Both the position numbers and the translations under genes were made by a program. Of a stretch of DNA of 64,000 nucleotides, positions 1 to 64,000 are shown piece after piece. Under the pieces are notes generated by a model. That model worked only from the letters and a program-made list of their open reading frames with translations. It did no database searches and was not told the DNA's origin. The stretch is taken from contig JAJYPL010000004.1 of assembly GCA_021795355.1 (NCBI GenBank), positions 1,467 through 65,466 on the forward strand. The letters run 5' to 3'. The stretch comes from a bacterium (GTDB taxonomy: Bacteria > SZUA-79 > Acidulodesulfobacterales > Acidulodesulfobacteraceae). How positions within the stretch are numbered: the first letter of the stretch is position 1; each line of letters starts with the position of its first letter.

Positions 1-80
1 TAAAAATAATCATTAAAAATATTGCCGCTATAAATTACGAAACAAATTAAATTGCAGGTAAAGAGTAACAAATTTATATT

Positions 81-1064
81 ATGGAACGTACTAAAAATTA
101 TTTGAAATTTTCATTGTTCCTGCTTCTTATTTTAATCGATGCCGGAAATATTAATAATAACGCAAATGCCGCAACCGTGTCTAATTTTAAGGTCGGAAGG
201 ATGCCTTACGGACTTGCGGTAGGCAAAAAAAATAATGTTTATGCCGCTATAAGCAGTTTTAATAATGTGGTTGAACTTAACCAAAACGGTAAATTAATTA
301 AAAATATTATTGCGGACTGGGCGCCTTCAGGGATTGTTATAAATAAAACCGGCTATATTTATATATCGACAGGCATAGGAAATGTCGTAAAACTTAATAA
401 CAAAGGTCAAATTCTTAAAAAGGTAAAAGTTGGAGTTATTCCGGCAGGAATCGCCGTTGGACCCGATGGAAATATTTATGTAACGTCCATACATTCTAAG
501 ACCGTTACTAAATTAAACCCGGCGCTTAAGATTTTAAAGGTTTTTTATGCCGGTATTGCACCATACGGTATAGTTTTAAACGATAACGGTTTTATATATG
601 TTACGAACTTCGTAAACAAAGGTACCGTTACCGTATTAAACAGAAGCGGAAAAATAATAAAAGTATTCAATGCGCAAAGAAAACCGGAAGGCATTGCGAT
701 AGGTCCTTCAGGCGATATATATGTTACGAACGGGTTAAGCGGCAGCGTTTTAAAATTTGACGCAAACGGGAAAATTTTAAAAAAATTTCACGTAAAAGGA
801 GCGCCTTACGGAATTGCTCTAAGCACTACCGGAAGCATGTTCGTTGCCTGCATATATGCCGATAAAGTAGTGAAATTAAGCCGTTCGGGCAAGGTTTTAA
901 ATACCTATAAAACCGGGAAAAATCCTAATTTTATACTAATAGATAATAAAGGCAATGTGTGGACGGCAAACAGCGGAGACGGAACCGTAACTAAAATTAG
1001 CGGCGCAACCCGCGGAAAAGAGTTTTTCCCGTATAATGGGCCGATTTGGCAGGAAAGCTTTTAA
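81..1064 (+). CDS. exported beta-propeller repeat protein (NHL/YVTN-like repeats)
   Basis: Hydrophobic N-terminal signal-like segment ending ANA. Seven reiterations of a ~40-aa unit (P.GIA...G.IYVT....V.KL...GK.LK). Confidence 0.6.
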   Translation: MERTKNYLKFSLFLLLILIDAGNINNNANAATVSNFKVGRMPYGLAVGKKNNVYAAISSFNNVVELNQNGKLIKNIIADWAPSGIVINKTGYIYISTGIGNVVKLNNKGQILKKVKVGVIPAGIAVGPDGNIYVTSIHSKTVTKLNPALKILKVFYAGIAPYGIVLNDNGFIYVTNFVNKGTVTVLNRSGKIIKVFNAQRKPEGIAIGPSGDIYVTNGLSGSVLKFDANGKILKKFHVKGAPYGIALSTTGSMFVACIYADKVVKLSRSGKVLNTYKTGKNPNFILIDNKGNVWTANSGDGTVTKISGATRGKEFFPYNGPIWQESF

Positions 1065-1107
1065 TTTAATTTCTAATTTAATATCTTAAAAGAAAGGAGG
1101 GATTTAA

Positions 1108-1368
1108 ATGGCTGAAGAAAAAAGTTTAGAAAACGTAAAACCGGATGAGACATTAGACGTGTTAGGCGAAACATGTCCTATTCCGGAAGCTATGGCGCAT
1201 AAAAAGCTCAACAAAATGAAAGTGGGGCAGGTGCTGGAGATTTATACCGATCATGCGGCGGCGGTTGAGAATTCGTTCCCGTCCATGCTTAATAAGTTAA
1301 ATTATCCTTACTGTGTAACAAAGACCGGTCCCGGTGAATTTACCATTAAAATTAAAAAAACATCGTAA
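1108..1368 (+). CDS. tusA: TusA/SirA-family sulfur carrier protein
   Basis: 86 aa. LDVLGETCPIPEA contains the CPxP active-site motif of TusA. Strong RBS aaaggaggg upstream. Immediately precedes a YeeE-family gene. Confidence 0.8.
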   Translation: MAEEKSLENVKPDETLDVLGETCPIPEAMAHKKLNKMKVGQVLEIYTDHAAAVENSFPSMLNKLNYPYCVTKTGPGEFTIKIKKTS

Positions 1369-1426
1369 GCCGTATTTTAACCCAGCTATAATTTAACATA
1401 TACAAAGAGAGGGAGGTATTAAAACG

Positions 1427-2605
1427 ATGAATCCTTATTTTCTCGAATACACTATAATAGGTATTGCGGGCTTAATTTTCGGGGCAGCGCTCGAAAGAGG
1501 TAGAATGTGTTTCGTGCTTGCAACTAATAATATATTCATGGCAAAAGATACAAAAATTTTGGAAGGCATATTACTGGCATTTGGAATTTCTATTCTTGCT
1601 TTCGGCATCATAGAATCCGCAGGAATAGTTCCGATACAATCCGCAGTTCAAGGCGTGTTTCCCGCAGGATGGTATGATTTAGTCGGCTCTCTTTTGTTTG
1701 GATTCGGCATAGGGCTTTGCGGAGCATGCATGAGCGGATTAATATTCAGGGCAGGTTCCGGATTTACCCAAAACTGGATGCAATTATTCGGAATACTTGT
1801 CGGAACGATATTCTTTGCTTTCATAATATTCCCGCTGACTAATTTTCTTTACTGGATTTTACACACTATACCGTGGCTTAACTTAAAACCGGGATTTGCC
1901 GACTATATTCCTCATGAATTGTTTGGAAACGCAGTATGGGGACCGTTTGTAACGGCTCTAATTTTCGGCGGCTTGTTTCTCATATTGGGATTATATTTGA
2001 CAAAAAGGAGATTTGGAAAGATAAGCAAAGAACGCGGCGTAAACTATAAAGAACCGATAATAACTTGGGATATGCTAAAATTTAAAGAGGCTTATTCTCC
2101 GAGATTGGGCGGCATATTGTTTGCCGTGGTTGCTATTATAGTTTTTTTAGTCTCTTATTTTACCGTTCATAAAGTTACATATATGGGCGTAACAACCCCT
2201 TACGGCAGTTTCGATACTTATATTTTAGCGCCTTTTATCAATCTATATAATACGGTAGGGCATTATAAAGCATCGTTTTTGCCCAAAATATCGTCAAACT
2301 GGTTTCAGATAGTGCCGGTGGCAATTCCTATGACCTTGCTTGTTATAACTACATTTGCCGGTTCTACCACTACGGCTATTTTAGGCGGGGAATTCAAATG
2401 GAGAGTGCCGAAAAGAAAAATAATGTTTCTTCAAAATTTTATCGGCGGCATTCTTACCGGCGTCGGCGCAAGAATAGCTTTAGGCTGCAACATAGGTACT
2501 TTATGGTCGGGGTTTTTAATGTTTTCTTGGGCAGGAATGTTATTTTTGCCGACCCTTGTTTTGGGAATGTATCTTGCTCTTAAATTTCAACAGGCAATAT
2601 GGTAA
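1427..2605 (+). CDS. yeeE: YeeE/YedE-family sulfur-compound (thiosulfate) transporter
   Basis: Polytopic membrane protein with Cys-bearing motifs GRMCFV, GLCGACMSG and LGCNIGT typical of YeeE/YedE. Paired with tusA as in yeeE-yeeD loci. Confidence 0.8.
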   Translation: MNPYFLEYTIIGIAGLIFGAALERGRMCFVLATNNIFMAKDTKILEGILLAFGISILAFGIIESAGIVPIQSAVQGVFPAGWYDLVGSLLFGFGIGLCGACMSGLIFRAGSGFTQNWMQLFGILVGTIFFAFIIFPLTNFLYWILHTIPWLNLKPGFADYIPHELFGNAVWGPFVTALIFGGLFLILGLYLTKRRFGKISKERGVNYKEPIITWDMLKFKEAYSPRLGGILFAVVAIIVFLVSYFTVHKVTYMGVTTPYGSFDTYILAPFINLYNTVGHYKASFLPKISSNWFQIVPVAIPMTLLVITTFAGSTTTAILGGEFKWRVPKRKIMFLQNFIGGILTGVGARIALGCNIGTLWSGFLMFSWAGMLFLPTLVLGMYLALKFQQAIW

Positions 2606-2649
2606 AAATGAAGTATTAAATTTATCTATACTTTTAAGGAGGAATTTAA

Positions 2650-2946
2650 ATGGCTGCGGCTGACAATATGAAAAAAAGAAAAAATCATAACTGGTGCGGA
2701 ATAACGTTACTGGCTTTATACGGATTATTTACTATATACGCTTCATTTTTCTTATCTTATTTAAATAAAGATAAGGTTATAGGGAAATTATCCAATGAAG
2801 CTATAGCAGGAATAAAAGAAAGTTTTATCTTGTGGGGCGTAATCATGATTATAGGCGCAATTCTTCTTTTAATAAGGGAATATGTGCTGAAATCCGGACA
2901 GGAAGAGGTTAAGGATACGGAAAGCGGGGTATCCCCTCACTATTAA
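2650..2946 (+). CDS. small membrane protein, two predicted TM helices, unknown function
   Basis: 98 aa with two hydrophobic stretches. RBS aaggagg upstream. Same strand, tightly spaced within the sulfur cluster. Confidence 0.45.
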   Translation: MAAADNMKKRKNHNWCGITLLALYGLFTIYASFFLSYLNKDKVIGKLSNEAIAGIKESFILWGVIMIIGAILLLIREYVLKSGQEEVKDTESGVSPHY

Positions 2947-2992
2947 TCTGTTTTGAAATTAAATAATATAATAACGTTGAGGGATTGTATAA

Positions 2993-3298
2993 ATGAAACT
3001 TGCTCTTTTAATAACGACGGATAAATATAAAGATTACGTAGAAAATATCATAAACAGCGCTAAAAAATCAGGTTATGAATTGAAATGTTTTATAATGGAC
3101 GACGGAGTAAATTTATTAAACGATACAAGTTTCGTCGGCAAATTAAAAGAAACCGGTTCGGATGTTTCGCTTTGCGAATATTCATGCGGTATCAGAAACA
3201 TACATGAAAAGATAGAAGGTTTTCTGTATGCTTCCCAGTACGAAAACGCAAGCATAATAAACTCGCTGACAAACGAAGACAGGTTTCTGGTTTTTTAA
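2993..3298 (+). CDS. small DsrE-family protein (DsrE-like paralog)
   Basis: 101 aa. The pattern MKLALLI...G.ELKCFIMDDGVNLL...SLCEYSCGIRNI...DRFLVF parallels DsrE (FFY.DGV, VCVAA..RRGI, DRLVVF). Confidence 0.5.
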   Translation: MKLALLITTDKYKDYVENIINSAKKSGYELKCFIMDDGVNLLNDTSFVGKLKETGSDVSLCEYSCGIRNIHEKIEGFLYASQYENASIINSLTNEDRFLVF

Positions 3299-3310
3299 GA
3301 CGGGGGAAAA

Positions 3311-3583
3311 ATGACTAAAAAGATTGCGGTATTTACGCGCGACAGACAGGCCGAGGCGCTTAGAATGTCCGGAGGACTTACGCTCCTCGACGATAAAGTA
3401 GAAGTATATGTTCTTGATAGAAAACTTGAAGATAATAAGGTTATAAACAAGCATCTCGATATGGTTCAAAATATGCTTGAACTTCCGGTATTAACGAATT
3501 TCAGGGATAACCGGTTCGAATATATATCGAACGAAGAACTGGCGGATAAAATGCTCGAATATGACATAGTTATACCATATTAA
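3311..3583 (+). CDS. small DsrF-like protein (no cysteine)
   Basis: 90 aa, starts 13 nt after the preceding gene. KKIAVFTR...AEALRMSGGL..DDKVEVYVLD resembles the DsrF/TusC N-terminal half. Weak similarity only. Confidence 0.35.
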   Translation: MTKKIAVFTRDRQAEALRMSGGLTLLDDKVEVYVLDRKLEDNKVINKHLDMVQNMLELPVLTNFRDNRFEYISNEELADKMLEYDIVIPY

Positions 3584-3612
3584 TATTAATTACTTATTGC
3601 GGAGAATAAAAT

Positions 3613-3783
3613 ATGAAAATACTTCATGTTTTAAAAAGAGAGCCGTCAAAAACGGAAACTGAAATTATGGAATTGCATTCCAAATCTTACGATACGAAAA
3701 TTATCAGGCTTTATGAGCCAGGAGTAAACTATGACAGTTTTATAACGGACGTATTTAAATACGACAAAATATTTTGCTGGTAA
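3613..3783 (+). CDS. 56-aa ORF, DsrH/TusB-like mini-protein (absent from the supplied track, under 60 aa)
   Basis: ATG at 3613 preceded by ggaga (3601-3605); stop TAA at 3781-3783. Translation MKILHVLKREPSKTETEIMELHSKSYDTKIIRLYEPGVNYDSFITDVFKYDKIFCW. The N-terminus (ILHvlK..P) and the C-terminal W resemble DsrH/TusB. Confidence 0.35.
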   Translation: MKILHVLKREPSKTETEIMELHSKSYDTKIIRLYEPGVNYDSFITDVFKYDKIFCW

Positions 3784-3853
3784 TCCGAAGATAATGTTAT
3801 AATATAATTGTAACAATAAATTTAATGCAAGAATAAAAAAAGGAGTTAAGATT

Positions 3854-4378
3854 ATGAAAAAGTTTATTATCGTAAGCTTAAGCGTAATGTTAATGCTTTC
3901 ATCTGCGGCAGTTTCTTATGCGGGAAATTTTAATCAAATGCTGGCAAAAAAAGCTTATCAGGCATTAAACCCGCGCCATGTGGGCTCAAAACCTAATGCG
4001 GTAGGGGTAGTCGGCGTTCCTCAAATTATGGCGCCGGTGCTTTATAAAGAGTATATTGTAGAACATAACGCGAAACACTATTTTCTTTTAGACGTCAGAG
4101 AACATGCCGCATTCGTGAAAATGGGGCACATAGCGGGCGCGCATAACATACCTCTGCAGGTTCTTTTCACGCCTAAGTATTTAAAAATGCTTCCAAAACA
4201 TAGGACGATTATAAGCATTTGCTACGTGGGACAGTGGGAGTCCATGGCCGCGGCATTATTAAAGACGATGGGCTATAATGTGAAAATATTAAGATTCGGT
4301 ATGTCGTCTTGGAATCCAAAAATAGATTTGCTTCATAGAAATAAAATAGCATTTGGAAACTTTCCGCTTGTACATTAA
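3854..4378 (+). CDS. exported rhodanese-domain sulfurtransferase
   Basis: Signal peptide (MLMLSSAAVSYA). Rhodanese core FLLDVRE...GHIAGAHNIP and a catalytic-loop cysteine in ICYVGQWES. Confidence 0.75.
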   Translation: MKKFIIVSLSVMLMLSSAAVSYAGNFNQMLAKKAYQALNPRHVGSKPNAVGVVGVPQIMAPVLYKEYIVEHNAKHYFLLDVREHAAFVKMGHIAGAHNIPLQVLFTPKYLKMLPKHRTIISICYVGQWESMAAALLKTMGYNVKILRFGMSSWNPKIDLLHRNKIAFGNFPLVH

Positions 4379-4430
4379 TAAAATGAAAATCAAAAAATAA
4401 AATTGAATAGAAATAAGGAGGTGATAATTC

Positions 4431-4646
4431 GTGAAAAAAATTAACAACATTATATTTACCGCCGTGTTAGCTCTGCTGTTTGCATTTGGGATCGGCGCGG
4501 CTTCAGGCTCAAGCGCATATGCTTTTCAAGGCAGCCATTTTATGAAACATTCCGCTTTGACTAAAAAAACTTCAAAAAAAACAAAAAAAGGCAGCGGGAG
4601 CAAGTCAAAAAAAGCTTTAAATAAAATGGGGGCGGGCTGTTTATAA
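4431..4646 (+). CDS. small exported lysine-rich protein ending in GAGCL
   Basis: GTG start with aaggagg RBS. Signal peptide ending AYA. The ~40-aa mature part is very basic, with a single Cys at the penultimate position. Confidence 0.5.
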   Translation: MKKINNIIFTAVLALLFAFGIGAASGSSAYAFQGSHFMKHSALTKKTSKKTKKGSGSKSKKALNKMGAGCL

Positions 4647-4679
4647 TATAATAAAAGTATAATGCAAAAAATTAGCATA

Positions 4680-4710
4680 GAAGGGTGAGAAAATTCACCC
4701 TTCTTTTTTT
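4680..4710 (+). terminator. rho-independent terminator
   Basis: gaagggtga / tcacccttc 9-bp stem with a 6-nt loop, followed by a run of 7 T. Confidence 0.7.
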
Positions 4711-4773
4711 ATTCGGGATATGTAATATAACATAAAATTTATTTTTCATATAAAATAAAAGGAGAAATAATAT

Positions 4774-5301
4774 ATGCGATATTTTACAACGGCAGTTTTA
4801 ATATTTATTACAATTGTTTTTACCGTCGCAGCTTTCGGTATTCCGTCCCATGCTTCTACTTTATCCGCTAAAAAAAGCGCCGCTAAAATTGCGATGATAA
4901 GGAAATATTTCTTATCCCATTCTTTCGATTTCGGTCCGATTTTTTATAAATATCACCCTGGTCCTAATTGGTATCTTCAGCATATTAAAAGCTTGAGGCT
5001 TACCTCAAGCCAGTTAGCAATAATAAAAAAGTTAGATGCCGGAATGATAAAAGATACCGTCATAGGAATAAAGAATCTAAAGATTGCATATTCCAAGTAC
5101 AAAAAAGATTCGATGGAAACTGCTCCAAAAATAAAAACCGTTATAAACGATATAAAAAATATTGGCAAGGCGCAAACTTACCTTGCTTACGAGATGATCC
5201 CGTATCACCTTAAAAGTTATGCCGTATTAACGCCTGCACAGAAAAAAATATTTCAAGATTTAAGAATGACTAAACTAAATGCCGGATGTTTGGCAAAGTG
5301 A
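4774..5301 (+). CDS. exported LTXXQ-motif (CpxP/Spy/ZraP-like) protein ending in AGCLAK
   Basis: Signal peptide ending SHA. Two LTxxQ motifs (LTSSQL, LTPAQK). A single Cys in the C-terminal NAGCLAK. Confidence 0.55.
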   Translation: MRYFTTAVLIFITIVFTVAAFGIPSHASTLSAKKSAAKIAMIRKYFLSHSFDFGPIFYKYHPGPNWYLQHIKSLRLTSSQLAIIKKLDAGMIKDTVIGIKNLKIAYSKYKKDSMETAPKIKTVINDIKNIGKAQTYLAYEMIPYHLKSYAVLTPAQKKIFQDLRMTKLNAGCLAK

Positions 5302-5323
5302 AAAAAAGCAGAATTTCGGATGA

Positions 5324-5511
5324 TACAAAGTTTATTTTCCAACCGCTGATGGAACTATATTTGTTTTAAATAAGGACAATGGCCGTATAATAAGCAAATT
5401 TAATGCGCATAACGGAGGATATGGACCTCAGGATGCCGTTATTATAGGTAAAACTATGATAATAGGAACCAATTTTGGATGGGTTAACGCTATCCCGCTC
5501 TCAAAGTTGTA
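5324..5511 (+). pseudogene. decayed C-terminal fragment of a beta-propeller repeat gene
   Basis: No start codon. Frame 2 reads YKVYFPTADGTIFVLNKDNGRIISKFNAHNGGYGPQDAVIIGKTMI and stops at 5462. The reading continues in another frame as IGTNFGWVNAIPLSKL, ending at TAA 5509-5511. The repeat pattern resembles the ORF at 81-1064. Confidence 0.3.
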
Positions 5512-5554
5512 AAAGTTAAATTCTTTCCTCCGTTAATCGCTAGTTTAGGGGGGC

Positions 5555-5583
5555 TTGACAGCATTATTGCTTTGTGATATATT
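5555..5583 (+). promoter_or_regulatory. candidate sigma70-type promoter
   Basis: TTGACA (5555-5560), 17-nt spacer, TATATT (5578-5583). A second extended -10, TGtTATAAT, lies at 5628-5636. Confidence 0.4.
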
Positions 5584-5781
5584 CAATTTTATAATAAATA
5601 AAGTTTTTTTTATAAAATATTGCTTTATGTTATAATGTATTCCTATTAAGCAGTGCGAAGAGGTAGCGGCTTTTTTTATACTTTGTAAAGATGATTTTGA
5701 TACCTTTGATAACCTTGTACTTGTTCAAGGAATTAGGTGTTTTTAACAATTAAACCTTTTAAAAGTAAGGAGGAAGTCGTT

Positions 5782-6354
5782 ATGGCAGAAGAAAAAAAAG
5801 TTGGCGACCCGACATCGTTGGGTCTATTCGCGTATGGCATAGCTCTTACGCTTTTGGCTACTGTAATCGGGGGATTTGCGGGTCCGTTTAACGGGCTGAT
5901 TTTAGGAACGATTATTTTTACGGGAGGAGTAGGTCTTGTTTTAGCAGGCGTTTACGATTTTATGCGCGGCAGCGCTTTCGGAGGGGTAGCGTTTACGGGA
6001 TGGGGCTTGTTATTCCTAACCGTTTCTACTTTTTTTATTGCAACGGTGATTACAAAAGCCGCGGCTGTTCCTGCGCCCATGTTCGGCGGCTGGTTCCATT
6101 TATTGTGGGCTATCTTTGGCTTTGCAACTTTTTTTGGGGCTAATGTATTAAAAAAATGGGCAATGCTGCAAATTGCCCTCTTTTTAACAAGCGTTTTTCT
6201 TTTAATACAGTCTATAGGACTCTTTACGGGGTCGCTAGCTGGCCTTTTGCCTATAGTAGGAATAGTCGGCATAGTTGCAGGTTTATGCGCACTTTATACA
6301 GCTATAGCCGTATTAATTAACGGAGCGGCTGAAAAAACTGTTCTTCCGGCGTAA
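5782..6354 (+). CDS. GPR1/FUN34/YaaH (AceTr) family acetate/succinate channel-like membrane protein
   Basis: GDPTSLGLFAYG matches the N-terminal NP.sLGL signature, followed by six hydrophobic segments. Start moved to the ATG at 5782, behind the aaggagg RBS; the track ORF begins at 5737. Confidence 0.65.
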   Translation: MAEEKKVGDPTSLGLFAYGIALTLLATVIGGFAGPFNGLILGTIIFTGGVGLVLAGVYDFMRGSAFGGVAFTGWGLLFLTVSTFFIATVITKAAAVPAPMFGGWFHLLWAIFGFATFFGANVLKKWAMLQIALFLTSVFLLIQSIGLFTGSLAGLLPIVGIVGIVAGLCALYTAIAVLINGAAEKTVLPA

Positions 6355-6381
6355 ATGTAAAAAAGATTTATTACCGTTTCG

Positions 6382-6412
6382 GCGGGCATAAAAGTTTCGC
6401 TTTTATGCCCGC
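6382..6412 (+). terminator. stem-loop terminator candidate
   Basis: gcgggcataaaag / cttttatgcccgc 13-bp perfect stem. No clear T-tract follows. Confidence 0.5.
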
Positions 6413-6580
6413 ATCCATATTTATACTCCCTGCTGCAATTATAAAATCATATAAAAAAATATTCCTCGCCCATCTATTTTTTAAATCCGAAAATTAACCA
6501 AAAACCCGTTTTAATTTTATTATTTTAGGTATATAATAATAGGTAAAATTTTAGAAAAATAATTTTACTAACGCAACGCG

Positions 6581-7207
6581 ATGAAAACCGAAATAGAAAT
6601 AGAAAAAAAACTTTTGCTTCATATATGCTGTTCGCCCTGCTTAATGTATCCGTACTCCGTTATTACCTCTGACGCTTCAAATATCCCAAATAGCCGTGAA
6701 AATCAGGATAGACAGTCCTTAGACGGTAAATTTGACAAGATTATAGGTTATTTTTATAATCCTAATATTCATCCATATACGGAATATCTTAGGCGCGAGG
6801 AGTCTTTAAAAAAATTCGGCGAGACCGTCGGTCTCAACGTGATTTACGAAAAAGATTACGATATCGAGGAGTTTATAAGAAACGTGGTTTTCAGGGAAGA
6901 AAACCGCTGCTACTACTGCATCGGCAGCAGGCTGGAAAAAACAGCCGCCCTTGCAAGGTCGTCGAAGTTCACCCATTTTTCGACTACCCTTTTATACAGC
7001 AGGCACCAGGACCACGACTATATAAAAGAAACGGGTTTTAACCTGCAAAAGAAATACGGAGTTAATTTTTATTACGAAGATTTCAGGCAGGGCTATAAGG
7101 AAGGCATAGAACTTTCTCATAGATACGGCTTATACCGTCAAAATTATTGCGGTTGTATTTATAGCGAGAAGGAAAGATTTTTTTCAAAATCTTCAAAATC
7201 TTCTTAG
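6581..7207 (+). CDS. queH: epoxyqueuosine reductase QueH (DUF208)
   Basis: Motifs LLHICCSPC, YNPNIHPYTEY, CYYC and YRQNYCGCIYS are typical of QueH. Confidence 0.75.
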   Translation: MKTEIEIEKKLLLHICCSPCLMYPYSVITSDASNIPNSRENQDRQSLDGKFDKIIGYFYNPNIHPYTEYLRREESLKKFGETVGLNVIYEKDYDIEEFIRNVVFREENRCYYCIGSRLEKTAALARSSKFTHFSTTLLYSRHQDHDYIKETGFNLQKKYGVNFYYEDFRQGYKEGIELSHRYGLYRQNYCGCIYSEKERFFSKSSKSS

Positions 7208-7466
7208 TTATGATACGATTTAAATTTCGAATAATCAAGATAAAGATATAATTACCGATATTATATTTGATAACATATTTACGATAGAGTCCGAAATTTT
7301 TAAATTTATATCTTTTGCCGCCATAGGATGCGGGAAAATACAAAATGATGCAGAAGGCGGTAATTCTATCGAAACAGAAAAAAATAATATTTAAAATAAT
7401 ACTATCGATATTATAACAATACTATAATAAATAAGAACATAATAAAAAAATAGGAGGCACGAATCA

Positions 7467-8171
7467 ATGAAAATTAAGAAAAAAATTACTATATCGCTTG
7501 TTTTAGTTCTCGCAATATTTATTGTATCTTCATCGTTAAGCGGATGCGCTACTTCAAGGGCAACTGCGGCGAGCGGAACTACGGGGGCGATATTCGGAGC
7601 GGGAACGGGGTTTGTAGTTGGAGCGCTTACCGGAGGGCCTATAGGCGCAATAATCGGAACTGCCGCCGGATTGTCTATAGGATACGGCGTAGGTTATGTT
7701 ACCGGAAAATATGTGGTAACGCGCGAAGGAAAGATAAGAGGATTGTCAATGCTTAACGTTCCGTATCGGCTTGCAAGCAACGAATTTATTTACGACCCCA
7801 AAAGCAGCCAAAAAATAAATTTTAACGACGTAAAAGGCGTTCTTATATCGAACTTAAAAATATTTACGGTTCCAAAATCCGTAATAGCGGGCGGCACTAT
7901 AAGCTTAAACATGGAATACGACGTTCTTGGAACGCATATTAACCTCGGCAATTCCGATATTCAGGAAACGAGGATACTTGAAGGTTTAAACGGAAAGATT
8001 TTTTATACTCATACGTCGACTGCCAATATAGTAAGGGAAGGCTACTATAAAACCGTTTTGTCTGTAAAACTTCCTAAGAAAACGCCGAAAATATACATTT
8101 ATGAAGCGATAATTAAAGTAAATAACGTTATAACGGCATTAAGTTCAAAATTAGTTGCGGTAAAAAAATAA
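7467..8171 (+). CDS. lipoprotein with glycine-zipper region, unknown function
   Basis: Lipobox LSGC after a hydrophobic signal. Gly/Ala-rich GxxxG run. RBS taggagg upstream. Confidence 0.5.
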   Translation: MKIKKKITISLVLVLAIFIVSSSLSGCATSRATAASGTTGAIFGAGTGFVVGALTGGPIGAIIGTAAGLSIGYGVGYVTGKYVVTREGKIRGLSMLNVPYRLASNEFIYDPKSSQKINFNDVKGVLISNLKIFTVPKSVIAGGTISLNMEYDVLGTHINLGNSDIQETRILEGLNGKIFYTHTSTANIVREGYYKTVLSVKLPKKTPKIYIYEAIIKVNNVITALSSKLVAVKK

Positions 8172-8182
8172 AGTAAAAAATA

Positions 8183-8866
8183 TCAGCGTTTTTTCTTTAT
8201 AGCGTTTTCAGTGCCGTTTATAAGTCTTTTAATGTTGGGATAATGTTTATATATTACCAATCCTGCTATTAACATGGACGCCGCAAATATGTATATGTTC
8301 TTTAACGCATAAAATACTATAAACGGCATAAAAAATGCGCTTACTATAGAAGCGAGCGAAACATATTTGGAAGCTAATAAAATCACGGTGAAAACTAAAA
8401 AGGCTATAAGAACGGCTTTAGGAGAAACGGCCAAGAATACTCCGAGGGCGGTAGCGACTCCTTTGCCGCCTTTAAATTTTATAAATGCCGAATAGCAGTG
8501 TCCGATTACCGGCGCTATTATTGCTAAAGAATAAAATATTAAGCAGCCGGTACACTGAATAGACCGGTGAAAATTAAAATCGGCATATTTATATTGGGCG
8601 TTAATTAAAATCGGCGCAAAAAAAACCGGCAAAAAACCTTTCGCTGCGTCGATAGCAAGGGTAATAAGCCCGAACTTTTTGCCTATTACCCTTGATACGT
8701 TCGTAGCGCCGAGGTTTCCGCTGCCTTCTTTAGTCAGGTCGGAAATTCCTTTTATTCTTGCGATTATAGCCGAAGTAGGAAAACTTCCCGCAAGATATGC
8801 AGCCAATATATAAAATATATCTATAATTTCTTTCAGAATATCTGTACCCGCCACGACATTATGCAA
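8183..8866 (-). CDS. plsY: glycerol-3-phosphate acyltransferase PlsY
   Basis: SGNLGATNVSR and KGGKGVAT motifs in a multi-TM protein. Confidence 0.85.
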   Translation of the reverse strand: MHNVVAGTDILKEIIDIFYILAAYLAGSFPTSAIIARIKGISDLTKEGSGNLGATNVSRVIGKKFGLITLAIDAAKGFLPVFFAPILINAQYKYADFNFHRSIQCTGCLIFYSLAIIAPVIGHCYSAFIKFKGGKGVATALGVFLAVSPKAVLIAFLVFTVILLASKYVSLASIVSAFFMPFIVFYALKNIYIFAASMLIAGLVIYKHYPNIKRLINGTENAIKKKR

Positions 8867-9920
8867 CTTTTTCGCCGCAATACGGACAGTATTTTAGTCC
8901 GGGCATAAGAGGTATTTCCATTCCGCATTTTTTGTTCGGACAAATTTTATTGGTATCTAAACCGTTAAGTTTAGCCGTTATCGCTTCACTAAGTTTGTCG
9001 ATAAATTTTTCAAATTTCTTGTCGTCGCCTTTTTTAAAATTCTTTGTGATTTCTTTTATCAAAACGGTATCGTTCTCAAGCCTTTTCTCCAAAGCTTTTT
9101 TGTTTATATGGAAATATACCTTGAATTTATTGATTTCTTTTCTGATTATTATATCTTCATCTATAAATTTTTTAAAACTCTGGCTGATAATCGACGGCGC
9201 AAGTCCTGTTTCTTCTTTAACTTTTTTTGTGGTTATAGGTTTTTTTTCGCCGTTTATATAATATTTTATAATCATGGCGTAAACCATAAATTCCGACGGA
9301 CCCATCAGTTTTATCTGGAAATTTGTGATAAGATATCTGCTCGTCCATAAAGCGAGAGCTATGTAATAAAATTTAAAATAGTTATCTGACTTAAGGAGAA
9401 AATCGTCGAGGTTTTTCGATTGCGCTTCCGTAATTATTTTATTAGTTTTGAGCAGGTTTATAACGCCTTCGATTAATCTGTCTATTATAGGCGTGTCGGA
9501 ATCCGTAAATCCGCAGAATTTTAACGCCTGAACGTTTATTTCGTTAAATTTTTTAAGCTCTGCAAACGGCAGTACGTAATTGGTTTTTCTTTTATCTTCG
9601 TTCAGCGTAGCTTTTTTTATAAGTTTTTCATCCTGAAGTTTTTTAAGAACCGTAGCAAGATGAGGGGTGGAAACATACAGCCTGTTAAGTTCCTTATATG
9701 AAACGATTATGCCGTTTTTTTCGTATTCTTTTTTTTCTTTCGCGGTAGAGTGGGTATATTTATAGGCAAAATAACCGAATACGGTAAATTCGATGTCTGA
9801 TAAGTATGCAACGTCCTTATAGCTTGCCGGTATATTTGTTATCGTATCTTTTATTAATTTCTCCCTGCTTAGAAAAAAAATTGAAAAAAGAATGTAAAGT
9901 TTAGCTTCTAAATTTTTCAT
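8859..9920 (-). CDS. hypothetical protein with two winged-helix (MarR-like) modules and a C-terminal zinc ribbon
   Basis: Two HTH-like segments (SYKELNRLYVSTPHLATVLKKL and KVKEETGLAPSIISQSFKKF). C-terminal CPNKKC...CPYC. Its stop overlaps the plsY start by 8 nt. Confidence 0.4.
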   Translation of the reverse strand: MKNLEAKLYILFSIFFLSREKLIKDTITNIPASYKDVAYLSDIEFTVFGYFAYKYTHSTAKEKKEYEKNGIIVSYKELNRLYVSTPHLATVLKKLQDEKLIKKATLNEDKRKTNYVLPFAELKKFNEINVQALKFCGFTDSDTPIIDRLIEGVINLLKTNKIITEAQSKNLDDFLLKSDNYFKFYYIALALWTSRYLITNFQIKLMGPSEFMVYAMIIKYYINGEKKPITTKKVKEETGLAPSIISQSFKKFIDEDIIIRKEINKFKVYFHINKKALEKRLENDTVLIKEITKNFKKGDDKKFEKFIDKLSEAITAKLNGLDTNKICPNKKCGMEIPLMPGLKYCPYCGEKVA

Positions 9921-10094
9921 TTAATTTAAATCTCCTTTATGATTAATTATTGCATTAATTTTATAAATTTTAAAAATACGTAAATTATTAAAGTATAATT
10001 TAGTATTACATATATTTTTGTACATTATAATATTTTCTTTTACTGATGTAAAGAAAAATTTGTATTTTTTTAACGGATATAATAAAATAAACAA

Positions 10095-11420
10095 ATGAGC
10101 AAAAATAACGAATATACCGACGAACTTGATTTTTTTATCGAAAAATACGGGCGCGATATAAATCCCGAAGCTATAATAAAAGAAGATATATTAAGGCAGG
10201 GGATTTCTTTCGGCGACGTCGATCAGGAAGAAAACTTTTCCGGCAAATCCTATTTTATTTTTTCGTTTAACGTCGATAACGACGGAGACGTAATTAATAA
10301 AAAGTATCCGGAAGAAATAGCCCTGATTAACGGGCCGTATAACCTCAGGCGCACTATTATATCCGTAAGAATCAATAAAACATCCCCGTATTCGGTGCTT
10401 TACGATAAAGAGTCTAAAGGTTACAAGATATACAAATACAAAGGAAAAGACCTCGATTATATAGGGGACGTGCTTTTTTCTCCCGAAAAATCTTATATGC
10501 TTAAAAAAACGGAATCGGGAAAATCAGTCCGCGACGCCGCGCCAACTATAGAATGGGGATACTTGATATATCTTGCGGTATTCAGGATGTGCCAGTATTT
10601 CGAAGACGGCAGCGAATGCGCATTCTGCGATATGAATTCCAATTATTTAAACCAGAAAAAATCCAATAAAAATTATTCCGCCGTAAAATCGGTAGAAGAC
10701 ATTTTAAGCGCCCTGTCTATTATATCGGATGCGGACGATTCGAATGCCGGCGCATATACCCTGACGGGCGGAAGCATTATAGACGAAATTAAATTTAAAG
10801 GCGATACCGAAATAGATTTTTACGTAAGATTTCTTGAGGCTATAGAGGATAAATTTAAAGGCAGATGGATCAGCAAAGTCGTCGTTCAGGCGCATACCAA
10901 AGAAAATTTAATGCGCCTTAAAAACGCCGGCGCCTACATATATCATACAAATTTTGAAGTATGGGATAAAAATCTTTTCGATAAAATATGTCCCGGAAAA
11001 TCTAAATTTATCGGGAGGGACGAGTGGATAAACAGGATAATAGATGCAGTATCGGTATTCGGAGAATATAAAGTTATACCTAATTTCGTAGCAGGAGTCG
11101 AACTTTCTAAGCCTTACGGTTTTGCCGATATCGACGAAGCCGTCAATTCGACCGCCGAGGGGCTTGATTTTTTTATGTCGAAAGGGGTAATGCCGAGATA
11201 CACTACATGGTGTCCTGAAAAAACGAGCAGGCTTGGGAAAATGGGGAATACTTCGGCGCCGCTTGAGTACTATGTAAAACTTTTGATGAAATGGCACGAA
11301 CTGCATTACAAGTACGGTCTGCCGGTTCCGGAAGGCTACGGCGAAGCCGGAGCAGGAAAAGCCGAATTTTCGGTCAGCGCATTTATGGACGCTTTTAAGT
11401 CAGAAGACCTTAATTTGTGA
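10095..11420 (+). CDS. radical-SAM-like protein with atypical cysteine spacing (function unknown)
   Basis: 441 aa. The only clustered cysteines are MCQYFEDGSECAFCDM (CX8CX2C). A downstream LTGGS motif and a TIM-barrel-like pattern are present. The family assignment is tentative. Confidence 0.4.
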   Translation: MSKNNEYTDELDFFIEKYGRDINPEAIIKEDILRQGISFGDVDQEENFSGKSYFIFSFNVDNDGDVINKKYPEEIALINGPYNLRRTIISVRINKTSPYSVLYDKESKGYKIYKYKGKDLDYIGDVLFSPEKSYMLKKTESGKSVRDAAPTIEWGYLIYLAVFRMCQYFEDGSECAFCDMNSNYLNQKKSNKNYSAVKSVEDILSALSIISDADDSNAGAYTLTGGSIIDEIKFKGDTEIDFYVRFLEAIEDKFKGRWISKVVVQAHTKENLMRLKNAGAYIYHTNFEVWDKNLFDKICPGKSKFIGRDEWINRIIDAVSVFGEYKVIPNFVAGVELSKPYGFADIDEAVNSTAEGLDFFMSKGVMPRYTTWCPEKTSRLGKMGNTSAPLEYYVKLLMKWHELHYKYGLPVPEGYGEAGAGKAEFSVSAFMDAFKSEDLNL

Positions 11421-11421
11421 C

Positions 11422-11446
11422 GGGGACAGAATTCAATTCTGTCCCC
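11422..11446. repeat. GGGGACAGAATTCAATTCTGTCCCC palindromic hairpin (terminator-like), copy 1 of 2
   Basis: Perfect 12-bp arms directly after the stop codon. A near-identical copy lies at 62021-62047. Confidence 0.7.
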
Positions 11447-11457
11447 GTATTTTAAGA

Positions 11458-11545
11458 GGAAAAGGTGTCAGATATTATTTTCCGCATACGAAAAAGTGAA
11501 GTAATATGAAAGTTGCTTGCGGAAAATTAATCTGACACCTTTTCC
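11458..11545. repeat. AAAGGTGTCAGAT...TTTTCCG inverted-repeat element, copy A
   Basis: ~28-bp arms (11458-11486 and 11518-11545) around a ~31-nt loop. The same arms recur at 43397, 59799 and 62065, and in short form at 13057. Confidence 0.75.
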
Positions 11546-11699
11546 GTTGAAAATTCTTACAAAATATGATATTATAAATAATGTTATATAGATATATAAA
11601 TATTTATATAATATCTAAAGCTAAAGCGCATTAAGGATTTAAAAGCAAAAAGATTAAAAGAGCATAATAAATTAATTAATTTAACAAGAGAGGTTATTT

Positions 11700-12674
11700 A
11701 TGAACAATGAATTCAGAGACGACGAAATGGACGGAAATAAAGATTACTACGAAGAAGGCGCAGATTCCTGCGGCTGCGGAAGCGGCGACGACGGGGAAGA
11801 TTCCTGCGGCTGCGGCGGAGGAGACGAAGAAGAGGATTCTTCCTGCGGCTGCGGCGGCGGACACGGGCATGAAAGCAAAAATCCCTTCGACGACCAGTCT
11901 CCCATAGGCGGAGTTAAAAATATCATAGCGGTCGCAAGCGGAAAAGGCGGCGTCGGCAAATCTACTTTTAGCGTAAACTTGGCGATAACGCTTGCAAAGC
12001 AGGGTAAAAAAGTCGGGCTTTTGGACGCAGACCTTTACGGTCCGAGCATTCCTATGATGATGGGAATAAATAAAAGACCGGACATTACTTCCAGCAATAA
12101 AATTGTGCCCCTTGAAAAATTCGGAATTAAACTTATGTCTTTAGGATTTTTAATTCCCGACGACGCTCCGGCTATTTGGAGAGGCCCTGTAGTAATGCAG
12201 GTTATAACGCAGTTTTTAAAAGACGTCGAATGGGGGGAAATCGATTTCTTGGTAGTAGATCTTCCTCCGGGCACCGGCGATATTCAGCTTACTTTAGTTC
12301 AGACGGTTCCTATAAATTTTGCCATAGTGGTTTCGACCCCGCAGGATATTTCCCTTATCGATGCAAAGAAAGCCCTTGCGATGTTCGATAAAGTCAACGT
12401 TCCCGTTTTTGGTCTGGTCGAAAATATGAGCTATTTTATATGTCCTCACTGCAATAAACGTTCCGATATATTTAAACACGGCGGAGCAAAAGCGGCTGCA
12501 GAAAAACTCGGCGTGAATTTCCTTGGAGAAATACCGATAGTAGAAGAAATCTGCGAACTTTCGGACAAAGGAGAACCTATAATGACGAAAGATATTCATC
12601 CTGAAGTTCAGAGCGTGTTTAACAAGATATCGGATTCATTGGTTTTAAGGGCAGAACAGAGAGTTGTTGCATAA
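11700..12674 (+). CDS. apbC: Mrp/NBP35/ApbC-family Fe-S cluster carrier ATPase with a Cys-Gly-Asp/Glu repeat N-terminal extension
   Basis: Deviant Walker A ASGKGGVGKST. CPHC motif (YFICPHCNK). The N-terminus carries three DSCGCG units. Confidence 0.85.
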   Translation: MNNEFRDDEMDGNKDYYEEGADSCGCGSGDDGEDSCGCGGGDEEEDSSCGCGGGHGHESKNPFDDQSPIGGVKNIIAVASGKGGVGKSTFSVNLAITLAKQGKKVGLLDADLYGPSIPMMMGINKRPDITSSNKIVPLEKFGIKLMSLGFLIPDDAPAIWRGPVVMQVITQFLKDVEWGEIDFLVVDLPPGTGDIQLTLVQTVPINFAIVVSTPQDISLIDAKKALAMFDKVNVPVFGLVENMSYFICPHCNKRSDIFKHGGAKAAAEKLGVNFLGEIPIVEEICELSDKGEPIMTKDIHPEVQSVFNKISDSLVLRAEQRVVA

Positions 12675-12706
12675 AAAATATAAATCTATTAAGGAGGATT
12701 TACTAA

Positions 12707-13042
12707 ATGTCTTCAGAAAAAGTTTTAGCGTTTACCGATTCAAATTTTGATTCGGAAGTTTTAAAATCCGACAAACCGGTACTCGTCGATTTTTGGGCGG
12801 TATGGTGCGCTCCCTGCAGAGCCGTTGCGCCTATAATAGACGAAATAGCTTCCGATTACGACGGTAAAATTAAAGTAGGCAAAGTTAACGTCGACGAAAA
12901 TCAGATTATTCCAGGCAAATACGGTATAAGAGGCATCCCCACCGTCATCCTGTTTAATAAAGGGCAGATAGCAGACCAGATAGTCGGGGCCGCTCCGAAA
13001 GGTTCATTTAAGCAGCTGATAGATAAAGTTATTGGAAATTAA
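12707..13042 (+). CDS. trxA: thioredoxin
   Basis: 111 aa. [12 protein letters not shown] active site (WCAPC variant) and GIRGIPT. Confidence 0.85.
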
Positions 13043-13056
13043 GAAAAAAGTCTGAA

Positions 13057-13090
13057 AAAAAGGTGTCGGATTTATTTTCCGACACCTTTT
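13057..13090. terminator. bidirectional hairpin terminator, short member of the GGTGTC(A/G)GA repeat family
   Basis: aaaaggtgtcgga / tccgacacctttt 13-bp stem flanked by an A-run and a T-run. Lies between convergent trxA and the CNNM gene. Confidence 0.7.
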
Positions 13091-13109
13091 TTGTTTTTTC
13101 TTTTTAAAA

Positions 13110-14372
13110 TCAGAAACTTATTATCACTTCTTTGATTGACTTGCTCGTGGCTTTGGAAACCGTAAAATTTATGTTGTCTATGGTAAATTTTTCGCCGGAA
13201 ACGGGTATACGCCCAAGACGGTCCATTATTAAACCGGATACCGTTTCATATTCCGCTTCTTCGTTGTTTAAGGCGCTTAAGTTAAAAATCTCCGATAATT
13301 CGTCTAAAGTTAACCGCGCATTTATCAGATAGGTATTTTTACCTATTTTTTTGTACATCGCTACTTCTTCGTCGGTTTCGTCCCTTATCTCGCCGACGAT
13401 TTCTTCAAGAATATCTTCAAAAGTAATTATTCCTGATGCACCTCCGTACTCGTCCACTACTACGACCATCTGCTGGCGGCTTTTTTGCATTTTCAGCATT
13501 ATATTGGTTATCTTCAGAGTTTCGGGAATAAATAAAACCGGTTTGGCAATCTCTCCTACGACTTTTTCTGCATTTTTCGGATTAAATACGTCGAAAGCAA
13601 AAACTAAACTCGAAATATTATCGATGCGTTCCGAATAAACTGGAATTCTGGAATAGCTGGTGTCTGCAAAAATCTGCCTTGCTTTGTCTATGCCGTCGTT
13701 TTCGTTAAGGGCTATAACGTTTATTAACGGAATCATAACGTCCTTTGCCGTTTTGCCGCCGAACTCGAATATCCTTTTTATTATTTTTTTGTCGTATTCT
13801 TTAAATTCTTCTATATTGCCGCTTATCGTAAGAACTTTTATAAGTTCGTCTTTCGTTAGAAAAACGTTTTTGGACTTGCTTTTAAAGATTAAATTTAAAA
13901 TTTTTGAGAAACCTATAAAAATTATATTAATCGGAAAAAATATTAAGGAGAAAAAGGCAATAAACGGAATGCTTTTAAGCATAAGGCTGTTTGCATGCCG
14001 CCTGTATATCATTTTAGGAATAATTTCTCCGAAAATAACCATAATAGGCGTAAGAATAACGGCGACTATAATAGGAGTGTAAGACTTTGCATATGCGTAA
14101 ATTATGGACGTCGCAAGAATAGTAGCCGTGGTGTATGCAAAATTATTTCCGATTAAAGACGTAGAAAAAGTGCTTTCCGGCTTTCTGGTCATTGCAAGCA
14201 GAAATTTAGCAAGCCTGTTTCCGCCGGCTTCTTTATGCTTAATCTTTATTTTATCGTAGCTTATGATGCCGATTTCCGATCCCGCGAAAAAACCCTCTAA
14301 AATTATTGCGCCGATAATAACGGCTATATAAATATAAGCGCCGTTTAAAATATTACTGAACGTCATATTCAT
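13110..14372 (-). CDS. CNNM/TlyC-family transporter (DUF21 + CBS pair + CorC_HlyC)
   Basis: N-terminal 4-TM DUF21 with GEIIPK. CBS region. C-terminal ETVSGLI...G..P motif. Confidence 0.75.
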
Positions 14373-15324
14373 CCTCTATTTCGCCGAAAATTTCTTCCAG
14401 CAGATCCTCCATGGTAATTATGCCTTTCATTTTTCCGTATTCATCCACGATTACGGCCATATGAATTTTTTTCTTTTGCAGTTCCCTGAAAAGTTCCAGC
14501 GCATTTTTAGAGCCTGGAATAAAATAAGGCTTAATCATAAAGGAATTGAGCGTTCTTTTTGCTTCGCTCTTATTATATACTTTAGACAGTATGTTTTTTG
14601 ATAAAATTATCCCTATTATATTGTCTTTTTCCCTAAAATATATCGGAATTCTTGAAAAATGATAAGATTCTATCAATTCTACCGCGGCGGATACCGGAGT
14701 TCCGACGTCTAATTCAAACACGGCATCTTTTTTAGTCATAATATTAGAGGCTTTCAAGTAAGAAAGTTTAAGGAAATTTTTTATAAATTCATATTCTTTC
14801 TCTTTAATTTCACCCTCGTTTCTGCCTATTTCTATGATAGTTCTAAGCTCTTCGTTAGATATGGATTCTTCTTTTTTAAGCTGGAGTCTTTTTCCTTTAA
14901 GCCCCGTTTTTTGTATAAACGACCCCGCAAAATATACTGCCCCGTAAAATATTTCGGAAACGAACAGGGAAAGTTCTATCGGTTTTTTTAGCGCTACTAT
15001 TTTTGGAATTATTTCAGCGATAATAATCAGTATAAGCGATATAAAAATAATAGAATAAATTACCGGTATATTTTTAAAATAAATATTTAAAATTATAGAC
15101 CCTATGCTTGCGGTTATAACGTTTGCGGTCATATTTCCGATAAGGATAATTACCAGAAATATAGACGAATTTCTTATCAAAAATATAACTTTGTTTTTTT
15201 TTCTTAAATTCAATTCGTCGATATCGGTTTGATTAAGAGAAAATATCGACGACTCCGAAATGGAAAAAACCGAAGATACAGCCAAAAATAAAATGAATAA
15301 AAATAAAAAAAGTAATAAATCCAT
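14353..15324 (-). CDS. DUF21 + CBS-domain membrane protein (CNNM paralog lacking the CorC C-terminal domain)
   Basis: AEIIPK motif in the TM region, then a CBS pair. Overlaps the downstream paralog by 20 nt. Confidence 0.7.
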   Translation of the reverse strand: MDLLLFLFLFILFLAVSSVFSISESSIFSLNQTDIDELNLRKKNKVIFLIRNSSIFLVIILIGNMTANVITASIGSIILNIYFKNIPVIYSIIFISLILIIIAEIIPKIVALKKPIELSLFVSEIFYGAVYFAGSFIQKTGLKGKRLQLKKEESISNEELRTIIEIGRNEGEIKEKEYEFIKNFLKLSYLKASNIMTKKDAVFELDVGTPVSAAVELIESYHFSRIPIYFREKDNIIGIILSKNILSKVYNKSEAKRTLNSFMIKPYFIPGSKNALELFRELQKKKIHMAVIVDEYGKMKGIITMEDLLEEIFGEIEDEYDVQ

Positions 15325-15337
15325 ATTATATTATTTA

Positions 15338-16372
15338 TTATAGATGCCTGAAAGTATGATCTTCAGGGTTGAAAACCTTGCCGTCTTTTATTAAGGTAAG
15401 TTTTGCGTTTTTTTCGTTTATAAAACCTATTTTTTTTATCTTATTTCCGCATGAATCTTCAAGCTCCGCAATTTCGTCCGCTGTGTATTCCCTGTTGAAA
15501 GTCCACAAAAGTTCGTAATCTTCGCCGAAAGAAATTATATCGTCCATATAGTTTTTTATGTTTAAAATACCGGCTATTTTTTTAAGCCCGTCATTGACCG
15601 GTATATCTTCGACGTTTATGCGGCATCCGCATCCTTTCCCCGCTACGTTAAAAATATCTTTGTAAATTCCGTCGCTTATATCGGTCAAAGAACCGGCAAG
15701 TTTTTTTGTATATAATTTTCTGCCTAAATTTATTCTCGGTTTAGGCAGTTTATATTTATTTATAAAATCCGTTATTAATTTTTTATCCGATGCTTTAAGA
15801 CCATGTTTGTTTTTAAATATATAATCTTTATTGGAATTAAGATAAAAAGCCATCCATGAGTTTCCTATTTCCCCGGATACATATACCGCATCCCCTTTTT
15901 TAGAACCGAATCTTTTAATGCCTGCGCCTTCGCAGTCGCCTATAATCGTAATAGATACGGAAAGTTCGGATGCCGAGGAAATATTTCCGCCTATCAGGGA
16001 TACCCCGTATTTTTTTGCTTCTTCTATAACGCCTTTAATAAGGGATTTAATATCGGAGGTGCATAAGTATGGAGGAATAAAAAGGGACAAAAGAAACAAT
16101 CGGGGAATTCCGCCCATAGCGGCGATATCGCTAAGATTTACAAGAAGTGATTTTTTGCCTATTTCTTGAAAATCATACAAATCCAAGCTGAAATGAACGT
16201 TTTCCGTAATATTGTCGGAACTTAGAAGAATTTTCTTTTTATCTTCTATAACGGCGCAATCGTCCCCGATAGATTCTACTATTAAATTTTTATTAAAGCT
16301 TTGAGTTTCTAAGCCGGCTTTTTCAATGTATTTTATTAATTCCGACTCGTTAAACTTTTCTTTTTTTATCAC
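15338..16372 (-). CDS. thiL: thiamine-monophosphate kinase
   Basis: AIR-synthase-like fold motifs IGDDCAV and DISDG. Length 344 aa. Confidence 0.75.
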
Positions 16373-18905
16373 CCTTTTTGGAAGTATTTGTTTTTTTAGT
16401 TTTAGTTTTGGTTTTGACGCCGTCGGAAGATTCGTTTAAATCCGAAGCATTAGTATTCTTAGAATCTACGCCGATTATTGCATATTTCACTACTTCGTCC
16501 ATATGCTTGACCGGAATAAATTTAAGATTTTTCTTAACTAATTGAGAAATATCTTCCAGATCTTTTTTATTTCTTTCGGGTATAAGAATTGTTTTTATTC
16601 CGGCCCTCAAAGCGGCTAACGACTTTTCTTTTAATCCGCCGATAGGCAGGACGTTGCCTCTAAGCGTAATTTCGCCCGTCATTGCAATATCTTTTCTTAC
16701 CGGTTTTTTAAGTACCGCCGAAATTAAAGAGGTCGCCATAGTAATTCCTGCGGACGGACCGTCTTTAGGGATAGCCCCTTCCGGTATGTGGATATGTATA
16801 TCGTGTTTTTCGAAAGTATCGGTTTTAATCCCCAGCTCGTCGGCTTTAGACCTTGCGTAGCTGACTGCGGCATGCGCCGATTCTTTCATGACGTCGCCGA
16901 GCTGTCCCGTAAGCGAAACACCGCCCTTTCCTTTAACTAATATCGTTTCTATATAAAGGACTTCGCCGCCGTAAGGAGTCCATGCAAGTCCCGTAGCGAC
17001 TCCTATTTCGTCCTTCTGTCTTTCTTCGTCGGGGAGTATTTTAATTACGCCGAGATATTTATGTATATTTTTATCCGTTATAATATATTTTTTTATTTTA
17101 TTTTCGGCGATATTTCTCGCTACTTTACGGCATACCGTACCGATTTCCCTTTCTAAATTTCTTAAACCGGCCTCTCGCGTGTACCCTGCAATAATAGTTC
17201 TTAAGGCGCTTTGTTTAATTTCTATATATTCTTTTTTTAAACCGTTTTCCTTAATCTGTCTCGGTATAAGATATTTTTCCGCTATCTTTTCCTTTTCTTC
17301 CTGAGTGTAGCCGGAAAGATTTATAATCTCCATTCTGTCTCTTAAAGGGGAAGGTATAGTGTCGGCAACGTTTGCGGTTGCTACGAACATAACGTTAGAC
17401 AAATCGAAGGGAACGTTTAAATAGTGGTCGGAGAAACTGGAATTCTGTTCCGGATCCAATACTTCTAAAAGAGCCGAGGAAGGATCGCCCCTAAAATCCG
17501 TGCCGACTTTGTCTATTTCGTCTATCATAAATACGGGATTATTAGTCCCCGCCTGTTTGATTCCCTGGATTATTCTTCCCGGAAGCGCTCCTACGTATGT
17601 TCTTCTGTGTCCTCTTATTTCGGCTTCGTCATGTACACCGCCCAAGGATATTCTGACGAATTTTCTATTCATTGCTTTTGCTATAGATTTTCCGAGAGAA
17701 GTTTTTCCTACGCCGGGAGGTCCTATAAAGCAAAGTATGGGGCCTTTCATTTTTTTGTTCAGTTTTCTGACGCTTAAATATTCGAGGATTCTGTCTTTTA
17801 TTTTTTCTAAGTCGTAATGGTCTTCGTCTAAAATCTCCCTTGCCGTTTTAATATCTAGATTATCTTTTGTTTTTTTAGACCACGGAATATCGCAAAGCCA
17901 TTCTAAATAAGTTTTAATCGTAGAAGCCTCCGCCGCATCCTGATGCATAGATTCTAATCTTGTCAGCTGTTTTTCGGCTTCTTTTAAAACTTCCGGAGGC
18001 ATTTTAGCCGCTTTAATTTTTTCCTGCAGTTCGTTTATTTCCTGAGATTTTTCGTCCGTTTCGCCGAGTTCCTGCTTTATCTGCCTCAGCTGCTCCCTTA
18101 AAAAATAGTCTCTCTGGGTTTTGGTCATTTCTTCTTTCGCCTGAGACTGTATTTTAGCCTGCATTGAAAGAATTTCTATTTCCCTTGCAAGAATATCGTT
18201 AACTTTTTTAAGCCTTTCAATCTGGTTGGTATCTTCCAATATTTTCTGGGATTCTTCTATTTTTAAGCCCATATTGGATGCTACTATATCGGCTAATCTT
18301 CCCGGATTACTAATATTTTCGAGTATAATTAAAATATCCTGCGACGGAAGCCTGCCGAGCGAAACATATTTTTCAAGCTGTTCTTTGACGTTTCTCATTA
18401 AGGCGTCCACGGCGGGAGTAATTTCCGTTACGGGTTCTTCTTTTATTTTAGAAGCTTTTACTAAATAAAAAGGTTTTATCTGGACAAACGTTTCGATTCT
18501 TGCTTTAAGCAGTCCCTGGACTAAAATTTTAACCCTTCCGTCCGGAAGCTTAAGCATTTTCATAATCATTGCGACTACGCCTATGTCGTAAATATCGTTC
18601 TGGGATGGTTCTTCGACGATTATGTCTCTTTGTGCGGACAGCAATATAAGCCTGTCTTTTGAAAGCGCTTCATCCACTGCTTTTATGGATGCTTCTCTTC
18701 CGACGAAAAGAGGAATAATCATAAACGGAAAAAGGACTATATCCCTTACCGGTAAAAGCGGAATTACTTCCGGCAGTTGAATTTCGTCCGGAAGTTCGTG
18801 CTGTTCTATGCTTTCCCCTCTTCCCATAGACGTTTCGCCGGGATTATTTCCCGAATTTTCGGAAAAACTTTCGGAATCGTAAAAGTTTATATAATTATTA
18901 TTCAT
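16350..18905 (-). CDS. lon: ATP-dependent Lon protease
   Basis: N-terminal LON domain, Walker [10 protein letters not shown], catalytic PKDGPSAG. Lys-rich C-terminal tail. Confidence 0.95.
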
Positions 18906-18994
18906 GTGTTATCTCCTGTAGTATTGCCGTATTTTAAAGGCAATATAGATATATTTATTGTATCATATTTTTGCCGTAATTACTCTAAATTTTT

Positions 18995-19462
18995 TTAAGA
19001 GACGGGTATTAAAGTATCAAAGTTAACGAAAAGGCCGCCTATGTCGAAACTTATTTTTAAAACGCCGTTTGATAAAGATGCGTTAGTATTTTCTTTTAAG
19101 GGAGAGACGGGCAGTAAGATGAATTTCTCGAATCTGCCGAATCTTCTTTCAAGGCAGTGAAAATTAACCGCCGGTTTAGTTTTATTCCCCTCTTCGGCTT
19201 TCCATCGGATTACCAGAACGTTATGGTGAATTCCTATTAAAATGTTGTCTTTTTTTATTCCGGGAAGTTCGATTTCTACGGTTAAGGTATTTTCGTGGGT
19301 GTAGATATCTATAGGGGCGTACGGGGCGGAATTTGTTTTAAAAGAATAAGGCAGGTCTTCGGCGTTAAACAAACCGAAATTATTATGAAAAAGTTTTTCT
19401 ATTTCATTTCTAAATTTTATTATTTTTTTGCTTAAATCGTCGTCTTCATAAAAAAATTTCAT
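18995..19462 (-). CDS. Hsp20/alpha-crystallin small heat-shock protein
   Basis: Alpha-crystallin core: ...LTVEIELPGIKKDNI...ERRFGRFEKFILLP...NGVLKISF. Confidence 0.8.
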   Translation of the reverse strand: MKFFYEDDDLSKKIIKFRNEIEKLFHNNFGLFNAEDLPYSFKTNSAPYAPIDIYTHENTLTVEIELPGIKKDNILIGIHHNVLVIRWKAEEGNKTKPAVNFHCLERRFGRFEKFILLPVSPLKENTNASLSNGVLKISFDIGGLFVNFDTLIPVS

Positions 19463-19466
19463 AATT

Positions 19467-20339
19467 TTAATCTCTGCACCATTCCGATTTTTTAATAAAA
19501 TCCATTAAGCCTTTTTTAATTTCGTCGTTTTTTAAACCGTAAATTATCTGTGCCTTAAGCAGGTCGAGTTTGTTGCCGCCGTCGTATCTGTCGCCGTTGA
19601 ATTCCAAGGCATAAACGGGCTGAATCTGGAGCAGGGATTTTATGGCGTCGGTAAGCTGAATTTCGCCGCCTTTTCCGGGAGCGGTATTTTTAAGAAAGTC
19701 GAATATATCCGGCATTAATATATATCTTCCTATTATTGCAAGATTGGAAGGAGCGTCTTTAATATCGGGTTTTTCGACTAAATCTTCCACGCCGTACAAG
19801 CCTTTTTCAATTTCTTTGCCGCTGATTATTCCGTATTTCGATACGTCTTCGTCTTTAACCCGCTGAACCGCCAAAACGGAATATCTGTATTTTTTATAAA
19901 TAGCGACCATCTGTTTCATAACGGGAACTTCGGAATCTATAATGTCGTCGCTCAATACGACCGCGAAAGGTTCATCGCCGACCATATTTTGAGAGCATAA
20001 AATCGCATGCCCAAGTCCAAGAGCTTCTTTTTGCCTCGTATAAGTAAGGCTGATGCGGTTAGATATTTCATCGACCGATTTTAAGAGGTGGTGCTTGCCT
20101 TTTTCTTTCAGAAGAATTTCATGTTCTATCGACCTGTCGAAGTAGTCTTCTATAGCCGTTTTTCCTCTGCCGGTGATGATGATTATATCCGTTATATCCG
20201 CCCCCATGCATTCTTCGACGCCGTACTGTATTAAAGGCTTATCTACGAGAACAAGCATTTCTTTCGGAATCGATTTTGTAATAGGCAGAAGCCTTGTTCC
20301 AAGACCCGCGGCGGGAAAAACCGCTTTATTGACTTTCAT
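19467..20339 (-). CDS. galU: UTP--glucose-1-phosphate uridylyltransferase
   Basis: KAVFPAAGLGTRLLPITKSIPKEML N-terminal signature and VEKP motif. Confidence 0.9.
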   Translation of the reverse strand: MKVNKAVFPAAGLGTRLLPITKSIPKEMLVLVDKPLIQYGVEECMGADITDIIIITGRGKTAIEDYFDRSIEHEILLKEKGKHHLLKSVDEISNRISLTYTRQKEALGLGHAILCSQNMVGDEPFAVVLSDDIIDSEVPVMKQMVAIYKKYRYSVLAVQRVKDEDVSKYGIISGKEIEKGLYGVEDLVEKPDIKDAPSNLAIIGRYILMPDIFDFLKNTAPGKGGEIQLTDAIKSLLQIQPVYALEFNGDRYDGGNKLDLLKAQIIYGLKNDEIKKGLMDFIKKSEWCRD

Positions 20340-20599
20340 TAATAAAGAGCCTCCGTAAATAAATTTAGTATAGCAGTTTTAGTAAAATATTACGAAATAA
20401 TATACCATAATAAAAAAAAATATCAAAATTATCAATATTAAATACGGGGACGGAATTGAATACCGCCCCCGCCACAACTTGGGCAATAATATTTTTTTGA
20501 TAATATTTTCGGTTTATGATAAAATTATTCAGTATCTCAAAAATTAAATAAAATATAACTATAAGTCTCAACCTCAAAATTTTTAAAATTAAATTAAAT

Positions 20600-21184
20600 A
20601 TGACGAAAAAAAATCTGCAGATAATTAAGCTTTCGGTTTTTGTATTAGCTATCGTATTTTTGTCGATAATCATAGTAAAGATGCCGGAAATAGTAGCATC
20701 GATAAAGAATTCTTCTTCGCCGAAAGGAAAACCTGCTTTAAAAAAATCGGGAAATAAATTCAAGGCGCCGTATTTTTCAGTTTCCGCTATTAACTATAAA
20801 GGAAAAGTCTTATCGTTAAAACGCTATAAAGGAAAAATAATTTTAGTAAATTTTTGGGCTACGTGGTGTCCCCCCTGCAGAGCCGAAATCCCTCGATTGG
20901 AAAAATTTTACAAATCGCATAAAAAAGACGGCTTTACCGTAATCGGTCTTTCGGTTAACAATCAGGGAAAAAACTACGTCCTGCATTTTATAAAGACCTT
21001 TAAGGGCGGCATTATAACTTATCCCGTAGGCATGGCTACATATTCGATAGAAAAAGCATACGGAAACATATATGAAATTCCGCAGTCTTTTCTTATAAAC
21101 AGAAAAGGCTATATAGTAGCGCATATTACCGGCGAATTGCCGAGGGGATATTTGCCGTACGAATTTAATAAATTAAATAAATAA
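20600..21184 (+). CDS. membrane-anchored TlpA/ResA-like thiol:disulfide oxidoreductase
   Basis: N-terminal TM anchor. The thioredoxin fold has WATWCPPCRAE. Confidence 0.75.
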   Translation: MTKKNLQIIKLSVFVLAIVFLSIIIVKMPEIVASIKNSSSPKGKPALKKSGNKFKAPYFSVSAINYKGKVLSLKRYKGKIILVNFWATWCPPCRAEIPRLEKFYKSHKKDGFTVIGLSVNNQGKNYVLHFIKTFKGGIITYPVGMATYSIEKAYGNIYEIPQSFLINRKGYIVAHITGELPRGYLPYEFNKLNK

Positions 21185-21197
21185 ATTATTTTTACAC

Positions 21198-21289
21198 GGA
21201 GAGATGGCCGAGTCCGGTTGAAGGCGATTGACTCGAAATCAATTGTAGGCGAAAGCTTACCGGGGGTTCGAATCCCTCTCTCTCCGCCA
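21198..21289 (+). tRNA. tRNA-Ser (anticodon CGA), class II with long variable arm, CCA encoded
   Basis: Acceptor GGAGAGA/TCTCTCC. Anticodon stem attga/tcaat with loop cTCGAaa. Variable arm gtaggcgaaagcttac. T-loop GGTTCGAATCC. 3' GCCA. Confidence 0.9.
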
Positions 21290-21579
21290 TTTATGTCAAA
21301 AAAGTAAGAATAACAATAATAGGTATTAAAAGACGGTCAGAGAGGGATTTGAACCTCCGGTAAGGGCGTAAGCCCGCAAGGGGGTTCGCCGCTTTTAGCG
21401 TCCGCAGGACGCTCATCCCTCTCTCTCCGCCATTTATGTCAAAAAAGTAAGAATAACAATAATAGGTATTAAAAGACGGTCAGAGAGGGATTTGAACCTC
21501 CGGTAAGGGCGTAAGCCCGCAAGGGGGTTCGCCGCTTTTAGCGTCCGCAGGACGCTCATCCCTCTCTCTCCGCCATTTA
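21272..21579 (+). repeat. 143-bp perfect tandem duplication (2 units plus a 22-bp third core) seeded on the tRNA-Ser 3' end
   Basis: The core ATCCCTCTCTCTCCGCCATTTA occurs at 21272, 21415 and 21558. The two 121-bp intervening segments read identical. Confidence 0.85.
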
Positions 21580-21592
21580 CTCCGCCGCTTAT

Positions 21593-21940
21593 ATGAAATT
21601 TAAATACGACGTAGAATATATTACGAAAATCACCAAGTTGAGCAAAGAGTTCATACTCGGACTCCTTAAATATTTTGACGGGCTTCCTTTGCAGGCTAAA
21701 CTTGAAGCGTTTTATATAAGCAAAATAATAGAAGAGGACGATGAATTTGCTTTTCATCAGCACTATTTCGATAAAGACAGATCCGCCGAATATGAATTCG
21801 CGCTGTTCATCCTGGGCGTTGAAAGGATATATTCCGTAGAACATAGAAAAGAAGAAGCGGAAGCTCAAGGAAAAAAACTTTCCGCATATAAGATAAATTT
21901 GATTTCAAAAATTACGGAACTCAGGAAGCAGGATGATTAA
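21593..21940 (+). CDS. hypothetical protein
   Basis: 115-aa ORF whose stop overlaps the dsrN start (ATGATTAA). No clear RBS. Overlaps an antisense ORF. Confidence 0.35.
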   Translation: MKFKYDVEYITKITKLSKEFILGLLKYFDGLPLQAKLEAFYISKIIEEDDEFAFHQHYFDKDRSAEYEFALFILGVERIYSVEHRKEEAEAQGKKLSAYKINLISKITELRKQDD

Positions 21941-23411
21941 CGTTGAAAATACCCAAAAATATAAAAAGAATAATAGAAATATTATTAAAGGAATTTACAT
22001 TTCAGCCGCTAAAAGAAATTCAGGGAAAACTACTATTTCTATAGCTCTGTCGCGTTTGCTGAGCAACAGGGGTTTATCCGTCCAGCCTTTCAAAAAAGGC
22101 CCTGATTTTATCGATCCCATGTGGCTGAATATCGCCTCAAGAAACAGGGCTTATAATCTGGATTTCTATTTTATGCCTAAAGATAAAATCAGAAATCATT
22201 TCTTAAAATATTCTTTAAATTCGGACATCAGCATAGTAGAGGGAAATCACGGTCTGCACGATTCTATAGATATTTACGGAAAATCGTCCAACGCCGAAAT
22301 GGCTAAACTGCTGGGACTTCCGGTGATACTTATTATAGACGTCGGAGAATTGAACAGAGGAGTTGTCCCTTTAATATTGGGGTATAAAGAATTCGATAAA
22401 AACGTAGATATAAAAGGCGTTATTCTGAATAAAGTCCACAGCAAAAGACACGAAAAAAATCTGCTTAGAGCGATTAAATATTATACCGATTTAAAGGTCG
22501 TAGGCAATATACCCAATAATCCGGAATTTTCTATAAAACAGAGGCATCTGGGGCTTTTATCGACGATGTCCGGCAGTGAAATAGAAGCGTTGGTAGATAA
22601 GACTTCAACCGAAATCGCGGACTATATAGATTTGGAAGGCATAATAAAAATGTCGAAATTTGCCGACAAACATTATACCGATGCCCAAAAAAAACATATA
22701 TTAAAATTAAACGCCGATAACGCAAAGCAAAAAAATAAAAGAAGCGGCTCAATCAAAATAGGCGTTGCTTTCGATAACGCTTTTAATTTTTATTATAACG
22801 AAAATTTGGAAGCTCTCGAAAATCTCGGATGCGAATTGATTAAATTTTCTCCGCTCTCCGATAAGCATCTGCCGGATATCGACGCTTTATATATAGGCGG
22901 CGGATTTCCGGAAATATTTGCGCAGGATTTACAGGACAATAACTCGATGCGGAAGGAGATAAGACGGAAAATAGAAGAAGGTCTTCCCGTTTATGCAGAG
23001 TGCGGCGGACTTATGTATCTTTGCCAAAGCATTTCTTACGAAAACGGTTTTAACGAAATGGTAGGCGCGATAGACGCCGACGTTAAACTTACCAAAAAAC
23101 CGAAGGGACACGGATACACGAAACTGACCCCGTATTCTTATGGGAAAGCGGGCGTAAGCCTGTGGTTCGATAAAATTAAATTAATAAAAGGACACGAATT
23201 TCATCATTCGTATTTAGAAATGTCTCCGGAAAGATATAAATTTGTATTTAAAATGAAAAAAGGCTACGGAGTGGACGGCTTCTCCGACGGCATAACATAT
23301 AAGAATCTTTTGGCAGGATACACGCATATGTATTCTCCGTCGTCGCCAGGGTGGTTTAAAAACTGGGTTGCTTTTATAAAACGGACAAAAAATAAACAAG
23401 AAAATATGTAG
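21933..23411 (+). CDS. dsrN: cobyrinate a,c-diamide synthase homolog; by context DsrN-like siroheme amidase
   Basis: CbiA/CobB N-terminal P-loop (AKRNSGKTT) and a C-terminal glutamine amidotransferase domain (AECGGLMYL). Sits directly upstream of dsrAB. Confidence 0.75.
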   Translation: MINVENTQKYKKNNRNIIKGIYISAAKRNSGKTTISIALSRLLSNRGLSVQPFKKGPDFIDPMWLNIASRNRAYNLDFYFMPKDKIRNHFLKYSLNSDISIVEGNHGLHDSIDIYGKSSNAEMAKLLGLPVILIIDVGELNRGVVPLILGYKEFDKNVDIKGVILNKVHSKRHEKNLLRAIKYYTDLKVVGNIPNNPEFSIKQRHLGLLSTMSGSEIEALVDKTSTEIADYIDLEGIIKMSKFADKHYTDAQKKHILKLNADNAKQKNKRSGSIKIGVAFDNAFNFYYNENLEALENLGCELIKFSPLSDKHLPDIDALYIGGGFPEIFAQDLQDNNSMRKEIRRKIEEGLPVYAECGGLMYLCQSISYENGFNEMVGAIDADVKLTKKPKGHGYTKLTPYSYGKAGVSLWFDKIKLIKGHEFHHSYLEMSPERYKFVFKMKKGYGVDGFSDGITYKNLLAGYTHMYSPSSPGWFKNWVAFIKRTKNKQENM

Positions 23412-23538
23412 GATTTTTTATTACAACAATCAGATTTTATATTATTTAAAATGTTTAATATTAGTTGTACAATAAATTATTTGAGAACTATAGAAAATAA
23501 AATAACATATAATTTTTTTTATAACGGCAATTTTTTTA

Positions 23539-23568
23539 TTGACAATTATAGCAATAAAGTTGTATAAA
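23539..23568 (+). promoter_or_regulatory. candidate promoter for dsrAB
   Basis: TTGACA (23539-23544), 18-nt spacer, TATAAA (23563-23568), in a very AT-rich 277-bp intergenic region. Confidence 0.35.
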
Positions 23569-23688
23569 TAAAAATTACAACTATGTTTTAGTTTTAATTC
23601 ATTTAAAAAATAATGCGTATAAATATAAGGCGGCATTATAATTATTCTAATTTTATTTTTTTAATATTTAAATAAAGGAGGCTTTACT

Positions 23689-24876
23689 ATGGGTAAAAAG
23701 CACCAGACTCCGCTTCTTGACGAACTTAAAAAAGGGAAGTGGATAAGTTTTGTCAAGGAAATAGAAAGAGCGGCGGAGAAGAGCGAGAGAACCGAAGACC
23801 TTTTGGGACAGGTTGAAGAATCTTACCGCGATAAAGTAAACCATTGGAAACACGGCGGCATGGCGGGCGTTAAGGGATACGGCGCAGGAATGGTCGGCAG
23901 GTTCAGCGAATACCCCGATAAATATCCGGGAATTAAAGAATGTCATTCTATGAGAATTATACCTTCCGCAGGTTTTTTCTATAACTCCGATTTTCTTAGA
24001 AAATTAGCCGATATTTCCGAAAAACACGCCGGAGGCTTGCTGAACTTTCACGGAGCTACCGGAAATATTCAGATACTCGGAATGTCCCAGGCGGAAGCCG
24101 AAGACGTTTTCCAGGCAGTAGCGGAGCTCGGTTTCGACCTTGGCGGCAGCGGATCCGATTTAAGAACGCCTTCATGCTGTGCCGGACAGGCAAGATGCGA
24201 ATTTGCAAATTACGATACTATGAAAATTTGCCGCCATTTAACCGAAGAATATTTGGACGAGCTTCACAGACCGGCGTTTAATTATAAATTTAAATTTAAA
24301 TTTTCAGGATGCTCTAACGACTGCGTCGCATCAGCCGCAAGATCCGATCTTGCTTTCATAGGAACATGGAAAGACAAAATAAAAATCAATCAGGAAGAAG
24401 TAAAAAATTATAAAAAGAAATTCGACGTTCAAAAATACGTTCTCGATAAATGTCCGACAAAGTGCATGTGGTTTGAAGGTGAAAATCTTGCCATCGACGA
24501 CGAAAACTGCGTGAAATGTATGCACTGTATAAATGAACTGCCTAAAGCTCTTAAAGCCGGCGATGAAAGAGGCTGCTCTATTTTAATAGGAGCAAAAGCG
24601 CCTTTGGTTACCGGTCCTAGAATGGGCATGATGCTCGTTCCTTTTTACGACGTAAACGAAGATGCAAAGAACGACTATGAATGGATAAAATCCTTAATTT
24701 CCAATATGTGGGAATTCTGGGACGAATACGGAGTCAGCAGGGAAAGAATAGGAGAGCTTATAGGAAGGGTAGGATTAAATACCTTCTTGGAAGGCATAGG
24801 ATTAGAGCCTATTCCCGAAATGGTCGAACATCCGAGAAGCAATCCGTTTATTAAATTTACCGAAGACGAAGATTAG
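23689..24876 (+). CDS. dsrA: dissimilatory sulfite reductase alpha subunit
   Basis: Cysteine clusters (PSCCAGQARCE, FSGCSNDCVAS) and ferredoxin-insert cysteines (CPTKC, CVKCMHC). Paired with dsrB. RBS aaaggagg. Confidence 0.9.
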   Translation: MGKKHQTPLLDELKKGKWISFVKEIERAAEKSERTEDLLGQVEESYRDKVNHWKHGGMAGVKGYGAGMVGRFSEYPDKYPGIKECHSMRIIPSAGFFYNSDFLRKLADISEKHAGGLLNFHGATGNIQILGMSQAEAEDVFQAVAELGFDLGGSGSDLRTPSCCAGQARCEFANYDTMKICRHLTEEYLDELHRPAFNYKFKFKFSGCSNDCVASAARSDLAFIGTWKDKIKINQEEVKNYKKKFDVQKYVLDKCPTKCMWFEGENLAIDDENCVKCMHCINELPKALKAGDERGCSILIGAKAPLVTGPRMGMMLVPFYDVNEDAKNDYEWIKSLISNMWEFWDEYGVSRERIGELIGRVGLNTFLEGIGLEPIPEMVEHPRSNPFIKFTEDED

Positions 24877-24949
24877 TAGTCTTAAAATTTAAAAATTAAA
24901 ATAATAATAACAATAATTTTTAGCATTATATATAAATTTGGAGGTTAAT

Positions 24950-26035
24950 ATGGCAGAAGAAGTTAAAAAGAAAAGACTTACCGATATTGGACCCCATGAT
25001 TACAACGAATATTTGTCGCCCGTTATAAAAAAGAATTACGGCAAATGGGCTTATCATGAGATTATCGATCCCGGCACTATGGTGCACGTGGCGGAAAGCG
25101 GCGATAAACTGTATACGGTGAGAATGGGTTCGCCGAGATTAGTCAGCGGCAGTTTCGTGAGGGATATTTGCGATATCGCCGATAAATACTGCGGCGGACA
25201 CTTAAGATTTACTACAAGAAATAACGTTGAATTTTTAATAGAAGACGAAAAAAACGTCGAACCGCTTAAAAAAGACCTTGAAAAAATGGGCTATAACGTA
25301 GGCGGCATAGGCAACATTGTTGCAAATATAGTTCATACTCAGGGATGGGTGCACTGCCATACTTCCGCAAGCGATGCATCAGGCGTCGTAAAATCGGTCA
25401 TGGATGAATTATATGAATATTTTGTTGAAGAAAAGCTTCCGTCAAAAGTCAGAATAGCATTTGCATGCTGTTTAAATATGTGCGGTTCCGTTTCGTCTTC
25501 GGACATAGCTATAGTAGGAACTCACAGAAAACCGCCGAGAATCGATCTCGAAAGACTTAGAAACCTCTGCGAAATACCGAGTACTATTGCGGCGTGTCCT
25601 ACAAATTCAATCAGGCCGGATACCGTGGACGGTAAACCGGCAGTAAAAGTAAACGAAGAAACTTGCGTTTTTTGCGGAAGCTGCTATACGGTTTGTCCCG
25701 CTATGCCTATTGCTAATGCCGAAAACGACGGTTTATCGATTTGGGTCGGAGGAAAAGTATCCAATGCCAGAACGAAACCGACTTTCTCTAAATTGGCGAT
25801 ACCGTTTATTCCTAATGATCCTCCGAGATGGCCGGGAGTAGTAAACGCCGTTAAAACTATTCTTAACGAATATAAAAAAGGCGCAGAACCGGGCGAAAGA
25901 GTCGGCGAATGGATAGACAGGATAGGCTGGCCGAGATTCTTTAAGATTACGGGATTCCCGTTCACGAAATACCATATCGACGATTTCAGGCTCGGCGAAA
26001 CTACTATGAACTATTCTTCGCACGCCAGGTTGTAG
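24950..26035 (+). CDS. dsrB: dissimilatory sulfite reductase beta subunit
   Basis: [10 protein letters not shown] siroheme/[4Fe-4S] region, CCLNMCG, and a ferredoxin insert ([12 protein letters not shown]). Start set at the ATG 5 nt after GGAGG; the track ORF begins at 24938. Confidence 0.9.
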
Positions 26036-26099
26036 TCTTTCGATAATTTTTATAAATTAAAACTAATATTTAGTATTTAGTATATAGGGAGCTCATTAT

Positions 26100-26336
26100 A
26101 TGACTGACGAAACTAAAAAGAAAGTCGAGGATAAAATTTTAGGGCTTGTGACGGAATATGCAGGAAAAAAAAGGTTCAAGCCGATAGATATCGTTAAGGA
26201 AATGGAAAAGGAGTTTGCAAGCGAAGGGTTAACTAAAGACGATATTAAAGGAGCATTAAAAGACTTAATGGACGATGAAAAGCTTGTTTACGGATATGCA
26301 GGAGGCAGTTTCCTGACGCTTCCGGAAAATAAGTAA
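26100..26336 (+). CDS. dsrD: DsrD-like small winged-helix protein
   Basis: 78 aa, immediately after dsrB. Lys-rich N-terminus and a C-terminal LVYGYAGGSFLTL that aligns with the EYWSSGSTTMYGL region of DsrD. Confidence 0.7.
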   Translation: MTDETKKKVEDKILGLVTEYAGKKRFKPIDIVKEMEKEFASEGLTKDDIKGALKDLMDDEKLVYGYAGGSFLTLPENK

Positions 26337-26355
26337 ATAACTAACTAATAAAAAA

Positions 26356-26390
26356 ACGGTAAGGCGTAAATAAAGTTTACGCCTTACCGT
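26356..26390 (+). terminator. strong hairpin after dsrD (attenuator or mRNA-stabilising stem)
   Basis: acggtaaggcgtaaa / tttacgccttaccgt perfect 15-bp stem with a 5-nt loop. No T-tract. Confidence 0.4.
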
Positions 26391-26455
26391 CGAATAATAA
26401 ATAGCGTTGGCCGAAATTTAATCCGTCCAACTGAAAAATAAAATAGGGAAAAATT

Positions 26456-28168
26456 ATGCTTGAATTAAAAAAACCAAAAAAACCGGCAAAAATTGCGGCA
26501 AATACGGGCGGCGGCATGTCTCAGTCGCCGTACAGGCCCAAATACGTCGAAAAAAGACCTCCGTGTATGGATACTTGTCCGAATGGAACCAAGGTTAGGG
26601 ATTATATTCAGCTTATAGCGCAGAGCGAGTCATACGACCGTCCGATAGACGACTCCTTAAAACTCGCTTTTAATATGCTGACGGAGTCGAATCCCCTTCC
26701 TTCGACAACGGGAAGAGTATGTCCCCATCCGTGCGAGGATGCATGCAACAGAAAAGAAAAAGACACGCCGGTAGCCATTAACGCTATAGAAATGTTTGTA
26801 GGAGATTACGGAATAAAAAATAATCTTCAGTATAAAAAATTGACCGAAGTTACAAGAAAAGAAAAGATTGCAATAATAGGAAGCGGCCCTGCGGGATTGT
26901 CGGCAGCTTATCATCTTGCGTTAAGGGGATATAACGTGGTTATTTTCGAAAAATTTCCGGAAACCGGAGGATATTTAAGGTACGGAATACCCCGTTTCAG
27001 GCTGCCGTTAGATATCATAGATGCGGAAGTTCAGCGCATTAAAAATCTCGGAGTAGAGATTAAGACAGGGGTTAACATAGGGACGGACGTAACGTTAGAC
27101 GGCCTTAAGTCAGAATATGACGCAATATTTATAGCTATAGGAACTCACGAACCTATAAAAATGAAGATGAACGGCGCAGATTCCGCTAATGTTTATACCG
27201 GAATAGAATTTCTGCAGAAAGCGGCTTCCGGCGAACTTAAAGATGCGGGAAAAGAAGTTGTAGTTATCGGGAGCGACAGCGCAATGGACGCGGGAATGGT
27301 TGCAAAAAGGCTGGGCGCTAACGTCACGTTTATTTATAATAAAGGCACCGTTAACGATGCATCCGAAATAGAAGAAAAAGGTTCTACGGAAGTAAAAGAG
27401 GGGCACGCCGAAGGAATAAAATTCGAATTTTTATTTGCGCTTGACGAGATAGTTACGGAAAACGGCAAAGCCACAGCCGTAAAACTTAAAAAAATGAAAC
27501 TTTCTGAGAAAGACGCATCCGGCAGGGTTCATCCGATAATCATCGAAGGCGGACAGGAACTTAATTTAAAATTAGACACCCTGATATATTCGTTCGGTCA
27601 AAAACCGGATTATAAAGGTTTAGAAAATCTAACTAAAAATCCGAATAACGAGTTTTTAAAAGTTGACGATAATTATCTTGTAGCAGGAGAAGATAAAGTG
27701 TTTGCCGGCGGCGATATATTAAGGTTCGGTCTCGTTACGGATGCTATCGGAATGGGAAGATATGCCGCATACGCTATACATAAAAAGTTTAGCGGAGAAC
27801 AGGTTATTAACGACGAAAGAAGAGTTATAAAGTACGACGACGCAGTAAACAGAGAAGGGAAAAATATGTATCTTGCATATTTTCAGCCGGCAGAAAGAAA
27901 GAAAAGGACATCTAGAGATCCGAAAGAAAGAGTTAAAGATTTCGAGGGTATTTTAAACGACCTTAATTTCGACGAACTTGTTTCGGAAGTAAAGAGGTGT
28001 ATGAGCTGCGGACTTTGCTTCGACTGCGGCAGCTGTTTCGAATACTGCTCGCAGAGCGCAGTTAAAAAATTGCCCAAAGGACAGCATTTCGAATTTCATC
28101 TCGAAACGTGCAACGGATGTAAAAAATGCGCCGAAAGCTGCCCATGCGGTTATATAGATATGCTGTAA
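26456..28168 (+). CDS. dsrL: DsrL-like NAD(P)H:acceptor oxidoreductase (GltD-like flavoprotein with C-terminal 2x[4Fe-4S] ferredoxin domain)
   Basis: N-terminal Cys cluster (CPHPCEDACNR), FAD/NAD folds (IIGSGPAGLSAA, VIGSDSAMD), and C-terminal CMSCGLCFDCGSC...CNGCKKCAESCPC. Located within the dsr cluster. Confidence 0.75.
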   Translation: MLELKKPKKPAKIAANTGGGMSQSPYRPKYVEKRPPCMDTCPNGTKVRDYIQLIAQSESYDRPIDDSLKLAFNMLTESNPLPSTTGRVCPHPCEDACNRKEKDTPVAINAIEMFVGDYGIKNNLQYKKLTEVTRKEKIAIIGSGPAGLSAAYHLALRGYNVVIFEKFPETGGYLRYGIPRFRLPLDIIDAEVQRIKNLGVEIKTGVNIGTDVTLDGLKSEYDAIFIAIGTHEPIKMKMNGADSANVYTGIEFLQKAASGELKDAGKEVVVIGSDSAMDAGMVAKRLGANVTFIYNKGTVNDASEIEEKGSTEVKEGHAEGIKFEFLFALDEIVTENGKATAVKLKKMKLSEKDASGRVHPIIIEGGQELNLKLDTLIYSFGQKPDYKGLENLTKNPNNEFLKVDDNYLVAGEDKVFAGGDILRFGLVTDAIGMGRYAAYAIHKKFSGEQVINDERRVIKYDDAVNREGKNMYLAYFQPAERKKRTSRDPKERVKDFEGILNDLNFDELVSEVKRCMSCGLCFDCGSCFEYCSQSAVKKLPKGQHFEFHLETCNGCKKCAESCPCGYIDML

Positions 28169-28237
28169 ATGCAGCTTTTATTTAATATGATGTAATGGAT
28201 TTAAATAAATTAAATTTAATTTTAATGGAGGTTATTT

Positions 28238-28579
28238 ATGGCAAGTTTTGTTTATAACGGAAAAACGATAGAAACGGATGACGAAGGTTACCTTCAGAAT
28301 CTTGGAGACTGGGATAAAGGTCTTGCTGAAGTTCTTGCGAAGCAGGAAAATGTCGAATTAACCGAAAAGCACTGGAAATTAATTGAATGGATCAGGGATT
28401 ATTTCCAGAAATTTCAGGTTGCGCCGGCAATTAAATCGCTGACGAAAGAGGTCATGTCGCTTGAAAATTTACCTGATAAAAAAGAAGCTAATAAATTCAT
28501 TTATGAATTATTTCCGGAAGGTCCCGCAAAACAGCTTGCAAAAATCTCCGGTCTTCCTAAACCGACAGGCTGCGTTTAA
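28238..28579 (+). CDS. dsrC: DsrC/TusE-family protein with a single (penultimate) cysteine
   Basis: The C-terminus KISGLPKPTGCV matches the DsrC swinging arm. The position of the second conserved Cys, 11 residues upstream, is Ala. Confidence 0.85.
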   Translation: MASFVYNGKTIETDDEGYLQNLGDWDKGLAEVLAKQENVELTEKHWKLIEWIRDYFQKFQVAPAIKSLTKEVMSLENLPDKKEANKFIYELFPEGPAKQLAKISGLPKPTGCV

Positions 28580-28600
28580 TATAAAAAAGAACTATGTAAA

Positions 28601-28631
28601 TAATCAAGCGGCTTTTTAAGCCGCTTGATTA
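28601..28631 (+). terminator. strong hairpin after dsrC
   Basis: taatcaagcggctt / aagccgcttgatta 14-bp arms with a 3-nt loop. Weak T-tract. Confidence 0.5.
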
Positions 28632-28688
28632 TTATATGAACATAATGTAAAAACAAAAATAAAATTATTTATTCAGGGGGGAGTAAAT

Positions 28689-29450
28689 ATGGAACCTCTT
28701 ACCGTTACAACTTATATATATTTATTAATTACATATTCAGTCGGATTAGTTTTTGCCATAGGCGTTATTTTGAGAATATATCAATATGCAACTACGCCGC
28801 AGCCTATTAAAATAATGCTGACTCCGGCGCCTCTTACGAAAAGCGGCGCATTCGCGAGAGTTCTCGGAGAGGTATTTTTCTTTAAAAGCCTCTTTAAATC
28901 CAATAAGCCTACATGGGTATTCGGATACCTGTTTCATATTTCGTTTTTTCTTTTAATAGCCATGCATTTTGCGCGCCATTTTGTTTACACTAATCCTTTG
29001 CCTTCCTGGTACAACTATTTCGTATTGGCGGGGATAGTATGCGGAATAATTATGGTTTTATCTCTTTTTTTACTTCTCATGAGAAGGGTGGTCGTTGAAA
29101 GAGTCAAATTTATATCTCTGTTTCAAGACTATTTGATATTAATTTTATTGATGCTTATAGGCATAGCCGGTCTGTCTTTGAATTTTGTATTAACGCCAAG
29201 CGCATTGACCGTAGTAGATAAACAGCTGGATCCGTATATAAACGGTCTTTTGACGTTTCAATTCACTAATATACCGTCAAATCCGTTATTTTTGATGCAC
29301 TATACTCTGGTAATGCTTCTTATTCTATATATACCGTTCAGCAAAGTAATGCATTTCGTAGGAATATTCTTTTCTCCGACAAGAAATATGGCGGATAATC
29401 CTATAGAAGAAAGGTATTATCGTCCTAATGCAAAGGATCTTTCAATATAG
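28689..29450 (+). CDS. dsrM: DsrM, NarI-like membrane di-heme cytochrome b
   Basis: Five or six TM helices with conserved His residues (FHISFF, MHFARH, MHY, MHFVG). Immediately upstream of dsrK. Confidence 0.8.
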   Translation: MEPLTVTTYIYLLITYSVGLVFAIGVILRIYQYATTPQPIKIMLTPAPLTKSGAFARVLGEVFFFKSLFKSNKPTWVFGYLFHISFFLLIAMHFARHFVYTNPLPSWYNYFVLAGIVCGIIMVLSLFLLLMRRVVVERVKFISLFQDYLILILLMLIGIAGLSLNFVLTPSALTVVDKQLDPYINGLLTFQFTNIPSNPLFLMHYTLVMLLILYIPFSKVMHFVGIFFSPTRNMADNPIEERYYRPNAKDLSI

Positions 29451-29573
29451 AGGTGTGCGATATAAGCATGCAAAACCGATTTAAATTTATAGTCTAACTA
29501 CTATATAAAATATAAATAATAAATAACCTGCAATTTTGATTCTTCATAAGGATTAATCGGAGGTATGTACAGT

Positions 29574-31061
29574 ATGGCTAAGCCGAAAAGTAAATATAAA
29601 GTACCGGTATTGGACGGAAAGATTTCAATACCGAAAATAGTTCCCGGAGCATCGTCGTATGAACATATGATAGAAGCTCAAAAAGAAGATATGGAAGCGC
29701 TTGGTTTTCCGGCTAAATTGCAAGACGGATGGAAGGATAAAGCGCTTGGAGTATTTAAGCAGATTTTAGACCATAATAAAGCAGTAAGGGATTATATGGA
29801 TATATGCGTCAGGTGCGGCGCATGTACCGATAAATGCCAGTTTTTCCTCGGTACGTCCGACCCGAATAATATGCCCGTACAAAGGCAGGAATTGATGAGG
29901 AAGGTTTACAGATATTATTTTACTCCGTCGGGATTTTTTAAAAGCCTTTCTAACTCGCAGGAACTGACGGAAGAAGTATTAAAAGAATGGTACACTTATT
30001 TCTGGCAGTGTTCGGAGTGCAGAAGATGTTCTCTGTACTGTCCTTACGGCATAGATACCGCAGAAATAACTATGGCGGCAAGACAGATTATGGATTCAAT
30101 AGGTCTCGGCCAAAAATACACGACAGAAGTTATTCACAAGGTTTTCGTGACCGGAAATAATATAGGAATCCCTCCTGCAGCTCTAAGAAATACGCTTGAC
30201 GACTTAGAAGAAGAAATAGAAGAAGAAGGCGGAAAGGGCGTAAAAATTCCAATGGACGTAGAGGGAGCGGAAGTCTTGCTTGTCCCTCCGTCGGCCGATT
30301 TTTTTGCTATGCCCCATATGGAATCCCTGAAAGGATACGCAAAAGTGTTTCATAAAGCCGGTATAAGCTATACGGTTTCATCATATGCGTCCGAAGCCGG
30401 TAATTTCGGTAAGTTTATAGGAAGCTATCAAAACACAAAAGAAATAAATAAAAGGATATGGGATGAAGCAAGAAGGCTTAAAGTAAAGAGAGTTATTATA
30501 GGAGAGTGCGGACATGCATGGAGAGCGGCCTATATGTACTCGAATACCATGAATGGACCTTTCGATTTTCTCGATTCGAAATATAAACAGCCTACCCATA
30601 TATGCGAATTCACCTTAGGTCTTGTAAAAGACGGAGTTATCAAGCTCGATCCAACGGCAAACGACGATAAAATCGTTACGTTCCACGATTCCTGCAACGT
30701 AGCGAGAGGTTCCAGAATAGGCGACGTTGTAGGCGGCCAATTTACGATACCGAGAGAATTGATAAAAGCCGCCGCAAATAAATTTGTAGAATTAAGGGAA
30801 GGAACTACGAAAGAAAGCACTTTTTGCTGCGGCGCAGGCGGCGGACTGCTGACCGAAGAAGTCATGAACGTGAGGCTTGCAGGTTCAATGCCGAGAATGC
30901 AGACGGTTAAAGAAGCCGTAGATAATCACGGTGTAAATTTTTATGCCTTGATTTGCGCAATATGCAAGACCCAGTTTTCTAAGGTATTCCCGTTGTACGG
31001 CTTAGATGCCGAAATGGTGGGCGGTATTCATCAGTTAGTCAGCAATGCTATAATAATGTAA
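29574..31061 (+). CDS. dsrK: DsrK, HdrD-like iron-sulfur protein with CCG domains
   Basis: CVRCGACTDKC and CSECRRCSLYCP ferredoxin motifs. CCG-type motifs (FHDSCN, TFCCGAGGG). Start taken at the second ATG, 10 nt from GGAGG; the track start is 29565. Confidence 0.85.
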   Translation: MAKPKSKYKVPVLDGKISIPKIVPGASSYEHMIEAQKEDMEALGFPAKLQDGWKDKALGVFKQILDHNKAVRDYMDICVRCGACTDKCQFFLGTSDPNNMPVQRQELMRKVYRYYFTPSGFFKSLSNSQELTEEVLKEWYTYFWQCSECRRCSLYCPYGIDTAEITMAARQIMDSIGLGQKYTTEVIHKVFVTGNNIGIPPAALRNTLDDLEEEIEEEGGKGVKIPMDVEGAEVLLVPPSADFFAMPHMESLKGYAKVFHKAGISYTVSSYASEAGNFGKFIGSYQNTKEINKRIWDEARRLKVKRVIIGECGHAWRAAYMYSNTMNGPFDFLDSKYKQPTHICEFTLGLVKDGVIKLDPTANDDKIVTFHDSCNVARGSRIGDVVGGQFTIPRELIKAAANKFVELREGTTKESTFCCGAGGGLLTEEVMNVRLAGSMPRMQTVKEAVDNHGVNFYALICAICKTQFSKVFPLYGLDAEMVGGIHQLVSNAIIM

Positions 31062-31069
31062 AAAAATAC

Positions 31070-31193
31070 GGAATTATGCACTTGACAAAGCAATACTTGG
31101 TATTTGTCATACAATAACTATGGGATTGGCGAGCTTCGCTGGACTTAGTCCGCTAACTACGAAGCAATATCACTTTGTCAAGTGCATAATTCC
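31070..31193. mobile_element. 124-bp MITE-like element with perfect 21-bp terminal inverted repeats, copy 1
   Basis: GGAATTATGCACTTGACAAAG (31070-31090) and its exact reverse complement (31173-31193). The second copy at 57677-57798 is in the inverse orientation. Confidence 0.55.
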
Positions 31194-31227
31194 TAAATAA
31201 TAAATTAAATTATTAATGGAGGAACTA

Positions 31228-31578
31228 ATGAAATTAGGCATTCTTATTAAAGAAGGCCCTTATATGCATCAGGCTATGGACACGGCCTATAATTTTATAT
31301 TAGCGGCTATGGAAAGCGGACATGAAATAACGGGCATATTTTTTTATAACGACGGAGTTTATAACAGATGTGCAACGCTTGAACCTCCAAGAGACGAAAG
31401 GAATATCATGAAACTCCTTACGGAATTAGAATTGAAAGGAGTCAGATTAATAGTCTGCGTTGCGGCTGGGAAAAGAAGAGGCATAGTAAATCAGACGGTA
31501 TGCAAAGTGGAAGAAATATCGGGACTTGGACAACTGCTCGAACTCTGCATAACATCCGACAGAACTATAACTTTTTAA
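31228..31578 (+). CDS. dsrE: DsrE sulfurtransferase subunit
   Basis: EGPYMHQAMDTAYNF, FFYNDGV, VCVAAGKRRGI and ISGLGQL align closely with Allochromatium DsrE. Start at the ATG 5 nt after GGAGG. Confidence 0.9.
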   Translation: MKLGILIKEGPYMHQAMDTAYNFILAAMESGHEITGIFFYNDGVYNRCATLEPPRDERNIMKLLTELELKGVRLIVCVAAGKRRGIVNQTVCKVEEISGLGQLLELCITSDRTITF

Positions 31579-31616
31579 TAAAATATAATAAAAATACTGA
31601 ATAAAGGAGCCATAAG

Positions 31617-31991
31617 ATGTCTGAACAAGAAAAAACTAAAGTTATGTTTGTATGCAGAACCGCTCCGTACGGAACCATATACGAACAGGAAGCTATAGAA
31701 GCTATGGTTATGTTCGGCGCATACGAACAGGATATCAGCGTAACATTTACGGGAGACGGAGTATTTTCGCTGAAAAAAGGACAGGATACTTCATTGCTGG
31801 GAAAGAAAAATTTTTCCATGACCTATCCTATATTAATAGACGACTTTGAAATTTCGCATATATACGTCGAAAAAGAGTCTCTCGAAGAAAGAGGTTTGAC
31901 GGAAGACGATTTAGCGACGGAAGTAGAAATAATAGATAGAAATTCTTTAAAACAAAAGATGGGAGAAATGAAAGCTTTACTTCCGTTTTAA
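31617..31991 (+). CDS. dsrF: DsrF
   Basis: APYGTIYEQEAIE, GDGVFSL.KGQDT, KNFS.TY and LEERGLTEDDL match DsrF/TusC. Confidence 0.9.
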   Translation: MSEQEKTKVMFVCRTAPYGTIYEQEAIEAMVMFGAYEQDISVTFTGDGVFSLKKGQDTSLLGKKNFSMTYPILIDDFEISHIYVEKESLEERGLTEDDLATEVEIIDRNSLKQKMGEMKALLPF

Positions 31992-32043
31992 ATAATAAAA
32001 ACCTAAATTTATTAAAGATTAATAATTAAGGAGGAAATTAAAA

Positions 32044-32343
32044 GTGCTGCACATAGTAAAAAAATCTCCATATGAATCTTCCGCATTCAGCGACGCAATA
32101 AACTATATGGAACAAAACGATATAATGCTTTTAACCGAAGACGGCATATATGCCGCAAAAAAGGGCGGAAAATTTGAAGGAGCGTTAAAAAGCCTTATGC
32201 AAAAAAATGCCGTTTTCTGTCTTATAGCCGACGTAAAAGCAAGAGGCATTCAGGAAAGCGAAATAATAGAAAACGTAAAAGTAATAGACTATAAAGGCTT
32301 TGTAGAAAAAGTAGTTGAACATAATCCTATGACGTGGTCGTAA
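32044..32343 (+). CDS. dsrH: DsrH
   Basis: GTG start. LHIVKKSPYES, EDGIYAA, DVKARGI and IDYKGFV match DsrH/TusB. Confidence 0.85.
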   Translation: MLHIVKKSPYESSAFSDAINYMEQNDIMLLTEDGIYAAKKGGKFEGALKSLMQKNAVFCLIADVKARGIQESEIIENVKVIDYKGFVEKVVEHNPMTWS

Positions 32344-32432
32344 TTTAAAAAGTATAAAAATAATTGTTGACTTTTTAAACAAATAATATTAAATATATAG
32401 AAATAATTTTAAAAATATATACGGAGTAAAAT

Positions 32433-33656
32433 ATGGCCTTAGTAAATCCGCACGGTAAAGAGAAAAAGTTAAAACCTCTGCTTTTGTCGGGAAGCGAACT
32501 TAGCTCCGCAAAAGAAAAAGCGAAAAACCTTAAGAAATTGCCTATGACCTCAAGAGAAACATCCGACCTTATAATGATGGGCATAGGAGCATTTACGCCT
32601 CTTGAAGGCTTTATGGGAAAGAAAGACTGGCAGGGCGTAGTGGACAACTATACTATGGAAGACGGAACATTCTGGCCTATACCGATTACCCTTTCCGCCG
32701 CAAAAGAATTATCCGACGAAATTAAAATCGGAGAGGAAGTTGCGCTTGTCGATTTTGAGACCTCTGAAATTATAGGAATAATTACCGTATCCGAAAAATA
32801 TTCTATAGACAAGGCATATGAGTGCCAAAAAATATTTAAAACGACCGATATGGAACATCCCGGAGTTCAAAAAGTTATGGCACAGGGAGACATAAATATT
32901 GCCGGAAAAGTAAAAGTATTAAGCGAAAGCTATTATCCGGCAGAATTTAAAGATATATATATGCGTCCTGCAGAAGTCAGGAAATTGTTTGAGGAAAAAG
33001 GATGGAATACCGTAGCGGCATTTCAGACGAGAAACCCTATGCACCGCTCGCACGAATATCTTGCAAAAGTTGCGGTTGAAACCACGGACGGAGTGCTTAT
33101 ACACCAGTTAGTCGGAAAGTTAAAACCCGGAGATATTCCTGCGAACGTTCGAGCGGTAGCAATCAATACATTAATAGATAAATATTTCGTTAAAAACACC
33201 GTAGTTCAAGCAGGTTATCCTATGGAAATGAGATATGCCGGACCAAGGGAAGCCCTGCTTCATGCAGTGTTCAGGCAGAATTACGGATGCTCCCATCTTA
33301 TCGTCGGAAGAGATCACGCCGGAGTCGGCGACTATTACGGTCCGTTCGATGCGCACAAGATATTCGACGAAATTCCCAAAAATGCGCTTGAGTTAAAACC
33401 GTTAAAAATGGACCTTACGTTTTACTGCCATAAATGCGACGGCATGGCTTCGACGAGAACATGTCCCCACCCGAAGGAAGACAGGCTTACGCTTAGCGGA
33501 ACTATGCTAAGAAAATTATTATCCGAAGGACAGGAAGTTCCGGACCATTTTTCCAGACCGGAAGTTTTATCTATACTGAAAGATTACTATGCATCTCTTG
33601 CAAAAGAAGATAAGGTAGAAATTAAGCTTCATAAAGCGGCAAAAGGAGAAATTTAA
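32433..33656 (+). CDS. sat: sulfate adenylyltransferase (ATP sulfurylase)
   Basis: [13 protein letters not shown] and GRDHAGVG signatures. C-terminal zinc-ribbon-like CHKCDG...CPH. Confidence 0.95.
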
Positions 33657-33747
33657 TTCAGTTATAATTTTATATTGCCGGCTTGATATAAAGCGGCAGT
33701 ATATATTCTTATAAAAAAACAAAATATAAAATTAAGGAGGTATGGAA

Positions 33748-34182
33748 ATGCCAAGTTTTGTAATTACGGAAAAGTGCGACGGATGTAAAGGCAGAGATAA
33801 GACGGCCTGCCAGTATATTTGTCCGAACGACCTTATGGTATTAAATAAGGACATTATGAAGGCTTATAATCAGGAGCCCGACCAGTGCTGGGAGTGCTAC
33901 AGCTGCGTTAAAATTTGTCCTCAGTCTGCAATCGAAGTGAGAGCTTATCAGGATTTTGCCCCGCTGGGCGCATCGGTTATTCCTATGAGAGGTTCCGATT
34001 CAATTATGTGGACGGTAAAATTCAGAAACGGAAAAATTAAAAGGTTTAAATTCCCGATAAGAACTACTCCGGAAGGCGGTATCGATCCGTATCAGGGAAT
34101 AGCCGAGGTAAACCAGGGCAGCCTGAAAGACGAGCGTCTGTGCGACGAACTCGGAGTTGAACTTACGGCTCCTAAGAAATAA
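33748..34182 (+). CDS. aprB: adenylylsulfate (APS) reductase beta subunit
   Basis: MPSFVITEKCDGCKG...CQYICP and CWECYSCVKICP ferredoxin clusters. Precedes aprA. Start at the ATG 7 nt after GGAGG. Confidence 0.9.
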   Translation: MPSFVITEKCDGCKGRDKTACQYICPNDLMVLNKDIMKAYNQEPDQCWECYSCVKICPQSAIEVRAYQDFAPLGASVIPMRGSDSIMWTVKFRNGKIKRFKFPIRTTPEGGIDPYQGIAEVNQGSLKDERLCDELGVELTAPKK

Positions 34183-34246
34183 AGAATTAAAAGACTTTTA
34201 TTTATTTATAATTAAAATAATTTATAATTTGCGAGGATAAATTGAT

Positions 34247-36172
34247 ATGGCTGAAATGAAAGGTTCAATGACTAGCACCGAAGTTTTGAACAATTATACC
34301 ATAGAAGAAATCAGCACCGACGTCTTAATCGTCGGCGGCGGTATGGTTGGTTGCGGAGCCGCATTCGAAATCAAAAAATGGGCGCCGAAAGATATGAAAA
34401 TAACTTTGATAGAAAAAGCTTCCATAGAAAGAAGCGGCGCCGTTGCAATGGGATTATCCGCTATTAATACGTATCTTGGAGACAATACTCCGGAAGATTA
34501 CGTTAAACACGTTGCTAACGACCTTATGGGTATAGTTAGGGAAGACCTTATATACGATACCGGAAGGCACGTCGATTCTACCGTAAGGCTTTTTGAAAAA
34601 TTCGGACTTCCTATATTTAAAGAAGACGAAGACGATTCAAGAACGATTGCCGAGGGAGCAAAACCGTTAAGAGCAGGAAGATGGCAGATAATGATTCACG
34701 GCGAGTCTTATAAAGTACTTGTTGCCGAAGCGGCAAGAAAAGCTTTAGGCGAAGAAAACATCAAGGAAAGAGTCTTTATTACCGAACTTCTTATGGACGA
34801 AAAGCACGAAAACAGGGTTGCCGGAGCAATCGGTTTCAGCTTAAGAGAAGCAAAAATATATATCATTAAAGCAAAAGCGGTAATCATGGCTTGCGGCGGA
34901 ACGGTTAACGTTTTCAGGCCGAGATCCCAGGCTGAAGGTATGGGAAGAACATGGTATGCAATATGGAATGCCGGTTCTACCTATGCTATGGGTTATCAGG
35001 CCGGCGCAGAAATGACCACTATGGAAAACAGATTCGTTCCGAACAGATTTAAAGACGGATACGGACCCGTAGGCGCATGGTTTACTCTCTTCAAATCCAG
35101 AGTTTTAAATGCTCACGGTGAAGATTATATGCAGAAATGGGGACACATGCTTCAGGATTATGCTCCTTACGGACTTGCGAAAGTTCCCGCCACTTGCTTA
35201 TGGAACCACGTTATGCTTAAAGACTGGATGGAAGGAAACGGTCCTTTCTATATGAATACGTCCGGCGCTATGAAAACGCTTTTTGAAACTCTTCCCGAAA
35301 AGAGAAAAAAATCGCTTGAAGCCGATGCTTGGGAAGATTTCCTTGATATGACGGTTGCGCAGGCGGGATTATGGGCGTCGATGGATATAGATCCTGGTGA
35401 AACAAACTCCGAAGTTATGCCGACCGAACCTTATTTCTTAGGTTCGCATTCGGGCGCTTGCGGAATGTGGGTTTCGGGACCGGAAGATTTAGCTCCGAAG
35501 GAATATCAGTGGGGCTATAACCGTATGACGACAGTTAACGGACTATTCACAGGCGGCGACGGCGTAGGAGCATCCGGACACAAATTCTCTTCCGGCTCAT
35601 ACGTAGAAGGAAGAATTGCGGCAAAATCCGCAGTCAGGTTTATACTTGACGATCCGGGATTTACGCCTACGGTTCATACCGACAACAAAGTCCTTGCGGA
35701 AAAAGTGTACGGACCTATGATAACCTTTGAAAAATTCAAAGACTATTCCACAGAGTCAAACGTAAATCCTAACTATATAAAACCGAGGCTCTATCTGTTC
35801 AGGTTGAATAAACTTATGGACGAATACGTCGCCGGAACTTCGACTTTCTACAGGACAAGCGAAGCCAGCCTTTTAAGAGGATTGGATCTTTTAAACAGAT
35901 TGAAAGAGGATGCGCCTAAACTTGCGGCCGCCAATCTCCATGAACTTATGAGAGCATGGGAAAATTACCACAGGTCTATAGTCGGCGAACTTCACTTAAG
36001 GCATGTACTGTTCAGAGAAGAAACAAGATATCCGGGCTTCTATTACAGAACCGACCATCCCAAACTCGACGAGCAGAACTGGAAGGTTTTTGTGAATTCT
36101 AAATTAAATAAAACAACGGGACAGCCGGAATTGTTTAAAAAGCCTTATATTGAAATCGTTCCGAAAAATTAG
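34247..36172 (+). CDS. aprA: adenylylsulfate (APS) reductase alpha subunit
   Basis: FAD fold VGGGMVGCGAA. Length of 641 aa and motifs typical of AprA (fumarate-reductase-like flavoprotein). Confidence 0.95.
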   Translation: MAEMKGSMTSTEVLNNYTIEEISTDVLIVGGGMVGCGAAFEIKKWAPKDMKITLIEKASIERSGAVAMGLSAINTYLGDNTPEDYVKHVANDLMGIVREDLIYDTGRHVDSTVRLFEKFGLPIFKEDEDDSRTIAEGAKPLRAGRWQIMIHGESYKVLVAEAARKALGEENIKERVFITELLMDEKHENRVAGAIGFSLREAKIYIIKAKAVIMACGGTVNVFRPRSQAEGMGRTWYAIWNAGSTYAMGYQAGAEMTTMENRFVPNRFKDGYGPVGAWFTLFKSRVLNAHGEDYMQKWGHMLQDYAPYGLAKVPATCLWNHVMLKDWMEGNGPFYMNTSGAMKTLFETLPEKRKKSLEADAWEDFLDMTVAQAGLWASMDIDPGETNSEVMPTEPYFLGSHSGACGMWVSGPEDLAPKEYQWGYNRMTTVNGLFTGGDGVGASGHKFSSGSYVEGRIAAKSAVRFILDDPGFTPTVHTDNKVLAEKVYGPMITFEKFKDYSTESNVNPNYIKPRLYLFRLNKLMDEYVAGTSTFYRTSEASLLRGLDLLNRLKEDAPKLAAANLHELMRAWENYHRSIVGELHLRHVLFREETRYPGFYYRTDHPKLDEQNWKVFVNSKLNKTTGQPELFKKPYIEIVPKN

Positions 36173-36219
36173 TAAATAAACTTAATATATTGTAAAAATA
36201 ATTTATAAAATTAAGTCTA

Positions 36220-36250
36220 TCCCCTTCTCTAGATAGAGAAGGGGATTTTA
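36220..36250 (+). terminator. rho-independent terminator after aprA
   Basis: tccccttctct / agagaagggga 11-bp stem with a 4-nt loop, followed by tttta. Confidence 0.6.
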
Positions 36251-36323
36251 ATATGTATAAAGTCTTTATATATTTTTTATATTATATTTAAATAAATAAA
36301 AACTTAGCAATGGAGATTTAAAG

Positions 36324-37622
36324 TTGAGCGAGCTAAATAATGAAAATGCCGTGCTAATAATCGGCGGCGGGCACAGCGGGGTATCTGCCGCATTAGAAAT
36401 CACCGAGGCGGTCGATAAAAAAGTATATATAGTAGAAAAAAAATCGTATATCGGCGGCAGGGTTCTCCAGATGTATAAGTATTTTCCAAAATTATGCCCC
36501 CCATTCTGCGGCTTTGAAATCAATACGAAAAGAATAAAGTCGTCCGCCGAAGGAAATATAAATTTTTTAGTTTCTTCAAGCGTCGAAGAAATCACGAAAG
36601 CAAAAGAAGGATCAGGATATAAAGTAAAAATTAAACAAAAACCGCAATATATCAACGATAACTGTACCGTATGCGGAGAATGCGCTAAGGTTTGCCCCGA
36701 AGAAAGACCTAACGATTTCAATTACGGCATGGATAATACTAAAGCTATATTTATGCCTGCAATATCTTCGTTTCCCCTTAAATACAGCGTAGATGATAAA
36801 TACTGCAAGTTTTCTGCATGTAAAAAATGCGAAGAAGCGTGCAGATACAGTGCAATTAACTTGGATGCAAAAGAGAATATTATAGAATTAACGGTATCAG
36901 ATATCATATTTGCTACGGGCTGGAAGCCCTATGAAGTAGAAAAATTAGAAAACCTGGGATACGGCAAATATAAAAACGTTATTACCAACGTAAAAATGGA
37001 GAGGCTTGCCGCAGAAAACGGTCCTACAGGCGGAAAAATTTTAAGGCCGTCCGACGGAAAAGAAGTTAAAAACGTAGCATTTATTCAGTGCGCCGGCTCC
37101 AGAAACGAAAACCATCTGCCATACTGTTCCGCGATTTGCTGTATGGCATCCTTGAAGCAGGCGATGTATTTGAGGGAAAAAAATCCCGAATCCTCGCCGG
37201 TCATATTTTATATAGATTTAAGAACGCCGGGCAGATATGAAAATTTTTTAAATAAAGCTCAAAGCGACGAAAAAATAAAATTCAATAAAGGAATAGTCGG
37301 CAAAATATCCGAAGACCGTGAAACGGGAGATCTGCTTTTAGACGTCGAAGATATGCTTTCCGGCAAAAAAAATAAGGTCAGGGCGGAAATGGTGGTTCTT
37401 GCCGCAGGAATGGCGTCAAACATTAAAGACGACCTTAAAGAAATTAAAATAGACGAAGAAATTAAAATAGATATCGACGAAAACGGATTTATATTTAACG
37501 ATAATTTTAAAGAAGGAATATTTTCGGCAGGCGTTGCAAGGTTTCCTTTGGACGTTTATATGTCCGGACAATCTGCGACTTCAGCAGCATTATCGGTAAT
37601 TCAGCATAACGCGAAACTATAA
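36324..37622 (+). CDS. qmoA: QmoA (HdrA-like flavoprotein)
   Basis: IIGGGHSGVSAA FAD fold, CTVCGECAKVCP, and CSAICC typical of the HdrA/Qmo family. TTG start. Follows aprBA. Confidence 0.85.
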   Translation: MSELNNENAVLIIGGGHSGVSAALEITEAVDKKVYIVEKKSYIGGRVLQMYKYFPKLCPPFCGFEINTKRIKSSAEGNINFLVSSSVEEITKAKEGSGYKVKIKQKPQYINDNCTVCGECAKVCPEERPNDFNYGMDNTKAIFMPAISSFPLKYSVDDKYCKFSACKKCEEACRYSAINLDAKENIIELTVSDIIFATGWKPYEVEKLENLGYGKYKNVITNVKMERLAAENGPTGGKILRPSDGKEVKNVAFIQCAGSRNENHLPYCSAICCMASLKQAMYLREKNPESSPVIFYIDLRTPGRYENFLNKAQSDEKIKFNKGIVGKISEDRETGDLLLDVEDMLSGKKNKVRAEMVVLAAGMASNIKDDLKEIKIDEEIKIDIDENGFIFNDNFKEGIFSAGVARFPLDVYMSGQSATSAALSVIQHNAKL

Positions 37623-37648
37623 AAGATATTATTTAGGAAGGAGTTAAA

Positions 37649-39955
37649 ATGGATAATAATTTGGGGATTTATATATGTTCCGGCTGCGATATAGGAAAAA
37701 GCCTTAACGTTGAAAGATTAATCAATACCGCGAAAGATTCCGGCAAGCCTTTAGTATGCGTAAGCCATGAGTTTCTTTGCGGACCGGAAGGCATAAATCT
37801 CATAAAAAACGATATTTCCGAAAAAAAAATAAATAAATTAGTAATAGCCGCCTGTTCGATGCGCGCCAAACAGGATGTTTTTAATTTCGACCAGTTTACT
37901 ATTCATACCGAAAGGGTAAACTTAAGGGAGCACGTTATTTGGATAAGCCCGCCGAACGATAATAATACACAGCTTCTTGCAGAAGATTATATAAATATGG
38001 GCGCTTCTAGAGCAAAAAAAGCTGCATTTCCGGAACCTTTAGTCCAGGACCTTAACAAAACGGTTCTCGTAGTAGGCGGCGGAGTTACAGGACTTAACGC
38101 ATCGGTTAACGCCGCGAAAGCTGGTTACGACGTCGTTCTTGTCGAAAAAAAGCCGAATCTCGGCGGATTTCCGTTTTCAAAATATAAAAAATGGGAAACC
38201 AAACCCCCTTTCGACAAAAATACGTGGATAAGGGAAGGATTAGACGAACTTATAAGCGAAGCGGAAAAATCTAATAAAATAAAAATATATAAAAATTCTA
38301 AAATTAAGTCTATATCCGGAGCGCCGGGCAAATTTAACGTAGAAATAGAATCAGCCGAAGGAAATTCCGGTTCGGAGCCTGTTAAAGAAATTGCCGGTTC
38401 TATAGTCGCAGCGACGGGCTGGAAGCCTTACGATGCAAAAAAATTGGATAATCTTGGATACGGTTTAACGCCCGATATTTTAACAAACGTAGAACTGGAA
38501 GAACTGTATTCCGAGCTCTCGGATAACGGAAAATCCGAAAATTTCGCATTAAAAAGAAAATCGGACGGCAAGCCGGTTAAGTCGGTATTGTTTGTTCAGT
38601 GCGCAGGTTCAAGGGACGAAAATCATCTTCCTTACTGTTCGACCGTCTGCTGTATGTCTTCCTTAAAAGAAGCCGCTTTAATAAGAAAAAACAATCCCGA
38701 TGCAAATGTTTACATTATATACAAAGATATGAGAACTATGGGCGAATACGAAAACTTTTACAGAAAAATGCAGGACGACGAGGGCATTTTTATGGTTAAA
38801 GGCGTCGTATCCGGCGTATCGTTCGACAAGAGCGGAAATACCATAGGCGTTAAGGTAAAAGATACCCTTTTCGGAGGAGATATCGATATAAATACCGAAA
38901 TGGTCGTTCTTGCTACCGGTATGGTTCCGAATTCCGGAGAGATAGAATTAAAAGATAATGCCGCAACTTTAAACGTAGGAGAAGTACAGCCTGCAAGCGG
39001 AGCTTCCTGTCCGCCTTCCGTGCCTGTTTCAACGGCTCAGGTTCCTAAGAGCGGCTTGTTAAACCTTTCCTATAGGCAGGGTAAAGAAATGCCGGACCTT
39101 ATTTACGGATTTCCGGATTCAAATTTCATATGCTTTCCTTACGAATCAAGAAGGACGGGAATATATCCCGCCGGTTCCGTCAGGATGCCTTTAGATACCG
39201 TCTTTTCCGTCGATGATGCGAAAGGAGCGGTTTTAAAGGCCATACAGTGTATTGAACAGACTTCTAAAGGCAGGGCGGTTCACCCTCGTTCAAACGATAC
39301 TACGTACCCGTTTTTTGACCTTCCAAGGTGTACGCAGTGTAAAAGATGCACCGAAGAGTGTCCTTTCGGCGCTATAGACGAAGACGAAAAAGGAACGCCG
39401 CAATATAATCCCGAAAGATGCAGGAGATGCGGTATATGCATGGGCGCATGTCCGGTAAGAATCATATCGTTTAAAAATTATTCGCCGGATATTATCGGCT
39501 CTATGATTAAAAGCATATACGTTCCGGAAGATCCGACCGACGAAAATTACAGGATATTAGTATTTGCATGCGAAAACGACGCTTATCCGGCTCTCGACAT
39601 ACTCGGATTGAATAAAATGAACTTATCTTCTAATATAAGGGTTATTCCGGTAAGGTGTCTCGGTTCTATAAATAACGTATGGTATGCCGACGCTCTTTCA
39701 AAAGGCATAGACGGCATTCTTTTGCTGGGCTGTAAATACGGCGACGACTATCAGTGCCATTTTACGAAAGGTTCGGAACTGGCTTCTTACAGAATGGGAA
39801 ACCTCAAGGAAACACTTACAAGGCTTGTTCTCGAAGAAGAAAGAGTCAGGCAGGTTCAGCTCGAATATACCGACTATATGAAACTGCCGGAAATAGTCGA
39901 AGATTTCGTTAATAAAGTTAAATCTCTTGGACCTAATCCATATAAAGGCTTTTAA
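37649..39955 (+). CDS. qmoB: QmoB (HdrA-like flavoprotein with MvhD-like C-terminal domain)
   Basis: VVGGGVTGLNAS, CSTVCC, CTQCKRCTEECP...CRRCGICMGACP, and the C-terminal FACENDAY...GC..GDDYQCHF. Confidence 0.85.
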   Translation: MDNNLGIYICSGCDIGKSLNVERLINTAKDSGKPLVCVSHEFLCGPEGINLIKNDISEKKINKLVIAACSMRAKQDVFNFDQFTIHTERVNLREHVIWISPPNDNNTQLLAEDYINMGASRAKKAAFPEPLVQDLNKTVLVVGGGVTGLNASVNAAKAGYDVVLVEKKPNLGGFPFSKYKKWETKPPFDKNTWIREGLDELISEAEKSNKIKIYKNSKIKSISGAPGKFNVEIESAEGNSGSEPVKEIAGSIVAATGWKPYDAKKLDNLGYGLTPDILTNVELEELYSELSDNGKSENFALKRKSDGKPVKSVLFVQCAGSRDENHLPYCSTVCCMSSLKEAALIRKNNPDANVYIIYKDMRTMGEYENFYRKMQDDEGIFMVKGVVSGVSFDKSGNTIGVKVKDTLFGGDIDINTEMVVLATGMVPNSGEIELKDNAATLNVGEVQPASGASCPPSVPVSTAQVPKSGLLNLSYRQGKEMPDLIYGFPDSNFICFPYESRRTGIYPAGSVRMPLDTVFSVDDAKGAVLKAIQCIEQTSKGRAVHPRSNDTTYPFFDLPRCTQCKRCTEECPFGAIDEDEKGTPQYNPERCRRCGICMGACPVRIISFKNYSPDIIGSMIKSIYVPEDPTDENYRILVFACENDAYPALDILGLNKMNLSSNIRVIPVRCLGSINNVWYADALSKGIDGILLLGCKYGDDYQCHFTKGSELASYRMGNLKETLTRLVLEEERVRQVQLEYTDYMKLPEIVEDFVNKVKSLGPNPYKGF

Positions 39956-39970
39956 GAAAGGGGGGATATT

Positions 39971-41134
39971 TTGAATAATACCGTTATTAAGACCGACAAC
40001 GAGTTGATTAAATATATAAAAGAAGTAGGCGAAAGCAATTTTAAAAAATGTTTTCAGTGCGGCACGTGTTCCGCAGTATGTCCTCTGTCAACCGAAGACA
40101 GGCCGTTTCCGAGAAAAGAAATGATAATGGCGGGATGGGGAATGAAAGAACAGCTGACCGCCGATTTAGACCCATGGTTATGCTATTACTGCGGCGAATG
40201 CTCCAAGAACTGCCCAAGGAAAGCCGAACCGGGCGAACTGATGATGTCGCTGCGCCGTTTTTTAATAAGCGCGTATGACTGGACCGGGATTTCAAAGCTT
40301 TTATATGTATCGAAGTACGCCGAATATATCGCAATATTAATAGTAGCGCTCGGAGTTTTGCTTGAGTGGGCGGTTATATTCGGACTTCATCCGGCCGCAG
40401 GAGCGACGCTGTCCCAAGCGGTATCTCCGGATAAAGTGGACTATTTCTTCGACTGGCCGATATCGGCTTTTCTTGCAATTATGCTGACGTCTTTCATATA
40501 CAATATGTACCGGAAGACGGTATTAAGCGACAAAAGCGTGAAAATTCCGCTAAGCCTTTACGTTACGGAAGCATGGTCGCTGATATTTAACTTTTTTACG
40601 CAGTATAGATATGCAAAATGCGACGATTCTGAAGAGTCGGCGACTAAAAAACTTGCCTCCGGCAAATATAATTTCTGGCTTGCCCATCTTTTCTTAATGA
40701 TAAGCTATGTATCCCTGTTTGTAGCCATCGTATTTTTCTTGGACTGGTTTCAAAGCGAAAACAGCATGCCGATTCTTCATATAGTTCTATTCGATTATTT
40801 TGCCAGCATAGGATTAATTTTCGGAACTATTTATTTTATAATTAAAAGATTTTCTAAAAAAATAGAAAGAAGCAAGTTTTCCCATCATACCGACTGGATG
40901 TTCGTCACACTGCTCTTTTTAACGGCGGTTAGCGGAGTTTTACTAAGGGCGGCTATAGTTTACAACTATTCGGTTTCCGCTATTTTTTATATATATCTGA
41001 TTCATTTAATGATATTATTTCCGATGCTTGTGATAGAAGTTCCTTTTTCTAAATGGTCACATCTTGCTTACAGACCGGTTGCAGTATATTTTGCAAACTT
41101 AAAAGAAAAAGCTAAAAACCTAAGTAATAATTAA
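39971..41134 (+). CDS. qmoC: QmoC (HdrC-like Fe-S domain fused to HdrE-like membrane cytochrome b)
   Basis: CFQCGTCSAVCP and CYYCGECSKNCP, followed by about six TM helices. TTG start after the aaagggggg RBS. Confidence 0.8.
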   Translation: MNNTVIKTDNELIKYIKEVGESNFKKCFQCGTCSAVCPLSTEDRPFPRKEMIMAGWGMKEQLTADLDPWLCYYCGECSKNCPRKAEPGELMMSLRRFLISAYDWTGISKLLYVSKYAEYIAILIVALGVLLEWAVIFGLHPAAGATLSQAVSPDKVDYFFDWPISAFLAIMLTSFIYNMYRKTVLSDKSVKIPLSLYVTEAWSLIFNFFTQYRYAKCDDSEESATKKLASGKYNFWLAHLFLMISYVSLFVAIVFFLDWFQSENSMPILHIVLFDYFASIGLIFGTIYFIIKRFSKKIERSKFSHHTDWMFVTLLFLTAVSGVLLRAAIVYNYSVSAIFYIYLIHLMILFPMLVIEVPFSKWSHLAYRPVAVYFANLKEKAKNLSNN

Positions 41135-41204
41135 TGCTTTAACATGTGTAATGTTAAAGAAATTTTAATAATAATTAAAAATTTAATTTAGGGGGTTTTA
41201 GGTT

Positions 41205-43310
41205 ATGAGTCTATTTGACAAAGCAATGATTTTCGGAATTATTGCGGGTCTTATCGCCGTTATTTACAGTATAGCGGTAACGATATGGGCTATGAAGCAG
41301 GATGAAGGTTCCGACAGAATGAAACAGATAGCTAAGGCTATCCAGGAAGGCGCCACAGCATTTCTTAACAGGCAGTATAGGACGGTAGCGATAGTGGGAG
41401 TAGTTATTTTCGCTTTGCTTCTTATCGGTAAAATATGGGTGCCCCAGTTTGGGCTTTTAACGGCATGCGGATTTGCGTTGGGCGCTTTTTTATCGGCTTT
41501 GGCAGGTTATCTCGGTATGTTTAACGCTGTTAGAGCAAACATAAGAACTGCCCAGATTGCGCATAAAGGCGTAAAACCGGCTTTAAAGTTTGCATTTAAA
41601 GGCGGTTCCGTTACCGGCTTAATGGTTTTAGGCCTCGGCGTCCTCGGAATATCGGTTTTTATGTTAATAGGGTATCACACGAGCGGGCTTGACGGCGTTA
41701 TAAATTCATTAATAGGCTTTGCTTTCGGATGCAGTCTTATTTCCGTTTTTGCAAGGCTTGGCGGCGGTATATACACTAAGGCTGCAGACGTAGGCGCCGA
41801 CCTCGTCGGAAAAGTAGAAGCCGGAATACCGGAAGACGACCCAAGAAACCCTGCGGTTATTGCAGACCAGGTCGGAGACAACGTCGGAGACTGCGCCGGT
41901 ATGGCGGCAGATGTTTTTGAAACTTTTGCTGTTACTATAATAGCATCTATATTGCTGGCATACTCCACCTTTAAAACCGGTTCAAACAGCGGCAGTCTAA
42001 TGCACGGTATACTTTACCCCCTTCTTTTGGGAGGCATAGCAGTTTTTACATCGATTATAGGCGTATTTTTCGTAAGCGCTCCAACTAAAGAAAAAATTAT
42101 GCAGGGTCTTTATAAAGGGCTGTTCGTTACAGGAATAGTTTCGGCTATTGCATATTATTTCTTCACAATGGCTTTTATGAAGCACGTTGGAACCCATTCC
42201 GCAATGGATTATTACTATGCGGCTCTCGTCGGTCTTATTTTAACCGGACTAATTATAGTAATAACCGATTATTTTACATCGACTCAATTTTCACCTGTCA
42301 AATCTATAGCCGAAGCATCGACAACCGGTCACGGAACTAACATTATTGCAGGATTAGCAGTAGGACAGATGTCCACGGCTTTGCCTGTTATAGCGATAGT
42401 TTTCGGCATTTTGATTTCTTATCATTTTGCGGGTTTTTACGGCGTGGCGGTTGCGGCTTCCAGCATGCTCTCTATGGCGGGAATGGTAATAGCGGTCGAT
42501 TCGTTCGGACCTATTACCGATAATGCCGGGGGTATCGCCGAAATGAGCGAACTTCCGGAAGACGTCAGGGAAACCACCGATGCACTCGATGCAGTCGGAA
42601 ACACGACAAAAGCGGTAACGAAAGGATATGCTATAGGCTCCGCAGCTCTTGCGGCTATAGTACTTTTCGGAGAATACTCTAATTTGATCCAAAATGGATA
42701 CGTAAAGGCAGGACTAGAAAAAATATCGTTTTCTATACATCAGCCTATGGTATTAATAGGACTTTTCCTCGGCGCAATGCTTCCTTATATATTTGCTTCC
42801 CTTGCAATGAAATCCGTCGGAAAGGCGGCGGGAGATATAGTCGTCGAAGTCAGGAGGCAGTTTAAAGAAATTCCCGGAATCATGGACGGCACCGGCAAAC
42901 CCGAATACGGAAAATGCGTCGATATAGTCACGAAATCTTCCTTAAGGGAAATGATACTTCCCGCATTTATTCCGATTGCCGGTCCTATTGTTTTCGGTCT
43001 TACTATGGGACCTCAGGTTCTCGGCGGGATATTATTGGGAACTATTATATCGGGTCTTTTCGTCGCAATATCTATGACAAGCGGCGGAGCGGCATGGGAT
43101 AACGCAAAAAAACTTATAGAAAAAGGATTTGAATATAACGGACAGACGTACCGCAAAGGCAGCGAAGCCCACAAAGCCGCAGTTACCGGCGACACCGTCG
43201 GCGATCCTTACAAAGATACCGCCGGTCCGGCAATCAACCCGATGATTAAAGTCGTAAACATCTTTACTATCTTAATCATCCCGATTGTCTTACTGCTTTG
43301 GGCGCATTAA
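41205..43310 (+). CDS. hppA: membrane-bound ion-translocating pyrophosphatase
   Basis: 16-TM protein with GGG(I/L)[23 protein letters not shown]-like ([12 protein letters not shown]) and [11 protein letters not shown] motifs. Confidence 0.95.
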
Positions 43311-43342
43311 TATAAATTAGCGGCAGTGCAATAATAATCTAA

Positions 43343-43381
43343 AAAGAGGGTCGGGTTAAACAAATCCGGCCCTCTTTTTTC
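43343..43381 (+). terminator. rho-independent terminator after hppA
   Basis: agagggtcgg / ccggccctct stem (one mismatch) followed by tttttt. Confidence 0.55.
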
Positions 43382-43396
43382 ATTTTATTTTTTTTT

Positions 43397-43479
43397 AAAG
43401 GTGTCAGATTAATTTTCCGCAATGACCTTTATATAAAATATTTATATTTCAGGTGCGGAAAATAAAATTTGACACCTTT
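43397..43479. repeat. AAAGGTGTCAGAT...TTTTCCG inverted-repeat element, copy C
   Basis: Arms at 43397-43421 and 43454-43479. An extra partial arm, ctcaccttttcc, lies at 43484-43495. Confidence 0.7.
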
Positions 43480-43518
43480 TCCGCTCACCTTTTCCATTTA
43501 TGTTCATCCGGACTTTAA

Positions 43519-43995
43519 TTAGCTTCCGTTTACGTTTGCAGATTTATCATATCTTATGTTTTCGCGTTTAGATTTAAAAAACGACTTTAACAGCATTGAC
43601 GATTCTTCAGCCATTATGCCCCCGATAAGTTCGATTTTCCCGCCCAAAATAGAACTTGAAACGCCGCCTTTCGGGTCGGATGCCCCGTAAACCACCCTGC
43701 CGATTCTCGATAAAAGAATAGCCCCGCAGCACATTATGCAAGGCTCAAGGGTAACGTAAAGCGAACATTCGTCTAAGCGCCAGTTATGAAGTTTTTTCTG
43801 CCCCGCTAAAATAGAGTTTATTTCGGCGTGCATAATACAGGAAACATTGCTTTCTACAGTATTGAAAGCTGAAGAAATTACCTCTCCTCCGGCGCTTGCT
43901 ATAATAGCTCCAACCGGAACTTCGTCCCCGTTCAGCGCCTTTTCTGCTTCTTTTAAAGCTAAATTCATAAAATATTTATCGTCTAATTTATTCAT
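43519..43995 (-). CDS. tadA: tRNA-specific adenosine deaminase
   Basis: CMP/dCMP deaminase zinc motifs HAEINSI and PCIMCCGA. Confidence 0.85.
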   Translation of the reverse strand: MNKLDDKYFMNLALKEAEKALNGDEVPVGAIIASAGGEVISSAFNTVESNVSCIMHAEINSILAGQKKLHNWRLDECSLYVTLEPCIMCCGAILLSRIGRVVYGASDPKGGVSSSILGGKIELIGGIMAEESSMLLKSFFKSKRENIRYDKSANVNGS

Positions 43996-44233
43996 TCTTA
44001 ATATTATATAAAAATATTATATAAATTTATTAAAATTTTAAAAACTTTAAAAATTAAAATTAGTAAAATAATAAAATAGCAAAATACGATTGAAATTTAT
44101 ATATGTTTTATGTATTATTATATAATGTATAAGCTATATATAAATAGTTTATATATACGGTGGAATAAATAAAAAAACTATAAAATAATTTAATAATAAG
44201 CGCATTAGATTAAATCGATAATGCGGATATAAA

Positions 44234-45169
44234 ATGAACCAAAGACTTCCCGATTATTTAAAAAAAGAGATTCTGAAAATCAAGTCCAGAAAAGATATTT
44301 TCGAGACGTCTAAAATTATAAAGGAAAAAGAGCTAAATACCGTCTGCTCTTCATCGAGATGTCCTAACCTGCACCTCTGCTTTTCAAATAAAACCGCGAC
44401 TTTTTTGCTTCTCGGCGACAAATGTACGAGAAAATGCCCTTTCTGCAACATAGAACATATGGATACGTCTTTTAAAAATGATAAAAACAGTGAAACGGCT
44501 ATGTCCGTAAAATCAGCTATGCCCGTAACAGCATATGCGTCCGTAGATATCGACGAACCTCAAAAAGTAGCATATGCGGTAAAAACTCTCGGTTTAAAAC
44601 ATGCCGTAATAACGATGGTTACAAGAGACGATATCGATGACGGAGGCGCCGATATTTTGGTTAAAACGGTAAGGGAAATTAGAAAAACTACCGGCTGTAA
44701 AATCGTAGAAGTTTTAACGTCCGATTTTAACGGAAACAAGAAGTCTGCATTAGACGTTGCCGAAAGCGGCATAGATATTTTCGGCCATAATATTGAAACG
44801 GTAGAAAGGCTTTATGCAGACGTCAGGCCTTCAAGCTCATATACGAGGTCTTTGAACCTGCTTAAAAGCGTAAAAGAAGAAAAACCGGATATCGTAACGA
44901 AATCGGGCATTATGGTCGGGCTTGGAGAAGACGACGGTGAAGTTTTTCAAACTATAGACGATATGATCGATAACGGGATAGAATTTATTACCATAGGACA
45001 GTATTTAAGACCGTCTTTAGAAAATATACCTGTTCAAAGGTATGTACCTTTAAATAAATTTATAGAATATAAAAATTATGCAAACACAAAAGGCGTAAAA
45101 CAGGTGTTTGCCGCTCCGCTTGTAAGAAGCTCTTTCGGCGCCGAAAAGTTTTTTAAGCACTCGTCTTAA
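44234..45169 (+). CDS. lipA: lipoyl synthase
   Basis: Auxiliary cluster CSSSRCPNLHLC, radical-SAM CTRKCPFC, and the C-terminal RSSF motif. Contains an apparent ~20-aa insertion after the radical-SAM motif. Confidence 0.9.
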   Translation: MNQRLPDYLKKEILKIKSRKDIFETSKIIKEKELNTVCSSSRCPNLHLCFSNKTATFLLLGDKCTRKCPFCNIEHMDTSFKNDKNSETAMSVKSAMPVTAYASVDIDEPQKVAYAVKTLGLKHAVITMVTRDDIDDGGADILVKTVREIRKTTGCKIVEVLTSDFNGNKKSALDVAESGIDIFGHNIETVERLYADVRPSSSYTRSLNLLKSVKEEKPDIVTKSGIMVGLGEDDGEVFQTIDDMIDNGIEFITIGQYLRPSLENIPVQRYVPLNKFIEYKNYANTKGVKQVFAAPLVRSSFGAEKFFKHSS

Positions 45170-45286
45170 TTTCGTCTTTATTTTTATTCGTTTTTTTATT
45201 TTCGAATTTTATTATTTATTTTATCTGAGCAAAATAATATAATATAAAACTATTATATTAGTTATATAATTTCGGAGAAATTTATC

Positions 45287-46498
45287 ATGACAGAAGATTT
45301 TGAGACTATTAAAAGGCTTCCGCCATATGTTTTTGCGGAAGTAAATAAAATAAAAATGGAAGCCAGGAAAAGGGGCGACGACATTATAGACCTCGGAATG
45401 GGCAATCCCGATTCTCCTACTCCCGATTATATAATAGAAAAGCTGATAGAAGCGTCGAGGCATCCCAAAAATCACAGATATTCGGTATCTCGGGGAATTT
45501 ACAAACTGAGGCTTGCCATAGTAAATATGTATAAGAGAAATTACGGCGTCGAGCTCGATCCCGACTCCGAGGCAATAGTTACTATGGGCATAAAAGAAGG
45601 GTTGAGCCATCTTATGCTGGCGATTATAAATAAGGGCGACGTAGCCTTTGTACCTAACCCGACTTATCCCATCCATGCATACAGCGTTATTATTGCGGGA
45701 GGAGACGTCAGAAGCATACCTTTAATTCCGGGCGAAGATTTTTTCGAACATCTTATGACGGCGCTTAAACAGACTTGGCCTAAACCGAAGGTTATCGTTT
45801 TAAGTTTTCCGCACAATCCTACTACCGTCACGGTAGAACTTGATTTTTTTGAAAAATTAGTCGATTTTGCCAAAGAAAACAACATATATATAATACATGA
45901 CAATGCATACGCCGATTTGACTTTCGACGGATACAAAGCCCCAAGTTTTTTGCAGGCAAAGGGAGCAAAAGACGTAGGAATAGAATTTTTTTCTATGTCG
46001 AAAAGCTACAGTATGGCGGGGTTCAGGGTGGGCTATGCGCTCGGCAATCCAACCCTTATAAATGCGCTTTCGAGGATAAAAAGCTATTTGGATTACGGAA
46101 TGTTTCAGCCTATACAGATAGCTTCCATAATAGCCCTCAACGAAGAAATAGAGCATAATGCTATAAGCGATATGGTTTTGCACTATAAAAAAAGAAGAGA
46201 CGTACTTATAGAAAGTTTCAGATTTGCCGGTTGGCACATAGAAAAACCCAAAGCTACCATGTTTGTATGGGGTAAAATACCAAACCAGTTTCTAGATGCG
46301 GGAATTAAATCGCTCGAATTTTCTAAATTATTGTTGGATAATGCTAAGGTTGCGGTTTCTCCGGGAATAGGATTCGGAGAATACGGCGACGAATACGTCC
46401 GCTTTGCTTTAGTGGAAAACGAGATGAGAATAAGGCAGGCATCTAAAGGAGTAAAGCATTTCATAAATAACGAAGAGTTTATACGCAAAGCAGTATAA
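45287..46498 (+). CDS. class I/II PLP-dependent aminotransferase (aspartate/alanine type)
   Basis: LPPYVFAEV...DLGMGNPD N-terminus, HNPTT, and PLP-lysine context [15 protein letters not shown]. Confidence 0.8.
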
Positions 46499-46619
46499 AA
46501 TAATACTTATTTATATTGTAAATATTTATTATTTCTAATCACATTATATTCATTAAATTATATAAATTATATTAAAACTGTCGGCGTTCTAAATAGTTCT
46601 AAATAAATACAAAAAAAAT

Positions 46620-47921
46620 ATGAAAAAATTTATCAACATTGGGCTTCTAGGTTTCGGTACCGTAGCTTCAAGTTTTTACCACATTTTTTCGGAACAGAAA
46701 AATGAAATCGATGAAGTATTTTCGGTTCCCATTAATATAAAAAAAATATTTACCCGCGGCGGCAGCCATCCGGTGCCCGAAAATATTAAAAAACTGCTTG
46801 TTAAAAGCGCCGCCGATATAACAGGCGACGAAGATATCGATGTCGTTATAGAGCTTATAGGAGGAATCGAACCTGCAAAAAGTTTTATCTTGCAAGCTAT
46901 AGAAGGCGGAAAAAATATAATTACCGCAAATAAAGCCCTTCTTGCCGAACACGGAGAAGAGATATTTAAAAAATCCGCTGCAAAAAAAGTGCATATAGGA
47001 TTTGAAGCCGCCGTAGGCGGCGGTATTCCTGTATTGCGTTCTATAAAAAACGGACTTGCCGGAGACGAAATTAAATCGGTCTATTCCATAATAAACGGAA
47101 CGTCTAATTTCATACTGTCAAAAATGACTAAAGAAGGCGGAAAATTTGAAGACGTTCTTAAAAAAGCGCAGGAAAAAGGATATGCCGAAGCCGACCCGTC
47201 TTTAGATATAAACGGCACGGACAGCGCCCATAAACTTGCTATTCTTGGAAGGCTTGCTTTTTCCACAAGTTTGACTATGGACGATATTATAATAGAAGGC
47301 ATTGAAAATATAACGCAGTTAGACATCAGTTTTGCAAAAGAACTCGGTTACGTTATAAAACTTTTGGGTATTCTTAAAAACGAAGATTCTAAAATAGAAA
47401 TAAGAGTGCATCCTACTTTAATTCCGTTTTCAAGCATTATATCGAAGGTTGACGGCGTCTTTAACGCATTTCTCGTCAATACAAAATTTGCCGGACCGTT
47501 AAGCCTTACCGGTTACGGAGCCGGAGGAAATCCTACTGCCAGCGCCGTCATGGGAGATCTGGTAGAAACTATTTCCGGAATAATAAACGGCGAAAACAGG
47601 CGCGATTTTATTATGTCTAAAATTAAAAACAAGCTTAATATAAAAACAAAAAAAGATATAATTTCAAGGTATTATTTAAGGTTTTCGGCTGTGGACAGAC
47701 CGGGTGTGCTGTCTAAAATATCCGGCATTCTCGGGGAAAATTCTATAAGCATCAGCTCGATGATTCAAAAAGGCAGAAAAGTCGAAGGCTCCGTTCCTAT
47801 AGTAATTACCACTCACGAGGCAAACGAAGCCGAATTGTTTAAGAGCGTAGAGAAATGCGACAAATTAGACGTTATTACCGCCAAGACTATGGTTTTAAGG
47901 ATAGAAGACAAAATAGAGTAA
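46620..47921 (+). CDS. hom: homoserine dehydrogenase with C-terminal ACT domain
   Basis: GLLGFGTV NAD fold, ANK, GGIP and DINGTDSAHKL motifs. ACT-like C-terminus. Confidence 0.9.
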   Translation: MKKFINIGLLGFGTVASSFYHIFSEQKNEIDEVFSVPINIKKIFTRGGSHPVPENIKKLLVKSAADITGDEDIDVVIELIGGIEPAKSFILQAIEGGKNIITANKALLAEHGEEIFKKSAAKKVHIGFEAAVGGGIPVLRSIKNGLAGDEIKSVYSIINGTSNFILSKMTKEGGKFEDVLKKAQEKGYAEADPSLDINGTDSAHKLAILGRLAFSTSLTMDDIIIEGIENITQLDISFAKELGYVIKLLGILKNEDSKIEIRVHPTLIPFSSIISKVDGVFNAFLVNTKFAGPLSLTGYGAGGNPTASAVMGDLVETISGIINGENRRDFIMSKIKNKLNIKTKKDIISRYYLRFSAVDRPGVLSKISGILGENSISISSMIQKGRKVEGSVPIVITTHEANEAELFKSVEKCDKLDVITAKTMVLRIEDKIE

Positions 47922-47969
47922 AGCAAATAAATCAAAAACTAACTCATAAAAAAGCTGACGGAGGGAAGT

Positions 47970-49061
47970 TTGGTCTTTAAAGGATACGAAGGAGTAATAA
48001 AAAGATACCGCGAATTTTTACCGGAAATAGACGAAAAATATATAATTACTATAAACGAAGGAAACACTCCGCTGATAAAAGCCCGCAACTTAGGCAGGAT
48101 AATAAATCCCGACATAGAAATATATTTTAAATACGAAGGTTTAAATCCAACCGGTTCATTTAAAGACAGAGGGATGACTATGGCTGTATCCAAAGCCGTG
48201 TCGGACGGCTCCAAAGCCGTGATATGCGCTTCTACCGGAAATACTTCCGCTTCCGCTTCCGCTTATGCGGCAAGGGCGGGAATAAAATCTTTTGTTTTAA
48301 TCCCTGAAGGTAAAATAGCTACGGGAAAGCTGTCCCAGGCTTTAGTCCACGGAGCGTTAGTCATGCAGATTCAGGGGAATTTTGATGACGCTCTTGTAAT
48401 TACGCGCGAAATAGCAAAAGATTACGATGTTACTTTAGTTAATTCCGTAAATCCGTTCAGGCTGGAAGGGCAGAAGACCGCAAGTTTTGAAATAGCCGAC
48501 GAACTCGGTTCCGCGCCGGATTACCATATTCTGCCGGTAGGAAATGCAGGAAATATAACTGCGTACTGGAAAGGCTATAAAGAATACTTCGCCGCAGGCA
48601 AAATAAAAAAACTTCCGAAAATGATAGGTTTTCAGGCCGAAGGCGCTGCCCCTATAGTTTTAAACCATATAGTAAAAGAGCCTCATACCGTAGCTACGGC
48701 GATAAGGATAGGCAATCCCGCAAGCTGGCAGAAAGCGGTAGAGGCAAAAGAAGAATCGGGCGGGTTAATAGAAGCGGTTAGCGACGAAGATATATTAAAG
48801 GCTTATGCTTTGCTGGCGGCAAACGAAGGAGTTTTTTGCGAACCGGCTTCGGCGATTACCCTTGCCGGATTAATCAAACTCAACGGGCGCGGCTTTTTTG
48901 AAAAAGGTTCCGTCTGCGTTTTAACTCTCACGGGTCACGGACTTAAAGACCCCGGCAATGCCATAAAGGTTTCAAAAGAGCCCGTCATAGTGCCGTGCGA
49001 TAAAAATTCGGTTCTAAAAGCTATGGGTATAAAAAAAACAAAATCAGGAGGATTTATTTAA
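47970..49061 (+). CDS. thrC: threonine synthase
   Basis: EGNTPL and NPTGSFKDRG (PLP lysine) motifs. The start codon (TTG) is uncertain. Confidence 0.9.
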   Translation: MVFKGYEGVIKRYREFLPEIDEKYIITINEGNTPLIKARNLGRIINPDIEIYFKYEGLNPTGSFKDRGMTMAVSKAVSDGSKAVICASTGNTSASASAYAARAGIKSFVLIPEGKIATGKLSQALVHGALVMQIQGNFDDALVITREIAKDYDVTLVNSVNPFRLEGQKTASFEIADELGSAPDYHILPVGNAGNITAYWKGYKEYFAAGKIKKLPKMIGFQAEGAAPIVLNHIVKEPHTVATAIRIGNPASWQKAVEAKEESGGLIEAVSDEDILKAYALLAANEGVFCEPASAITLAGLIKLNGRGFFEKGSVCVLTLTGHGLKDPGNAIKVSKEPVIVPCDKNSVLKAMGIKKTKSGGFI

Positions 49062-49066
49062 TTTAG

Positions 49067-50305
49067 ATGAATAAACATAAGTACGTTATTTTATGTCCCG
49101 ACGGCATGGCCGATACGCCGTTATCGGAGCTTGGCGGCAAGACGCCTCTTGAGTATGCTAAAACGCCGAATATGGATTCCGTAGCGGCAAGAGGAGTTAC
49201 CGGTTTAATTCAAACTATTCCCGACGGATGCCTTCCCGGCAGCGATATAGGTTCTATGTCGATACTCGGATACGACCCTTTAAATTATTATACCGGAAGG
49301 TCGCCTCTCGAGGCGGCAAGCATGGGCGTCGAACTCGGCAAAGACGACGTTGCGTTCAGGCTTAATCTTGTAAATATACTTGAAAAAGACGGCAAAAAAT
49401 ATATGCACGACTATTCCGGCGGACATATTACGACTGAAGAGGCAAGGCAGATTATAGAATCGTTCCGGAAAGAACTCGGCAGCGACAGGTTCCGCTTCTA
49501 TCCGGGAGTCAGCTACAGGCATCTTCTCGTCGTTAAAAATATAGACATAAACGGTCTTCAAACCGTTGCTCCGCACGACATTCCCGATTTGCAGACAGAC
49601 GAATATATTCCCCACGGAACGGCTTCAAGTCCCGAAATAGTCGAAATAATGAAAAAAGCGGAAAAAATATTGGAAAATCATGAAGTAAACAAAAAAAGAA
49701 CCGCCGGAGGCAAATTGCCGGCAAATTCTATTTGGCTTTGGGGACAGGGATATAAACCTTCTATGCCCACCATGAAAGAAGCTTACGGACTTGAAGGTTC
49801 GGTTATTTCCGCCGTAGATTTGGTAAAAGGCATCGGAAAATATGCCGGACTTAAAGTTATCGACGTTCCAGGCGCTACCGGATATTTAGATACCAATTAT
49901 GCCGGTAAAGTCGAATACGGAATGAAATCTTTAAACGACGGAGATTTTGTTTATATTCATGTAGAAGCTACCGACGAAACTTCCCATGAAGGAAAAATAG
50001 ATTTAAAACTTAAAGCCATAGAAGATTTCGACAAATTTATTGCCGGAGGGGTGCTTGAAGGACTTAAAAAATTTGGCGGATATACGTTAATGATTCTGCC
50101 CGACCATTACAATCAGGTTAAATTAAAAAAGCATACGCCTGAACCCGTGCCGTTCTGCGGTTTTTCTACCCAAACGGAAAAGCAGGCATCCGATAAATAC
50201 TCCGCCGTTCATTATTCCGAAACTTTAGCTCAAAACAGCGGTTTATTTTTCGACTCAGGTTCTAAACTGTTTAAATATTTTTTAAACGATTTTAACCGGC
50301 GGTAA
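49067..50305 (+). CDS. cofactor-independent phosphoglycerate mutase-like metalloenzyme (ApgM family; proposed alternative homoserine kinase by context)
   Basis: N-terminal ILCPDGMADTP...KTPNMD and EATDETSHEG motifs of the archaeal-type iPGM family. Follows hom-thrC with a 5-nt gap. Confidence 0.7.
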   Translation: MNKHKYVILCPDGMADTPLSELGGKTPLEYAKTPNMDSVAARGVTGLIQTIPDGCLPGSDIGSMSILGYDPLNYYTGRSPLEAASMGVELGKDDVAFRLNLVNILEKDGKKYMHDYSGGHITTEEARQIIESFRKELGSDRFRFYPGVSYRHLLVVKNIDINGLQTVAPHDIPDLQTDEYIPHGTASSPEIVEIMKKAEKILENHEVNKKRTAGGKLPANSIWLWGQGYKPSMPTMKEAYGLEGSVISAVDLVKGIGKYAGLKVIDVPGATGYLDTNYAGKVEYGMKSLNDGDFVYIHVEATDETSHEGKIDLKLKAIEDFDKFIAGGVLEGLKKFGGYTLMILPDHYNQVKLKKHTPEPVPFCGFSTQTEKQASDKYSAVHYSETLAQNSGLFFDSGSKLFKYFLNDFNRR

Positions 50306-50395
50306 AAGCATATAAACTGCATTTAATTTTTAGCGTTTTTATAATTTATAATAAGCAGAAAATGTTAAAAGCCGGAGCTCTTTCGATATTTTTGC

Positions 50396-50424
50396 TTGAT
50401 TTTAAAAAATTGTTTTATTATAAT
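50396..50424 (+). promoter_or_regulatory. candidate promoter (duplicated promoter cassette, copy 1) for carbonic anhydrase
   Basis: TTGATT, 17-nt spacer, TATAAT. The ~40-bp block TTTGCTTGATTTTAAAAAATTGTTTTATTATAATCAA is repeated at 51123. Confidence 0.55.
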
Positions 50425-50474
50425 CAAATATCACTTATAATGATTTAACTTAAAATCAATAATAGGTCGCAATT

Positions 50475-51110
50475 ATGGCAAGTTTATTTGACGGAGTTAT
50501 CGATTTCAATAATAACGAGTATAAAAAATACAGCGAGCTATTTAAGAAAATAGCGGACGGCCAGAGTCCGCACACCCTTTTTATCGGGTGTTCCGATTCC
50601 AGAGTGGTTCCTACCCTTATAACTAAATCGCTCCCCGGCGAACTTTTCGTCGTCAGGAATATCGCGAATTTAGTGCCGCCATATAGAAACGTAGCCGAAT
50701 ATCTTGCAACGACTTCGGCCATAGAATATGCAATAAACGTTTTAAAAGTCCGGAATATCGTAGTATGCGGACATTCTAACTGCGGAGGATGCAGGGCTCT
50801 ATATATGTCGGACGAAGATTTAAAACATATTCCGCATACAAAAAAATGGCTTGAGCTTGCGGGCAGCGCAAAAAAAATAGTATCCGGCCATATCAGGGAA
50901 GCGGGCGAAAAAGGCGAAAAATTTACCGAAAAACAGATAGCGGCGCTTACGGAAAGAGAGAACATAAAAGAACAGCTTAAACACCTTGCTTCTTATCCTT
51001 ATATTAAAGAAAATAAAGATATCGATATATACGGATGGCATTACGACATAGAAACCGGAGATGTTTATAACTATTCGTTCGACAGAGATATTTTTGAAAA
51101 AATAAATTAA
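50475..51110 (+). CDS. beta-class carbonic anhydrase
   Basis: Zinc ligand motifs CSDSRV and HSNCGG. Confidence 0.85.
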   Translation: MASLFDGVIDFNNNEYKKYSELFKKIADGQSPHTLFIGCSDSRVVPTLITKSLPGELFVVRNIANLVPPYRNVAEYLATTSAIEYAINVLKVRNIVVCGHSNCGGCRALYMSDEDLKHIPHTKKWLELAGSAKKIVSGHIREAGEKGEKFTEKQIAALTERENIKEQLKHLASYPYIKENKDIDIYGWHYDIETGDVYNYSFDRDIFEKIN

Positions 51111-51126
51111 CGTTTTTATTTTTTGC

Positions 51127-51155
51127 TTGATTTTAAAAAAATGTTTTATTATAAT
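51127..51155 (+). promoter_or_regulatory. candidate promoter (duplicated promoter cassette, copy 2) for icd
   Basis: TTGATT, 17-nt spacer, TATAAT. The core block is near identical to copy 1 (one substitution in the spacer; the match runs from TTTGCTTGA to ATAATCAA). Confidence 0.55.
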
Positions 51156-51227
51156 CAATTTCATCGTATTTTTTAATCCCGTTAAATTAATAATTAATAG
51201 CAGATAATTTTAAAAGGAATATAAATA

Positions 51228-52490
51228 ATGAAAAACGAAAACGTTTTTTTATGGGACGGTAAAATAAACATACCTAATGGCGGCGAATTTATAAAATTAA
51301 AAAGCGACCACAGCATAGAAGTGCCGAATAATCCTATTATACCTTTTATAAGCGGAGACGGCATAGGACCGGAGATTACTCCCGTAATGCTTAACGTAGT
51401 TAATGCCGCAATGGAAAAAGCTTACGGGGACGAAAAAAAAATATACTGGACAGAAGCCGTTGCCGGAGACAAAGCCGAGTCTAACGGCTTGGAAAGAATG
51501 CCGGCGGAAACTCTAGAATTGCTTAAACGCAGCGTGGTTTCCATAAAAGGACCGCTCGGAACTCCGGTCGGCAAACCCGGAAAATCGTTAAATTCTATAT
51601 TAAGGCAGTCTATGGATTTTTATTCGGCGATAAGGCCGGTTTATTATCTCGGCCAGCCTACGCCTATTCCCGATCCCGAAAGAGTGGACGTTACTATTTT
51701 CAGGGAAAATTCCGACGACGTTTATATGGCTATAGAATATATGGCAGGTTCCGAAGGCGCAAAAAAGGTGCGCAATTTCTTCTTGAACGAGATGGGCGTC
51801 AAGGATGCCGCCATTCCGGAAGACGCCGGAATAACTATAAAGCCTATGAGCGAATTTAAAACTAAAAGACACGTCAGGAAGGCTTTCAGGTATGCTATAG
51901 ATAACGGTAAAAAATCTATCGCCGTTGCAGGTAAAGGCAACATAATGAAAGCTACCGAAGGCGCATTTCTAAACTGGGCGTTCGAAGCAGCTAAAGAAGA
52001 TGAGTTTAAAGATAAAATTTCAACGGAAGCAGGCTCTTCTCCTGAAAAAATAAAATTATCGAAAGTTATTACCGATCAGATGCTTATGCAGTTGGTTTTA
52101 AATCCTAACGCATACGATGTTATAATTACACAAAATTTAAACGGCGATTATATTTCCGATCTTGCTTCCGCATTAGTCGGCGGACCCGGTTTCGTACCCA
52201 GCGGCAATATAGGAGACGGTTACGCTCTTTTTGAAAGCACCCACGGCGTAGGTATGGACATTGCAGGCAAGGGGATAGCAAATCCTCTGTCGATAACACT
52301 TTCGGGAGCCATGATGCTTGAATATATAGGTTTTAACGAAGCGGCAAAACTCGTTTACGATGCCGTGAAAAGAACTATTTATCAGGGCAACGGCACGAGG
52401 GATATTTACACCGGTTTTGAAAAATTAGACAAAAAAGCGGTAGAGCTCAGCACCGTAGAGTTCGGAAAACATATAATAAAAGAGATTTAA
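51228..52490 (+). CDS. icd: isocitrate dehydrogenase (prokaryotic homodimeric type)
   Basis: KSLNSILRQ, NLNGDYISD and GTAPD-like region. 420 aa, as in bacterial ICDH. Confidence 0.9.
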   Translation: MKNENVFLWDGKINIPNGGEFIKLKSDHSIEVPNNPIIPFISGDGIGPEITPVMLNVVNAAMEKAYGDEKKIYWTEAVAGDKAESNGLERMPAETLELLKRSVVSIKGPLGTPVGKPGKSLNSILRQSMDFYSAIRPVYYLGQPTPIPDPERVDVTIFRENSDDVYMAIEYMAGSEGAKKVRNFFLNEMGVKDAAIPEDAGITIKPMSEFKTKRHVRKAFRYAIDNGKKSIAVAGKGNIMKATEGAFLNWAFEAAKEDEFKDKISTEAGSSPEKIKLSKVITDQMLMQLVLNPNAYDVIITQNLNGDYISDLASALVGGPGFVPSGNIGDGYALFESTHGVGMDIAGKGIANPLSITLSGAMMLEYIGFNEAAKLVYDAVKRTIYQGNGTRDIYTGFEKLDKKAVELSTVEFGKHIIKEI

Positions 52491-52545
52491 AAATAAAAAA
52501 TAAATAGAATTTAAAATAAGATTTAAAATAAATTCCGGAGGCTAT

Positions 52546-52953
52546 ATGAAATTAACCGTTAAGCAGAAAGAAGATTTTCATTTTGTCGGCAAAAGCGAAT
52601 CCGGCGAAATTAATATAGACGCGGCAGGTTACGTCGGCGGCAAAGGCAGGGGAATAAGGCCGCCCGAACTATTCTTGTATTCTATCGCAGGATGCATGGG
52701 GATACATGCATACGAGGCGCTTCATAAAATGGGCAGACACGTAGAGGACGTAATAGTCGATACCGACAGCGAAAGAAGGGAAGAAAAACCGAAGGTATTT
52801 ACGAAAATAATCTTAAGTTTCACGGTAAAAGGCAAAGGAATAACGGAAGAAGACGTCAAAAAAGCCGTCGAAGAAGCTCTTACAAGTTCCTGCAGCATAG
52901 CTTATTTAGTAAACAAAGCTTGCCCGATAACTTACAGCATTAAACTTGGTTAG
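52546..52953 (+). CDS. OsmC/Ohr-family peroxiredoxin-like protein
   Basis: 135 aa with two conserved-position cysteines (IAGCMG and SSCSIA). Confidence 0.7.
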   Translation: MKLTVKQKEDFHFVGKSESGEINIDAAGYVGGKGRGIRPPELFLYSIAGCMGIHAYEALHKMGRHVEDVIVDTDSERREEKPKVFTKIILSFTVKGKGITEEDVKKAVEEALTSSCSIAYLVNKACPITYSIKLG

Positions 52954-53025
52954 TTAATTAACGATACAATTTAATTAACCGCACCGAAATGAACCGAATT
53001 AATCTGACGGAGGAGTTTTAAAATA

Positions 53026-54444
53026 ATGTTTAATAAAATTTTAGTAGCGAACAGGGGTGAGATAGCCTGCAGAATAATAAGGGCGTCGAAAGAGCTCGGC
53101 ATACCTACTGCGGCTATTTTTTCCGACGTAGAACCGACGGCGCGGCACGTTAAAATGGCCGACGAAGCTTACATGATAGGCGCAAACCCTCTTGATACTT
53201 ATCTTAACTATCAGCTGATAATAGACCTTGCAAAATCTATAGGAGCTGATGCAATTCATCCGGGTTACGGATTTCTTGCCGAAAATGAAGATTTCGCAAA
53301 AGCCGCCGAAGACAATAATATTAATTTTATCGGACCTTCGTCGGAAGTTATAAGGCTTATGGGCGATAAAGCAAGGTCGAAAGAAATTATGAAAAAAGCC
53401 GGCGTTATTACTGTCCCCGGCAGCGACGGCATATTAAAATCGGCTGAAGAAGGGGTAGAAATAGCCGAAAAAATAGGTTATCCGGTTCTTCTTAAAGCTA
53501 CAGCCGGCGGCGGAGGAAGAGGAATAAGACTATGCCGAAATGCAGAAGAAGTAAAGGCCAATTATGAAAACGCTTACGCGGAAGCCCTTAAAGCATTCGG
53601 CAACGGAGAGCTGCTTTTAGAAAAATTTATCGAAAATCCAAAGCATATAGAGTTTCAAATTCTCGGCGATAAATTCGGCAACGTAGTTCATCTTGGAGAA
53701 AGAGACTGTTCCATTCAGAGAAAAAATCAAAAAATGATAGAAATAGCGCCTTCTATGGTTTTAACCGAAGAAAAACGTAAATTTTACGGCGATGCCGCGG
53801 TTAAGGCATGCAGGGATATAGGCTATTACAGCGCAGGCACTATGGAATTCGTTTCCGATTTGTCGGGCAATATATACTTTATTGAAATGAACACGAGGGT
53901 TCAGGTAGAACATCCCGTTACCGAAAGCATTACAGGGTTCGACATAGTGAAAGAACAGATTAAAATCGCCGCAGGAAACAAATTATCGATCAAACAGGAA
54001 GACGTTAAGCTGAACGGATTTGCCATAGAATGCAGAATAAATGCGGAAGACCCGAAACACGATTTCCGTCCCAGCATCGGCACTATAGAACGCTATTATG
54101 TTCCCGGAGGCAACGGTATAAGGATAGAAAGCGCGGCCTCGGTCGGTTTTGAAGTAACTCCTTATTACGATTCGATGATAGGCAAATTAATCTGCTGGGG
54201 TAATACGTTTGAAGAAGCTATCAGCAGAACTTATGAAGCTCTCGAAACTTACGAGATCAAAGGCATTAAAACCACCATACCTATTATAAAAAAGATAATA
54301 AAAAAGGATAATTTTAAAACAGGACTTTTTTCTACGAGTTATTTAAAAGAAAACCCCGATGTTTTTGAATATGAAGTGCAGAGGGATAAAGAAGATTTTG
54401 TAGCTTTCATAAGCGCCGCCTTGTCGGCATATCACGGTTTATAG
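53026..54444 (+). CDS. cfiB: biotin carboxylase subunit (2-oxoglutarate carboxylase small subunit CfiB or pyruvate carboxylase subunit A)
   Basis: KILVANRGEIA, ATP-grasp GGGGRGIR, and EMNTRVQVEHPVTE. Confidence 0.85.
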   Translation: MFNKILVANRGEIACRIIRASKELGIPTAAIFSDVEPTARHVKMADEAYMIGANPLDTYLNYQLIIDLAKSIGADAIHPGYGFLAENEDFAKAAEDNNINFIGPSSEVIRLMGDKARSKEIMKKAGVITVPGSDGILKSAEEGVEIAEKIGYPVLLKATAGGGGRGIRLCRNAEEVKANYENAYAEALKAFGNGELLLEKFIENPKHIEFQILGDKFGNVVHLGERDCSIQRKNQKMIEIAPSMVLTEEKRKFYGDAAVKACRDIGYYSAGTMEFVSDLSGNIYFIEMNTRVQVEHPVTESITGFDIVKEQIKIAAGNKLSIKQEDVKLNGFAIECRINAEDPKHDFRPSIGTIERYYVPGGNGIRIESAASVGFEVTPYYDSMIGKLICWGNTFEEAISRTYEALETYEIKGIKTTIPIIKKIIKKDNFKTGLFSTSYLKENPDVFEYEVQRDKEDFVAFISAALSAYHGL

Positions 54445-54468
54445 TCTATAACGGAGGAATAAAAATAA

Positions 54469-56382
54469 ATGAAAAATATCGAAACTATGTTGCATGAAGG
54501 CTCGATAGAAATTGCGAAGCCTAAAAAGATTTTAATTACCGATTTAACCGCAAGGGACGGACAGCAGTGTAAATTAGCGACGAGGGTTACGACGGACGAT
54601 CTGCTTCCTTTATGCGAAAAAATGGATAAAGCCGGTCTTTACGCTTTCGAGGCATGGGGCGGCGCGACGTACGACGTCTGTTTAAGATATTTAAAGGAAG
54701 ACCCGTGGGAAAGACTCAAAAGAATTAAAGCCGTGATGCCGAATACAAAAATACAGATGCTGTTTAGAGGACAGAGCATAGTAGGCTATAGACCGCGAGC
54801 CGACAAGGTAGTTTACAAGTTTGTCGAAAAAGCCCTTAAGAACGGCATTACCGTTTTCAGGGTGTTCGACTCTTTAAACGATAACCGCAATATCGAAGTC
54901 GCCTGCAAGGTCATCAAGGAACTCGGCGGAGAATGCCATGCGGAAATAAGCTATACCAAAAGCCCTGTTCATACATACGAAAAATGGATGCAATACGCCG
55001 ACGAACTTTTAGAAATCGGACCGGACTGGATTTCCTTTAAAGACGCTACCGGTATCATAATGCCTTTGGATACCTACAACATAATAAAAGGAATGAAAGA
55101 AAAAGTCGGAGATAAAATAAAAATTTTATTTCACAATCACGATATGAGCGGAACCGCCATAATGAATCATATGATGGCGATATTTGCCGGCGTGGATATG
55201 CTTGATACCGTTCTTTCTCCTCTAGCATTCGGCTCTTCCCATCCCGCTACCGAAAGCGTAGTCGCCGCGCTTCAAGGCACGCCTTACGATACGGGCATAG
55301 ATTTAAAAATCTTGGAAGAGGCAGCCGCTTTAACCGGAATTATCAGAAAAAATTATAAAAAATACGAAACCGAATACGGCGGAGTTAACGCGAAAGTTCT
55401 TATCCATAAAATACCCGGCGGAATGATTTCTAATATGACCGCACAGTTAAAAGAGGCTAACGCTATCGACAAAATGGAAGAAGTTCTTAAAGAAACTCCC
55501 AACGTCGAAAGAGACCTCGGTTATCCTCCGCTTTTAACGCCGTCGTCTCAAATAGTCGGCGTTCAGGCCGTCTTAAACGTTATATCCGGCGAAAGATATA
55601 AAATGATAACAAAAGAAGTCAGAGATTATATAGAAGGCAAATACGGTATGCCTCCGGGACCGGTATCGAAAGAGCTTATCGAAAAAATTATGGGCCAAGG
55701 CGGCAAACCGGATTACTCCAAGCGTCCAAGCGACAGCGCAGACGTAAACGAATGGGATAAAGCCGTTAAAGAACTCGGTTCGCTTGCAAAATCCGAAGAG
55801 GATATTCTTCTTTACGTCTTGTTCCCGCTGCAGGCTATGGAATTTTTGAAAGCAAGGGAAAGCGGACAGTTGGAAACGCCGGAAGTTACGCCGGGTACCG
55901 AAGATATGATAGAAACGCGCGCAGGAGTTATAGAAAATACTGCGCCGGTAGAGTTTGACGTTACATATCACGGCGATAAATTTAACGTAAAAATTGAAGG
56001 CGTAACCCCGAATCAGGAAGAAGGCAAACCCAGAAAATATTATGTAAGGGTAGGCGGCAAATTAGAAGAAATACAACTCTTTCCGAAAGTGGAAGCGGTA
56101 GTCGGCGGAAAAGCCGGCGGTTCTAAAACCTCTGCGGGAAGCGCGTCTAGCGGCAAAAGAAGGATTGAAGCCGGAGACGTTTCGGCTCCTATGCCCGGCA
56201 AGGTCGCCAAATTATTAGTAAAAGAAGGCGATAAAGTAACGAAAGGGCAGACCGTTGCCATGGTCGAAGCTATGAAAATGGAAAACGAAATTCATGCGGC
56301 TGCGGACGGCACGGTTAAAGCGGTTTATGTCAAAGTGGGCGATAATATTACGCCGGACGATCCGCTGTTAAATATAGGATAG
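54469..56382 (+). CDS. cfiA: carboxyltransferase + biotinyl carrier subunit (2-oxoglutarate carboxylase large subunit CfiA or pyruvate carboxylase subunit B)
   Basis: HMGL-like TIM barrel (DLTARDGQQ, HNHDMSG) and a C-terminal biotinyl domain, EAMKMENEI. Confidence 0.85.
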   Translation: MKNIETMLHEGSIEIAKPKKILITDLTARDGQQCKLATRVTTDDLLPLCEKMDKAGLYAFEAWGGATYDVCLRYLKEDPWERLKRIKAVMPNTKIQMLFRGQSIVGYRPRADKVVYKFVEKALKNGITVFRVFDSLNDNRNIEVACKVIKELGGECHAEISYTKSPVHTYEKWMQYADELLEIGPDWISFKDATGIIMPLDTYNIIKGMKEKVGDKIKILFHNHDMSGTAIMNHMMAIFAGVDMLDTVLSPLAFGSSHPATESVVAALQGTPYDTGIDLKILEEAAALTGIIRKNYKKYETEYGGVNAKVLIHKIPGGMISNMTAQLKEANAIDKMEEVLKETPNVERDLGYPPLLTPSSQIVGVQAVLNVISGERYKMITKEVRDYIEGKYGMPPGPVSKELIEKIMGQGGKPDYSKRPSDSADVNEWDKAVKELGSLAKSEEDILLYVLFPLQAMEFLKARESGQLETPEVTPGTEDMIETRAGVIENTAPVEFDVTYHGDKFNVKIEGVTPNQEEGKPRKYYVRVGGKLEEIQLFPKVEAVVGGKAGGSKTSAGSASSGKRRIEAGDVSAPMPGKVAKLLVKEGDKVTKGQTVAMVEAMKMENEIHAAADGTVKAVYVKVGDNITPDDPLLNIG

Positions 56383-56421
56383 TTATAAAAACAATATTTA
56401 ATTAATTTATCGAGGTTTTAT

Positions 56422-57663
56422 ATGAAGCTTTACGAATACGAAACTTATGATACCATATTTAAAAAATACGGCGTGCCTACGCCTAAATATTTAGTAGTCC
56501 AGCATCCGGGGCAGAACGTCGAAGATTTTGTGGAACAGTACGGCGAAGTCGTCATAAAATCTCAGGTTCTGGTAGGCAAAAGGGGCAAGGCGGGCGCCGT
56601 AAAGTTTGCAAAAAACGGCGACGAAGCAAACGAACATGTTCAGGCATTAATGGAAGCCGAGGTTTACGGAGAAAAACCCGTAAGCGTAATTCTTCAGGAA
56701 AAAGCATCTATATTAAAGGAATTATACGTAAGTTTTACATATTCTTCAAAGCCGAGGCGTCCGGTCTTCGTAGTTTCTCTCGAAGGCGGAATGGACGTCG
56801 AGGCGCAGGATCCTTCTAAAATATTTACTTTCGAGATAAATCCGCTCGAAGGACTGTTTCCTTATAAAGTCAGGGAATATCTTATTGAAATAGGGCTTGA
56901 AGACAGGCCTGTATTAAGGCAGATGTCGGAAGTAATAGCCAACATGTATAAAGGATTTTGGAATTCGGAAGCAAGGCTGATAGAGGTTAATCCTTTAATA
57001 ATAGCAGGGGACAAGGCAAATCCCGATAAGCAGAAAGTTTTTGCCATAGATGCCGTAACCATGATAGACGACGACGCCAGAATAGCGCCTTCAAAAATAT
57101 ACACCGCAAGAGGCGCAATGGGAAGGCCTCTGACGGAAAGAGAAAAAGCCGCCCACTTAATAGACAGGGATGACCACAGGGGAAAAGCAGGTTCTTACGT
57201 TGAATTAGACGGAAATATAGGAATGATGACTTTCGGCGGCGGCGGTTCTACTATTACGGCGGAAACCGTTTTCGCGCTGGGAATGAAACCCGCTAATTTG
57301 ACGGATATAGGCGGAAATCCTCCCGCAGAAAAAATGAATAAAATTTCAAAAATTATACTTTCCAAGCCGGGTTTAAAGGCCGTTCTAGTATGCGGCGGCA
57401 CTGCAAGCAATACAAGGATAGACGTTACCATAGGCGAAGGATTGGTATCGGCGATAGAAGAAATGAAAAAAGAAGGAACGTTTCCTGAGGGTATGATATG
57501 GATGGTAAGAAGAAGCGGTCCCGAATATCAGAAAGGTTTAAAAATGCTTCACGAATGTTTTCAGAGAAACAATATCGAAGGCGTTATATACGATTCGGAA
57601 CTTCCGCTTACCGAAGCTCCTCAAAAATTATACGAAATTTTAAAATCTAAAAATTTATTATAA
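56422..57663 (+). CDS. ccsA: citryl-CoA synthetase large subunit (SucC-like ATP-grasp)
   Basis: MKLYEYE...KSQVLVGKRGKAGAVKF ATP-grasp N-terminus. 413 aa. Clustered with a SucD-like gene and a short citrate-synthase-like gene. Confidence 0.75.
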   Translation: MKLYEYETYDTIFKKYGVPTPKYLVVQHPGQNVEDFVEQYGEVVIKSQVLVGKRGKAGAVKFAKNGDEANEHVQALMEAEVYGEKPVSVILQEKASILKELYVSFTYSSKPRRPVFVVSLEGGMDVEAQDPSKIFTFEINPLEGLFPYKVREYLIEIGLEDRPVLRQMSEVIANMYKGFWNSEARLIEVNPLIIAGDKANPDKQKVFAIDAVTMIDDDARIAPSKIYTARGAMGRPLTEREKAAHLIDRDDHRGKAGSYVELDGNIGMMTFGGGGSTITAETVFALGMKPANLTDIGGNPPAEKMNKISKIILSKPGLKAVLVCGGTASNTRIDVTIGEGLVSAIEEMKKEGTFPEGMIWMVRRSGPEYQKGLKMLHECFQRNNIEGVIYDSELPLTEAPQKLYEILKSKNLL

Positions 57664-57676
57664 ATTTTAAAAAATA

Positions 57677-57798
57677 GAAATTATGCACTTGACAAAGCGA
57701 GATTGGTTAGCTTCGCTGGACTTCGTCCGCTATCGCTCGCAATCTCGCCGTTATTGTATGACAGATACCAAATATTGCTTTGTTAAGTGCATAATTCC
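57677..57798. mobile_element. 122-bp MITE-like element, copy 2 (inverse orientation relative to copy 1)
   Basis: TIRs GAAATTATGCACTTGACAAAG (57677-57697) and CTTTGTTAAGTGCATAATTCC (57778-57798). The internal sequence matches the reverse complement of 31091-31172. Confidence 0.55.
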
Positions 57799-57847
57799 GT
57801 AAAAAATTAATTTAGTTGATTAAAATTATTTATTGGAGATTATTTAT

Positions 57848-58846
57848 ATGAAAGGCACTAAGTTTTTAAACGACGGAACCGGAGTCATAGTAATAGGCAT
57901 TACCGGAAGAGAGGCTTCCCAGGTCGTTATCGAATCGGAAAAATTATTTCCAGGCATAGTAAAATGCGGAGTAACGCCCGGCAAAGGCGGAACCGTGCTT
58001 ACAAACGACTGTCCGGTACCGGTTTTCGATACCGTAAAAGAAGCTCTTAAGGTTAAAGAATTAAAGCAGTCCGTAAATACCGGACTTGTTTACGTTCCGC
58101 CGACGTCCGTTTTGGATGCGGTTTATGAACTTATCGACAACGGCATTAAACTTATATATATAATTACAGAACACGTGCCTATCAGGGATTCTATAATAAT
58201 ATACGAATTTGCGAAAGAAAAAGACGTTACGATAGTAGGAGGAACTTCTCTCGGATGCTATGCCCCTTCTGTAGGCAGGATAGGAGCTATCGGCGGAAAA
58301 GACCCGAGCATCGCATTTAAGGACGGCTCTATAGTGGTGCTTTCGAAAAGCGGCGGACTTACCGTTACGACTTCCGAGATGTTTAAAAGAAGAGGCTTCG
58401 GAATTTATATGGCTCTTGCCGTAGGTGGCGACGTTATTGCATGTACTACGTTTGCCGATGTCCTTCCTGAACTGGAAAAAGACAAAAACGTTCAGGCATG
58501 CGTTATAATGGGCGAACCCGGCGGCGTTTACGAAGAGAAGGTTGCCGAACTCGTAGATAAAGGCGGATATACTAAGCCGTTGGCGGTGTTCGTAGCAGGC
58601 GTTTTTCAGGAGATGATGCCCGAAGGCGTTTCATTCGGCCATGCGGGAGCCATAGTCGAAAGAGGTATGGGCAAAGCCACGAATAAAATAAAGATACTCG
58701 AAGAAGTCGGCAAAAAAACAGGAACTATTAAAGTCGCCAAATTTTATCACGAATTAGTCAACTCGATTATTTCGCTCGGCGTCAAAAGAGACTTTGAAGA
58801 CGGTTCTTCCGACGACGTTAAGCCGCTTTACAGCACTTTAAAATAA
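57848..58846 (+). CDS. ccsB: citryl-CoA synthetase small subunit (SucD-like CoA-binding)
   Basis: GITGREAS CoA-binding fold, SKSGGLT, and the phosphohistidine loop SFGHAGAIV. Start at the ATG 9 nt after GGAG; the track ORF begins at 57833. Confidence 0.75.
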   Translation: MKGTKFLNDGTGVIVIGITGREASQVVIESEKLFPGIVKCGVTPGKGGTVLTNDCPVPVFDTVKEALKVKELKQSVNTGLVYVPPTSVLDAVYELIDNGIKLIYIITEHVPIRDSIIIYEFAKEKDVTIVGGTSLGCYAPSVGRIGAIGGKDPSIAFKDGSIVVLSKSGGLTVTTSEMFKRRGFGIYMALAVGGDVIACTTFADVLPELEKDKNVQACVIMGEPGGVYEEKVAELVDKGGYTKPLAVFVAGVFQEMMPEGVSFGHAGAIVERGMGKATNKIKILEEVGKKTGTIKVAKFYHELVNSIISLGVKRDFEDGSSDDVKPLYSTLK

Positions 58847-58871
58847 TTTTTTATCGAATTTATAATTTCAC

Positions 58872-58910
58872 TCCCTTAGTTTCTTCAATGTTTTTGTCGA
58901 AGCTAAGGGA
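58872..58910 (+). terminator. imperfect intercistronic hairpin between ccsB and ccl
   Basis: tcccttag / ctaaggga outer stem plus cttc/gaag inner stem; followed by aatttaatttt. Confidence 0.3.
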
Positions 58911-58989
58911 AATTTAATTTTGAAATCAAGGCGAATTAACTTAAATTTAAATATTAAAAATAATTTTTAAAATAAGGAGCGATGATTTT

Positions 58990-59793
58990 ATGTCCGAAAC
59001 CGTTTCTCAAAAAGAATGGAGAACCGCAATTACGTCCAATCAGGACGGCAAAATTCTTATAAGAGGCTACAATCTCGATAGTTTAATAGGGAATAAATCT
59101 TATGCGGAAGTCTGTTTTCTGCTATTAAAAGGCGAACTTCCAAACCAAAACGAAGCTAAAATGCTGGACGCAATTTTTGTTTCCTGCATAGATGCAGGCA
59201 TAGCCGCTCCTTCGTCCGTTGCCGCAAGGACCGTATTTTCCGGCGGAAATTCGCTTAATGCCGCCGTAGCCGCCGGAGTTTTGACTTTAGGCGATGCTCA
59301 CGGAGGCGCAATAGAAAAAGCCGCCAAAATGTTTCAGGATTATCTAAAAGGCAAGGACGGACTTAAGGAATCCGAAATAAAAGATATGGCGGCAAACATA
59401 GTTGACGATGCGTTGAAAAATAAAAAAAGGCTTGCAGGCTACGGGCATAAACTTCATACCGTCGATCCGAGAACTAAGAGGCTTTTAGAAGTCGCCGAAG
59501 ATTTAAATTTCGGAGGAGATTTTATTAAGTTAGCCGTTTATATCGCAGACGAATTTAAAGTTAAAAAACCCGAACAGAAACTTCCGCTTAACGTGGACGG
59601 CTGTATTGCCGCGATAATTTCCGATATGGGCTTTGATTACAGGCTCGGCAAGGGTTTCTTTATTATCGCCCGTTCCGCCGGTCTCGTCGGCCAGGTTTTC
59701 GAGGAATGGATGAGGGAAAAACCGTTCCGCAGATTAGCCGCCAATCTCCACGAATACGACGGAGTGCCGGAGCGCGAACTTAAAAAGCAGTAA
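58990..59793 (+). CDS. ccl: citryl-CoA lyase (short citrate-synthase-family protein)
   Basis: 267 aa, corresponding to the citrate synthase catalytic C-terminal region (GDAHGGA, GYGHKLH). Directly downstream of ccsAB. Confidence 0.75.
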   Translation: MSETVSQKEWRTAITSNQDGKILIRGYNLDSLIGNKSYAEVCFLLLKGELPNQNEAKMLDAIFVSCIDAGIAAPSSVAARTVFSGGNSLNAAVAAGVLTLGDAHGGAIEKAAKMFQDYLKGKDGLKESEIKDMAANIVDDALKNKKRLAGYGHKLHTVDPRTKRLLEVAEDLNFGGDFIKLAVYIADEFKVKKPEQKLPLNVDGCIAAIISDMGFDYRLGKGFFIIARSAGLVGQVFEEWMREKPFRRLAANLHEYDGVPERELKKQ

Positions 59794-59798
59794 AATAG

Positions 59799-59885
59799 AA
59801 AAAGGTGTCAGATTTTATTTTCCGTATAAAAAAAGTTAGTTAATATATATAGCTGATAGCGGAAAATAAAATCTGACACCTTTTT
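59799..59885. repeat. AAAGGTGTCAGAT...TTTTCCG inverted-repeat element, copy D (perfect arms)
   Basis: AAAAAGGTGTCAGATTTTATTTTCCG (59799-59824) and its exact reverse complement (59860-59885), with a 35-nt loop. Confidence 0.8.
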
Positions 59886-59889
59886 CTAA

Positions 59890-59918
59890 TTGAAATATAC
59901 CTATAAACGTAGTATAAT
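59890..59918 (+). promoter_or_regulatory. candidate promoter for glpX
   Basis: TTGAAA (59890-59895), 17-nt spacer, TATAAT (59913-59918). A ~100-nt leader follows. Confidence 0.5.
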
Positions 59919-60020
59919 TCATCAAAGTTACGTGAGGCAAAGAGACCTCTAAGAAGACGTTGCTTAATTTTAAAACATTACATAACTCTAATCGGTAAAT
60001 ATAATAAGGGAGGAGCAATA

Positions 60021-60977
60021 ATGGACGATAAAGCGTTGACTATCGAATTTGTCAGGGTTACGGAACATGCCGCAATATCCGTTGCAAGATTTATAGGCAG
60101 AGGCGACGAAAAAGCGGCGGACAGGGCTGCCGTAGAATCCATGAGGGACTCTCTTAATTATATCGATATAGACGGCACTATCGTTATCGGCGAAGGCGAA
60201 AGAGACGAAGCTCCCATGCTTTACATAGGGGAAAAAGTAGGGAACGGAAAAGGGCAGAAGGTAGATATAGCCGTCGATCCTTTAGAAGGAACTACTTTGG
60301 CGGCTACCAGCGCGCCAAACGCTATCGCCGTAATGGCTATAGGCGACCATGGAAACTTTCTTCATGCGCCGGATACCTATATGCAGAAAATAGCCGTCGG
60401 ACCTAAAGCAAAAGGCGCAATAGACATAAATCTTTCACCGACTGAAAATCTTCACAGGATAGCGGATGCCATGAACAGATATGTTGAAGACCTTACAGTC
60501 ATAATCCTTAACCGCGAAAGACATAAAGAATTAATAGACGAAGTTAGAAAAGCCGGAGCAAGAATCCGCCTAATTCAGGACGGCGACGTTGCCGGAGCTA
60601 TCGCTACCGCTAAAGAAGACTCCGGAATAGACGTTCTTATGGGCACCGGAGGCGCGCCTGAAGGAGTTCTCGGCGCGGCGGCGCTAAGATGCGTCGGGGG
60701 AGATATGCAGGGCAGGCTTGCATTCAGGAATGAAGGCGAAAAAGAGCGCGCACTTAAAATGGGGATAAAAGATTTAAATAAAGTTTACGGCATACAGGAA
60801 CTTGCCGCCGGAGACGTGATATTTGTCGCAACCGGAGTGACTAACGGCGATTATTTGAACGGCGTGGAATTTTTTCACGGCGGCGCAAAAACGTATTCGG
60901 TAGTCATGAGGTCTAAAACCGGAACCATTAGGTATATAGAAGCCAACCACTATTTCAATTACAAAGAAATAAAATAA
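60021..60977 (+). CDS. glpX: class II fructose-1,6-bisphosphatase (GlpX type, possibly FBP/SBPase)
   Basis: VTEHAAI...GRGDEKAADRAAV N-terminus, VDPLEGT and GTGGAPEGV motifs. Confidence 0.9.
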   Translation: MDDKALTIEFVRVTEHAAISVARFIGRGDEKAADRAAVESMRDSLNYIDIDGTIVIGEGERDEAPMLYIGEKVGNGKGQKVDIAVDPLEGTTLAATSAPNAIAVMAIGDHGNFLHAPDTYMQKIAVGPKAKGAIDINLSPTENLHRIADAMNRYVEDLTVIILNRERHKELIDEVRKAGARIRLIQDGDVAGAIATAKEDSGIDVLMGTGGAPEGVLGAAALRCVGGDMQGRLAFRNEGEKERALKMGIKDLNKVYGIQELAAGDVIFVATGVTNGDYLNGVEFFHGGAKTYSVVMRSKTGTIRYIEANHYFNYKEIK

Positions 60978-61095
60978 ATATCCGGTTTTACCAAAATTCT
61001 GCATTACGCACCTCATATTGAAATTAATGGTATAATTAACTTAACTTATTATTATATCGTTAATAAACTTATATTTAAGAAAAAGAGGTGTTTTT

Positions 61096-62016
61096 ATGAA
61101 AGTTTTTATTGCCGGCGGCACCGGTTTTGTCGGTTCGGCCGTATCGGAAAAAATTAAATCGTCCGGCGCTTCGGTCGTGCTTTTAGAGCGCAATAAAAAT
61201 AAGATTCCGCGCTTAAAAGAACAGGGATACGAAGTTTTTGAAAGTACTCTCGAAGATAAAGCCGCAGTTAACGGCTTTTTATCCGCAAATAAATTCGACG
61301 CCGTAATAAATCTTATAGGCATAATAAGAAGCGTCCCCGGTTTTTCCTTTCAAAAAGTTCACGTGGATTACGTAAATACTTTATTGGAATTGGCAAAGGA
61401 AAACGGCATAGACAGGTTTATCCATATGAGCGCTCTCGGCGCATCCGAAAACAGCGACTCAGAGTATTTTTCTACAAAATACGAAGGCGAATCGCTCGTC
61501 AAAAATTCAGGTTTAAAATGGACTGTGTTCCGTCCTTCTTTGATTTTCGGAGACAACGCCGGTTTTTTCGACGATATAATCGACGTGGTAAAAACAAGAG
61601 CGTTGGTTCCGATAATAGGAACCGGCGAAACCAAATTTGCTCCTATAGACGTTTTTTCAATAGCCGAAGCGTATAATAATTCTTTATATAACGAAAAAAC
61701 CGTCAACGAAGTTTTCCGCTTATGCGGACCGGATATTTACACTTTCGAGGAAATTATAGATTTAATTATGGAAATTCACCCGCCTAAAAAATTGAAAATC
61801 CATACGCCTTCGTTTATAGCGGAAAAATCCCTTGGTTTTATCGAAAAATTATCCCTGTCTTTATCCAAAAACGCCCCCGTAACTTCCGACCAGATAAGGA
61901 TGCTGAAACACGACAATATCTGCGAAACAGACGATGAATCGAAAAAAAACGACGAAATATTAGGATTAAAAAGAACCCGCTTAAAAGACTGGCTGGCCGC
62001 GTATCTTACCATATAA
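61096..62016 (+). CDS. NAD(P)-binding epimerase/dehydratase-family (NmrA/NDUFA9-like) protein
   Basis: MKVFIAGGTGFVGSAV Rossmann motif and a YxxxK-like region (YFSTKYEGE). Confidence 0.7.
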   Translation: MKVFIAGGTGFVGSAVSEKIKSSGASVVLLERNKNKIPRLKEQGYEVFESTLEDKAAVNGFLSANKFDAVINLIGIIRSVPGFSFQKVHVDYVNTLLELAKENGIDRFIHMSALGASENSDSEYFSTKYEGESLVKNSGLKWTVFRPSLIFGDNAGFFDDIIDVVKTRALVPIIGTGETKFAPIDVFSIAEAYNNSLYNEKTVNEVFRLCGPDIYTFEEIIDLIMEIHPPKKLKIHTPSFIAEKSLGFIEKLSLSLSKNAPVTSDQIRMLKHDNICETDDESKKNDEILGLKRTRLKDWLAAYLTI

Positions 62017-62020
62017 ATAC

Positions 62021-62047
62021 AGGGGCAGAATTCAATTCTGTCCCTGT
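62021..62047. repeat. GGGACAGAATTCAATTCTGTCCC-type hairpin, copy 2
   Basis: acaggggcagaatt / aattctgtccctgt arms with one mismatch, directly after the stop codon. As at 11422, a GGTGTCAGA element follows. Confidence 0.65.
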
Positions 62048-62060
62048 CTATTAGTAGAAG

Positions 62061-62200
62061 AAAAAAAGGTGTCAGATTTATTTATTTAACTACTCCCGCT
62101 TTTTTCACATGACACCTTTTTGCGACACCTTTTTGTTTTTGTAGTTTATCCGCAAACCCAATCGGCAGTGAGCAAATAAATAAATCTGACCCCTTTAAAA
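62061..62200. repeat. AAAGGTGTCAGAT inverted-repeat element, copy E (expanded, with extra half-sites)
   Basis: Left arm 62065-62087. Matching right arm 62174-62196 (one mismatch). Two additional GACACCTTTTT half-arms at 62111-62121 and 62124-62134. Confidence 0.65.
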
Positions 62201-62243
62201 GACCCCTTTAAGAAGCCCGCTAAAAAAATATTTTTAAATTTAC

Positions 62244-62272
62244 TTGACTTTTAATTAAATGAATAATATTAT
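62244..62272 (+). promoter_or_regulatory. candidate mraZ/dcw promoter
   Basis: TTGACT (62244-62249), 17-nt spacer, TATTAT (62267-62272). Confidence 0.4.
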
Positions 62273-62278
62273 TTAAGT

Positions 62279-62308
62279 GTGGTAAAAAGTGGTAAAAAGT
62301 GGTAAAAG
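62279..62308 (+). promoter_or_regulatory. three tandem 10-bp GTGGTAAAA(A/G) boxes, putative MraZ operator
   Basis: gtggtaaaaa gtggtaaaaa gtggtaaaag, immediately downstream of the -10 and 45 nt upstream of the mraZ start. Confidence 0.55.
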
Positions 62309-62352
62309 GTTAAATATATTAAATTTTATTATTATAAAGAATTATTCCTATT

Positions 62353-62796
62353 ATGTTTAGCGGCAGATATAACCATGCGATAGACGATAAGGGCAGGATA
62401 AAGGTGCCTCAAAAGATAAAAGACTCGTTAGTGTCGGTTTACGACGATACTTCCGTGGTGATTACCAATCTCGACAAATGTCTCGTCGCATATCCGCTTG
62501 AGGAATGGCGGAAATTAGAAGAAAAGGCGCTTAAACTTCCGTCTATGCAAAAAGACGTGCTGGAATTTTTAAGGTATTTTTTTTCGGGGGCGGAGGAAGT
62601 AGAACTTGATAAAATGGACAGGATACACATTCCCCAGTCGCTTAAATTAAGCGGAAATTTAAATAAAGAAGCGGTGATCGTAGGAATAATAAACAGATTT
62701 GAAATATGGGACAGAGATTTATGGGATGTTAATTTTCAAGGCGCGAAATCCAATTTTGAATCTATCGCCGCTACTATGGCGCAGATAGGATTCTGA
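62353..62796 (+). CDS. mraZ: transcriptional regulator MraZ
   Basis: MFSGRYNHAIDDKGRIKVP and a second DRIHIPQ SpoVT/AbrB-like repeat. Confidence 0.9.
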   Translation: MFSGRYNHAIDDKGRIKVPQKIKDSLVSVYDDTSVVITNLDKCLVAYPLEEWRKLEEKALKLPSMQKDVLEFLRYFFSGAEEVELDKMDRIHIPQSLKLSGNLNKEAVIVGIINRFEIWDRDLWDVNFQGAKSNFESIAATMAQIGF

Positions 62797-62935
62797 CAAT
62801 ATCGAAAAGACACTTTTAAAGGTGCTGTATGGGATGTTAATACGAGATAAAAGCACCGAATTTTTCAATACAAACATTTAAGGGTAACATATGAGATGTT
62901 AATAATATAAATAAATAATTAATTAAGATATTATT

Positions 62936-63940
62936 ATGGAAATATTTTCCGAAAAGAAAAGCGGCGGCGTTGTTATCTCAACACAAACTCAAACGCAGTC
63001 TGCCGTCCATATACCGGTGCTTTTAAAAGAAGCTATGGATGCTTTAAACGTACGGCGCGGCAATGTTTACGTCGATGGAACATTAGGCGGAGGCGGGTTT
63101 TCGGAAGCAATACTGAAAAAACTTGACGGCGAAGGTTTTCTTATCGGAATAGACAGGGATTTTTCGGCGGTTAAAAATGTTTCGTCTAAATTTGAAACGG
63201 AATTTAATACGAAAAATTTTAAACTTTTTCATTCAAATTTCGGCAAAATTGACGAAGTAATAAAAACGGCCGGTTTTGCAAGCATAGACGGAGTAGTTCT
63301 CGATCTCGGCATCAGTTCGATACAGCTTGGAAGCAACAGGGGGTTTAGTTTTACTTTTAATAATGAAGCCTCCATAGAAGGCGAAGGAAAGATCGAAGCC
63401 GAAGCAAGCATAGATATGAGGATGGATGCCGGCGACGAAAACGGATTAACCGCATACGACATAGTAAACGGCTATCCGGAGCGGGAGATAGCAGATATCA
63501 TATATAAATACGGCGACGAAAAATTTTCAAGAAGAATAGCAAAAAGCATAATAGAATACAGAAAAAAAAATAAATCGATAGATACTCCTTCTGAATTAGC
63601 CGAAATAATAAGGAAAGCGGTTTACAAAGGATACGGAAAATTTAAAAGATTCAAAACCGATCCCGCAACGAAAACGTTCATGGCTTTGAGAATTTTCGTA
63701 AACGAAGAATACGATTCTCTTTCGCTGTTTTTGGGCAAACTCGACGGCGTTTTAAAAAAAGACGGAAGAGCCGTCATAATTTCGTTTCACTCCGGCGAAG
63801 ACAGAATTGTTAAAAATTTTTTAAAAAATAATTTAAATTTTAAACCTTTAAATAAAAAACCGATAGTCCCGGCGGAAGAAGAAATAGAAAATAATCCCAG
63901 ATCGAGGAGCGCTAAATTGAGGGCATTTTATCGTGACTAA
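62936..63940 (+). CDS. rsmH: 16S rRNA (cytosine1402-N4)-methyltransferase
   Basis: HIPVLL, DGTLGGGG, DLGISS, FHSGEDR and NPRSRSAKLR motifs. Glu/Ala-rich insertion near residues 145-165. Confidence 0.9.
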   Translation: MEIFSEKKSGGVVISTQTQTQSAVHIPVLLKEAMDALNVRRGNVYVDGTLGGGGFSEAILKKLDGEGFLIGIDRDFSAVKNVSSKFETEFNTKNFKLFHSNFGKIDEVIKTAGFASIDGVVLDLGISSIQLGSNRGFSFTFNNEASIEGEGKIEAEASIDMRMDAGDENGLTAYDIVNGYPEREIADIIYKYGDEKFSRRIAKSIIEYRKKNKSIDTPSELAEIIRKAVYKGYGKFKRFKTDPATKTFMALRIFVNEEYDSLSLFLGKLDGVLKKDGRAVIISFHSGEDRIVKNFLKNNLNFKPLNKKPIVPAEEEIENNPRSRSAKLRAFYRD

Positions 63941-64000
63941 GATAAAACCTTATTTTATAATTTTAGTTATAATACTTACTATTCTTGGAATTTTTTACGT
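63933..64000 (+). CDS. possible start of an FtsL-like membrane protein (truncated by window end)
   Basis: GTG overlapping the rsmH stop. Reads VTKIKPYFIILVIILTILGIFY, a TM helix, in the position expected for ftsL. Confidence 0.3.
   Translation, partial: MTKIKPYFIILVIILTILGIFY

Follow-up and report, generated by a model that had tools for sequence, protein, structure and literature searches.

The dsr locus and its surroundings

The window (the whole 64,000-nucleotide stretch of DNA that was analysed) carries an operon in the order dsrN-dsrA-dsrB-(78-aa DsrD-like)-dsrL-dsrC-dsrM-dsrK-dsrE-dsrF-dsrH, followed by sat-aprBA-qmoABC and then by an H+-pyrophosphatase gene (Table 1). Five further independent contigs, with DsrA proteins that are 66-93% identical, share this order in the dsr part, and sat-aprBA-qmoABC recurs in the same order at loci L001, L084 and L087. 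No dsrJOP genes were found in the window operon. Proteins identical or nearly identical to the window DsrC bear the source name Candidatus Acidulodesulfobacterium, an acid-mine-drainage (AMD) lineage (Tan 2019, PMC6776010) of the GTDB phylum SZUA-79. The order, Acidulodesulfobacterales, is without a cultured representative; a metaproteomic Dsr signal has been published for SZUA-79 MAGs.

Table 1. Features of the dsr locus, with positions in the window
Feature	Positions	Strand	Basis or remark
dsrN, sirohaem amidase, CobB-like	21933-23411	+	TIGR00379, 439 bits
dsrA	23689-24876	+	TIGR02064, 489 bits
dsrB	24938-26035	+	TIGR02066, 500 bits
78-aa DsrD-like winged-helix protein	26100-26336	+	conserved throughout the clade operons and also at Nitrospirota dsr loci
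dsrL, DsrL-2 type	26456-28168	+	NF009410, 537 bits
dsrC, single-Cys form, 113 aa	28238-28579	+	PF04358, TIGR03342
dsrC codon 101, GCA, Ala (A101) at the CysB position	28538-28540	+	11 residues before CysA
dsrC codon 112, TGC, CysA (C112)	28571-28573	+	penultimate and sole cysteine of DsrC
Stem-loop directly after the dsrC stop	28593-28638	+	15-bp perfect core
dsrM, NarI-like membrane cytochrome b	28689-29450	+	PF02665; DsrM model 99.5 bits, below equivalog cutoff
dsrK	29565-31061	+	NF045796, 528 bits; CCG at residue 421, two CxxCxxCxxxC motifs
dsrE	31216-31578	+	TIGR03012, 102 bits
dsrF	31617-31991	+	TIGR03010, 107 bits
dsrH	32044-32343	+	TIGR03011, 87.7 bits
sat	32433-33656	+	Pfam domains
aprB	33742-34182	+	Pfam domains
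aprA	34247-36172	+	Pfam domains
qmoA	36324-37622	+	Pfam domains
qmoB	37649-39955	+	Pfam domains
qmoC	39971-41134	+	Pfam domains

The proteins of the operon do not all have the same nearest relatives. The median identity of DsrA is 50% to Nitrospirota-type loci versus 41% to SOB-type loci, and that of DsrB is 58% to Nitrospirota versus 48% to sulfur-oxidizer loci; published trees place the Nitrospirota DsrAB in the reductive type. DsrM and DsrK lean the other way, with medians of 40% and 56% to sulfur-oxidizer loci versus 29% and 42% to Nitrospirota loci. Judged by these identities, the dsr operon is chimeric, with DsrAB nearer to Nitrospirota and DsrMK nearer to sulfur oxidizers, in agreement with the published description. 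In DsrL, YNK at residue 294 replaces the YRR motif and Arg27 stands where a cluster Cys would be; both features were given for the genus Candidatus Acidulodesulfobacterium by Loffler 2020.

The small ORF between dsrB and dsrL was named dsrD by Tan 2019 (PMC6776010). A Pfam search with this 78-aa sequence gave no match, and sequence searches of the PDB were negative or sub-threshold; among eight relatives, two match PF08679 (best E 0.0047). An AF2 model (pLDDT 84) predicts a winged-helix fold, for which DsrD (1WQ2) is ranked 14 by Foldseek with an E of 0.07. The same window also contains a TusA/YeeE/DsrE-like cluster that resembles the YTD cluster, alternatively called 'DsrEFH type II', and it is plausibly here that sulfane sulfur enters the system.

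The stem-loop behind dsrC has a minimum free energy of -31.2 kcal/mol (z -5.3), and none of 200 shuffled sequences was as stable. As folded in silico, the element may act as a terminator or attenuator or may stabilise the mRNA, and it fits the roughly 100-fold fall in RPKM from dsrC to dsrM (Tan 2019 Table S5, PMC6776010).

A DsrC protein with one cysteine

The dsrC reading frame begins 6 nt downstream of a GGAGG ribosome-binding site, and its translation is the protein sequence that was quoted in the initial annotation. The product matches PF04358 over residues 6-113 (E 4.5e-39, 133.6 bits against a cutoff of 24.9) and TIGR03342 with 135.1 bits (cutoff 53.5), full-length profile matches above the curated cutoffs that place it within the DsrC/TusE/RspA superfamily. 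The arm that docks to DsrAB, GLPKPTGCV, is intact and includes CysA.

That annotation had claimed that the penultimate cysteine is the only one in the protein, that alanine occupies the position of CysB, and that an intramolecular CysA-S-CysB trisulfide is thereby impossible. All three statements are borne out. C112 stands alone in the translated protein, and HMMER alignments to solved DsrC structures set A101 opposite the CysB of A. vinosum (1YX3), A. fulgidus (1SAU), D. vulgaris (2V4J: ...GACKMAGLPKPTGCV) and P. aerophilum. Since a second cysteine is absent from the whole protein, no intramolecular trisulfide can form. Measured against the published definition of a two-Cys DsrC (Venceslau 2014, Stockdreher 2012), the window protein has the penultimate CysA and the linkage to dsrAB (2.2 kb upstream) and dsrMK (immediately downstream), a linkage that is the same in six contigs; it lacks CysB, having A101 and no other Cys.

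Is the missing cysteine a property of one assembly or of a lineage? In a database of 5.8 billion proteins, 82 relatives were found. Among them, the ortholog clusters at 75-97% identity, 18 in number, consist throughout of 113-aa proteins with one Cys and with Ala at the CysB position, and the C-terminus reads ...PAK[QD]LA[KM][IV][AS]GLPKPTGCV in 18/18. CysB is present in 62 of 63 more distant full-length relatives, in the canonical form QAC[KR]. The lone one-Cys protein among these distant relatives, P0074, was considered as a second operon-linked case and rejected: it is a stand-alone TusE-like protein that ends in PKPPGCS, and its gene adjoins one for enoyl-CoA hydratase, with no dsr context. 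In an alignment of DsrC proteins drawn from dsr loci, the CysB column holds Cys in 0/7 clade members versus 78/78 others.

These data also deal with the suggestion that the missing CysB is an artefact of sequencing or assembly, or that the gene is a pseudogene in decay. The initial annotation had named two observations that would undo its reading, an error at the Ala codon and Cys in close relatives, and neither was made: the close relatives all have Ala. The orthologs encode this Ala by GCA, GCT and GCC, and GCA is two base changes away from TGY, which together exclude a sequencing error. Moreover, exactly the window protein is encoded on 51 contigs from several repositories, and the gene has an intact frame, an invariant arm and a strong ribosome-binding site. 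On these sequences the error or pseudogene explanation is refuted, and its residual probability is negligible.

Relationship to Desulfurella and other known systems

The variant is already known in kind, and the window extends the published Desulfurella form to a further lineage. The single cysteine of the DsrC (DESAMIL20_1431) of the cultured bacterium Desulfurella amilsii was reported by Florentino 2019 (PMC6378623), and the DiSCo classifier accommodates one-Cys forms; it is for these two reasons that we regard the anomaly as belonging to a known kind. In D. amilsii, growth by thiosulfate respiration is efficient, and DsrAB, DsrC, DsrK, DsrL and a DsrE-like protein are abundant under this condition, the DsrE-like protein being highly abundant solely in thiosulfate reduction (PMC6378623). 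The same authors proposed that DsrE cysteines might compensate for the absent CysB. We found no explicit statement of a one-Cys DsrC in Acidulodesulfobacterales in the main texts of PMC6776010, PMC12506266, PMC10504309, PMC7596348 and PMC8477390.

A scan of 185,579 species genomes gave, among the matches listed, at least 80 loci, with one Acidulodesulfobacterales-like MAG and one Desulfurella MAG; the latter was the second-best match among those listed. Its DsrC is 57% identical to the window protein, has the same length of 113 aa, and reads ...RQLVRYAGLSKPTGCV, with Val (GTA) at the CysB position where the window has Ala. Both proteins have CysA only and QL[AV] where CysB would lie, and each carries two inserted residues when compared with the nearest two-Cys relatives. 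The loci are alike in their core of dsrAB, a small DsrD-like ORF, dsrL, dsrC, dsrM, dsrK and DsrE-family genes, and in the lack of dsrJOP; the Desulfurella locus reads dsrAB-(87 aa)-dsrL-dsrC-dsrM-dsrK and then two DsrE-family genes. In a neighbour-joining tree, the Acidulodesulfobacterales and Desulfurella DsrC proteins form one clade (bootstrap 92/100), in agreement with Neukirchen et al. 2023, where the two groups share a basal branch of the oxidative-type DsrCs. In its cysteine, its operon layout, its lack of dsrJOP and its monophyly, the window protein is thus a single-Cys DsrC of the Desulfurella type.

The two systems also differ. The window has a true DsrEFH set, whereas Desulfurella has two divergent DsrE-like proteins; the window operon runs on into sat-aprBA-qmoABC, which is absent from D. 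amilsii; and the window host belongs to another phylum and is uncultured. The window DsrC may likewise serve in dissimilatory sulfite reduction; indirect evidence comes from the published transcript level in situ, which tops that of the other dsr genes, and from the metaproteomic Dsr signal of SZUA-79 MAGs.

Among solved structures, the best match is the A. vinosum DsrC (1YX3, E 3.9e-36), an oxidative-type two-Cys protein with an identical arm. As in A. vinosum, DsrEFH, DsrL and DsrMK are encoded alongside, and CysA is there as the acceptor site for DsrE-Cys78. The A. vinosum protein has Cys100 (CysB) where the window protein has Ala, and the window differs further in having DsrAB nearer to the Nitrospirota type than to that of sulfur oxidizers, in lacking DsrJOP and in the replacement of DsrH Cys20 by Ala. 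The D. vulgaris DsrC (2V4J chain C) shares the fold family and the arm, but it matches only with an E of 6e-20 and belongs to the reductive-type clade, and D. vulgaris has DsrMKJOP without DsrL and DsrEFH. The residue mutated in the D. vulgaris strain of Santos 2015 is said to be CysB (C93A), which would make that mutant an engineered analogue of the natural window DsrC. According to a passage on Santos 2015 in Florentino 2019 (PMC6378623), a D. vulgaris strain mutated in a DsrC Cys kept its ability to reduce sulfite, with slower growth and a lower yield.

Cysteines of the partner proteins

If CysB has been lost from DsrC, a compensating cysteine might be sought in the proteins with which it works. 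Alignments of the dsr loci revealed no compensatory clade-specific Cys in DsrK or DsrE. The CCG motif of DsrK and both of its ferredoxin motifs are retained, and DsrM C118 is found in just five of the seven clade members. Cysteine differences in DsrA, DsrB and DsrL were considered as compensation and set aside; they track the reductive versus oxidative type or the DsrL-2 type rather than the number of cysteines in DsrC. The sole standout in this survey of Dsr partners was DsrF, in which the window has FVCRTAPYG against the canonical FVNRKAPYG. This Cys13 is lineage-specific, being present in 6/6 Acidulodesulfobacterales operons versus 0/50 others, 48 of which have Asn.

In the DsrE protein, the active-site Cys is kept within LIVCVAAG (A. 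vinosum Cys78, by alignment to 2HY5_A), and it is present in all six clade operons. DsrH has Ala18 at the site of A. vinosum Cys20 (by alignment to 2HY5_C); the site is Ala in the window and L001, and Cys in L004, L084, L085 and L087. In A. vinosum, DsrH Cys20 is essential in vivo, and sulfur transfer from DsrE-Cys78 to DsrC-CysA in vitro requires neither CysB nor DsrH-Cys20 (Stockdreher 2012). Because this transfer can dispense with both residues, the relay from DsrE to DsrC should work here.

TusE, or a second DsrC elsewhere?

The initial annotation had described the protein as TusE-like, which is apt for the Cys count but not for the profile score, the arm, the nearest relatives or the position between dsrL and dsrMK. 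Going one step further, the gene could be tusE itself and dsrEFH could be tusBCD, serving tRNA 2-thiouridine synthesis and lying beside the dsr genes by chance. TusE belongs to the same superfamily (TIGR03342), its signature is CysA alone with a small residue such as Ala at the CysB position, and it works with TusBCD, which is homologous to DsrEFH; moreover, the JGI label on cluster members is 'tRNA 2-thiouridine synthesizing protein E', and this is the sole K11179 gene in the MAGs. We nevertheless consider such an assignment very improbable. The TusE equivalog model (NF008562) gives only 107.8 bits against a cutoff of 191, and the arm is (A/S)GLPKPTGCV, not the PKPxKC[IL] of TusE. DiSCo (Neukirchen & Sousa 2021) accepts either two C-terminal Cys or AGLPKPTG(not N)C, one mismatch being allowed; by comparison of the motif, the window protein (SGLPKPTGC) has one mismatch and most orthologs match exactly, with AGLPKPTGC. 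The window protein is closest to operon-linked DsrCs from sulfur oxidizers and from Nitrospirota, and dsrC sits between dsrL and dsrM on every contig examined, while the stand-alone TusE-like P0074 differs in its tail and its context. In published data, the RTA values of dsrAB correlate significantly with those of dsrEFH, and the dsrC transcripts far exceed the needs of a housekeeping tRNA-modification factor. In arm motif, genomic context and expression level the protein is thus a dissimilatory DsrC and unlike TusE. The genomic context likewise speaks against a TusD to DsrC to MnmA relay for s2U34, and a side role in tRNA thiolation is possible.

Many sulfur oxidizers have several DsrC-family paralogs, and this favours the second copy that the initial annotation had listed as an option. 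A canonical two-Cys DsrC encoded elsewhere would carry out the trisulfide chemistry, and the protein from the operon would serve as an auxiliary relay. In the same direction, the D. amilsii genome paper gives two DsrC-family loci, DESAMIL20_1431 and DESAMIL20_2056, and our direct search covered the 64-kb window. Within that window, no second family member came up in tblastn, whether the query had one Cys or two (next match E 0.43). K11179 (dsrC/tusE) occurs once each in the MAGs AP1, AP3 and AP4 and is absent from AP2, which is without the dsr operon (Tan 2019 Table S4, PMC6776010). The operon copy is, moreover, the top-transcribed dsr gene of AP4 in AMD metatranscriptomes, as expected of a working DsrC, with RPKM values of 155, 1523, 1014, 1480 and 102 in five samples compared with 4-85 for dsrK and 2-38 for dsrE (Tan 2019 Table S5, PMC6776010). 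In D. amilsii, too, the operon copy is the one that is more abundant in thiosulfate respiration (PMC6378623). Given one dsrC/tusE gene per MAG and the high transcription of the operon copy, a hidden two-Cys copy elsewhere in the genome is unlikely, and the division of labour that would go with it is, in our estimate, quite improbable.

Possible pathways for a single-cysteine DsrC

In the accepted scheme of sulfite reduction, and of its reversal in sulfur oxidizers, the trisulfide of a two-Cys DsrC couples DsrAB to the membrane complex. The reading that we prefer, with a probability of about 60%, is that the window protein is a genuine, functional DsrC of a natural single-Cys lineage common to Desulfurella, and that it acts as a CysA-only carrier. 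A single loss of CysB, in the common ancestor of these genes, would have left Ala in the Acidulodesulfobacterales proteins and Val in those of Desulfurella. The characteristic operon of the lineage joins three parts, a DsrAB of the type called reductive in published trees together with the DsrD-like protein, DsrL-2, and DsrC with a membrane module made of DsrMK only, always with a DsrE-family sulfurtransferase set behind DsrMK. The working intermediate would be a CysA persulfide instead of an intramolecular trisulfide.

For reduction, DsrAB would spend four electrons on sulfite and leave the sulfur on CysA at the S(0) level, with DsrL-2 and NAD(P)H as the candidate donor to DsrAB; DsrMK would give only the last two electrons, from quinol, releasing H2S. 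For oxidation, sulfur would reach CysA by a relay that runs from YeeE/TusA through the DsrE Cys, and the sulfane sulfur held there would be oxidised by DsrAB with DsrL. The DsrE-family partners may load or unload CysA or lend a thiol, in the place that CysB takes elsewhere.

This CysA-only reading is supported by the conservation of the substitution in 18 clusters with synonymous codon variation, by the recurrence of the same dsr operon in six independent contigs, by the abundance of the one-Cys DsrC of D. amilsii in thiosulfate respiration (PMC6378623), and by the retention of the DsrE Cys and the DsrK CCG motif together with the TusA/YeeE/DsrE-like cluster of the window. Counting against it are the current models, which in both directions require the DsrC trisulfide as the substrate of DsrAB and DsrMK, and the finding that in A. 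vinosum no sulfur returns from DsrC to DsrEFH in vitro (Stockdreher 2012). Considering the poorer growth of the D. vulgaris mutant in the passage cited above, a CysA-only cycle may also be energetically inferior unless it is compensated.

Perhaps the trisulfide is made in trans instead, with the second thiol coming from DsrE Cys78, from DsrF Cys13 or from a second DsrC molecule. An intermolecular DsrC-S-X trisulfide would then be reduced by DsrK, or formed in the oxidative direction, and DsrE-family proteins would be obligatory catalytic partners both ways. DsrE-family genes lie directly behind dsrMK in both one-Cys lineages, as DsrEFH in the window and as two different DsrE-like genes in Desulfurella, and the abundance of the D. 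amilsii DsrE-like protein, whose Cys its authors propose as compensating (PMC6378623), points the same way; together these observations favour some involvement of DsrE. The gain of a DsrF Cys throughout the Acidulodesulfobacterales operons is also in keeping with this scheme. However, Desulfurella has no DsrF ortholog, so that Cys13 is not a general solution, and dsrEFH transcripts are 10-40 times below those of dsrC in situ (Tan 2019 Table S5), which argues against a stoichiometric partner. We regard an obligatory trisulfide in trans as somewhat unlikely.

The initial annotation had left a choice between the hidden two-Cys copy and a persulfide-only mode. Its reasoning was sound and its sequence facts stand, but it overlooked both the precedent in D. 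amilsii and the third option of a thiol lent in trans by the DsrE family; of its two options the hidden copy is disfavoured, with a single K11179 gene in three MAGs and none in the operon-less one, and the persulfide-only mode is plausible. The working mode of the window DsrC is most likely a persulfide on CysA alone or one that draws on a thiol in trans from DsrE-family partners. A more radical proposal would be that the Dsr system of the Acidulodesulfobacterales/Desulfurella type runs another cycle than the trisulfide cycle of Santos 2015. In this other cycle CysB would be gone for good, the six electrons would be divided in another way, between a soluble route through DsrL with NAD(P)H and a quinol route through DsrMK only, and a DsrE-family protein would be an obligatory partner of DsrAB, DsrC and DsrK in either direction. 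Within such a cycle the newly gained DsrF Cys13 might take part, through DsrC-S-DsrE or DsrC-S-DsrF species. We think it unlikely that matters go this far; if true, a different cycle would explain how one operon could serve both sulfate reduction and sulfur oxidation.

Implications for sulfur cycling

From the sequences compared here, the one-Cys DsrC is real, conserved and biologically meaningful. Rules of annotation that demand two Cys will miscall such DsrCs as TusE, and the sulfur-cycling potential of AMD communities will be mis-scored as a result; JGI and KEGG-based annotation already label the window DsrC as tusE or 'sulfurtransferase'. The lineage provides a second, independent system, this one equipped with a canonical DsrEFH, for testing how sulfite is reduced or sulfur oxidised without CysB and how the coupling to energy conservation changes. 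That a lineage abundant in AMD combines a complete sat-apr-qmo-dsr set with very high transcription of a one-Cys dsrC suggests that the Desulfurella case is no one-off.

A candidate thiol in DsrF, and a variable cysteine site in DsrH

If a partner protein supplies the thiol that single-Cys DsrC lacks, DsrF offers a candidate for such an in-trans thiol. Codon 13 of DsrF, within the motif FVCRTAPYG, encodes a lineage-specific cysteine that is kept in all six Acidulodesulfobacterales operons and is the only cysteine of the window protein; the same position in other sequences is Asn in 48 of 50 and Cys in none of the 50. Codon 18 of DsrH, the site aligned to Cys20 of Allochromatium vinosum DsrH, is Ala in the window genome and in the related contig L001, and Cys in four further operons of the same clade (contigs L004, L084, L085 and L087).

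Features of the window (hairpin and codons included)
Feature	Position	Strand	Remarks
Sulfur import/relay gene cluster	1108-4378	+	~18 kb 5' of dsr operon
TusA-like protein, 86 aa	1108-1368	+	CPIP motif
YeeE/YedE Sulf_transp protein	1427-2605	+	PF04143, E 2.4e-49
Membrane ORF, 98 aa	2650-2946	+	
DsrE-like protein, 101 aa	2993-3298	+	PF02635, E 1.8e-5
ORF, 90 aa	3311-3583	+	Without Pfam match
Secreted rhodanese	3854-4378	+	
Classical thioredoxin	12707-13042	+	9 kb further 5'
TlpA/redoxin-like thiol-disulfide oxidoreductase	20600-21184	+	Immediately 5' of dsr operon
ORF, 115 aa	21593-21940	+	Directly 5' of dsrN, slight overlap with dsrN
ORF, 78 aa, DsrD-like	26100-26336	+	Between dsrB and dsrL
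DsrL	26456-28168		
Hairpin	28593-28638	+	Directly after dsrC stop codon
DsrF codon 13	31653-31655		Cys
DsrH codon 18	32095-32097		Ala

Other elements of the dsr operon and its surroundings

The 78-aa ORF is of the kind named dsrD in the literature, and homologs lie in the dsr loci of Desulfurella and Nitrospirota. It was recognized neither by the Pfam DsrD model nor in PDB sequence searches. The AF2 model is a winged helix (pLDDT 84), and a Foldseek search with this model placed DsrD (1WQ2) only at rank 14. The ORF may represent a divergent DsrD subfamily. In the adjacent DsrL, residues 294-296 read YNK, where other DsrL-2 proteins carry YRR, the NADP-preference motif; this agrees with the exception to YRR in DsrL-2 that Loffler et al. 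2020 remarked for this genus, and the motif hints that DsrL might be coupled to NAD(H) rather than NADP(H).

The hairpin that follows dsrC is very stable, with a perfect core of 15 bp, an MFE of -31.2 kcal/mol and a z of -5.3, and no clear U-tract was seen 3' of it. Its presence is consistent with the published transcript levels, in which dsrC exceeds dsrM by ~100-fold.

On the 5' side, the 115-aa ORF has no Pfam match and no cysteines, and is conserved at 55-80% identity in three related contigs (L001, L085 and L087); perhaps it is an undescribed component of the dsr operon. The TlpA/redoxin-like gene is also conserved, and L001 and L087 have it at the same position. The sulfur import/relay cluster still further upstream is similar to a cluster that PMC13293266 describes under the names YTD and "DsrEFH type II", but contains only two DsrE/F/H-sized ORFs rather than three.

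Other DsrC-family proteins

Among the representatives of the library clustered at 50% identity, the best score (E 5e-79) went to P0119, a match from outside the window whose 541 aa comprise five DsrC-like domains in tandem; the matches also included several DsrC proteins with two domains and a length of 220-350 aa. Could a two-Cys DsrC be encoded elsewhere in the genome? Desulfurella amilsii, which has a published single-Cys DsrC, also has a second DsrC-family gene, DESAMIL20_2056, located by its genome paper outside the dsr operon and not mentioned in the main text of the proteomics paper on the one-Cys DsrC (PMC6378623). The cysteine pattern of DESAMIL20_2056 is relevant to the hypothesis of a second, two-Cys copy.

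Follow-up and report, generated by a model that had tools for sequence, protein, structure and literature searches.

A probable IS1595-derived MITE in the dsrK–dsrE and ccsA–ccsB spacers of a member of the Acidulodesulfobacterales

Introduction

IS1595-tied MITEs with 8-bp duplications, MITEs inside operons and MITEs that affect the fate of mRNA are all already on record. An 8-bp target-site duplication (TSD) is a hallmark of the IS1595 family (PMC8101967), and the MITE associated with ISHwa6, a member of this family in Haloquadratum walsbyi, is 165 bp long with 25-bp inverted repeats and 8-bp direct repeats and is present in seven copies (PMC3852290, Table 4). In Geobacter uraniireducens, a MITE named Chunjie (Chen et al. 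2008, cited after PMC10969869) is 178–235 bp long and occurs in 38 full and 57 partial copies, and the title of that study, as given there, refers to insertion into operons with the operon structure left undisturbed. Co-transcribed Correia repeats are cleaved by RNase III, and ERIC changes mRNA decay (PMC10969869).

Here, a 64-kb stretch of DNA from a bacterial contig (64,000 nt, 39% GC; hereafter the window) was examined. The gene content of the window agrees with that of Ca. Acidulodesulfobacterales, in which dsrEFH lie beside reductive-type dsr genes, the rTCA cycle is based on ccsAB and the GC content is 30–37% (PMC6776010). DNA similar to the window was found in mine-drainage and mine-tailings metagenomes. 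An earlier note on this DNA had drawn attention to a short element with inverted repeats between dsrK and dsrE, and had considered both a non-autonomous transposon and a domesticated intercistronic RNA motif. Contigs and loci outside the window are referred to by L numbers.

Two oppositely oriented copies in the window

The element described in the earlier note, 124 bp with perfect 21-bp inverted repeats between dsrK and dsrE, is present at 31070–31193, and the hairpin described in its core was also found (Table 1). The repeats had been placed correctly but the limits of the element had not, as the true ends lie one base outside the repeat in both copies. The second copy, which had been noted at 57677, was also recovered and spans 122 bp between the outer ends of its repeats. 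However, it is inverted relative to copy 1 (the alignment score is 148 for the reverse complement versus 75 forward, with approximately 82% identity), and its terminal inverted repeats, at 57677–57697 and 57778–57798, each include one mismatch. In total, the window contains four matches to the repeat at up to three mismatches versus none in 100 dinucleotide shuffles, and an nhmmer profile of the family found no copy or fragment in the 64 kb beyond these two. Only trivial ORFs of 20–27 aa overlap copy 1. Neither copy shows similarity to a transposase, and no transposase was found in the 64-kb window. The core hairpin, a central palindromic module, differs among members of the family.

Table 1. 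Positions in the window of the two element copies, the duplicated targets and the adjoining genes
Feature	Position	Strand	Remarks
dsrK (HdrD-like Fe-S subunit)	29565–31061	+	From ORF list; Pfam Fer4 families on identical gene in L099; stop codon TAA at 31059–31061
Target duplication, copy 1 left, AAAAAATA	31061–31068	.	L103 alignment ends at 31068
MITE copy 1	31069–31194	+	126 bp, non-coding
Left terminal inverted repeat, copy 1, GGAATTATGCACTTGACAAAG (21 nt)	31070–31090	+	Contains TTGACA at 31083–31088
Subterminal segment CAATACTTGGTATTTGTCATACAATAAC	31091–31118	+	Common to MITEs of related MAGs; includes TACAAT box
Core hairpin GCTTCG..GGAC-TTA-GTCC..CGAAGC	31134–31165	+	Central palindromic module
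Right terminal inverted repeat, copy 1	31173–31193	-	Exact complement of left repeat
Target duplication, copy 1 right, AAATAATA	31195–31202	.	7/8; L103 alignment resumes at 31197
dsrE (116 aa)	31228–31578	+	RBS GGAGG at 31218–31222, outside element
ccsA-like citryl-CoA synthetase large subunit	56422–57663	+	ATP-grasp_2, Citrate_bind
Target duplication, copy 2 left, TAAAAAAT	57668–57675	.	8-bp repeat at 1-nt offset
MITE copy 2	57676–57799	-	124 bp; repeats with one mismatch each
Target duplication, copy 2 right, TAAAAAAT	57800–57807	.	8/8; 8-bp repeat at 1-nt offset
ccsB-like citryl-CoA synthetase small subunit	57848–58846	+	CoA_binding, Ligase_CoA

Copy 1 is found within the same-strand cluster dsrM-dsrK-dsrE-dsrF-dsrH-sat-aprB, where the dsrK–dsrE spacer is 166 nt. 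The element and one duplicated target make up approximately 80% of this spacer, in keeping with the earlier remark that the element fills nearly all of it. Copy 2 is in the 184-nt ccsA–ccsB spacer, and ccsAB are followed on the 3′ side by a gene of the citrate synthase family, which from its position is citryl-CoA lyase-like, and then by a 318-aa ORF. Strand and spacing suggest that the dsr and ccs clusters are operons. The first nucleotide of the copy 1 target is the final base of the dsrK stop codon, and the copy 2 target starts 5 nt past the ccsA stop, with the next ribosome-binding site (RBS) 24–35 nt downstream of the insertions. As both copies are in AT-rich spacers, just past stop codons and ahead of the next RBS, neither insertion breaks a gene.

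Target-site duplication

No clear TSD had been recognized in the earlier note, but one is present at both copies when the extra base at each end is included, matching at seven of eight positions for copy 1 and at all eight for copy 2 (Table 1). The 1-nt offset was examined in 33 repeat pairs from all loci that enclose elements of 84 bp to 4.4 kb. An 8-bp direct repeat at this offset was perfect in 21 of the 33 pairs and matched at seven or more positions in 24, and at an offset of 0 or 2 none of the 33 pairs had a direct repeat of 7/8 or better. For pure-AT octamer pairs at such a spacing in the window, a match of at least 7/8 is expected by chance in 5% and a perfect match in 0.8%. In full-length elements, addition of one base per end revealed duplications such as GAAAGTTT, AATTGGAT, GCGCAAGC, CAGTTGGG and CTTGCGGG. 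The duplicated targets are AT-rich, with a mean GC of 0.26 versus 0.50 in the host loci (p=1.3e-4), even in GC-rich hosts, and this target preference accounts for the landing of the element in AT-rich spacers.

Among 129 other ends, 93% have C or G as the outermost base. Each copy in the window has one atypical outermost base (T at 31194 and A at 57676), as do two MITEs in related MAGs (L041 and L097). This suggests that the window copies have decayed, and may reflect mutation of stranded copies in an AT-biased genome.

IS1595 family elements with the same ends

A collection of genomes from 185,579 species (596 Gb) was searched with the 19-nt core of the repeat, and 98 stretches were found versus approximately 9 expected by chance, a figure that we estimated from the information content. 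Some of the 98 are clearly chance matches, for example one within a translation-factor-like gene in Bacteroidaceae. The earlier note had suggested looking for a transposase with matching ends. Though the window itself contains none, in 40 of the 98 stretches the repeat is adjoined by a protein similar to the 313-aa ORF of L015, an IS1595-type transposase with a DDE_Tnp_IS1595 domain (PF12762; 3.6e-36) and an N-terminal Zn_ribbon_IS1595 domain (PF12760; 1.9e-13).

The transposase-encoding elements that share the terminus are 1.4–5.9 kb long, often include passenger genes and were found in MAGs of at least nine phylum-level groups. The host labels include Chloroflexia, Planctomycetota, Acidobacteriota, 'delta proteobacterium'/Desulfomonilaceae, Armatimonadota, Alpha- and Gammaproteobacteria, Latescibacterota, Verrucomicrobiae and FCPU426. 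Elements lying between a pair of oppositely oriented repeats in a single locus ranged from 84 bp to 4.4 kb, and one that spans L054 and L032 is approximately 5.9 kb. The transposases are only about 40–70% identical to each other. The terminal repeat is nearly invariant, even at partner ends that were outside the search pattern, though this comparison is partly biased by the way the loci were discovered.

In every feature tested, namely a DDE_Tnp_IS1595 domain, an N-terminal zinc ribbon and an 8-bp duplication, the parent elements agree with the IS1595 family, in which a zinc ribbon is found in all groups except IS1016. Going by the ISfinder end consensus 'GGnnATTAT' of the ISNwi1 group, they may belong to the passenger-carrying subgroup of the ISNwi1/ISNha5 type. 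Annotated relatives are named simply 'IS1595 family transposase'. An IS1595 copy in a Roseomonas plasmid, with a transposase that is 46% identical, has the related end GGGATTATGTATTTGACAAAC, and this copy supports a broader candidate end motif of GGnnATTATG..TTGACAAA. The terminus was not found in the plasmid and phage collections searched, nor was any significant match to the element.

In full-length elements, a TATAAT-like box lies 16–18 nt downstream of the TTGACA of the repeat and precedes an RBS and the ATG of the transposase gene. This arrangement was seen in L089, L032, L039, L050, L064, L012, L066, L077, L137 and L138. The spacing suggests that the terminus also provides the −35 box for the promoter of the transposase gene, and such a role may help to explain why the terminus is near-invariant across phyla despite transposase identities of 40–70%.

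Passenger genes were found in the elements at L137 (5929–9892), L138 (142–5389, also in L139 and L140), L015 (1672–3879) and L035 (851–3004). The passengers in L138 include a DndC-like protein (4.8e-62) and a HerA-type ATPase, and L137 includes a type II/IIG methyltransferase-restriction enzyme. Several of the passengers look like phage-defence cargo. The remaining passenger ORFs had no family match.

Intact elements as candidate partners

When the transposase of L089 was used as the query, at least 5,996 homologues were found at E≤1e-40. A precomputed DDE_Tnp_IS1595 assignment was present for all 120 homologues among the matches listed, and also for L137–L140. The contigs of two close homologues were found to contain intact elements whose ends are perfect copies of the 21-nt repeat in the window. 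L137, which is plasmid-like and comes from a MAG with the label 'Deltaproteobacteria bacterium', contains an intact 4.0-kb element with perfect 21-nt repeats and a perfect duplication (TTAATATT). L138–L140 contain an intact 5.25-kb element, again with perfect 21-nt repeats and a perfect duplication (AAAAAATA), within an AbiEii-like gene. L138 and L139 are from the same ENA sample series as the species of the window, and the GC content of the contigs L137–L140 is 0.37–0.38. Mobilization in trans by such intact elements is plausible.

Two apparent links of these contigs to the window were rejected. The left junction of L138 is identical to that of the window over 34 nt, but this is due to the same AAAAAATA target in an unrelated gene rather than to a common insertion site. 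A second repeat family (described below), used as a lineage marker, failed to place the transposase-bearing contigs in the lineage of the window.

Short members of the family in related MAGs

The MITE and the sampled full-length elements have only the terminal repeat and a few bases in common, so that none of the latter could have given rise to the MITE by simple deletion. Members of 84–207 bp were found at other sites in related low-GC MAGs (YF1.bin133, TL1-5.bin112, clean584 and clean576), including three on one 54-kb contig of YF1.bin133. These short members share both repeats as well as the subterminal segments, which are CAATAYTTGGTAT..ACAATAAC..GAGATTG next to one repeat and CAATCTCG next to the opposite one, and differ in their central palindromic modules. 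As this subterminal sequence was absent from the sampled full-length elements, the short form itself appears to have been copied. The copy number appears low, with two in the window and only two or three loci per related MAG. A member truncated at one end and fused to a different repeat was found in L074, L052 and L014, where the window has none. A scan of metagenome contigs with the repeat/subterminal junction pattern TTRACAAAGCAATRYTTKRTAT gave no information on copy number, as all 14 matches lacked the repeat and were due to chance.

Empty sites and fixation

DsrE orthologues of graded identity were taken together with their contigs and searched for the repeat at up to four mismatches. The dsrK–dsrE spacer is 45 nt in L103 (DsrE 94% identical), 62 nt in L104–L106 (85%), 71 nt in L107–L109 (85%) and 127–128 nt in L110–L112 (76%), and even at four mismatches no terminal repeat was found in the dsrK–dsrE loci of these four lineages. 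The alignment of the closest relative, L103, to the window breaks at 31068 and resumes at 31197, skipping the element and the duplicated target. At the second site, the syntenic contigs L074 and L052 (approximately 84% nucleotide identity) pass from the ccsA stop to the ccsB RBS in about 35 nt without the element. The AT-rich flanks at this site differ from those of the relatives by a further 20 or so nt, such that the empty site is not reconstructable base for base. A comparison of empty sites had been proposed in the earlier note, which held that conservation at orthologous positions in distant relatives would speak for a functional RNA motif. Four lineages were found to be empty at dsrK–dsrE and two at ccsA–ccsB, and at each site the element was absent from every related lineage examined.

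In L110–L112, the most distant relative examined, the place of the MITE in the dsrK–dsrE spacer (approximately 2373–2500, 128 nt) is taken by a GC-rich hairpin, CGGCGGCGGAAGTTC...GGAATTTCCGCCGCG, that is unrelated to it. Small elements of different kinds have apparently landed in this spacer in different lineages.

The element was present in every contig of the same species (at least 99.5% identical, from several samples), namely in 4/4 for the dsr site and in 8/8 for the ccs site. The empty sites in relatives, together with this presence throughout the same-species contigs, indicate that the insertions arose after divergence from the sister lineages sampled and have become fixed in the population sampled. 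The same-species contigs showed no polymorphism for presence or absence, and hence there is no sign of current activity.

One same-species contig, L100 (ENA ERZ27233564 k141_878684), is identical to the window from 31059 onwards (the element, dsrEFH, sat and apr) but has a different left flank (bases 1–512 of L100) that contains a DUF2442 gene and no dsrK. The join is exactly at the left end of the element, and is either the product of recombination between two copies or an assembly chimera formed at the repeat.

Transcription and RNA folding

The TACAAT box in the MITE is 22 nt from the TTGACA, a spacing too long for a canonical promoter, and scans with promoter consensus sequences found none in either copy. 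A terminator was also rejected, as no stem followed by a T-run occurs inside either copy. In the absence of a terminator and of a canonical promoter, the element is probably read through in the dsr and ccs mRNAs. In Rfam searches, only a tRNA passed the threshold in the whole window and there was no match to the element, for which the best permissive match scored 24 bits against a threshold of 97.

In the predicted fold of the transcript, the terminal repeats form a perfect stem of 21–24 bp in either orientation, with energies of −45 to −52 kcal/mol and z-scores of −6 to −9, and no shuffled sequence was as stable. The RBS of dsrE is outside the predicted stem. By analogy with the co-transcribed Correia repeats, such a stem could plausibly be a substrate for RNase III. 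Transcript evidence was sought in three small metatranscriptomes from one study, which did not contain the window's species at either site. A 183-nt contig from an RNA library (X22) matches the window only at 31068–31111 and then diverges, and so comes from another copy of the family.

Other repeats in the window

A second, unrelated palindromic repeat family with ends of approximately AAAAAGGTGTCAGATTTTATTTTCCGC has 11 end matches and five elements in the window (59795–59889, 11455–11548, 43391–43485, 62059–62202 and 13053–13095), and is thus commoner there than the IS1595-derived MITE. L074 and L052, in which the orthologous spacer is 45 nt, lack the copy found in the ccl–glpX spacer, and for this reason the second family also looks like a mobile MITE. 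Copies of this family are adjoined by a perfect GC-rich hairpin, ACGGGGACAGAATTCAATTCTGTCCCCGT, that is found three times (11420–11448, 20444–20472 and 62019–62047) and resembles terminators or REP elements.

After a tRNA-Ser(CGA) gene at 21198–21289 come slightly more than two tandem copies of a 143-bp unit (21272–21579). The unit repeats the 3′ end of the tRNA gene and also carries its inverted complement, and the array may have been left behind by recurrent integration or excision at the tRNA gene. At 11749–11865, three tandem units of 36–39 nt that include GATTCCTGCGGCTGCGG are 76–79% identical and probably encode a short Cys/Gly-rich peptide repeat.

Discussion

The element is short and non-coding, has terminal inverted repeats, is flanked by an 8-bp duplication and is present at two unrelated sites that are empty in relatives. 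We conclude, with a probability of about 0.9, that it is a MITE derived from an IS1595 family element that inserted after the species split from the sampled relatives. The non-autonomous transposon raised as one possibility in the earlier note is borne out by the transposase-bearing elements with matching termini, by the duplication and by the empty orthologous sites.

In outline, the zinc-ribbon/DDE transposase of a full-length element located elsewhere would recognize the 22-bp ends (C/G followed by GGAATTATGCACTTGACAAAG), and insertion into an AT-rich 8-bp target would duplicate that target. As the MITE itself encodes nothing, it would have been moved in trans. The element would then be included by read-through in the mRNAs of the dsr and ccs clusters and would fold into the predicted stem. 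The effect of the insertions is most likely near neutral and tolerated, though they possibly add an RNase III-sensitive site. A retained effect on mRNA processing seems improbable.

An alternative is that the MITE arrived by transposition and has since been kept because its RNA stem is a signal for processing or stability, for example an RNase III site. The stability of the predicted stem in either orientation, the position of both copies within same-strand gene clusters, their presence in all same-species contigs and the precedent of RNase III cleavage at co-transcribed Correia repeats (PMC10969869) are in line with such an exaptation. If so, expression of dsrMK could be uncoupled from that of dsrEFH-sat-apr, and ccsA from ccsB. 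However, the two copies are in opposite orientations and differ in their cores, relatives have the same clusters without the element, and species-wide fixation is equally expected of a neutral insertion. We therefore consider exaptation unlikely. Its more specific form, in which the stem has been co-opted as an RNase III site in polycistronic dsr and ccs transcripts, giving their parts differing stabilities and explaining the fixation of both copies, is likewise unlikely. Were it correct, the stabilities of dsrMK and dsrEFH-sat-apr, and those of ccsA and ccsB, would be set separately, and a mobile element would have rewired the enzyme stoichiometry of sulfur metabolism and carbon fixation in a lineage from acid mines that is uncultivated.

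A full-length IS could also have inserted at each site and lost its interior later, in which case the miniature form has never transposed. Ends and duplications of the same appearance would result, and full-length elements with these ends do occur in similar genomes. However, both copies in the window and the short members found in four other MAGs have a common subterminal sequence on both sides that is not in the full-length elements, and independent deletions would not converge on such a sequence, which makes this origin very unlikely. A native functional motif unrelated to transposition, such as the operator of a dimeric regulator, an attenuator or a small RNA gene, would suit a palindromic structure between cistrons of two central-metabolism clusters and an RNA-library contig (X22) that holds a family member from another site, but is already contradicted by the empty orthologous sites in all relatives examined, the flanking 8-bp duplications, ends identical to those around transposase genes in many phyla and the lack of any Rfam match, promoter or terminator in the searches described above. 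The domesticated intercistronic RNA motif of the earlier note is likewise not supported, given that at each site the element is missing from every relative examined.

The IS1595-derived MITE is an element of an ordinary kind with a clear mechanism of origin, and will not surprise a specialist. Its value is mainly in annotation and housekeeping, in that exact boundaries and the 8-bp duplication are now supplied. The insertions explain why one intercistronic spacer in the dsr cluster and one in the rTCA cluster are unusually long, and the analysis ties the element to a very widespread, unnamed IS1595 subgroup with an almost invariant terminus. In mine-drainage metagenomes, the presence or absence of the insertions can serve as a clean marker of strain or species. 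Assemblies may also break or be mis-joined at the element, as L100 may show.

Among known systems, IS1595 family members have a single transposase with a zinc ribbon and a DDE_Tnp_IS1595 domain and generate 8-bp duplications, as do the full-length elements with the shared repeat, whereas the elements in the window lack a transposase and are only 124–126 bp long. The MITE associated with ISHwa6 is similar to the element described here in being short, non-coding, tied to IS1595 and low in copy number, with repeats of more than 20 bp and an 8-bp duplication. However, it is archaeal and unrelated in sequence, while the family in the window is bacterial and has a variable palindromic core. Chunjie, as far as it is described in the source cited, is likewise a MITE known from within an operon, and its size variants have common repeats and duplications, but it derives from another parent family, is larger and is present in far more copies. 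Correia in Neisseria and ERIC in Yersinia are co-transcribed MITEs with long RNA stems, and provide the model for a possible role at the RNA level here. Their effects were measured experimentally, whereas that of the element in the window is predicted from folding, and their parent families, sequences and copy numbers are different.

What the first reader, a model, noticed from the sequence alone, without database searches (positions are those of the whole stretch)
50475..60977. Aquificae/Leptospirillum-type reductive TCA gene set clustered with carbonic anhydrase and GlpX
The gene order is beta-CA, icd, OsmC-like, biotin carboxylase (472 aa), carboxyltransferase-BCCP (637 aa), SucC-like (413 aa), SucD-like (332 aa), a short citrate-synthase-like gene (267 aa) and glpX. 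The sizes and order fit two systems described for Hydrogenobacter: 2-oxoglutarate carboxylase CfiBA plus ICDH (two-step reductive carboxylation), and citryl-CoA synthetase CcsAB plus citryl-CoA lyase Ccl (two-step citrate cleavage). Together with the sulfur island, this suggests a sulfur-dependent chemolithoautotroph. CfiAB cannot be distinguished from a two-subunit pyruvate carboxylase by eye.
Basis: partly seen in the sequence, partly recalled or inferred. Interest (0 to 1): 0.65.

Follow-up and report, generated by a model that had tools for sequence, protein, structure and literature searches.

The report
Two-step reductive TCA gene cluster
This acid-mine bacterium (Candidatus Acidulodesulfobacterium) keeps the ATP-driven "two-step" carbon-fixation enzymes known from hot-spring Aquificota side by side in one gene cluster, a known kind of pathway that here sits in a moderate-temperature lineage where part of it had been labelled as pyruvate carboxylase.

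Summary
Nine + strand genes lie at 50475-60977: beta-carbonic anhydrase, icd, an OsmC-like gene, a biotin carboxylase, a carboxyltransferase-BCCP, ccsA, ccsB, ccl and glpX.

CcsA, CcsB and Ccl score 3-4 times higher against the solved Hydrogenobacter thermophilus citryl-CoA synthetase and lyase than against any succinyl-CoA synthetase or citrate synthase. The carboxylase pair is best read as 2-oxoglutarate carboxylase (CfiBA), not pyruvate carboxylase.

The window comes from Ca. Acidulodesulfobacterium, a predicted mesophile from acid mine drainage. rTCA with ccsAB is already published for this lineage. The CfiBA pair appears to have been counted there as a second pycAB.

New points:
- Related species carry one of two cassettes behind the same fully conserved promoter: [NAD-type icd + osmC + cfiBA, sometimes with CA] or [canonical NADP icd alone].
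- The OsmC/YhfA-like gene is an almost constant neighbour of OGC-type carboxylase genes in several lineages.
- The CA gene carries a duplicated copy of the icd promoter.

Verdict: a new member of a known kind, of moderate interest. No enzyme activity was tested.

The parts
50392..50424 (+). Copy 1 of the conserved promoter-like element (TTGATT-17-TATAAT), upstream of the CA gene
   Evidence: One mismatch to copy 2; none expected by chance. Sigma-70-like, 10 of 12 positions.
50475..51110 (+). Beta-class carbonic anhydrase (211 aa)
   Evidence: Pfam Pro_CA, E 6e-46. Zn-site motifs CSDSR (C39, D41, R43) and HSNCG (H100, C103) are present. Detected in only five version-A loci, three of them species-representative genomes.
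51123..51155 (+). Copy 2 of the promoter-like element, upstream of icd; likely promoter of the icd-osmC-cfiBA-ccsA unit
   Evidence: Its 29-nt core is identical in 20 related loci of both cassette types.
51228..52490 (+). Aquificota-type, NAD-type isocitrate dehydrogenase (putative oxalosuccinate reductase), 420 aa
   Evidence: 70% identical to H. thermophilus TK-6 ICDH and 74-75% to Hydrogenobaculum and Sulfurihydrogenibium ICDH. Below the NADP-IDH equivalog cut-off (431 < 567). Asp-Ile-...-Ala at E. coli positions 344, 345 and 351.
52546..52953 (+). OsmC/YhfA-like protein (135 aa), conserved partner of the carboxylase genes
   Evidence: Pfam OsmC. Closest solved relatives: E. coli YhfA 1ml8, Thermotoga OsmC 1vla, Aquifex Aq_1549. 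57-74% identical in seven lineages, with Cys50 and Cys116 invariant. Next to BC or CT in 60 of 62 metagenomic loci.
53026..54444 (+). cfiB: biotin carboxylase (small) subunit of 2-oxoglutarate carboxylase, 472 aa
   Evidence: Best solved match is the H. thermophilus OGC small subunit 7kct (773 bits). K236, R291, E295 and R337 are present at the 7KC7 numbering. 72% identical to the Hydrogenobacter sp. T-2 cfiB.
54469..56382 (+). cfiA: carboxyltransferase + BCCP (large) subunit of 2-oxoglutarate carboxylase, 637 aa
   Evidence: 70% identical to proteins named OGC large subunit in Aquificaceae. In the NJ tree it falls with that clade and apart from PycB, OadA and 5S. AMKM biotinylation motif at 601; metal and carbamyl-Lys motifs RDGQQ29, KDA191 and HNH222.
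56422..57663 (+). [quoted passage not shown]
   Evidence: 547 bits to 6hxq_B against 147 bits for the best SCS-beta. Pfam ATP-grasp_2 plus the ACL citrate-binding domain.
57676..57802 (+). MITE-like palindromic insertion between ccsA and ccsB
   Evidence: Hairpin of -45.5 kcal/mol, z -6.4. A related copy lies at 31067-31193. In relatives the ccsA-ccsB gap is only 20-32 nt.
57848..58846 (+). [quoted passage not shown]
   Evidence: 428 bits to 6hxq_A against 180 bits for the best SCS-alpha. Phosphohistidine motif GHAGA at 264.
58990..59793 (+). ccl: citryl-CoA lyase, 267 aa
   Evidence: 241 bits to 6hxp_A against 74 bits for the best citrate synthase. NCBIfam citryl-CoA lyase NF004869, 309 > 212. 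Citrate-synthase catalytic motifs HGGA104, GYGH150 and NVD201.
59796..59888 (+). Perfect 29-bp inverted repeat after ccl (repeat element; possible terminator)
   Evidence: -47.7 kcal/mol, z -14. Related copies at 11460, 43455 and 62063. High copy number in a mine-tailings metagenome.
59890..59918 (+). Promoter-like site (TTGAAA-17-TATAAT) ahead of glpX
   Evidence: 11 of 12 consensus positions, the best in the region. A consensus match only.
60021..60977 (+). glpX: class II fructose-1,6-bisphosphatase, 318 aa
   Evidence: TIGR00330, 391 > 259. Kept downstream of ccl in both cassette versions.

Best explanation
The locus encodes the two ATP-dependent steps that define the 'symmetric', two-step reductive TCA cycle first described in Hydrogenobacter thermophilus.

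1. **Carboxylation of 2-oxoglutarate.** CfiB plus CfiA (2-oxoglutarate carboxylase) use ATP and bicarbonate to make oxalosuccinate. The adjacent NAD-type ICDH reduces oxalosuccinate to isocitrate.
2. **Citrate cleavage.** After aconitase, which is encoded elsewhere, CcsAB converts citrate, ATP and CoA to citryl-CoA. Ccl then splits citryl-CoA into acetyl-CoA and oxaloacetate.
3. **Bicarbonate supply.** The beta-carbonic anhydrase sits behind a duplicated copy of the same promoter. It would convert CO2, the dominant inorganic carbon species in an acid habitat, into the bicarbonate the biotin carboxylase needs.
4. **Outflow of fixed carbon.** GlpX downstream and ApgM upstream carry fixed carbon into gluconeogenesis.

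icd, osmC, cfiB, cfiA and ccsA are separated by only 24-72 nt and probably form one transcript from the conserved promoter.

*Shown:* gene identities, closest relatives, catalytic motifs, synteny, and the co-variation of cfiBA with the ICDH type.

*Inferred:* substrate specificity, direction of flux, co-transcription, and the roles of CA and the OsmC-like protein.
For: **Citrate cleavage.** CcsA, CcsB and Ccl match the solved H. thermophilus CCS and CCL and pass the NCBIfam citryl-CoA lyase cut-off. The catalytic motifs are intact.

**BC subunit.** The top solved hit is the H. thermophilus OGC small subunit. Its four diagnostic residues sit at identical numbering.

**CT-BCCP subunit.**
- It is 70% identical to Aquificaceae proteins named OGC large subunit.
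- In the NJ tree it falls within the Aquificota CfiA clade. That clade and its sister clade are separated from the solved PycB, OadA and 5S subunits by a branch of 0.30.
- 27 positions are fixed in that clade and differ from all three solved pyruvate/oxaloacetate enzymes. One is KDM to KDA at the carbamyl-lysine motif.

**ICDH.** It is 70% identical to TK-6 ICDH, with NAD-type residues.

**Synteny.** The icd-osmC-cfiB-cfiA order recurs in a Hydrogenothermaceae MAG, in L093 and in about a dozen metagenomic loci. osmC-cfiB-cfiA recurs in Hydrogenobacter sp. T-2.

**Co-variation.** Among species-representative genomes of the phylum:
- 10 carry cfiBA. In the 9 where the upstream gene is visible, it is this ICDH type.
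- 14 lack cfiBA. All 14 carry a canonical NADP-ICDH at the same site (TIGR00183, 650-668 > 567 in the two tested; the other 12 are 90-100% identical to these).
- None is mixed.

**Rest of the cycle.** Published gene tables for the order list korAB, porAB and acnA in all four MAGs, korC and korD being listed too, and list two pycAB pairs in three of the four. A separate, genuine pyruvate carboxylase therefore probably exists. The same paper reports ccsAB expression.
Against: - No enzyme activity is known for any protein of this lineage.
- NCBIfam's best model for the CT subunit is 'pyruvate carboxylase subunit B' (a domain-type model, 805 bits). No OGC-specific model was among the hits listed.
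- The BC subunit discriminates poorly: 773 bits to OGC 7kct against 736 bits to Aquifex 1ulz, which was deposited as pyruvate carboxylase.
- The tree is neighbour-joining only. It lacks the Hydrogenobacter and Acidulodesulfobacterium PycB paralogues, which I could not retrieve.
- OGOR, POR and fumarate reductase are not in the window.
- RNA support found here is a few low-depth metatranscriptome contigs.
- Hairpin or MITE-like insertions between ccsA, ccsB, ccl and glpX may break up transcription in this strain.
Confidence: 0.8

Rival explanations
1. The 472-aa and 637-aa pair is a two-subunit pyruvate carboxylase (PycAB) that makes oxaloacetate from pyruvate. The ICDH carries out ordinary one-step reductive carboxylation. 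Only citrate cleavage is then two-step, as reported for Leptospirillum.
For: - The best NCBIfam hit is 'pyruvate carboxylase subunit B', and it lies above its cut-off.
- Public annotations of the closest relatives read 'pyruvate/oxaloacetate carboxyltransferase'.
- Tan 2019 counts these genes as pycAB.
- The BC subunit scores almost as well against Aquifex 1ulz, deposited as pyruvate carboxylase.
Against: - The CT subunit groups with the Aquificota CfiA clade, not with solved PycB.
- No second Hydrogenobacter CT-BCCP appears among hits above about 55% identity.
- The pair sits inside an icd-osmC-BC-CT unit shared with Aquificota.
- The pair is present or absent together with the Aquificota-type ICDH.
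- Genomes of the order usually hold a second pycAB pair.
Confidence: 0.12
2. The cluster serves an oxidative or branched TCA cycle in a heterotroph. Ccl and CcsAB would run towards citrate and the ICDH would oxidise isocitrate. The organism would not fix CO2 through this locus.
For: - The CCL and ICDH reactions are reversible in principle.
- Citrate-synthase genes lie near the carboxylase genes in L092. In L086 the short (259-aa) Citrate_synt gene about 10 kb downstream matches Ccl at 48%.
- The published metabolic reconstructions also list fermentation and carbohydrate-active enzymes.
Against: - An ATP- and bicarbonate-consuming carboxylase and an ATP-consuming citryl-CoA synthetase only make sense in the reductive direction.
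- A carbonic anhydrase shares the promoter.
- The flanking genes are gluconeogenic: apgM and glpX.
- Genomes of the order encode OGOR and POR.
Confidence: 0.05
3. The CT-BCCP/BC/OsmC-like trio acts on a 2-oxoacid other than 2-oxoglutarate, or runs as a decarboxylase. Its position next to icd would then be coincidental.
For: - Sister clades of the CT subunit (475-aa CT-only and 750-aa forms) occur in varied contexts. In one, a 2-hydroxyacid dehydrogenase replaces icd.
- Some public names read '2-oxoglutarate decarboxylase'.
Against: - The window protein lies inside the Aquificota CfiA clade, not the sister clades.
- A BC subunit and a BCCP domain are present and no membrane Oad-beta gene is adjacent, so the enzyme is a carboxylase.
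- icd adjacency recurs in independent lineages.
Confidence: 0.03

Closest known systems
Hydrogenobacter thermophilus TK-6 two-step ('symmetric') rTCA enzymes: CcsAB, Ccl, CfiAB (OGC) and non-decarboxylating ICDH (Aoshima and Igarashi 2004-2008; structures 6HXQ, 6HXP, 7KCT)
   Same: All six proteins have their closest characterised relatives there:
- about 60-63% identity for CcsA and CcsB, measured against Hydrogenobacter/Aquificaceae proteins
- 48% for Ccl, measured against the Hydrogenobacter sp. T-2 gene
- about 70% for ICDH against TK-6, and for CfiA and CfiB against Hydrogenobacter sp. T-2

Subunit sizes, catalytic motifs and the NAD-type ICDH residues also match.
   Different: - In Aquificaceae the genes are scattered. 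ccsA lies alone or with ccsB, and no cfi, icd or ccl was found within 10 kb. Here all lie in one 10.5-kb cluster together with CA and glpX.
- The host is a predicted mesophile from acid mine drainage (predicted optimum 38-47 C, PMC12506266), not a thermophile.
- The OGC part is dispensable among close relatives.
Leptospirillum rTCA cluster (ccsAB-acnA-ccl-frdAB-sucCD; Levican 2008, PMC2607301)
   Same: An acid-mine autotroph that uses CCS and CCL instead of ATP-citrate lyase. ccsAB and ccl are clustered (L083). Version B of the Acidulodesulfobacterium locus, with a canonical NADP-ICDH and no cfiBA, is of this kind.
   Different: Leptospirillum is reported to have an E. coli-like ICDH, and no OGC was reported there. 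The window (version A) adds OGC, the Aquificota-type ICDH, the OsmC-like gene and CA. CcsA identity is 54-58%.
Published description of Ca. Acidulodesulfobacterales / Acidulodesulfobacteriota (Tan 2019, PMC6776010; 2025, PMC12506266)
   Same: Same lineage. CcsA is 98% identical to that of a MAG named Ca. Acidulodesulfobacterium. rTCA with ccsAB and ccl, their expression, and the dsr/sat/apr/qmo sulfur genes are already reported.
   Different: - Neither main text mentions a 2-oxoglutarate carboxylase.
- The pair is counted as a second pycAB in Table S4.
- The cluster layout, the two cassette versions, the shared promoter and the OsmC-like partner are not described there.
Two-subunit pyruvate carboxylase (Methylobacillus flagellatus PycAB, 5KS8)
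   Same: Same domain architecture: BC subunit plus CT-BCCP subunit. Same metal-binding and biotin motifs.
   Different: - 563 bits to PycB, against 982 bits to the protein named OGC large subunit.
- Separated by a long branch in the tree.
- Active-site-proximal residues differ, for example KDM to KDA and GYWS to GLYA.

Membership tests
Citryl-CoA synthetase (CcsAB) | Two subunits homologous to SucC and SucD but closer to characterised CCS than to any succinyl-CoA synthetase | tested here: met
   547 against 147 bits (large subunit) and 428 against 180 bits (small subunit) versus the H. thermophilus CCS 6hxq.
Citryl-CoA synthetase (CcsAB) | Citrate-binding domain in the large subunit; phosphohistidine loop in the small subunit; not fused to the lyase module as in ATP-citrate lyase | tested here: met
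   Pfam Citrate_bind PF16114. GHAGA at residue 264. Separate 332-aa and 267-aa ORFs.
Citryl-CoA synthetase (CcsAB) | ATP- and CoA-dependent formation of citryl-CoA from citrate | not testable with these tools
   Needs an enzyme assay.
Citryl-CoA lyase (Ccl) | Protein of about 260 aa that corresponds to the C-terminal part of citrate synthase, closer to characterised CCL than to citrate synthases | tested here: met
   241 bits to 6hxp_A against 74 bits. NCBIfam NF004869, 309 > 212.
Citryl-CoA lyase (Ccl) | Citrate-synthase-type catalytic His, His and Asp retained | tested here: met
   HGGA104, GYGH150 and NVD201. Their equivalence to the citrate-synthase catalytic residues rests on general knowledge.
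2-oxoglutarate carboxylase (CfiAB) | Large subunit (CT+BCCP) orthologous to Aquificaceae CfiA rather than to PycB or OadA | tested here: met
   70% identity to proteins named OGC large subunit. The NJ tree places it in that clade, outside solved PycB, OadA and 5S. Caveat: Aquificaceae PycB is not in the tree.
2-oxoglutarate carboxylase (CfiAB) | Small subunit is a biotin carboxylase with K236, R291, E295 and R337 (7KC7 numbering, the criterion used in PMC13147460) | tested here: met
   All four are present at the same numbers. The best solved hit is 7kct. This feature does not separate OGC from PYC.
2-oxoglutarate carboxylase (CfiAB) | Functional pairing with a Hydrogenobacter-type ICDH | tested here: met
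   The genes are adjacent. The unit is shared with Aquificota. Co-variation is perfect across the 23 species-representative genomes in which both genes could be scored (9 with cfiBA, 14 without).
2-oxoglutarate carboxylase (CfiAB) | ATP- and bicarbonate-dependent carboxylation of 2-oxoglutarate to oxalosuccinate | not testable with these tools
   Needs an enzyme assay.
Non-decarboxylating ICDH (oxalosuccinate reductase) of H. thermophilus | Orthology to TK-6 ICDH and NAD(H)-type cofactor residues | tested here: met
   70% identity to P0304. Asp-Ile at E. coli positions 344 and 345 and Ala at 351. It scores higher against the engineered NAD-specific E. coli mutant 1iso than against wild type (368 against 354 bits).
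Non-decarboxylating ICDH (oxalosuccinate reductase) of H. thermophilus | Reduces oxalosuccinate but does not itself carboxylate 2-oxoglutarate efficiently | not testable with these tools
   A kinetic property. I know of no sequence signature for it.
Complete reductive TCA cycle | 2-oxoglutarate:ferredoxin and pyruvate:ferredoxin oxidoreductases and fumarate reductase in the same genome | tested here: inconclusive
   None lies in the 64-kb window. korAB and porAB are listed for all four published MAGs of the order (korC and korD are listed too), and the paper's Fig. 3 shows the cycle. The genome of this particular MAG could not be scanned.
Two-subunit pyruvate carboxylase (PycAB) | CT subunit groups with characterised PycB | tested here: not met
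   Solved M. flagellatus PycB lies outside, across a branch of 0.30. 563 against 982 bits.
Beta-carbonic anhydrase | Cys-His-Cys zinc ligands and the Asp-Arg dyad | tested here: met
   C39, D41, R43, H100 and C103. Pfam Pro_CA, full length.
Class II fructose-1,6-bisphosphatase (GlpX) | Passes the equivalog model | tested here: met
   TIGR00330, 391 > 259.

The most novel reading that the evidence does not exclude
Two linked readings remain open.

1. **A third component of OGC systems.** The small OsmC/YhfA-like protein may be a dedicated, so far unrecognised component of 2-oxoglutarate-carboxylase-type systems. It could be a thiol-based protector or redox switch for the biotin enzyme or its labile oxoacid chemistry. 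It travels with the BC and CT genes in every lineage examined.
2. **An exchangeable cassette.** The unit [NAD-ICDH + OsmC-like + CfiBA (+CA)] may be a module that switches a cell between a one-step, CO2-using conversion of 2-oxoglutarate to isocitrate and an ATP-driven, bicarbonate-using two-step conversion. Both forms occur among closely related mesophilic acid-mine species. OGC would then be an adaptation to inorganic-carbon supply or thermodynamic drive rather than to high temperature.
Probability: 0.4. Interest if true: 0.65.

Novelty: new member of a known kind. Interest (0 to 1): 0.45.

Why it matters
**OGC outside thermophiles.** A 2026 survey of rTCA genomes concluded that 2-oxoglutarate carboxylase is restricted to thermophilic and hyperthermophilic Aquificota, and suggested a link to temperature (PMC13147460). 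If the assignment here is right, a predicted mesophile from acid mine drainage carries the complete two-step pathway. That weakens the temperature explanation. It favours explanations based on bicarbonate versus CO2 supply, or on the extra thermodynamic push from ATP.

**A natural comparison.** Sister species have or lack the OGC module behind an identical promoter. This allows a direct comparison of the cost and benefit of the extra ATP step.

**Annotation.** The icd-osmC-BC-CT unit is a practical genomic signature for separating OGC from two-subunit pyruvate carboxylase. Current pipelines confuse the two.

**A new candidate player.** The conserved OsmC-like gene is testable in Hydrogenobacter.

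**Engineering.** A compact, mesophilic version of these enzymes may also interest groups building condensed reverse-TCA modules.

Tried and rejected
- **RNA support.** The three metatranscriptome runs listed gave only a few low-depth contigs. One spans the cfiA-ccsA junction in a related strain. This is too thin to establish an operon.
- **Aoshima and Igarashi 2008 (PMC2258884).** The paper is not held. The non-decarboxylating property of TK-6 ICDH is therefore cited through secondary papers.
- **PycB paralogue.** I could not retrieve the true PycB of Acidulodesulfobacterium or Hydrogenobacter for the tree. The one PycB-like hit, P0093, sits on 1.9-kb contigs with no context.
- **Recent foreign import of cassette A.** I considered this and set it aside. 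G+C of the cassette genes (0.41-0.45) matches the neighbouring genes. Cassette divergence tracks flank divergence.
- **CT-only 475-aa relatives.** I checked whether they share the context. Some follow the OsmC-like gene directly, but a Zixibacteria example does not.
- **Rfam and tRNA scans.** These found only one tRNA-Ser, far from the cluster.
- **Tree method.** No maximum-likelihood software was available. All trees are neighbour-joining with 100 bootstraps.

Full report
**1. Observation**

SucD-like is 332 aa from the ATG at 57848; a TTG five codons upstream gives 337 aa. Pfam and NCBIfam assign them as follows:
- beta-carbonic anhydrase
- isocitrate/isopropylmalate dehydrogenase
- OsmC family
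- biotin carboxylase
- HMGL-like carboxyltransferase + PYC_OADA + biotinyl domain
- SucC-like ATP-grasp with the ATP-citrate-lyase citrate-binding domain
- SucD-like CoA ligase
- the C-terminal part of citrate synthase
- class II fructose-1,6-bisphosphatase

The same cluster occurs in four independent public assemblies that carry an identical CcsA protein.

**2. Source organism**

A scan of one genome per species found the cluster, with CcsA 82-98% identical, in 27 loci from 26 genomes of MAGs. Some are named Candidatus Acidulodesulfobacterium or 'Deltaproteobacteria bacterium' (SZUA-79). DNA runs that hold the sequence come from mine tailings, mine drainage and sediment metagenomes.

The lineage has been proposed as the phylum Ca. 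Acidulodesulfobacteriota. It is predicted to be mesophilic, with predicted growth optima of 38-47 C (PMC12506266).

The rest of the window carries dsrAB, a DsrL-like gene, dsrC, dsrMK-like genes, DsrE-like genes, sat, aprBA, qmoABC-like genes and a proton pyrophosphatase.

**3. Citrate cleavage**

- CcsA scores 547 bits against the solved H. thermophilus citryl-CoA synthetase large subunit. The best succinyl-CoA synthetase beta scores 147 bits and Chlorobium ACL-beta 127 bits.
- CcsB scores 428 bits against the CCS small subunit, and 180 bits against the best SCS-alpha. It keeps the phosphohistidine loop GHAGA.
- The 267-aa protein scores 241 bits against H. thermophilus citryl-CoA lyase, and 74 bits against the best citrate synthase. 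It exceeds the NCBIfam citryl-CoA lyase cut-off and keeps the His/His/Asp motifs.
- A Leptospirillum locus carries ccsAB-like genes (58-65% identical) and also genuine sucCD (28-34% identical). The two families are therefore well separated.

**4. CfiAB or PycAB?**

*BC subunit.* The best solved match is the H. thermophilus 2-oxoglutarate carboxylase small subunit (773 bits). An Aquifex protein deposited as pyruvate carboxylase is close behind (736 bits). BC alone therefore does not decide the question.

*CT-BCCP subunit.* This is more informative.
- It is 70% identical to Aquificaceae proteins that NCBI names '2-oxoglutarate carboxylase large subunit'.
- It scores 982 bits against these and 563 bits against the solved two-subunit PycB of Methylobacillus.
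- In a neighbour-joining tree of the CT domain it falls with the Aquificota CfiA clade.
- Solved PycB, OadA and the 5S transcarboxylase lie beyond a branch of 0.30 substitutions per site.
- No second Hydrogenobacter protein appears among the hits above about 55% identity. The Hydrogenobacter PycB paralogue must therefore be more distant.
- 27 positions are fixed in the CfiA clade and differ from all three solved pyruvate/oxaloacetate enzymes. They include KDM to KDA at the carbamyl-lysine motif and GYWS to GLYA.
- From memory, the equivalent 5S residues (Met186, and the neighbourhood of Ala59) are active-site residues. This structural reading is an inference.

**5. Evidence from context**

*The adjacent ICDH is not an ordinary NADP enzyme.*
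- It fails the TIGR00183 cut-off (431 < 567).
- It is 70% identical to H. thermophilus TK-6 ICDH and 74-75% identical to Hydrogenobaculum and Sulfurihydrogenibium ICDH.
- It has Asp-Ile and Ala at E. coli positions 344, 345 and 351.
- It also matches the engineered NAD-specific mutant 1ISO at positions 201 and 332, and scores higher against that mutant than against wild type.
- TK-6 ICDH is the enzyme reported to act as an oxalosuccinate reductase together with OGC (cited in PMC13147460, PMC5441870 and PMC2607301).

*The gene order is shared.*
- icd-osmC-BC-CT recurs in a Hydrogenothermaceae MAG, in L093 and in about a dozen metagenomic loci.
- osmC-BC-CT recurs in Hydrogenobacter sp. T-2.

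**6. Two versions of the locus**

Within the phylum the site between apgM and ccsA comes in two forms.

| | Version A | Version B |
|---|---|---|
| Species genomes | the window plus 10 | 14 |
| ICDH | Aquificota-type, NAD-type residues | 45-47% identical to the window ICDH; passes the NADP-IDH equivalog model (650-668 > 567); Lys-Tyr at positions 344 and 345 |
| Other genes | OsmC-like gene, cfiB, cfiA; CA in some | none of OsmC, cfiBA or CA |

- No mixed locus was seen.
- On a tree of CcsA+CcsB+Ccl+GlpX the two versions are interleaved. A lies in the deepest clade and again in the crown clade, B lies in between and again inside the crown. At least two or three switches are needed.
- Divergence of each cassette tracks divergence of the flanks. 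Cassette G+C matches that of its neighbours. Neither cassette therefore looks like a recent import.
- CfiA homologues in the 5.8-billion-protein collection match only the A lineages.
- The published gene table gives pycA/pycB counts of 2, 2, 1 and 2 for the four original MAGs.

The simplest reading is that one pair is the true pyruvate carboxylase and the other is the cluster's CfiBA, which some species lack. This co-variation is the strongest argument that the pair works with this ICDH, and hence that it is OGC.

**7. Regulation and layout**

- A 29-nt sequence, TTGATT-17-TATAAT, is identical upstream of icd in 20 loci of both versions. The cassette boundaries therefore lie between this promoter and ccsA.
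- In the window the element occurs twice: before icd (51123-51155) and, with one mismatch, before the CA gene (50392-50424). None is expected by chance.
- CA is detectable in only five version-A loci, three of them species genomes. It appears to have been inserted together with a copy of the promoter.
- This fits a role in supplying bicarbonate to the biotin carboxylase in an acid, CO2-dominated habitat. That role is inferred.
- icd, osmC, cfiB, cfiA and ccsA are 24-72 nt apart.
- In this strain the gaps ccsA-ccsB, ccsB-ccl and ccl-glpX hold strong hairpins. Two are copies of dispersed palindromic repeats. Relatives have short gaps at these sites.
- A near-consensus promoter-like site precedes glpX.

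**8. The OsmC-like gene**

- The 135-aa protein belongs to the YhfA-like branch of the OsmC family. Its closest solved relatives are 1ml8, 1vla and Aquifex Aq_1549.
- It is 57-74% identical across seven lineages, as conserved as the enzymes themselves. Cys50 and Cys116 are invariant.
- It sits before BC-CT in most lineages. In one it sits between CT and BC.
- In another lineage it lies in an rTCA supercluster: OFOR-aconitase-2-hydroxyacid dehydrogenase-OsmC-BC-CT-mdh-fumAB-frd.
- A reverse test used the metagenome collection, searched with an alignment of this subfamily. Of 62 loci with at least 600 nt downstream, 60 have the BC gene (51) or the CT gene (9) next, on the same strand. The median gap is 19 nt.
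- No paper in the searchable library contains both 'OsmC' and '2-oxoglutarate carboxylase'.
- Its function is unknown. A thiol-based protective or regulatory role is a guess.

**9. What is known and what is new**

*Already published.*
- rTCA with ccsAB and ccl in this order, and the expression of those genes (Tan 2019). A 2022 preprint lists the order among taxa for which a complete rTCA cycle is theoretically possible.
- The two-step variant itself is textbook for Aquificaceae.

*Not found in the literature searched.*
- Recognition of OGC in this lineage. The genes are counted as pycAB. A 2026 survey states that OGC is restricted to thermophilic Aquificota and links it to temperature.
- The single-locus organisation with CA and glpX.
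- The A/B cassette polymorphism behind one promoter.
- The OsmC-like partner.

In the Aquificaceae genomes sampled, ccsA lies alone or with ccsB only.

**10. Verdict**

The locus is a new member, in a new and mesophilic phylum, of the known Hydrogenobacter-type two-step rTCA system. Confidence in the functional assignment is about 0.8.

The main gaps are:
- There is no biochemistry for any of these proteins.
- The trees are neighbour-joining and lack the PycB paralogues.
- OGOR and POR are known only from published gene tables for sister genomes.
- RNA evidence is thin.

Interest is moderate. It would rise if the OsmC-like protein proves to be a functional part of OGC, or if the cassette choice tracks inorganic-carbon supply.

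Noticed in passing
window 51228-56382; loci L009-L012, L014, L015, L017-L022, L027, L029: At the same site behind the same promoter, related species carry one of two cassettes: [Aquificota-type NAD-ICDH + OsmC-like + cfiBA] or a single canonical NADP-ICDH (45-47% identical). The two versions are interleaved on the tree of the flanking genes.
   Followed up: yes
window 52546-52953; L085 8117-8527; L086 8142-8558; L091 6142-6555; L092 10033-10443; L093 1479-1895; L094-L165: A YhfA/OsmC-like 135-aa protein with two invariant cysteines lies next to OGC-type BC or CT genes in 60 of 62 metagenomic loci and in six further lineages. No paper in the searched library links OsmC to this carboxylase.
   Followed up: partly
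window 50392-50424 and 51123-51155: The conserved icd promoter-like element (TTGATT-17-TATAAT) is duplicated in front of the carbonic anhydrase gene. That gene is present only in some version-A relatives, which suggests it was inserted together with a promoter copy.
   Followed up: yes
window 57676-57802 (related copy at 31067-31193); 58872-58910; 59796-59888 (related copies near 11460, 43455, 62063): Strong hairpins or MITE-like palindromic repeats fill the ccsA-ccsB, ccsB-ccl and ccl-glpX gaps in this strain, where relatives have short gaps. The 29-bp perfect inverted repeat is high-copy in a mine-tailings metagenome.
   Followed up: partly
L085 3497-11908 (Hydrogenothermaceae MAG); L102: ATP-citrate lyase genes lie back to back with icd-osmC-cfiB-cfiA. 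This is a hybrid of one-step citrate cleavage and two-step 2-oxoglutarate carboxylation, in a family that the literature describes as using the one-step cycle.
   Followed up: partly
L091 186-15584: An rTCA supercluster in an unidentified lineage: OFOR alpha/beta, aconitase, a 322-aa 2-hydroxyacid dehydrogenase, OsmC-like, BC, a 755-aa CT-BCCP, malate dehydrogenase, fumarase and fumarate reductase. The 2-hydroxyacid dehydrogenase sits where icd sits elsewhere.
   Followed up: no
L103, L106, L108-L110, L115, L121, L145; L090: A clade of 475-aa CT-only proteins, with no BCCP domain and no adjacent BC gene, shares the CfiA-type active-site substitutions. It often follows the OsmC-like gene directly, but a Zixibacteria example has no OsmC neighbour.
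   Followed up: no
window 23689-43310: A sulfur-metabolism island: dsrAB, a 570-aa DsrL/GltD-like flavoprotein, dsrC, dsrMK-like genes, DsrE-like genes, sat, aprBA, three Qmo/Hdr-like genes and a membrane H+-pyrophosphatase. It matches the mixed reductive/oxidative Dsr set published for this phylum.
   Followed up: partly
window 1427-4378: A YeeE/YedE-type sulfur-transport protein and a rhodanese-domain protein lie near the start of the window.
   Followed up: no
window 4774-5301, 7467-8171, 8859-9920 (-), 10095-11420: Four sizeable ORFs (175-441 aa) have no Pfam match at E <= 1e-5.
   Followed up: no
PMC6776010, supplementary Table S4: The published gene table counts pycA/pycB as 2, 2, 1 and 2 in MAGs AP1-AP4. 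This probably reflects the cfiBA pair being labelled as pyruvate carboxylase, and one MAG being a version-B genome.
   Followed up: partly
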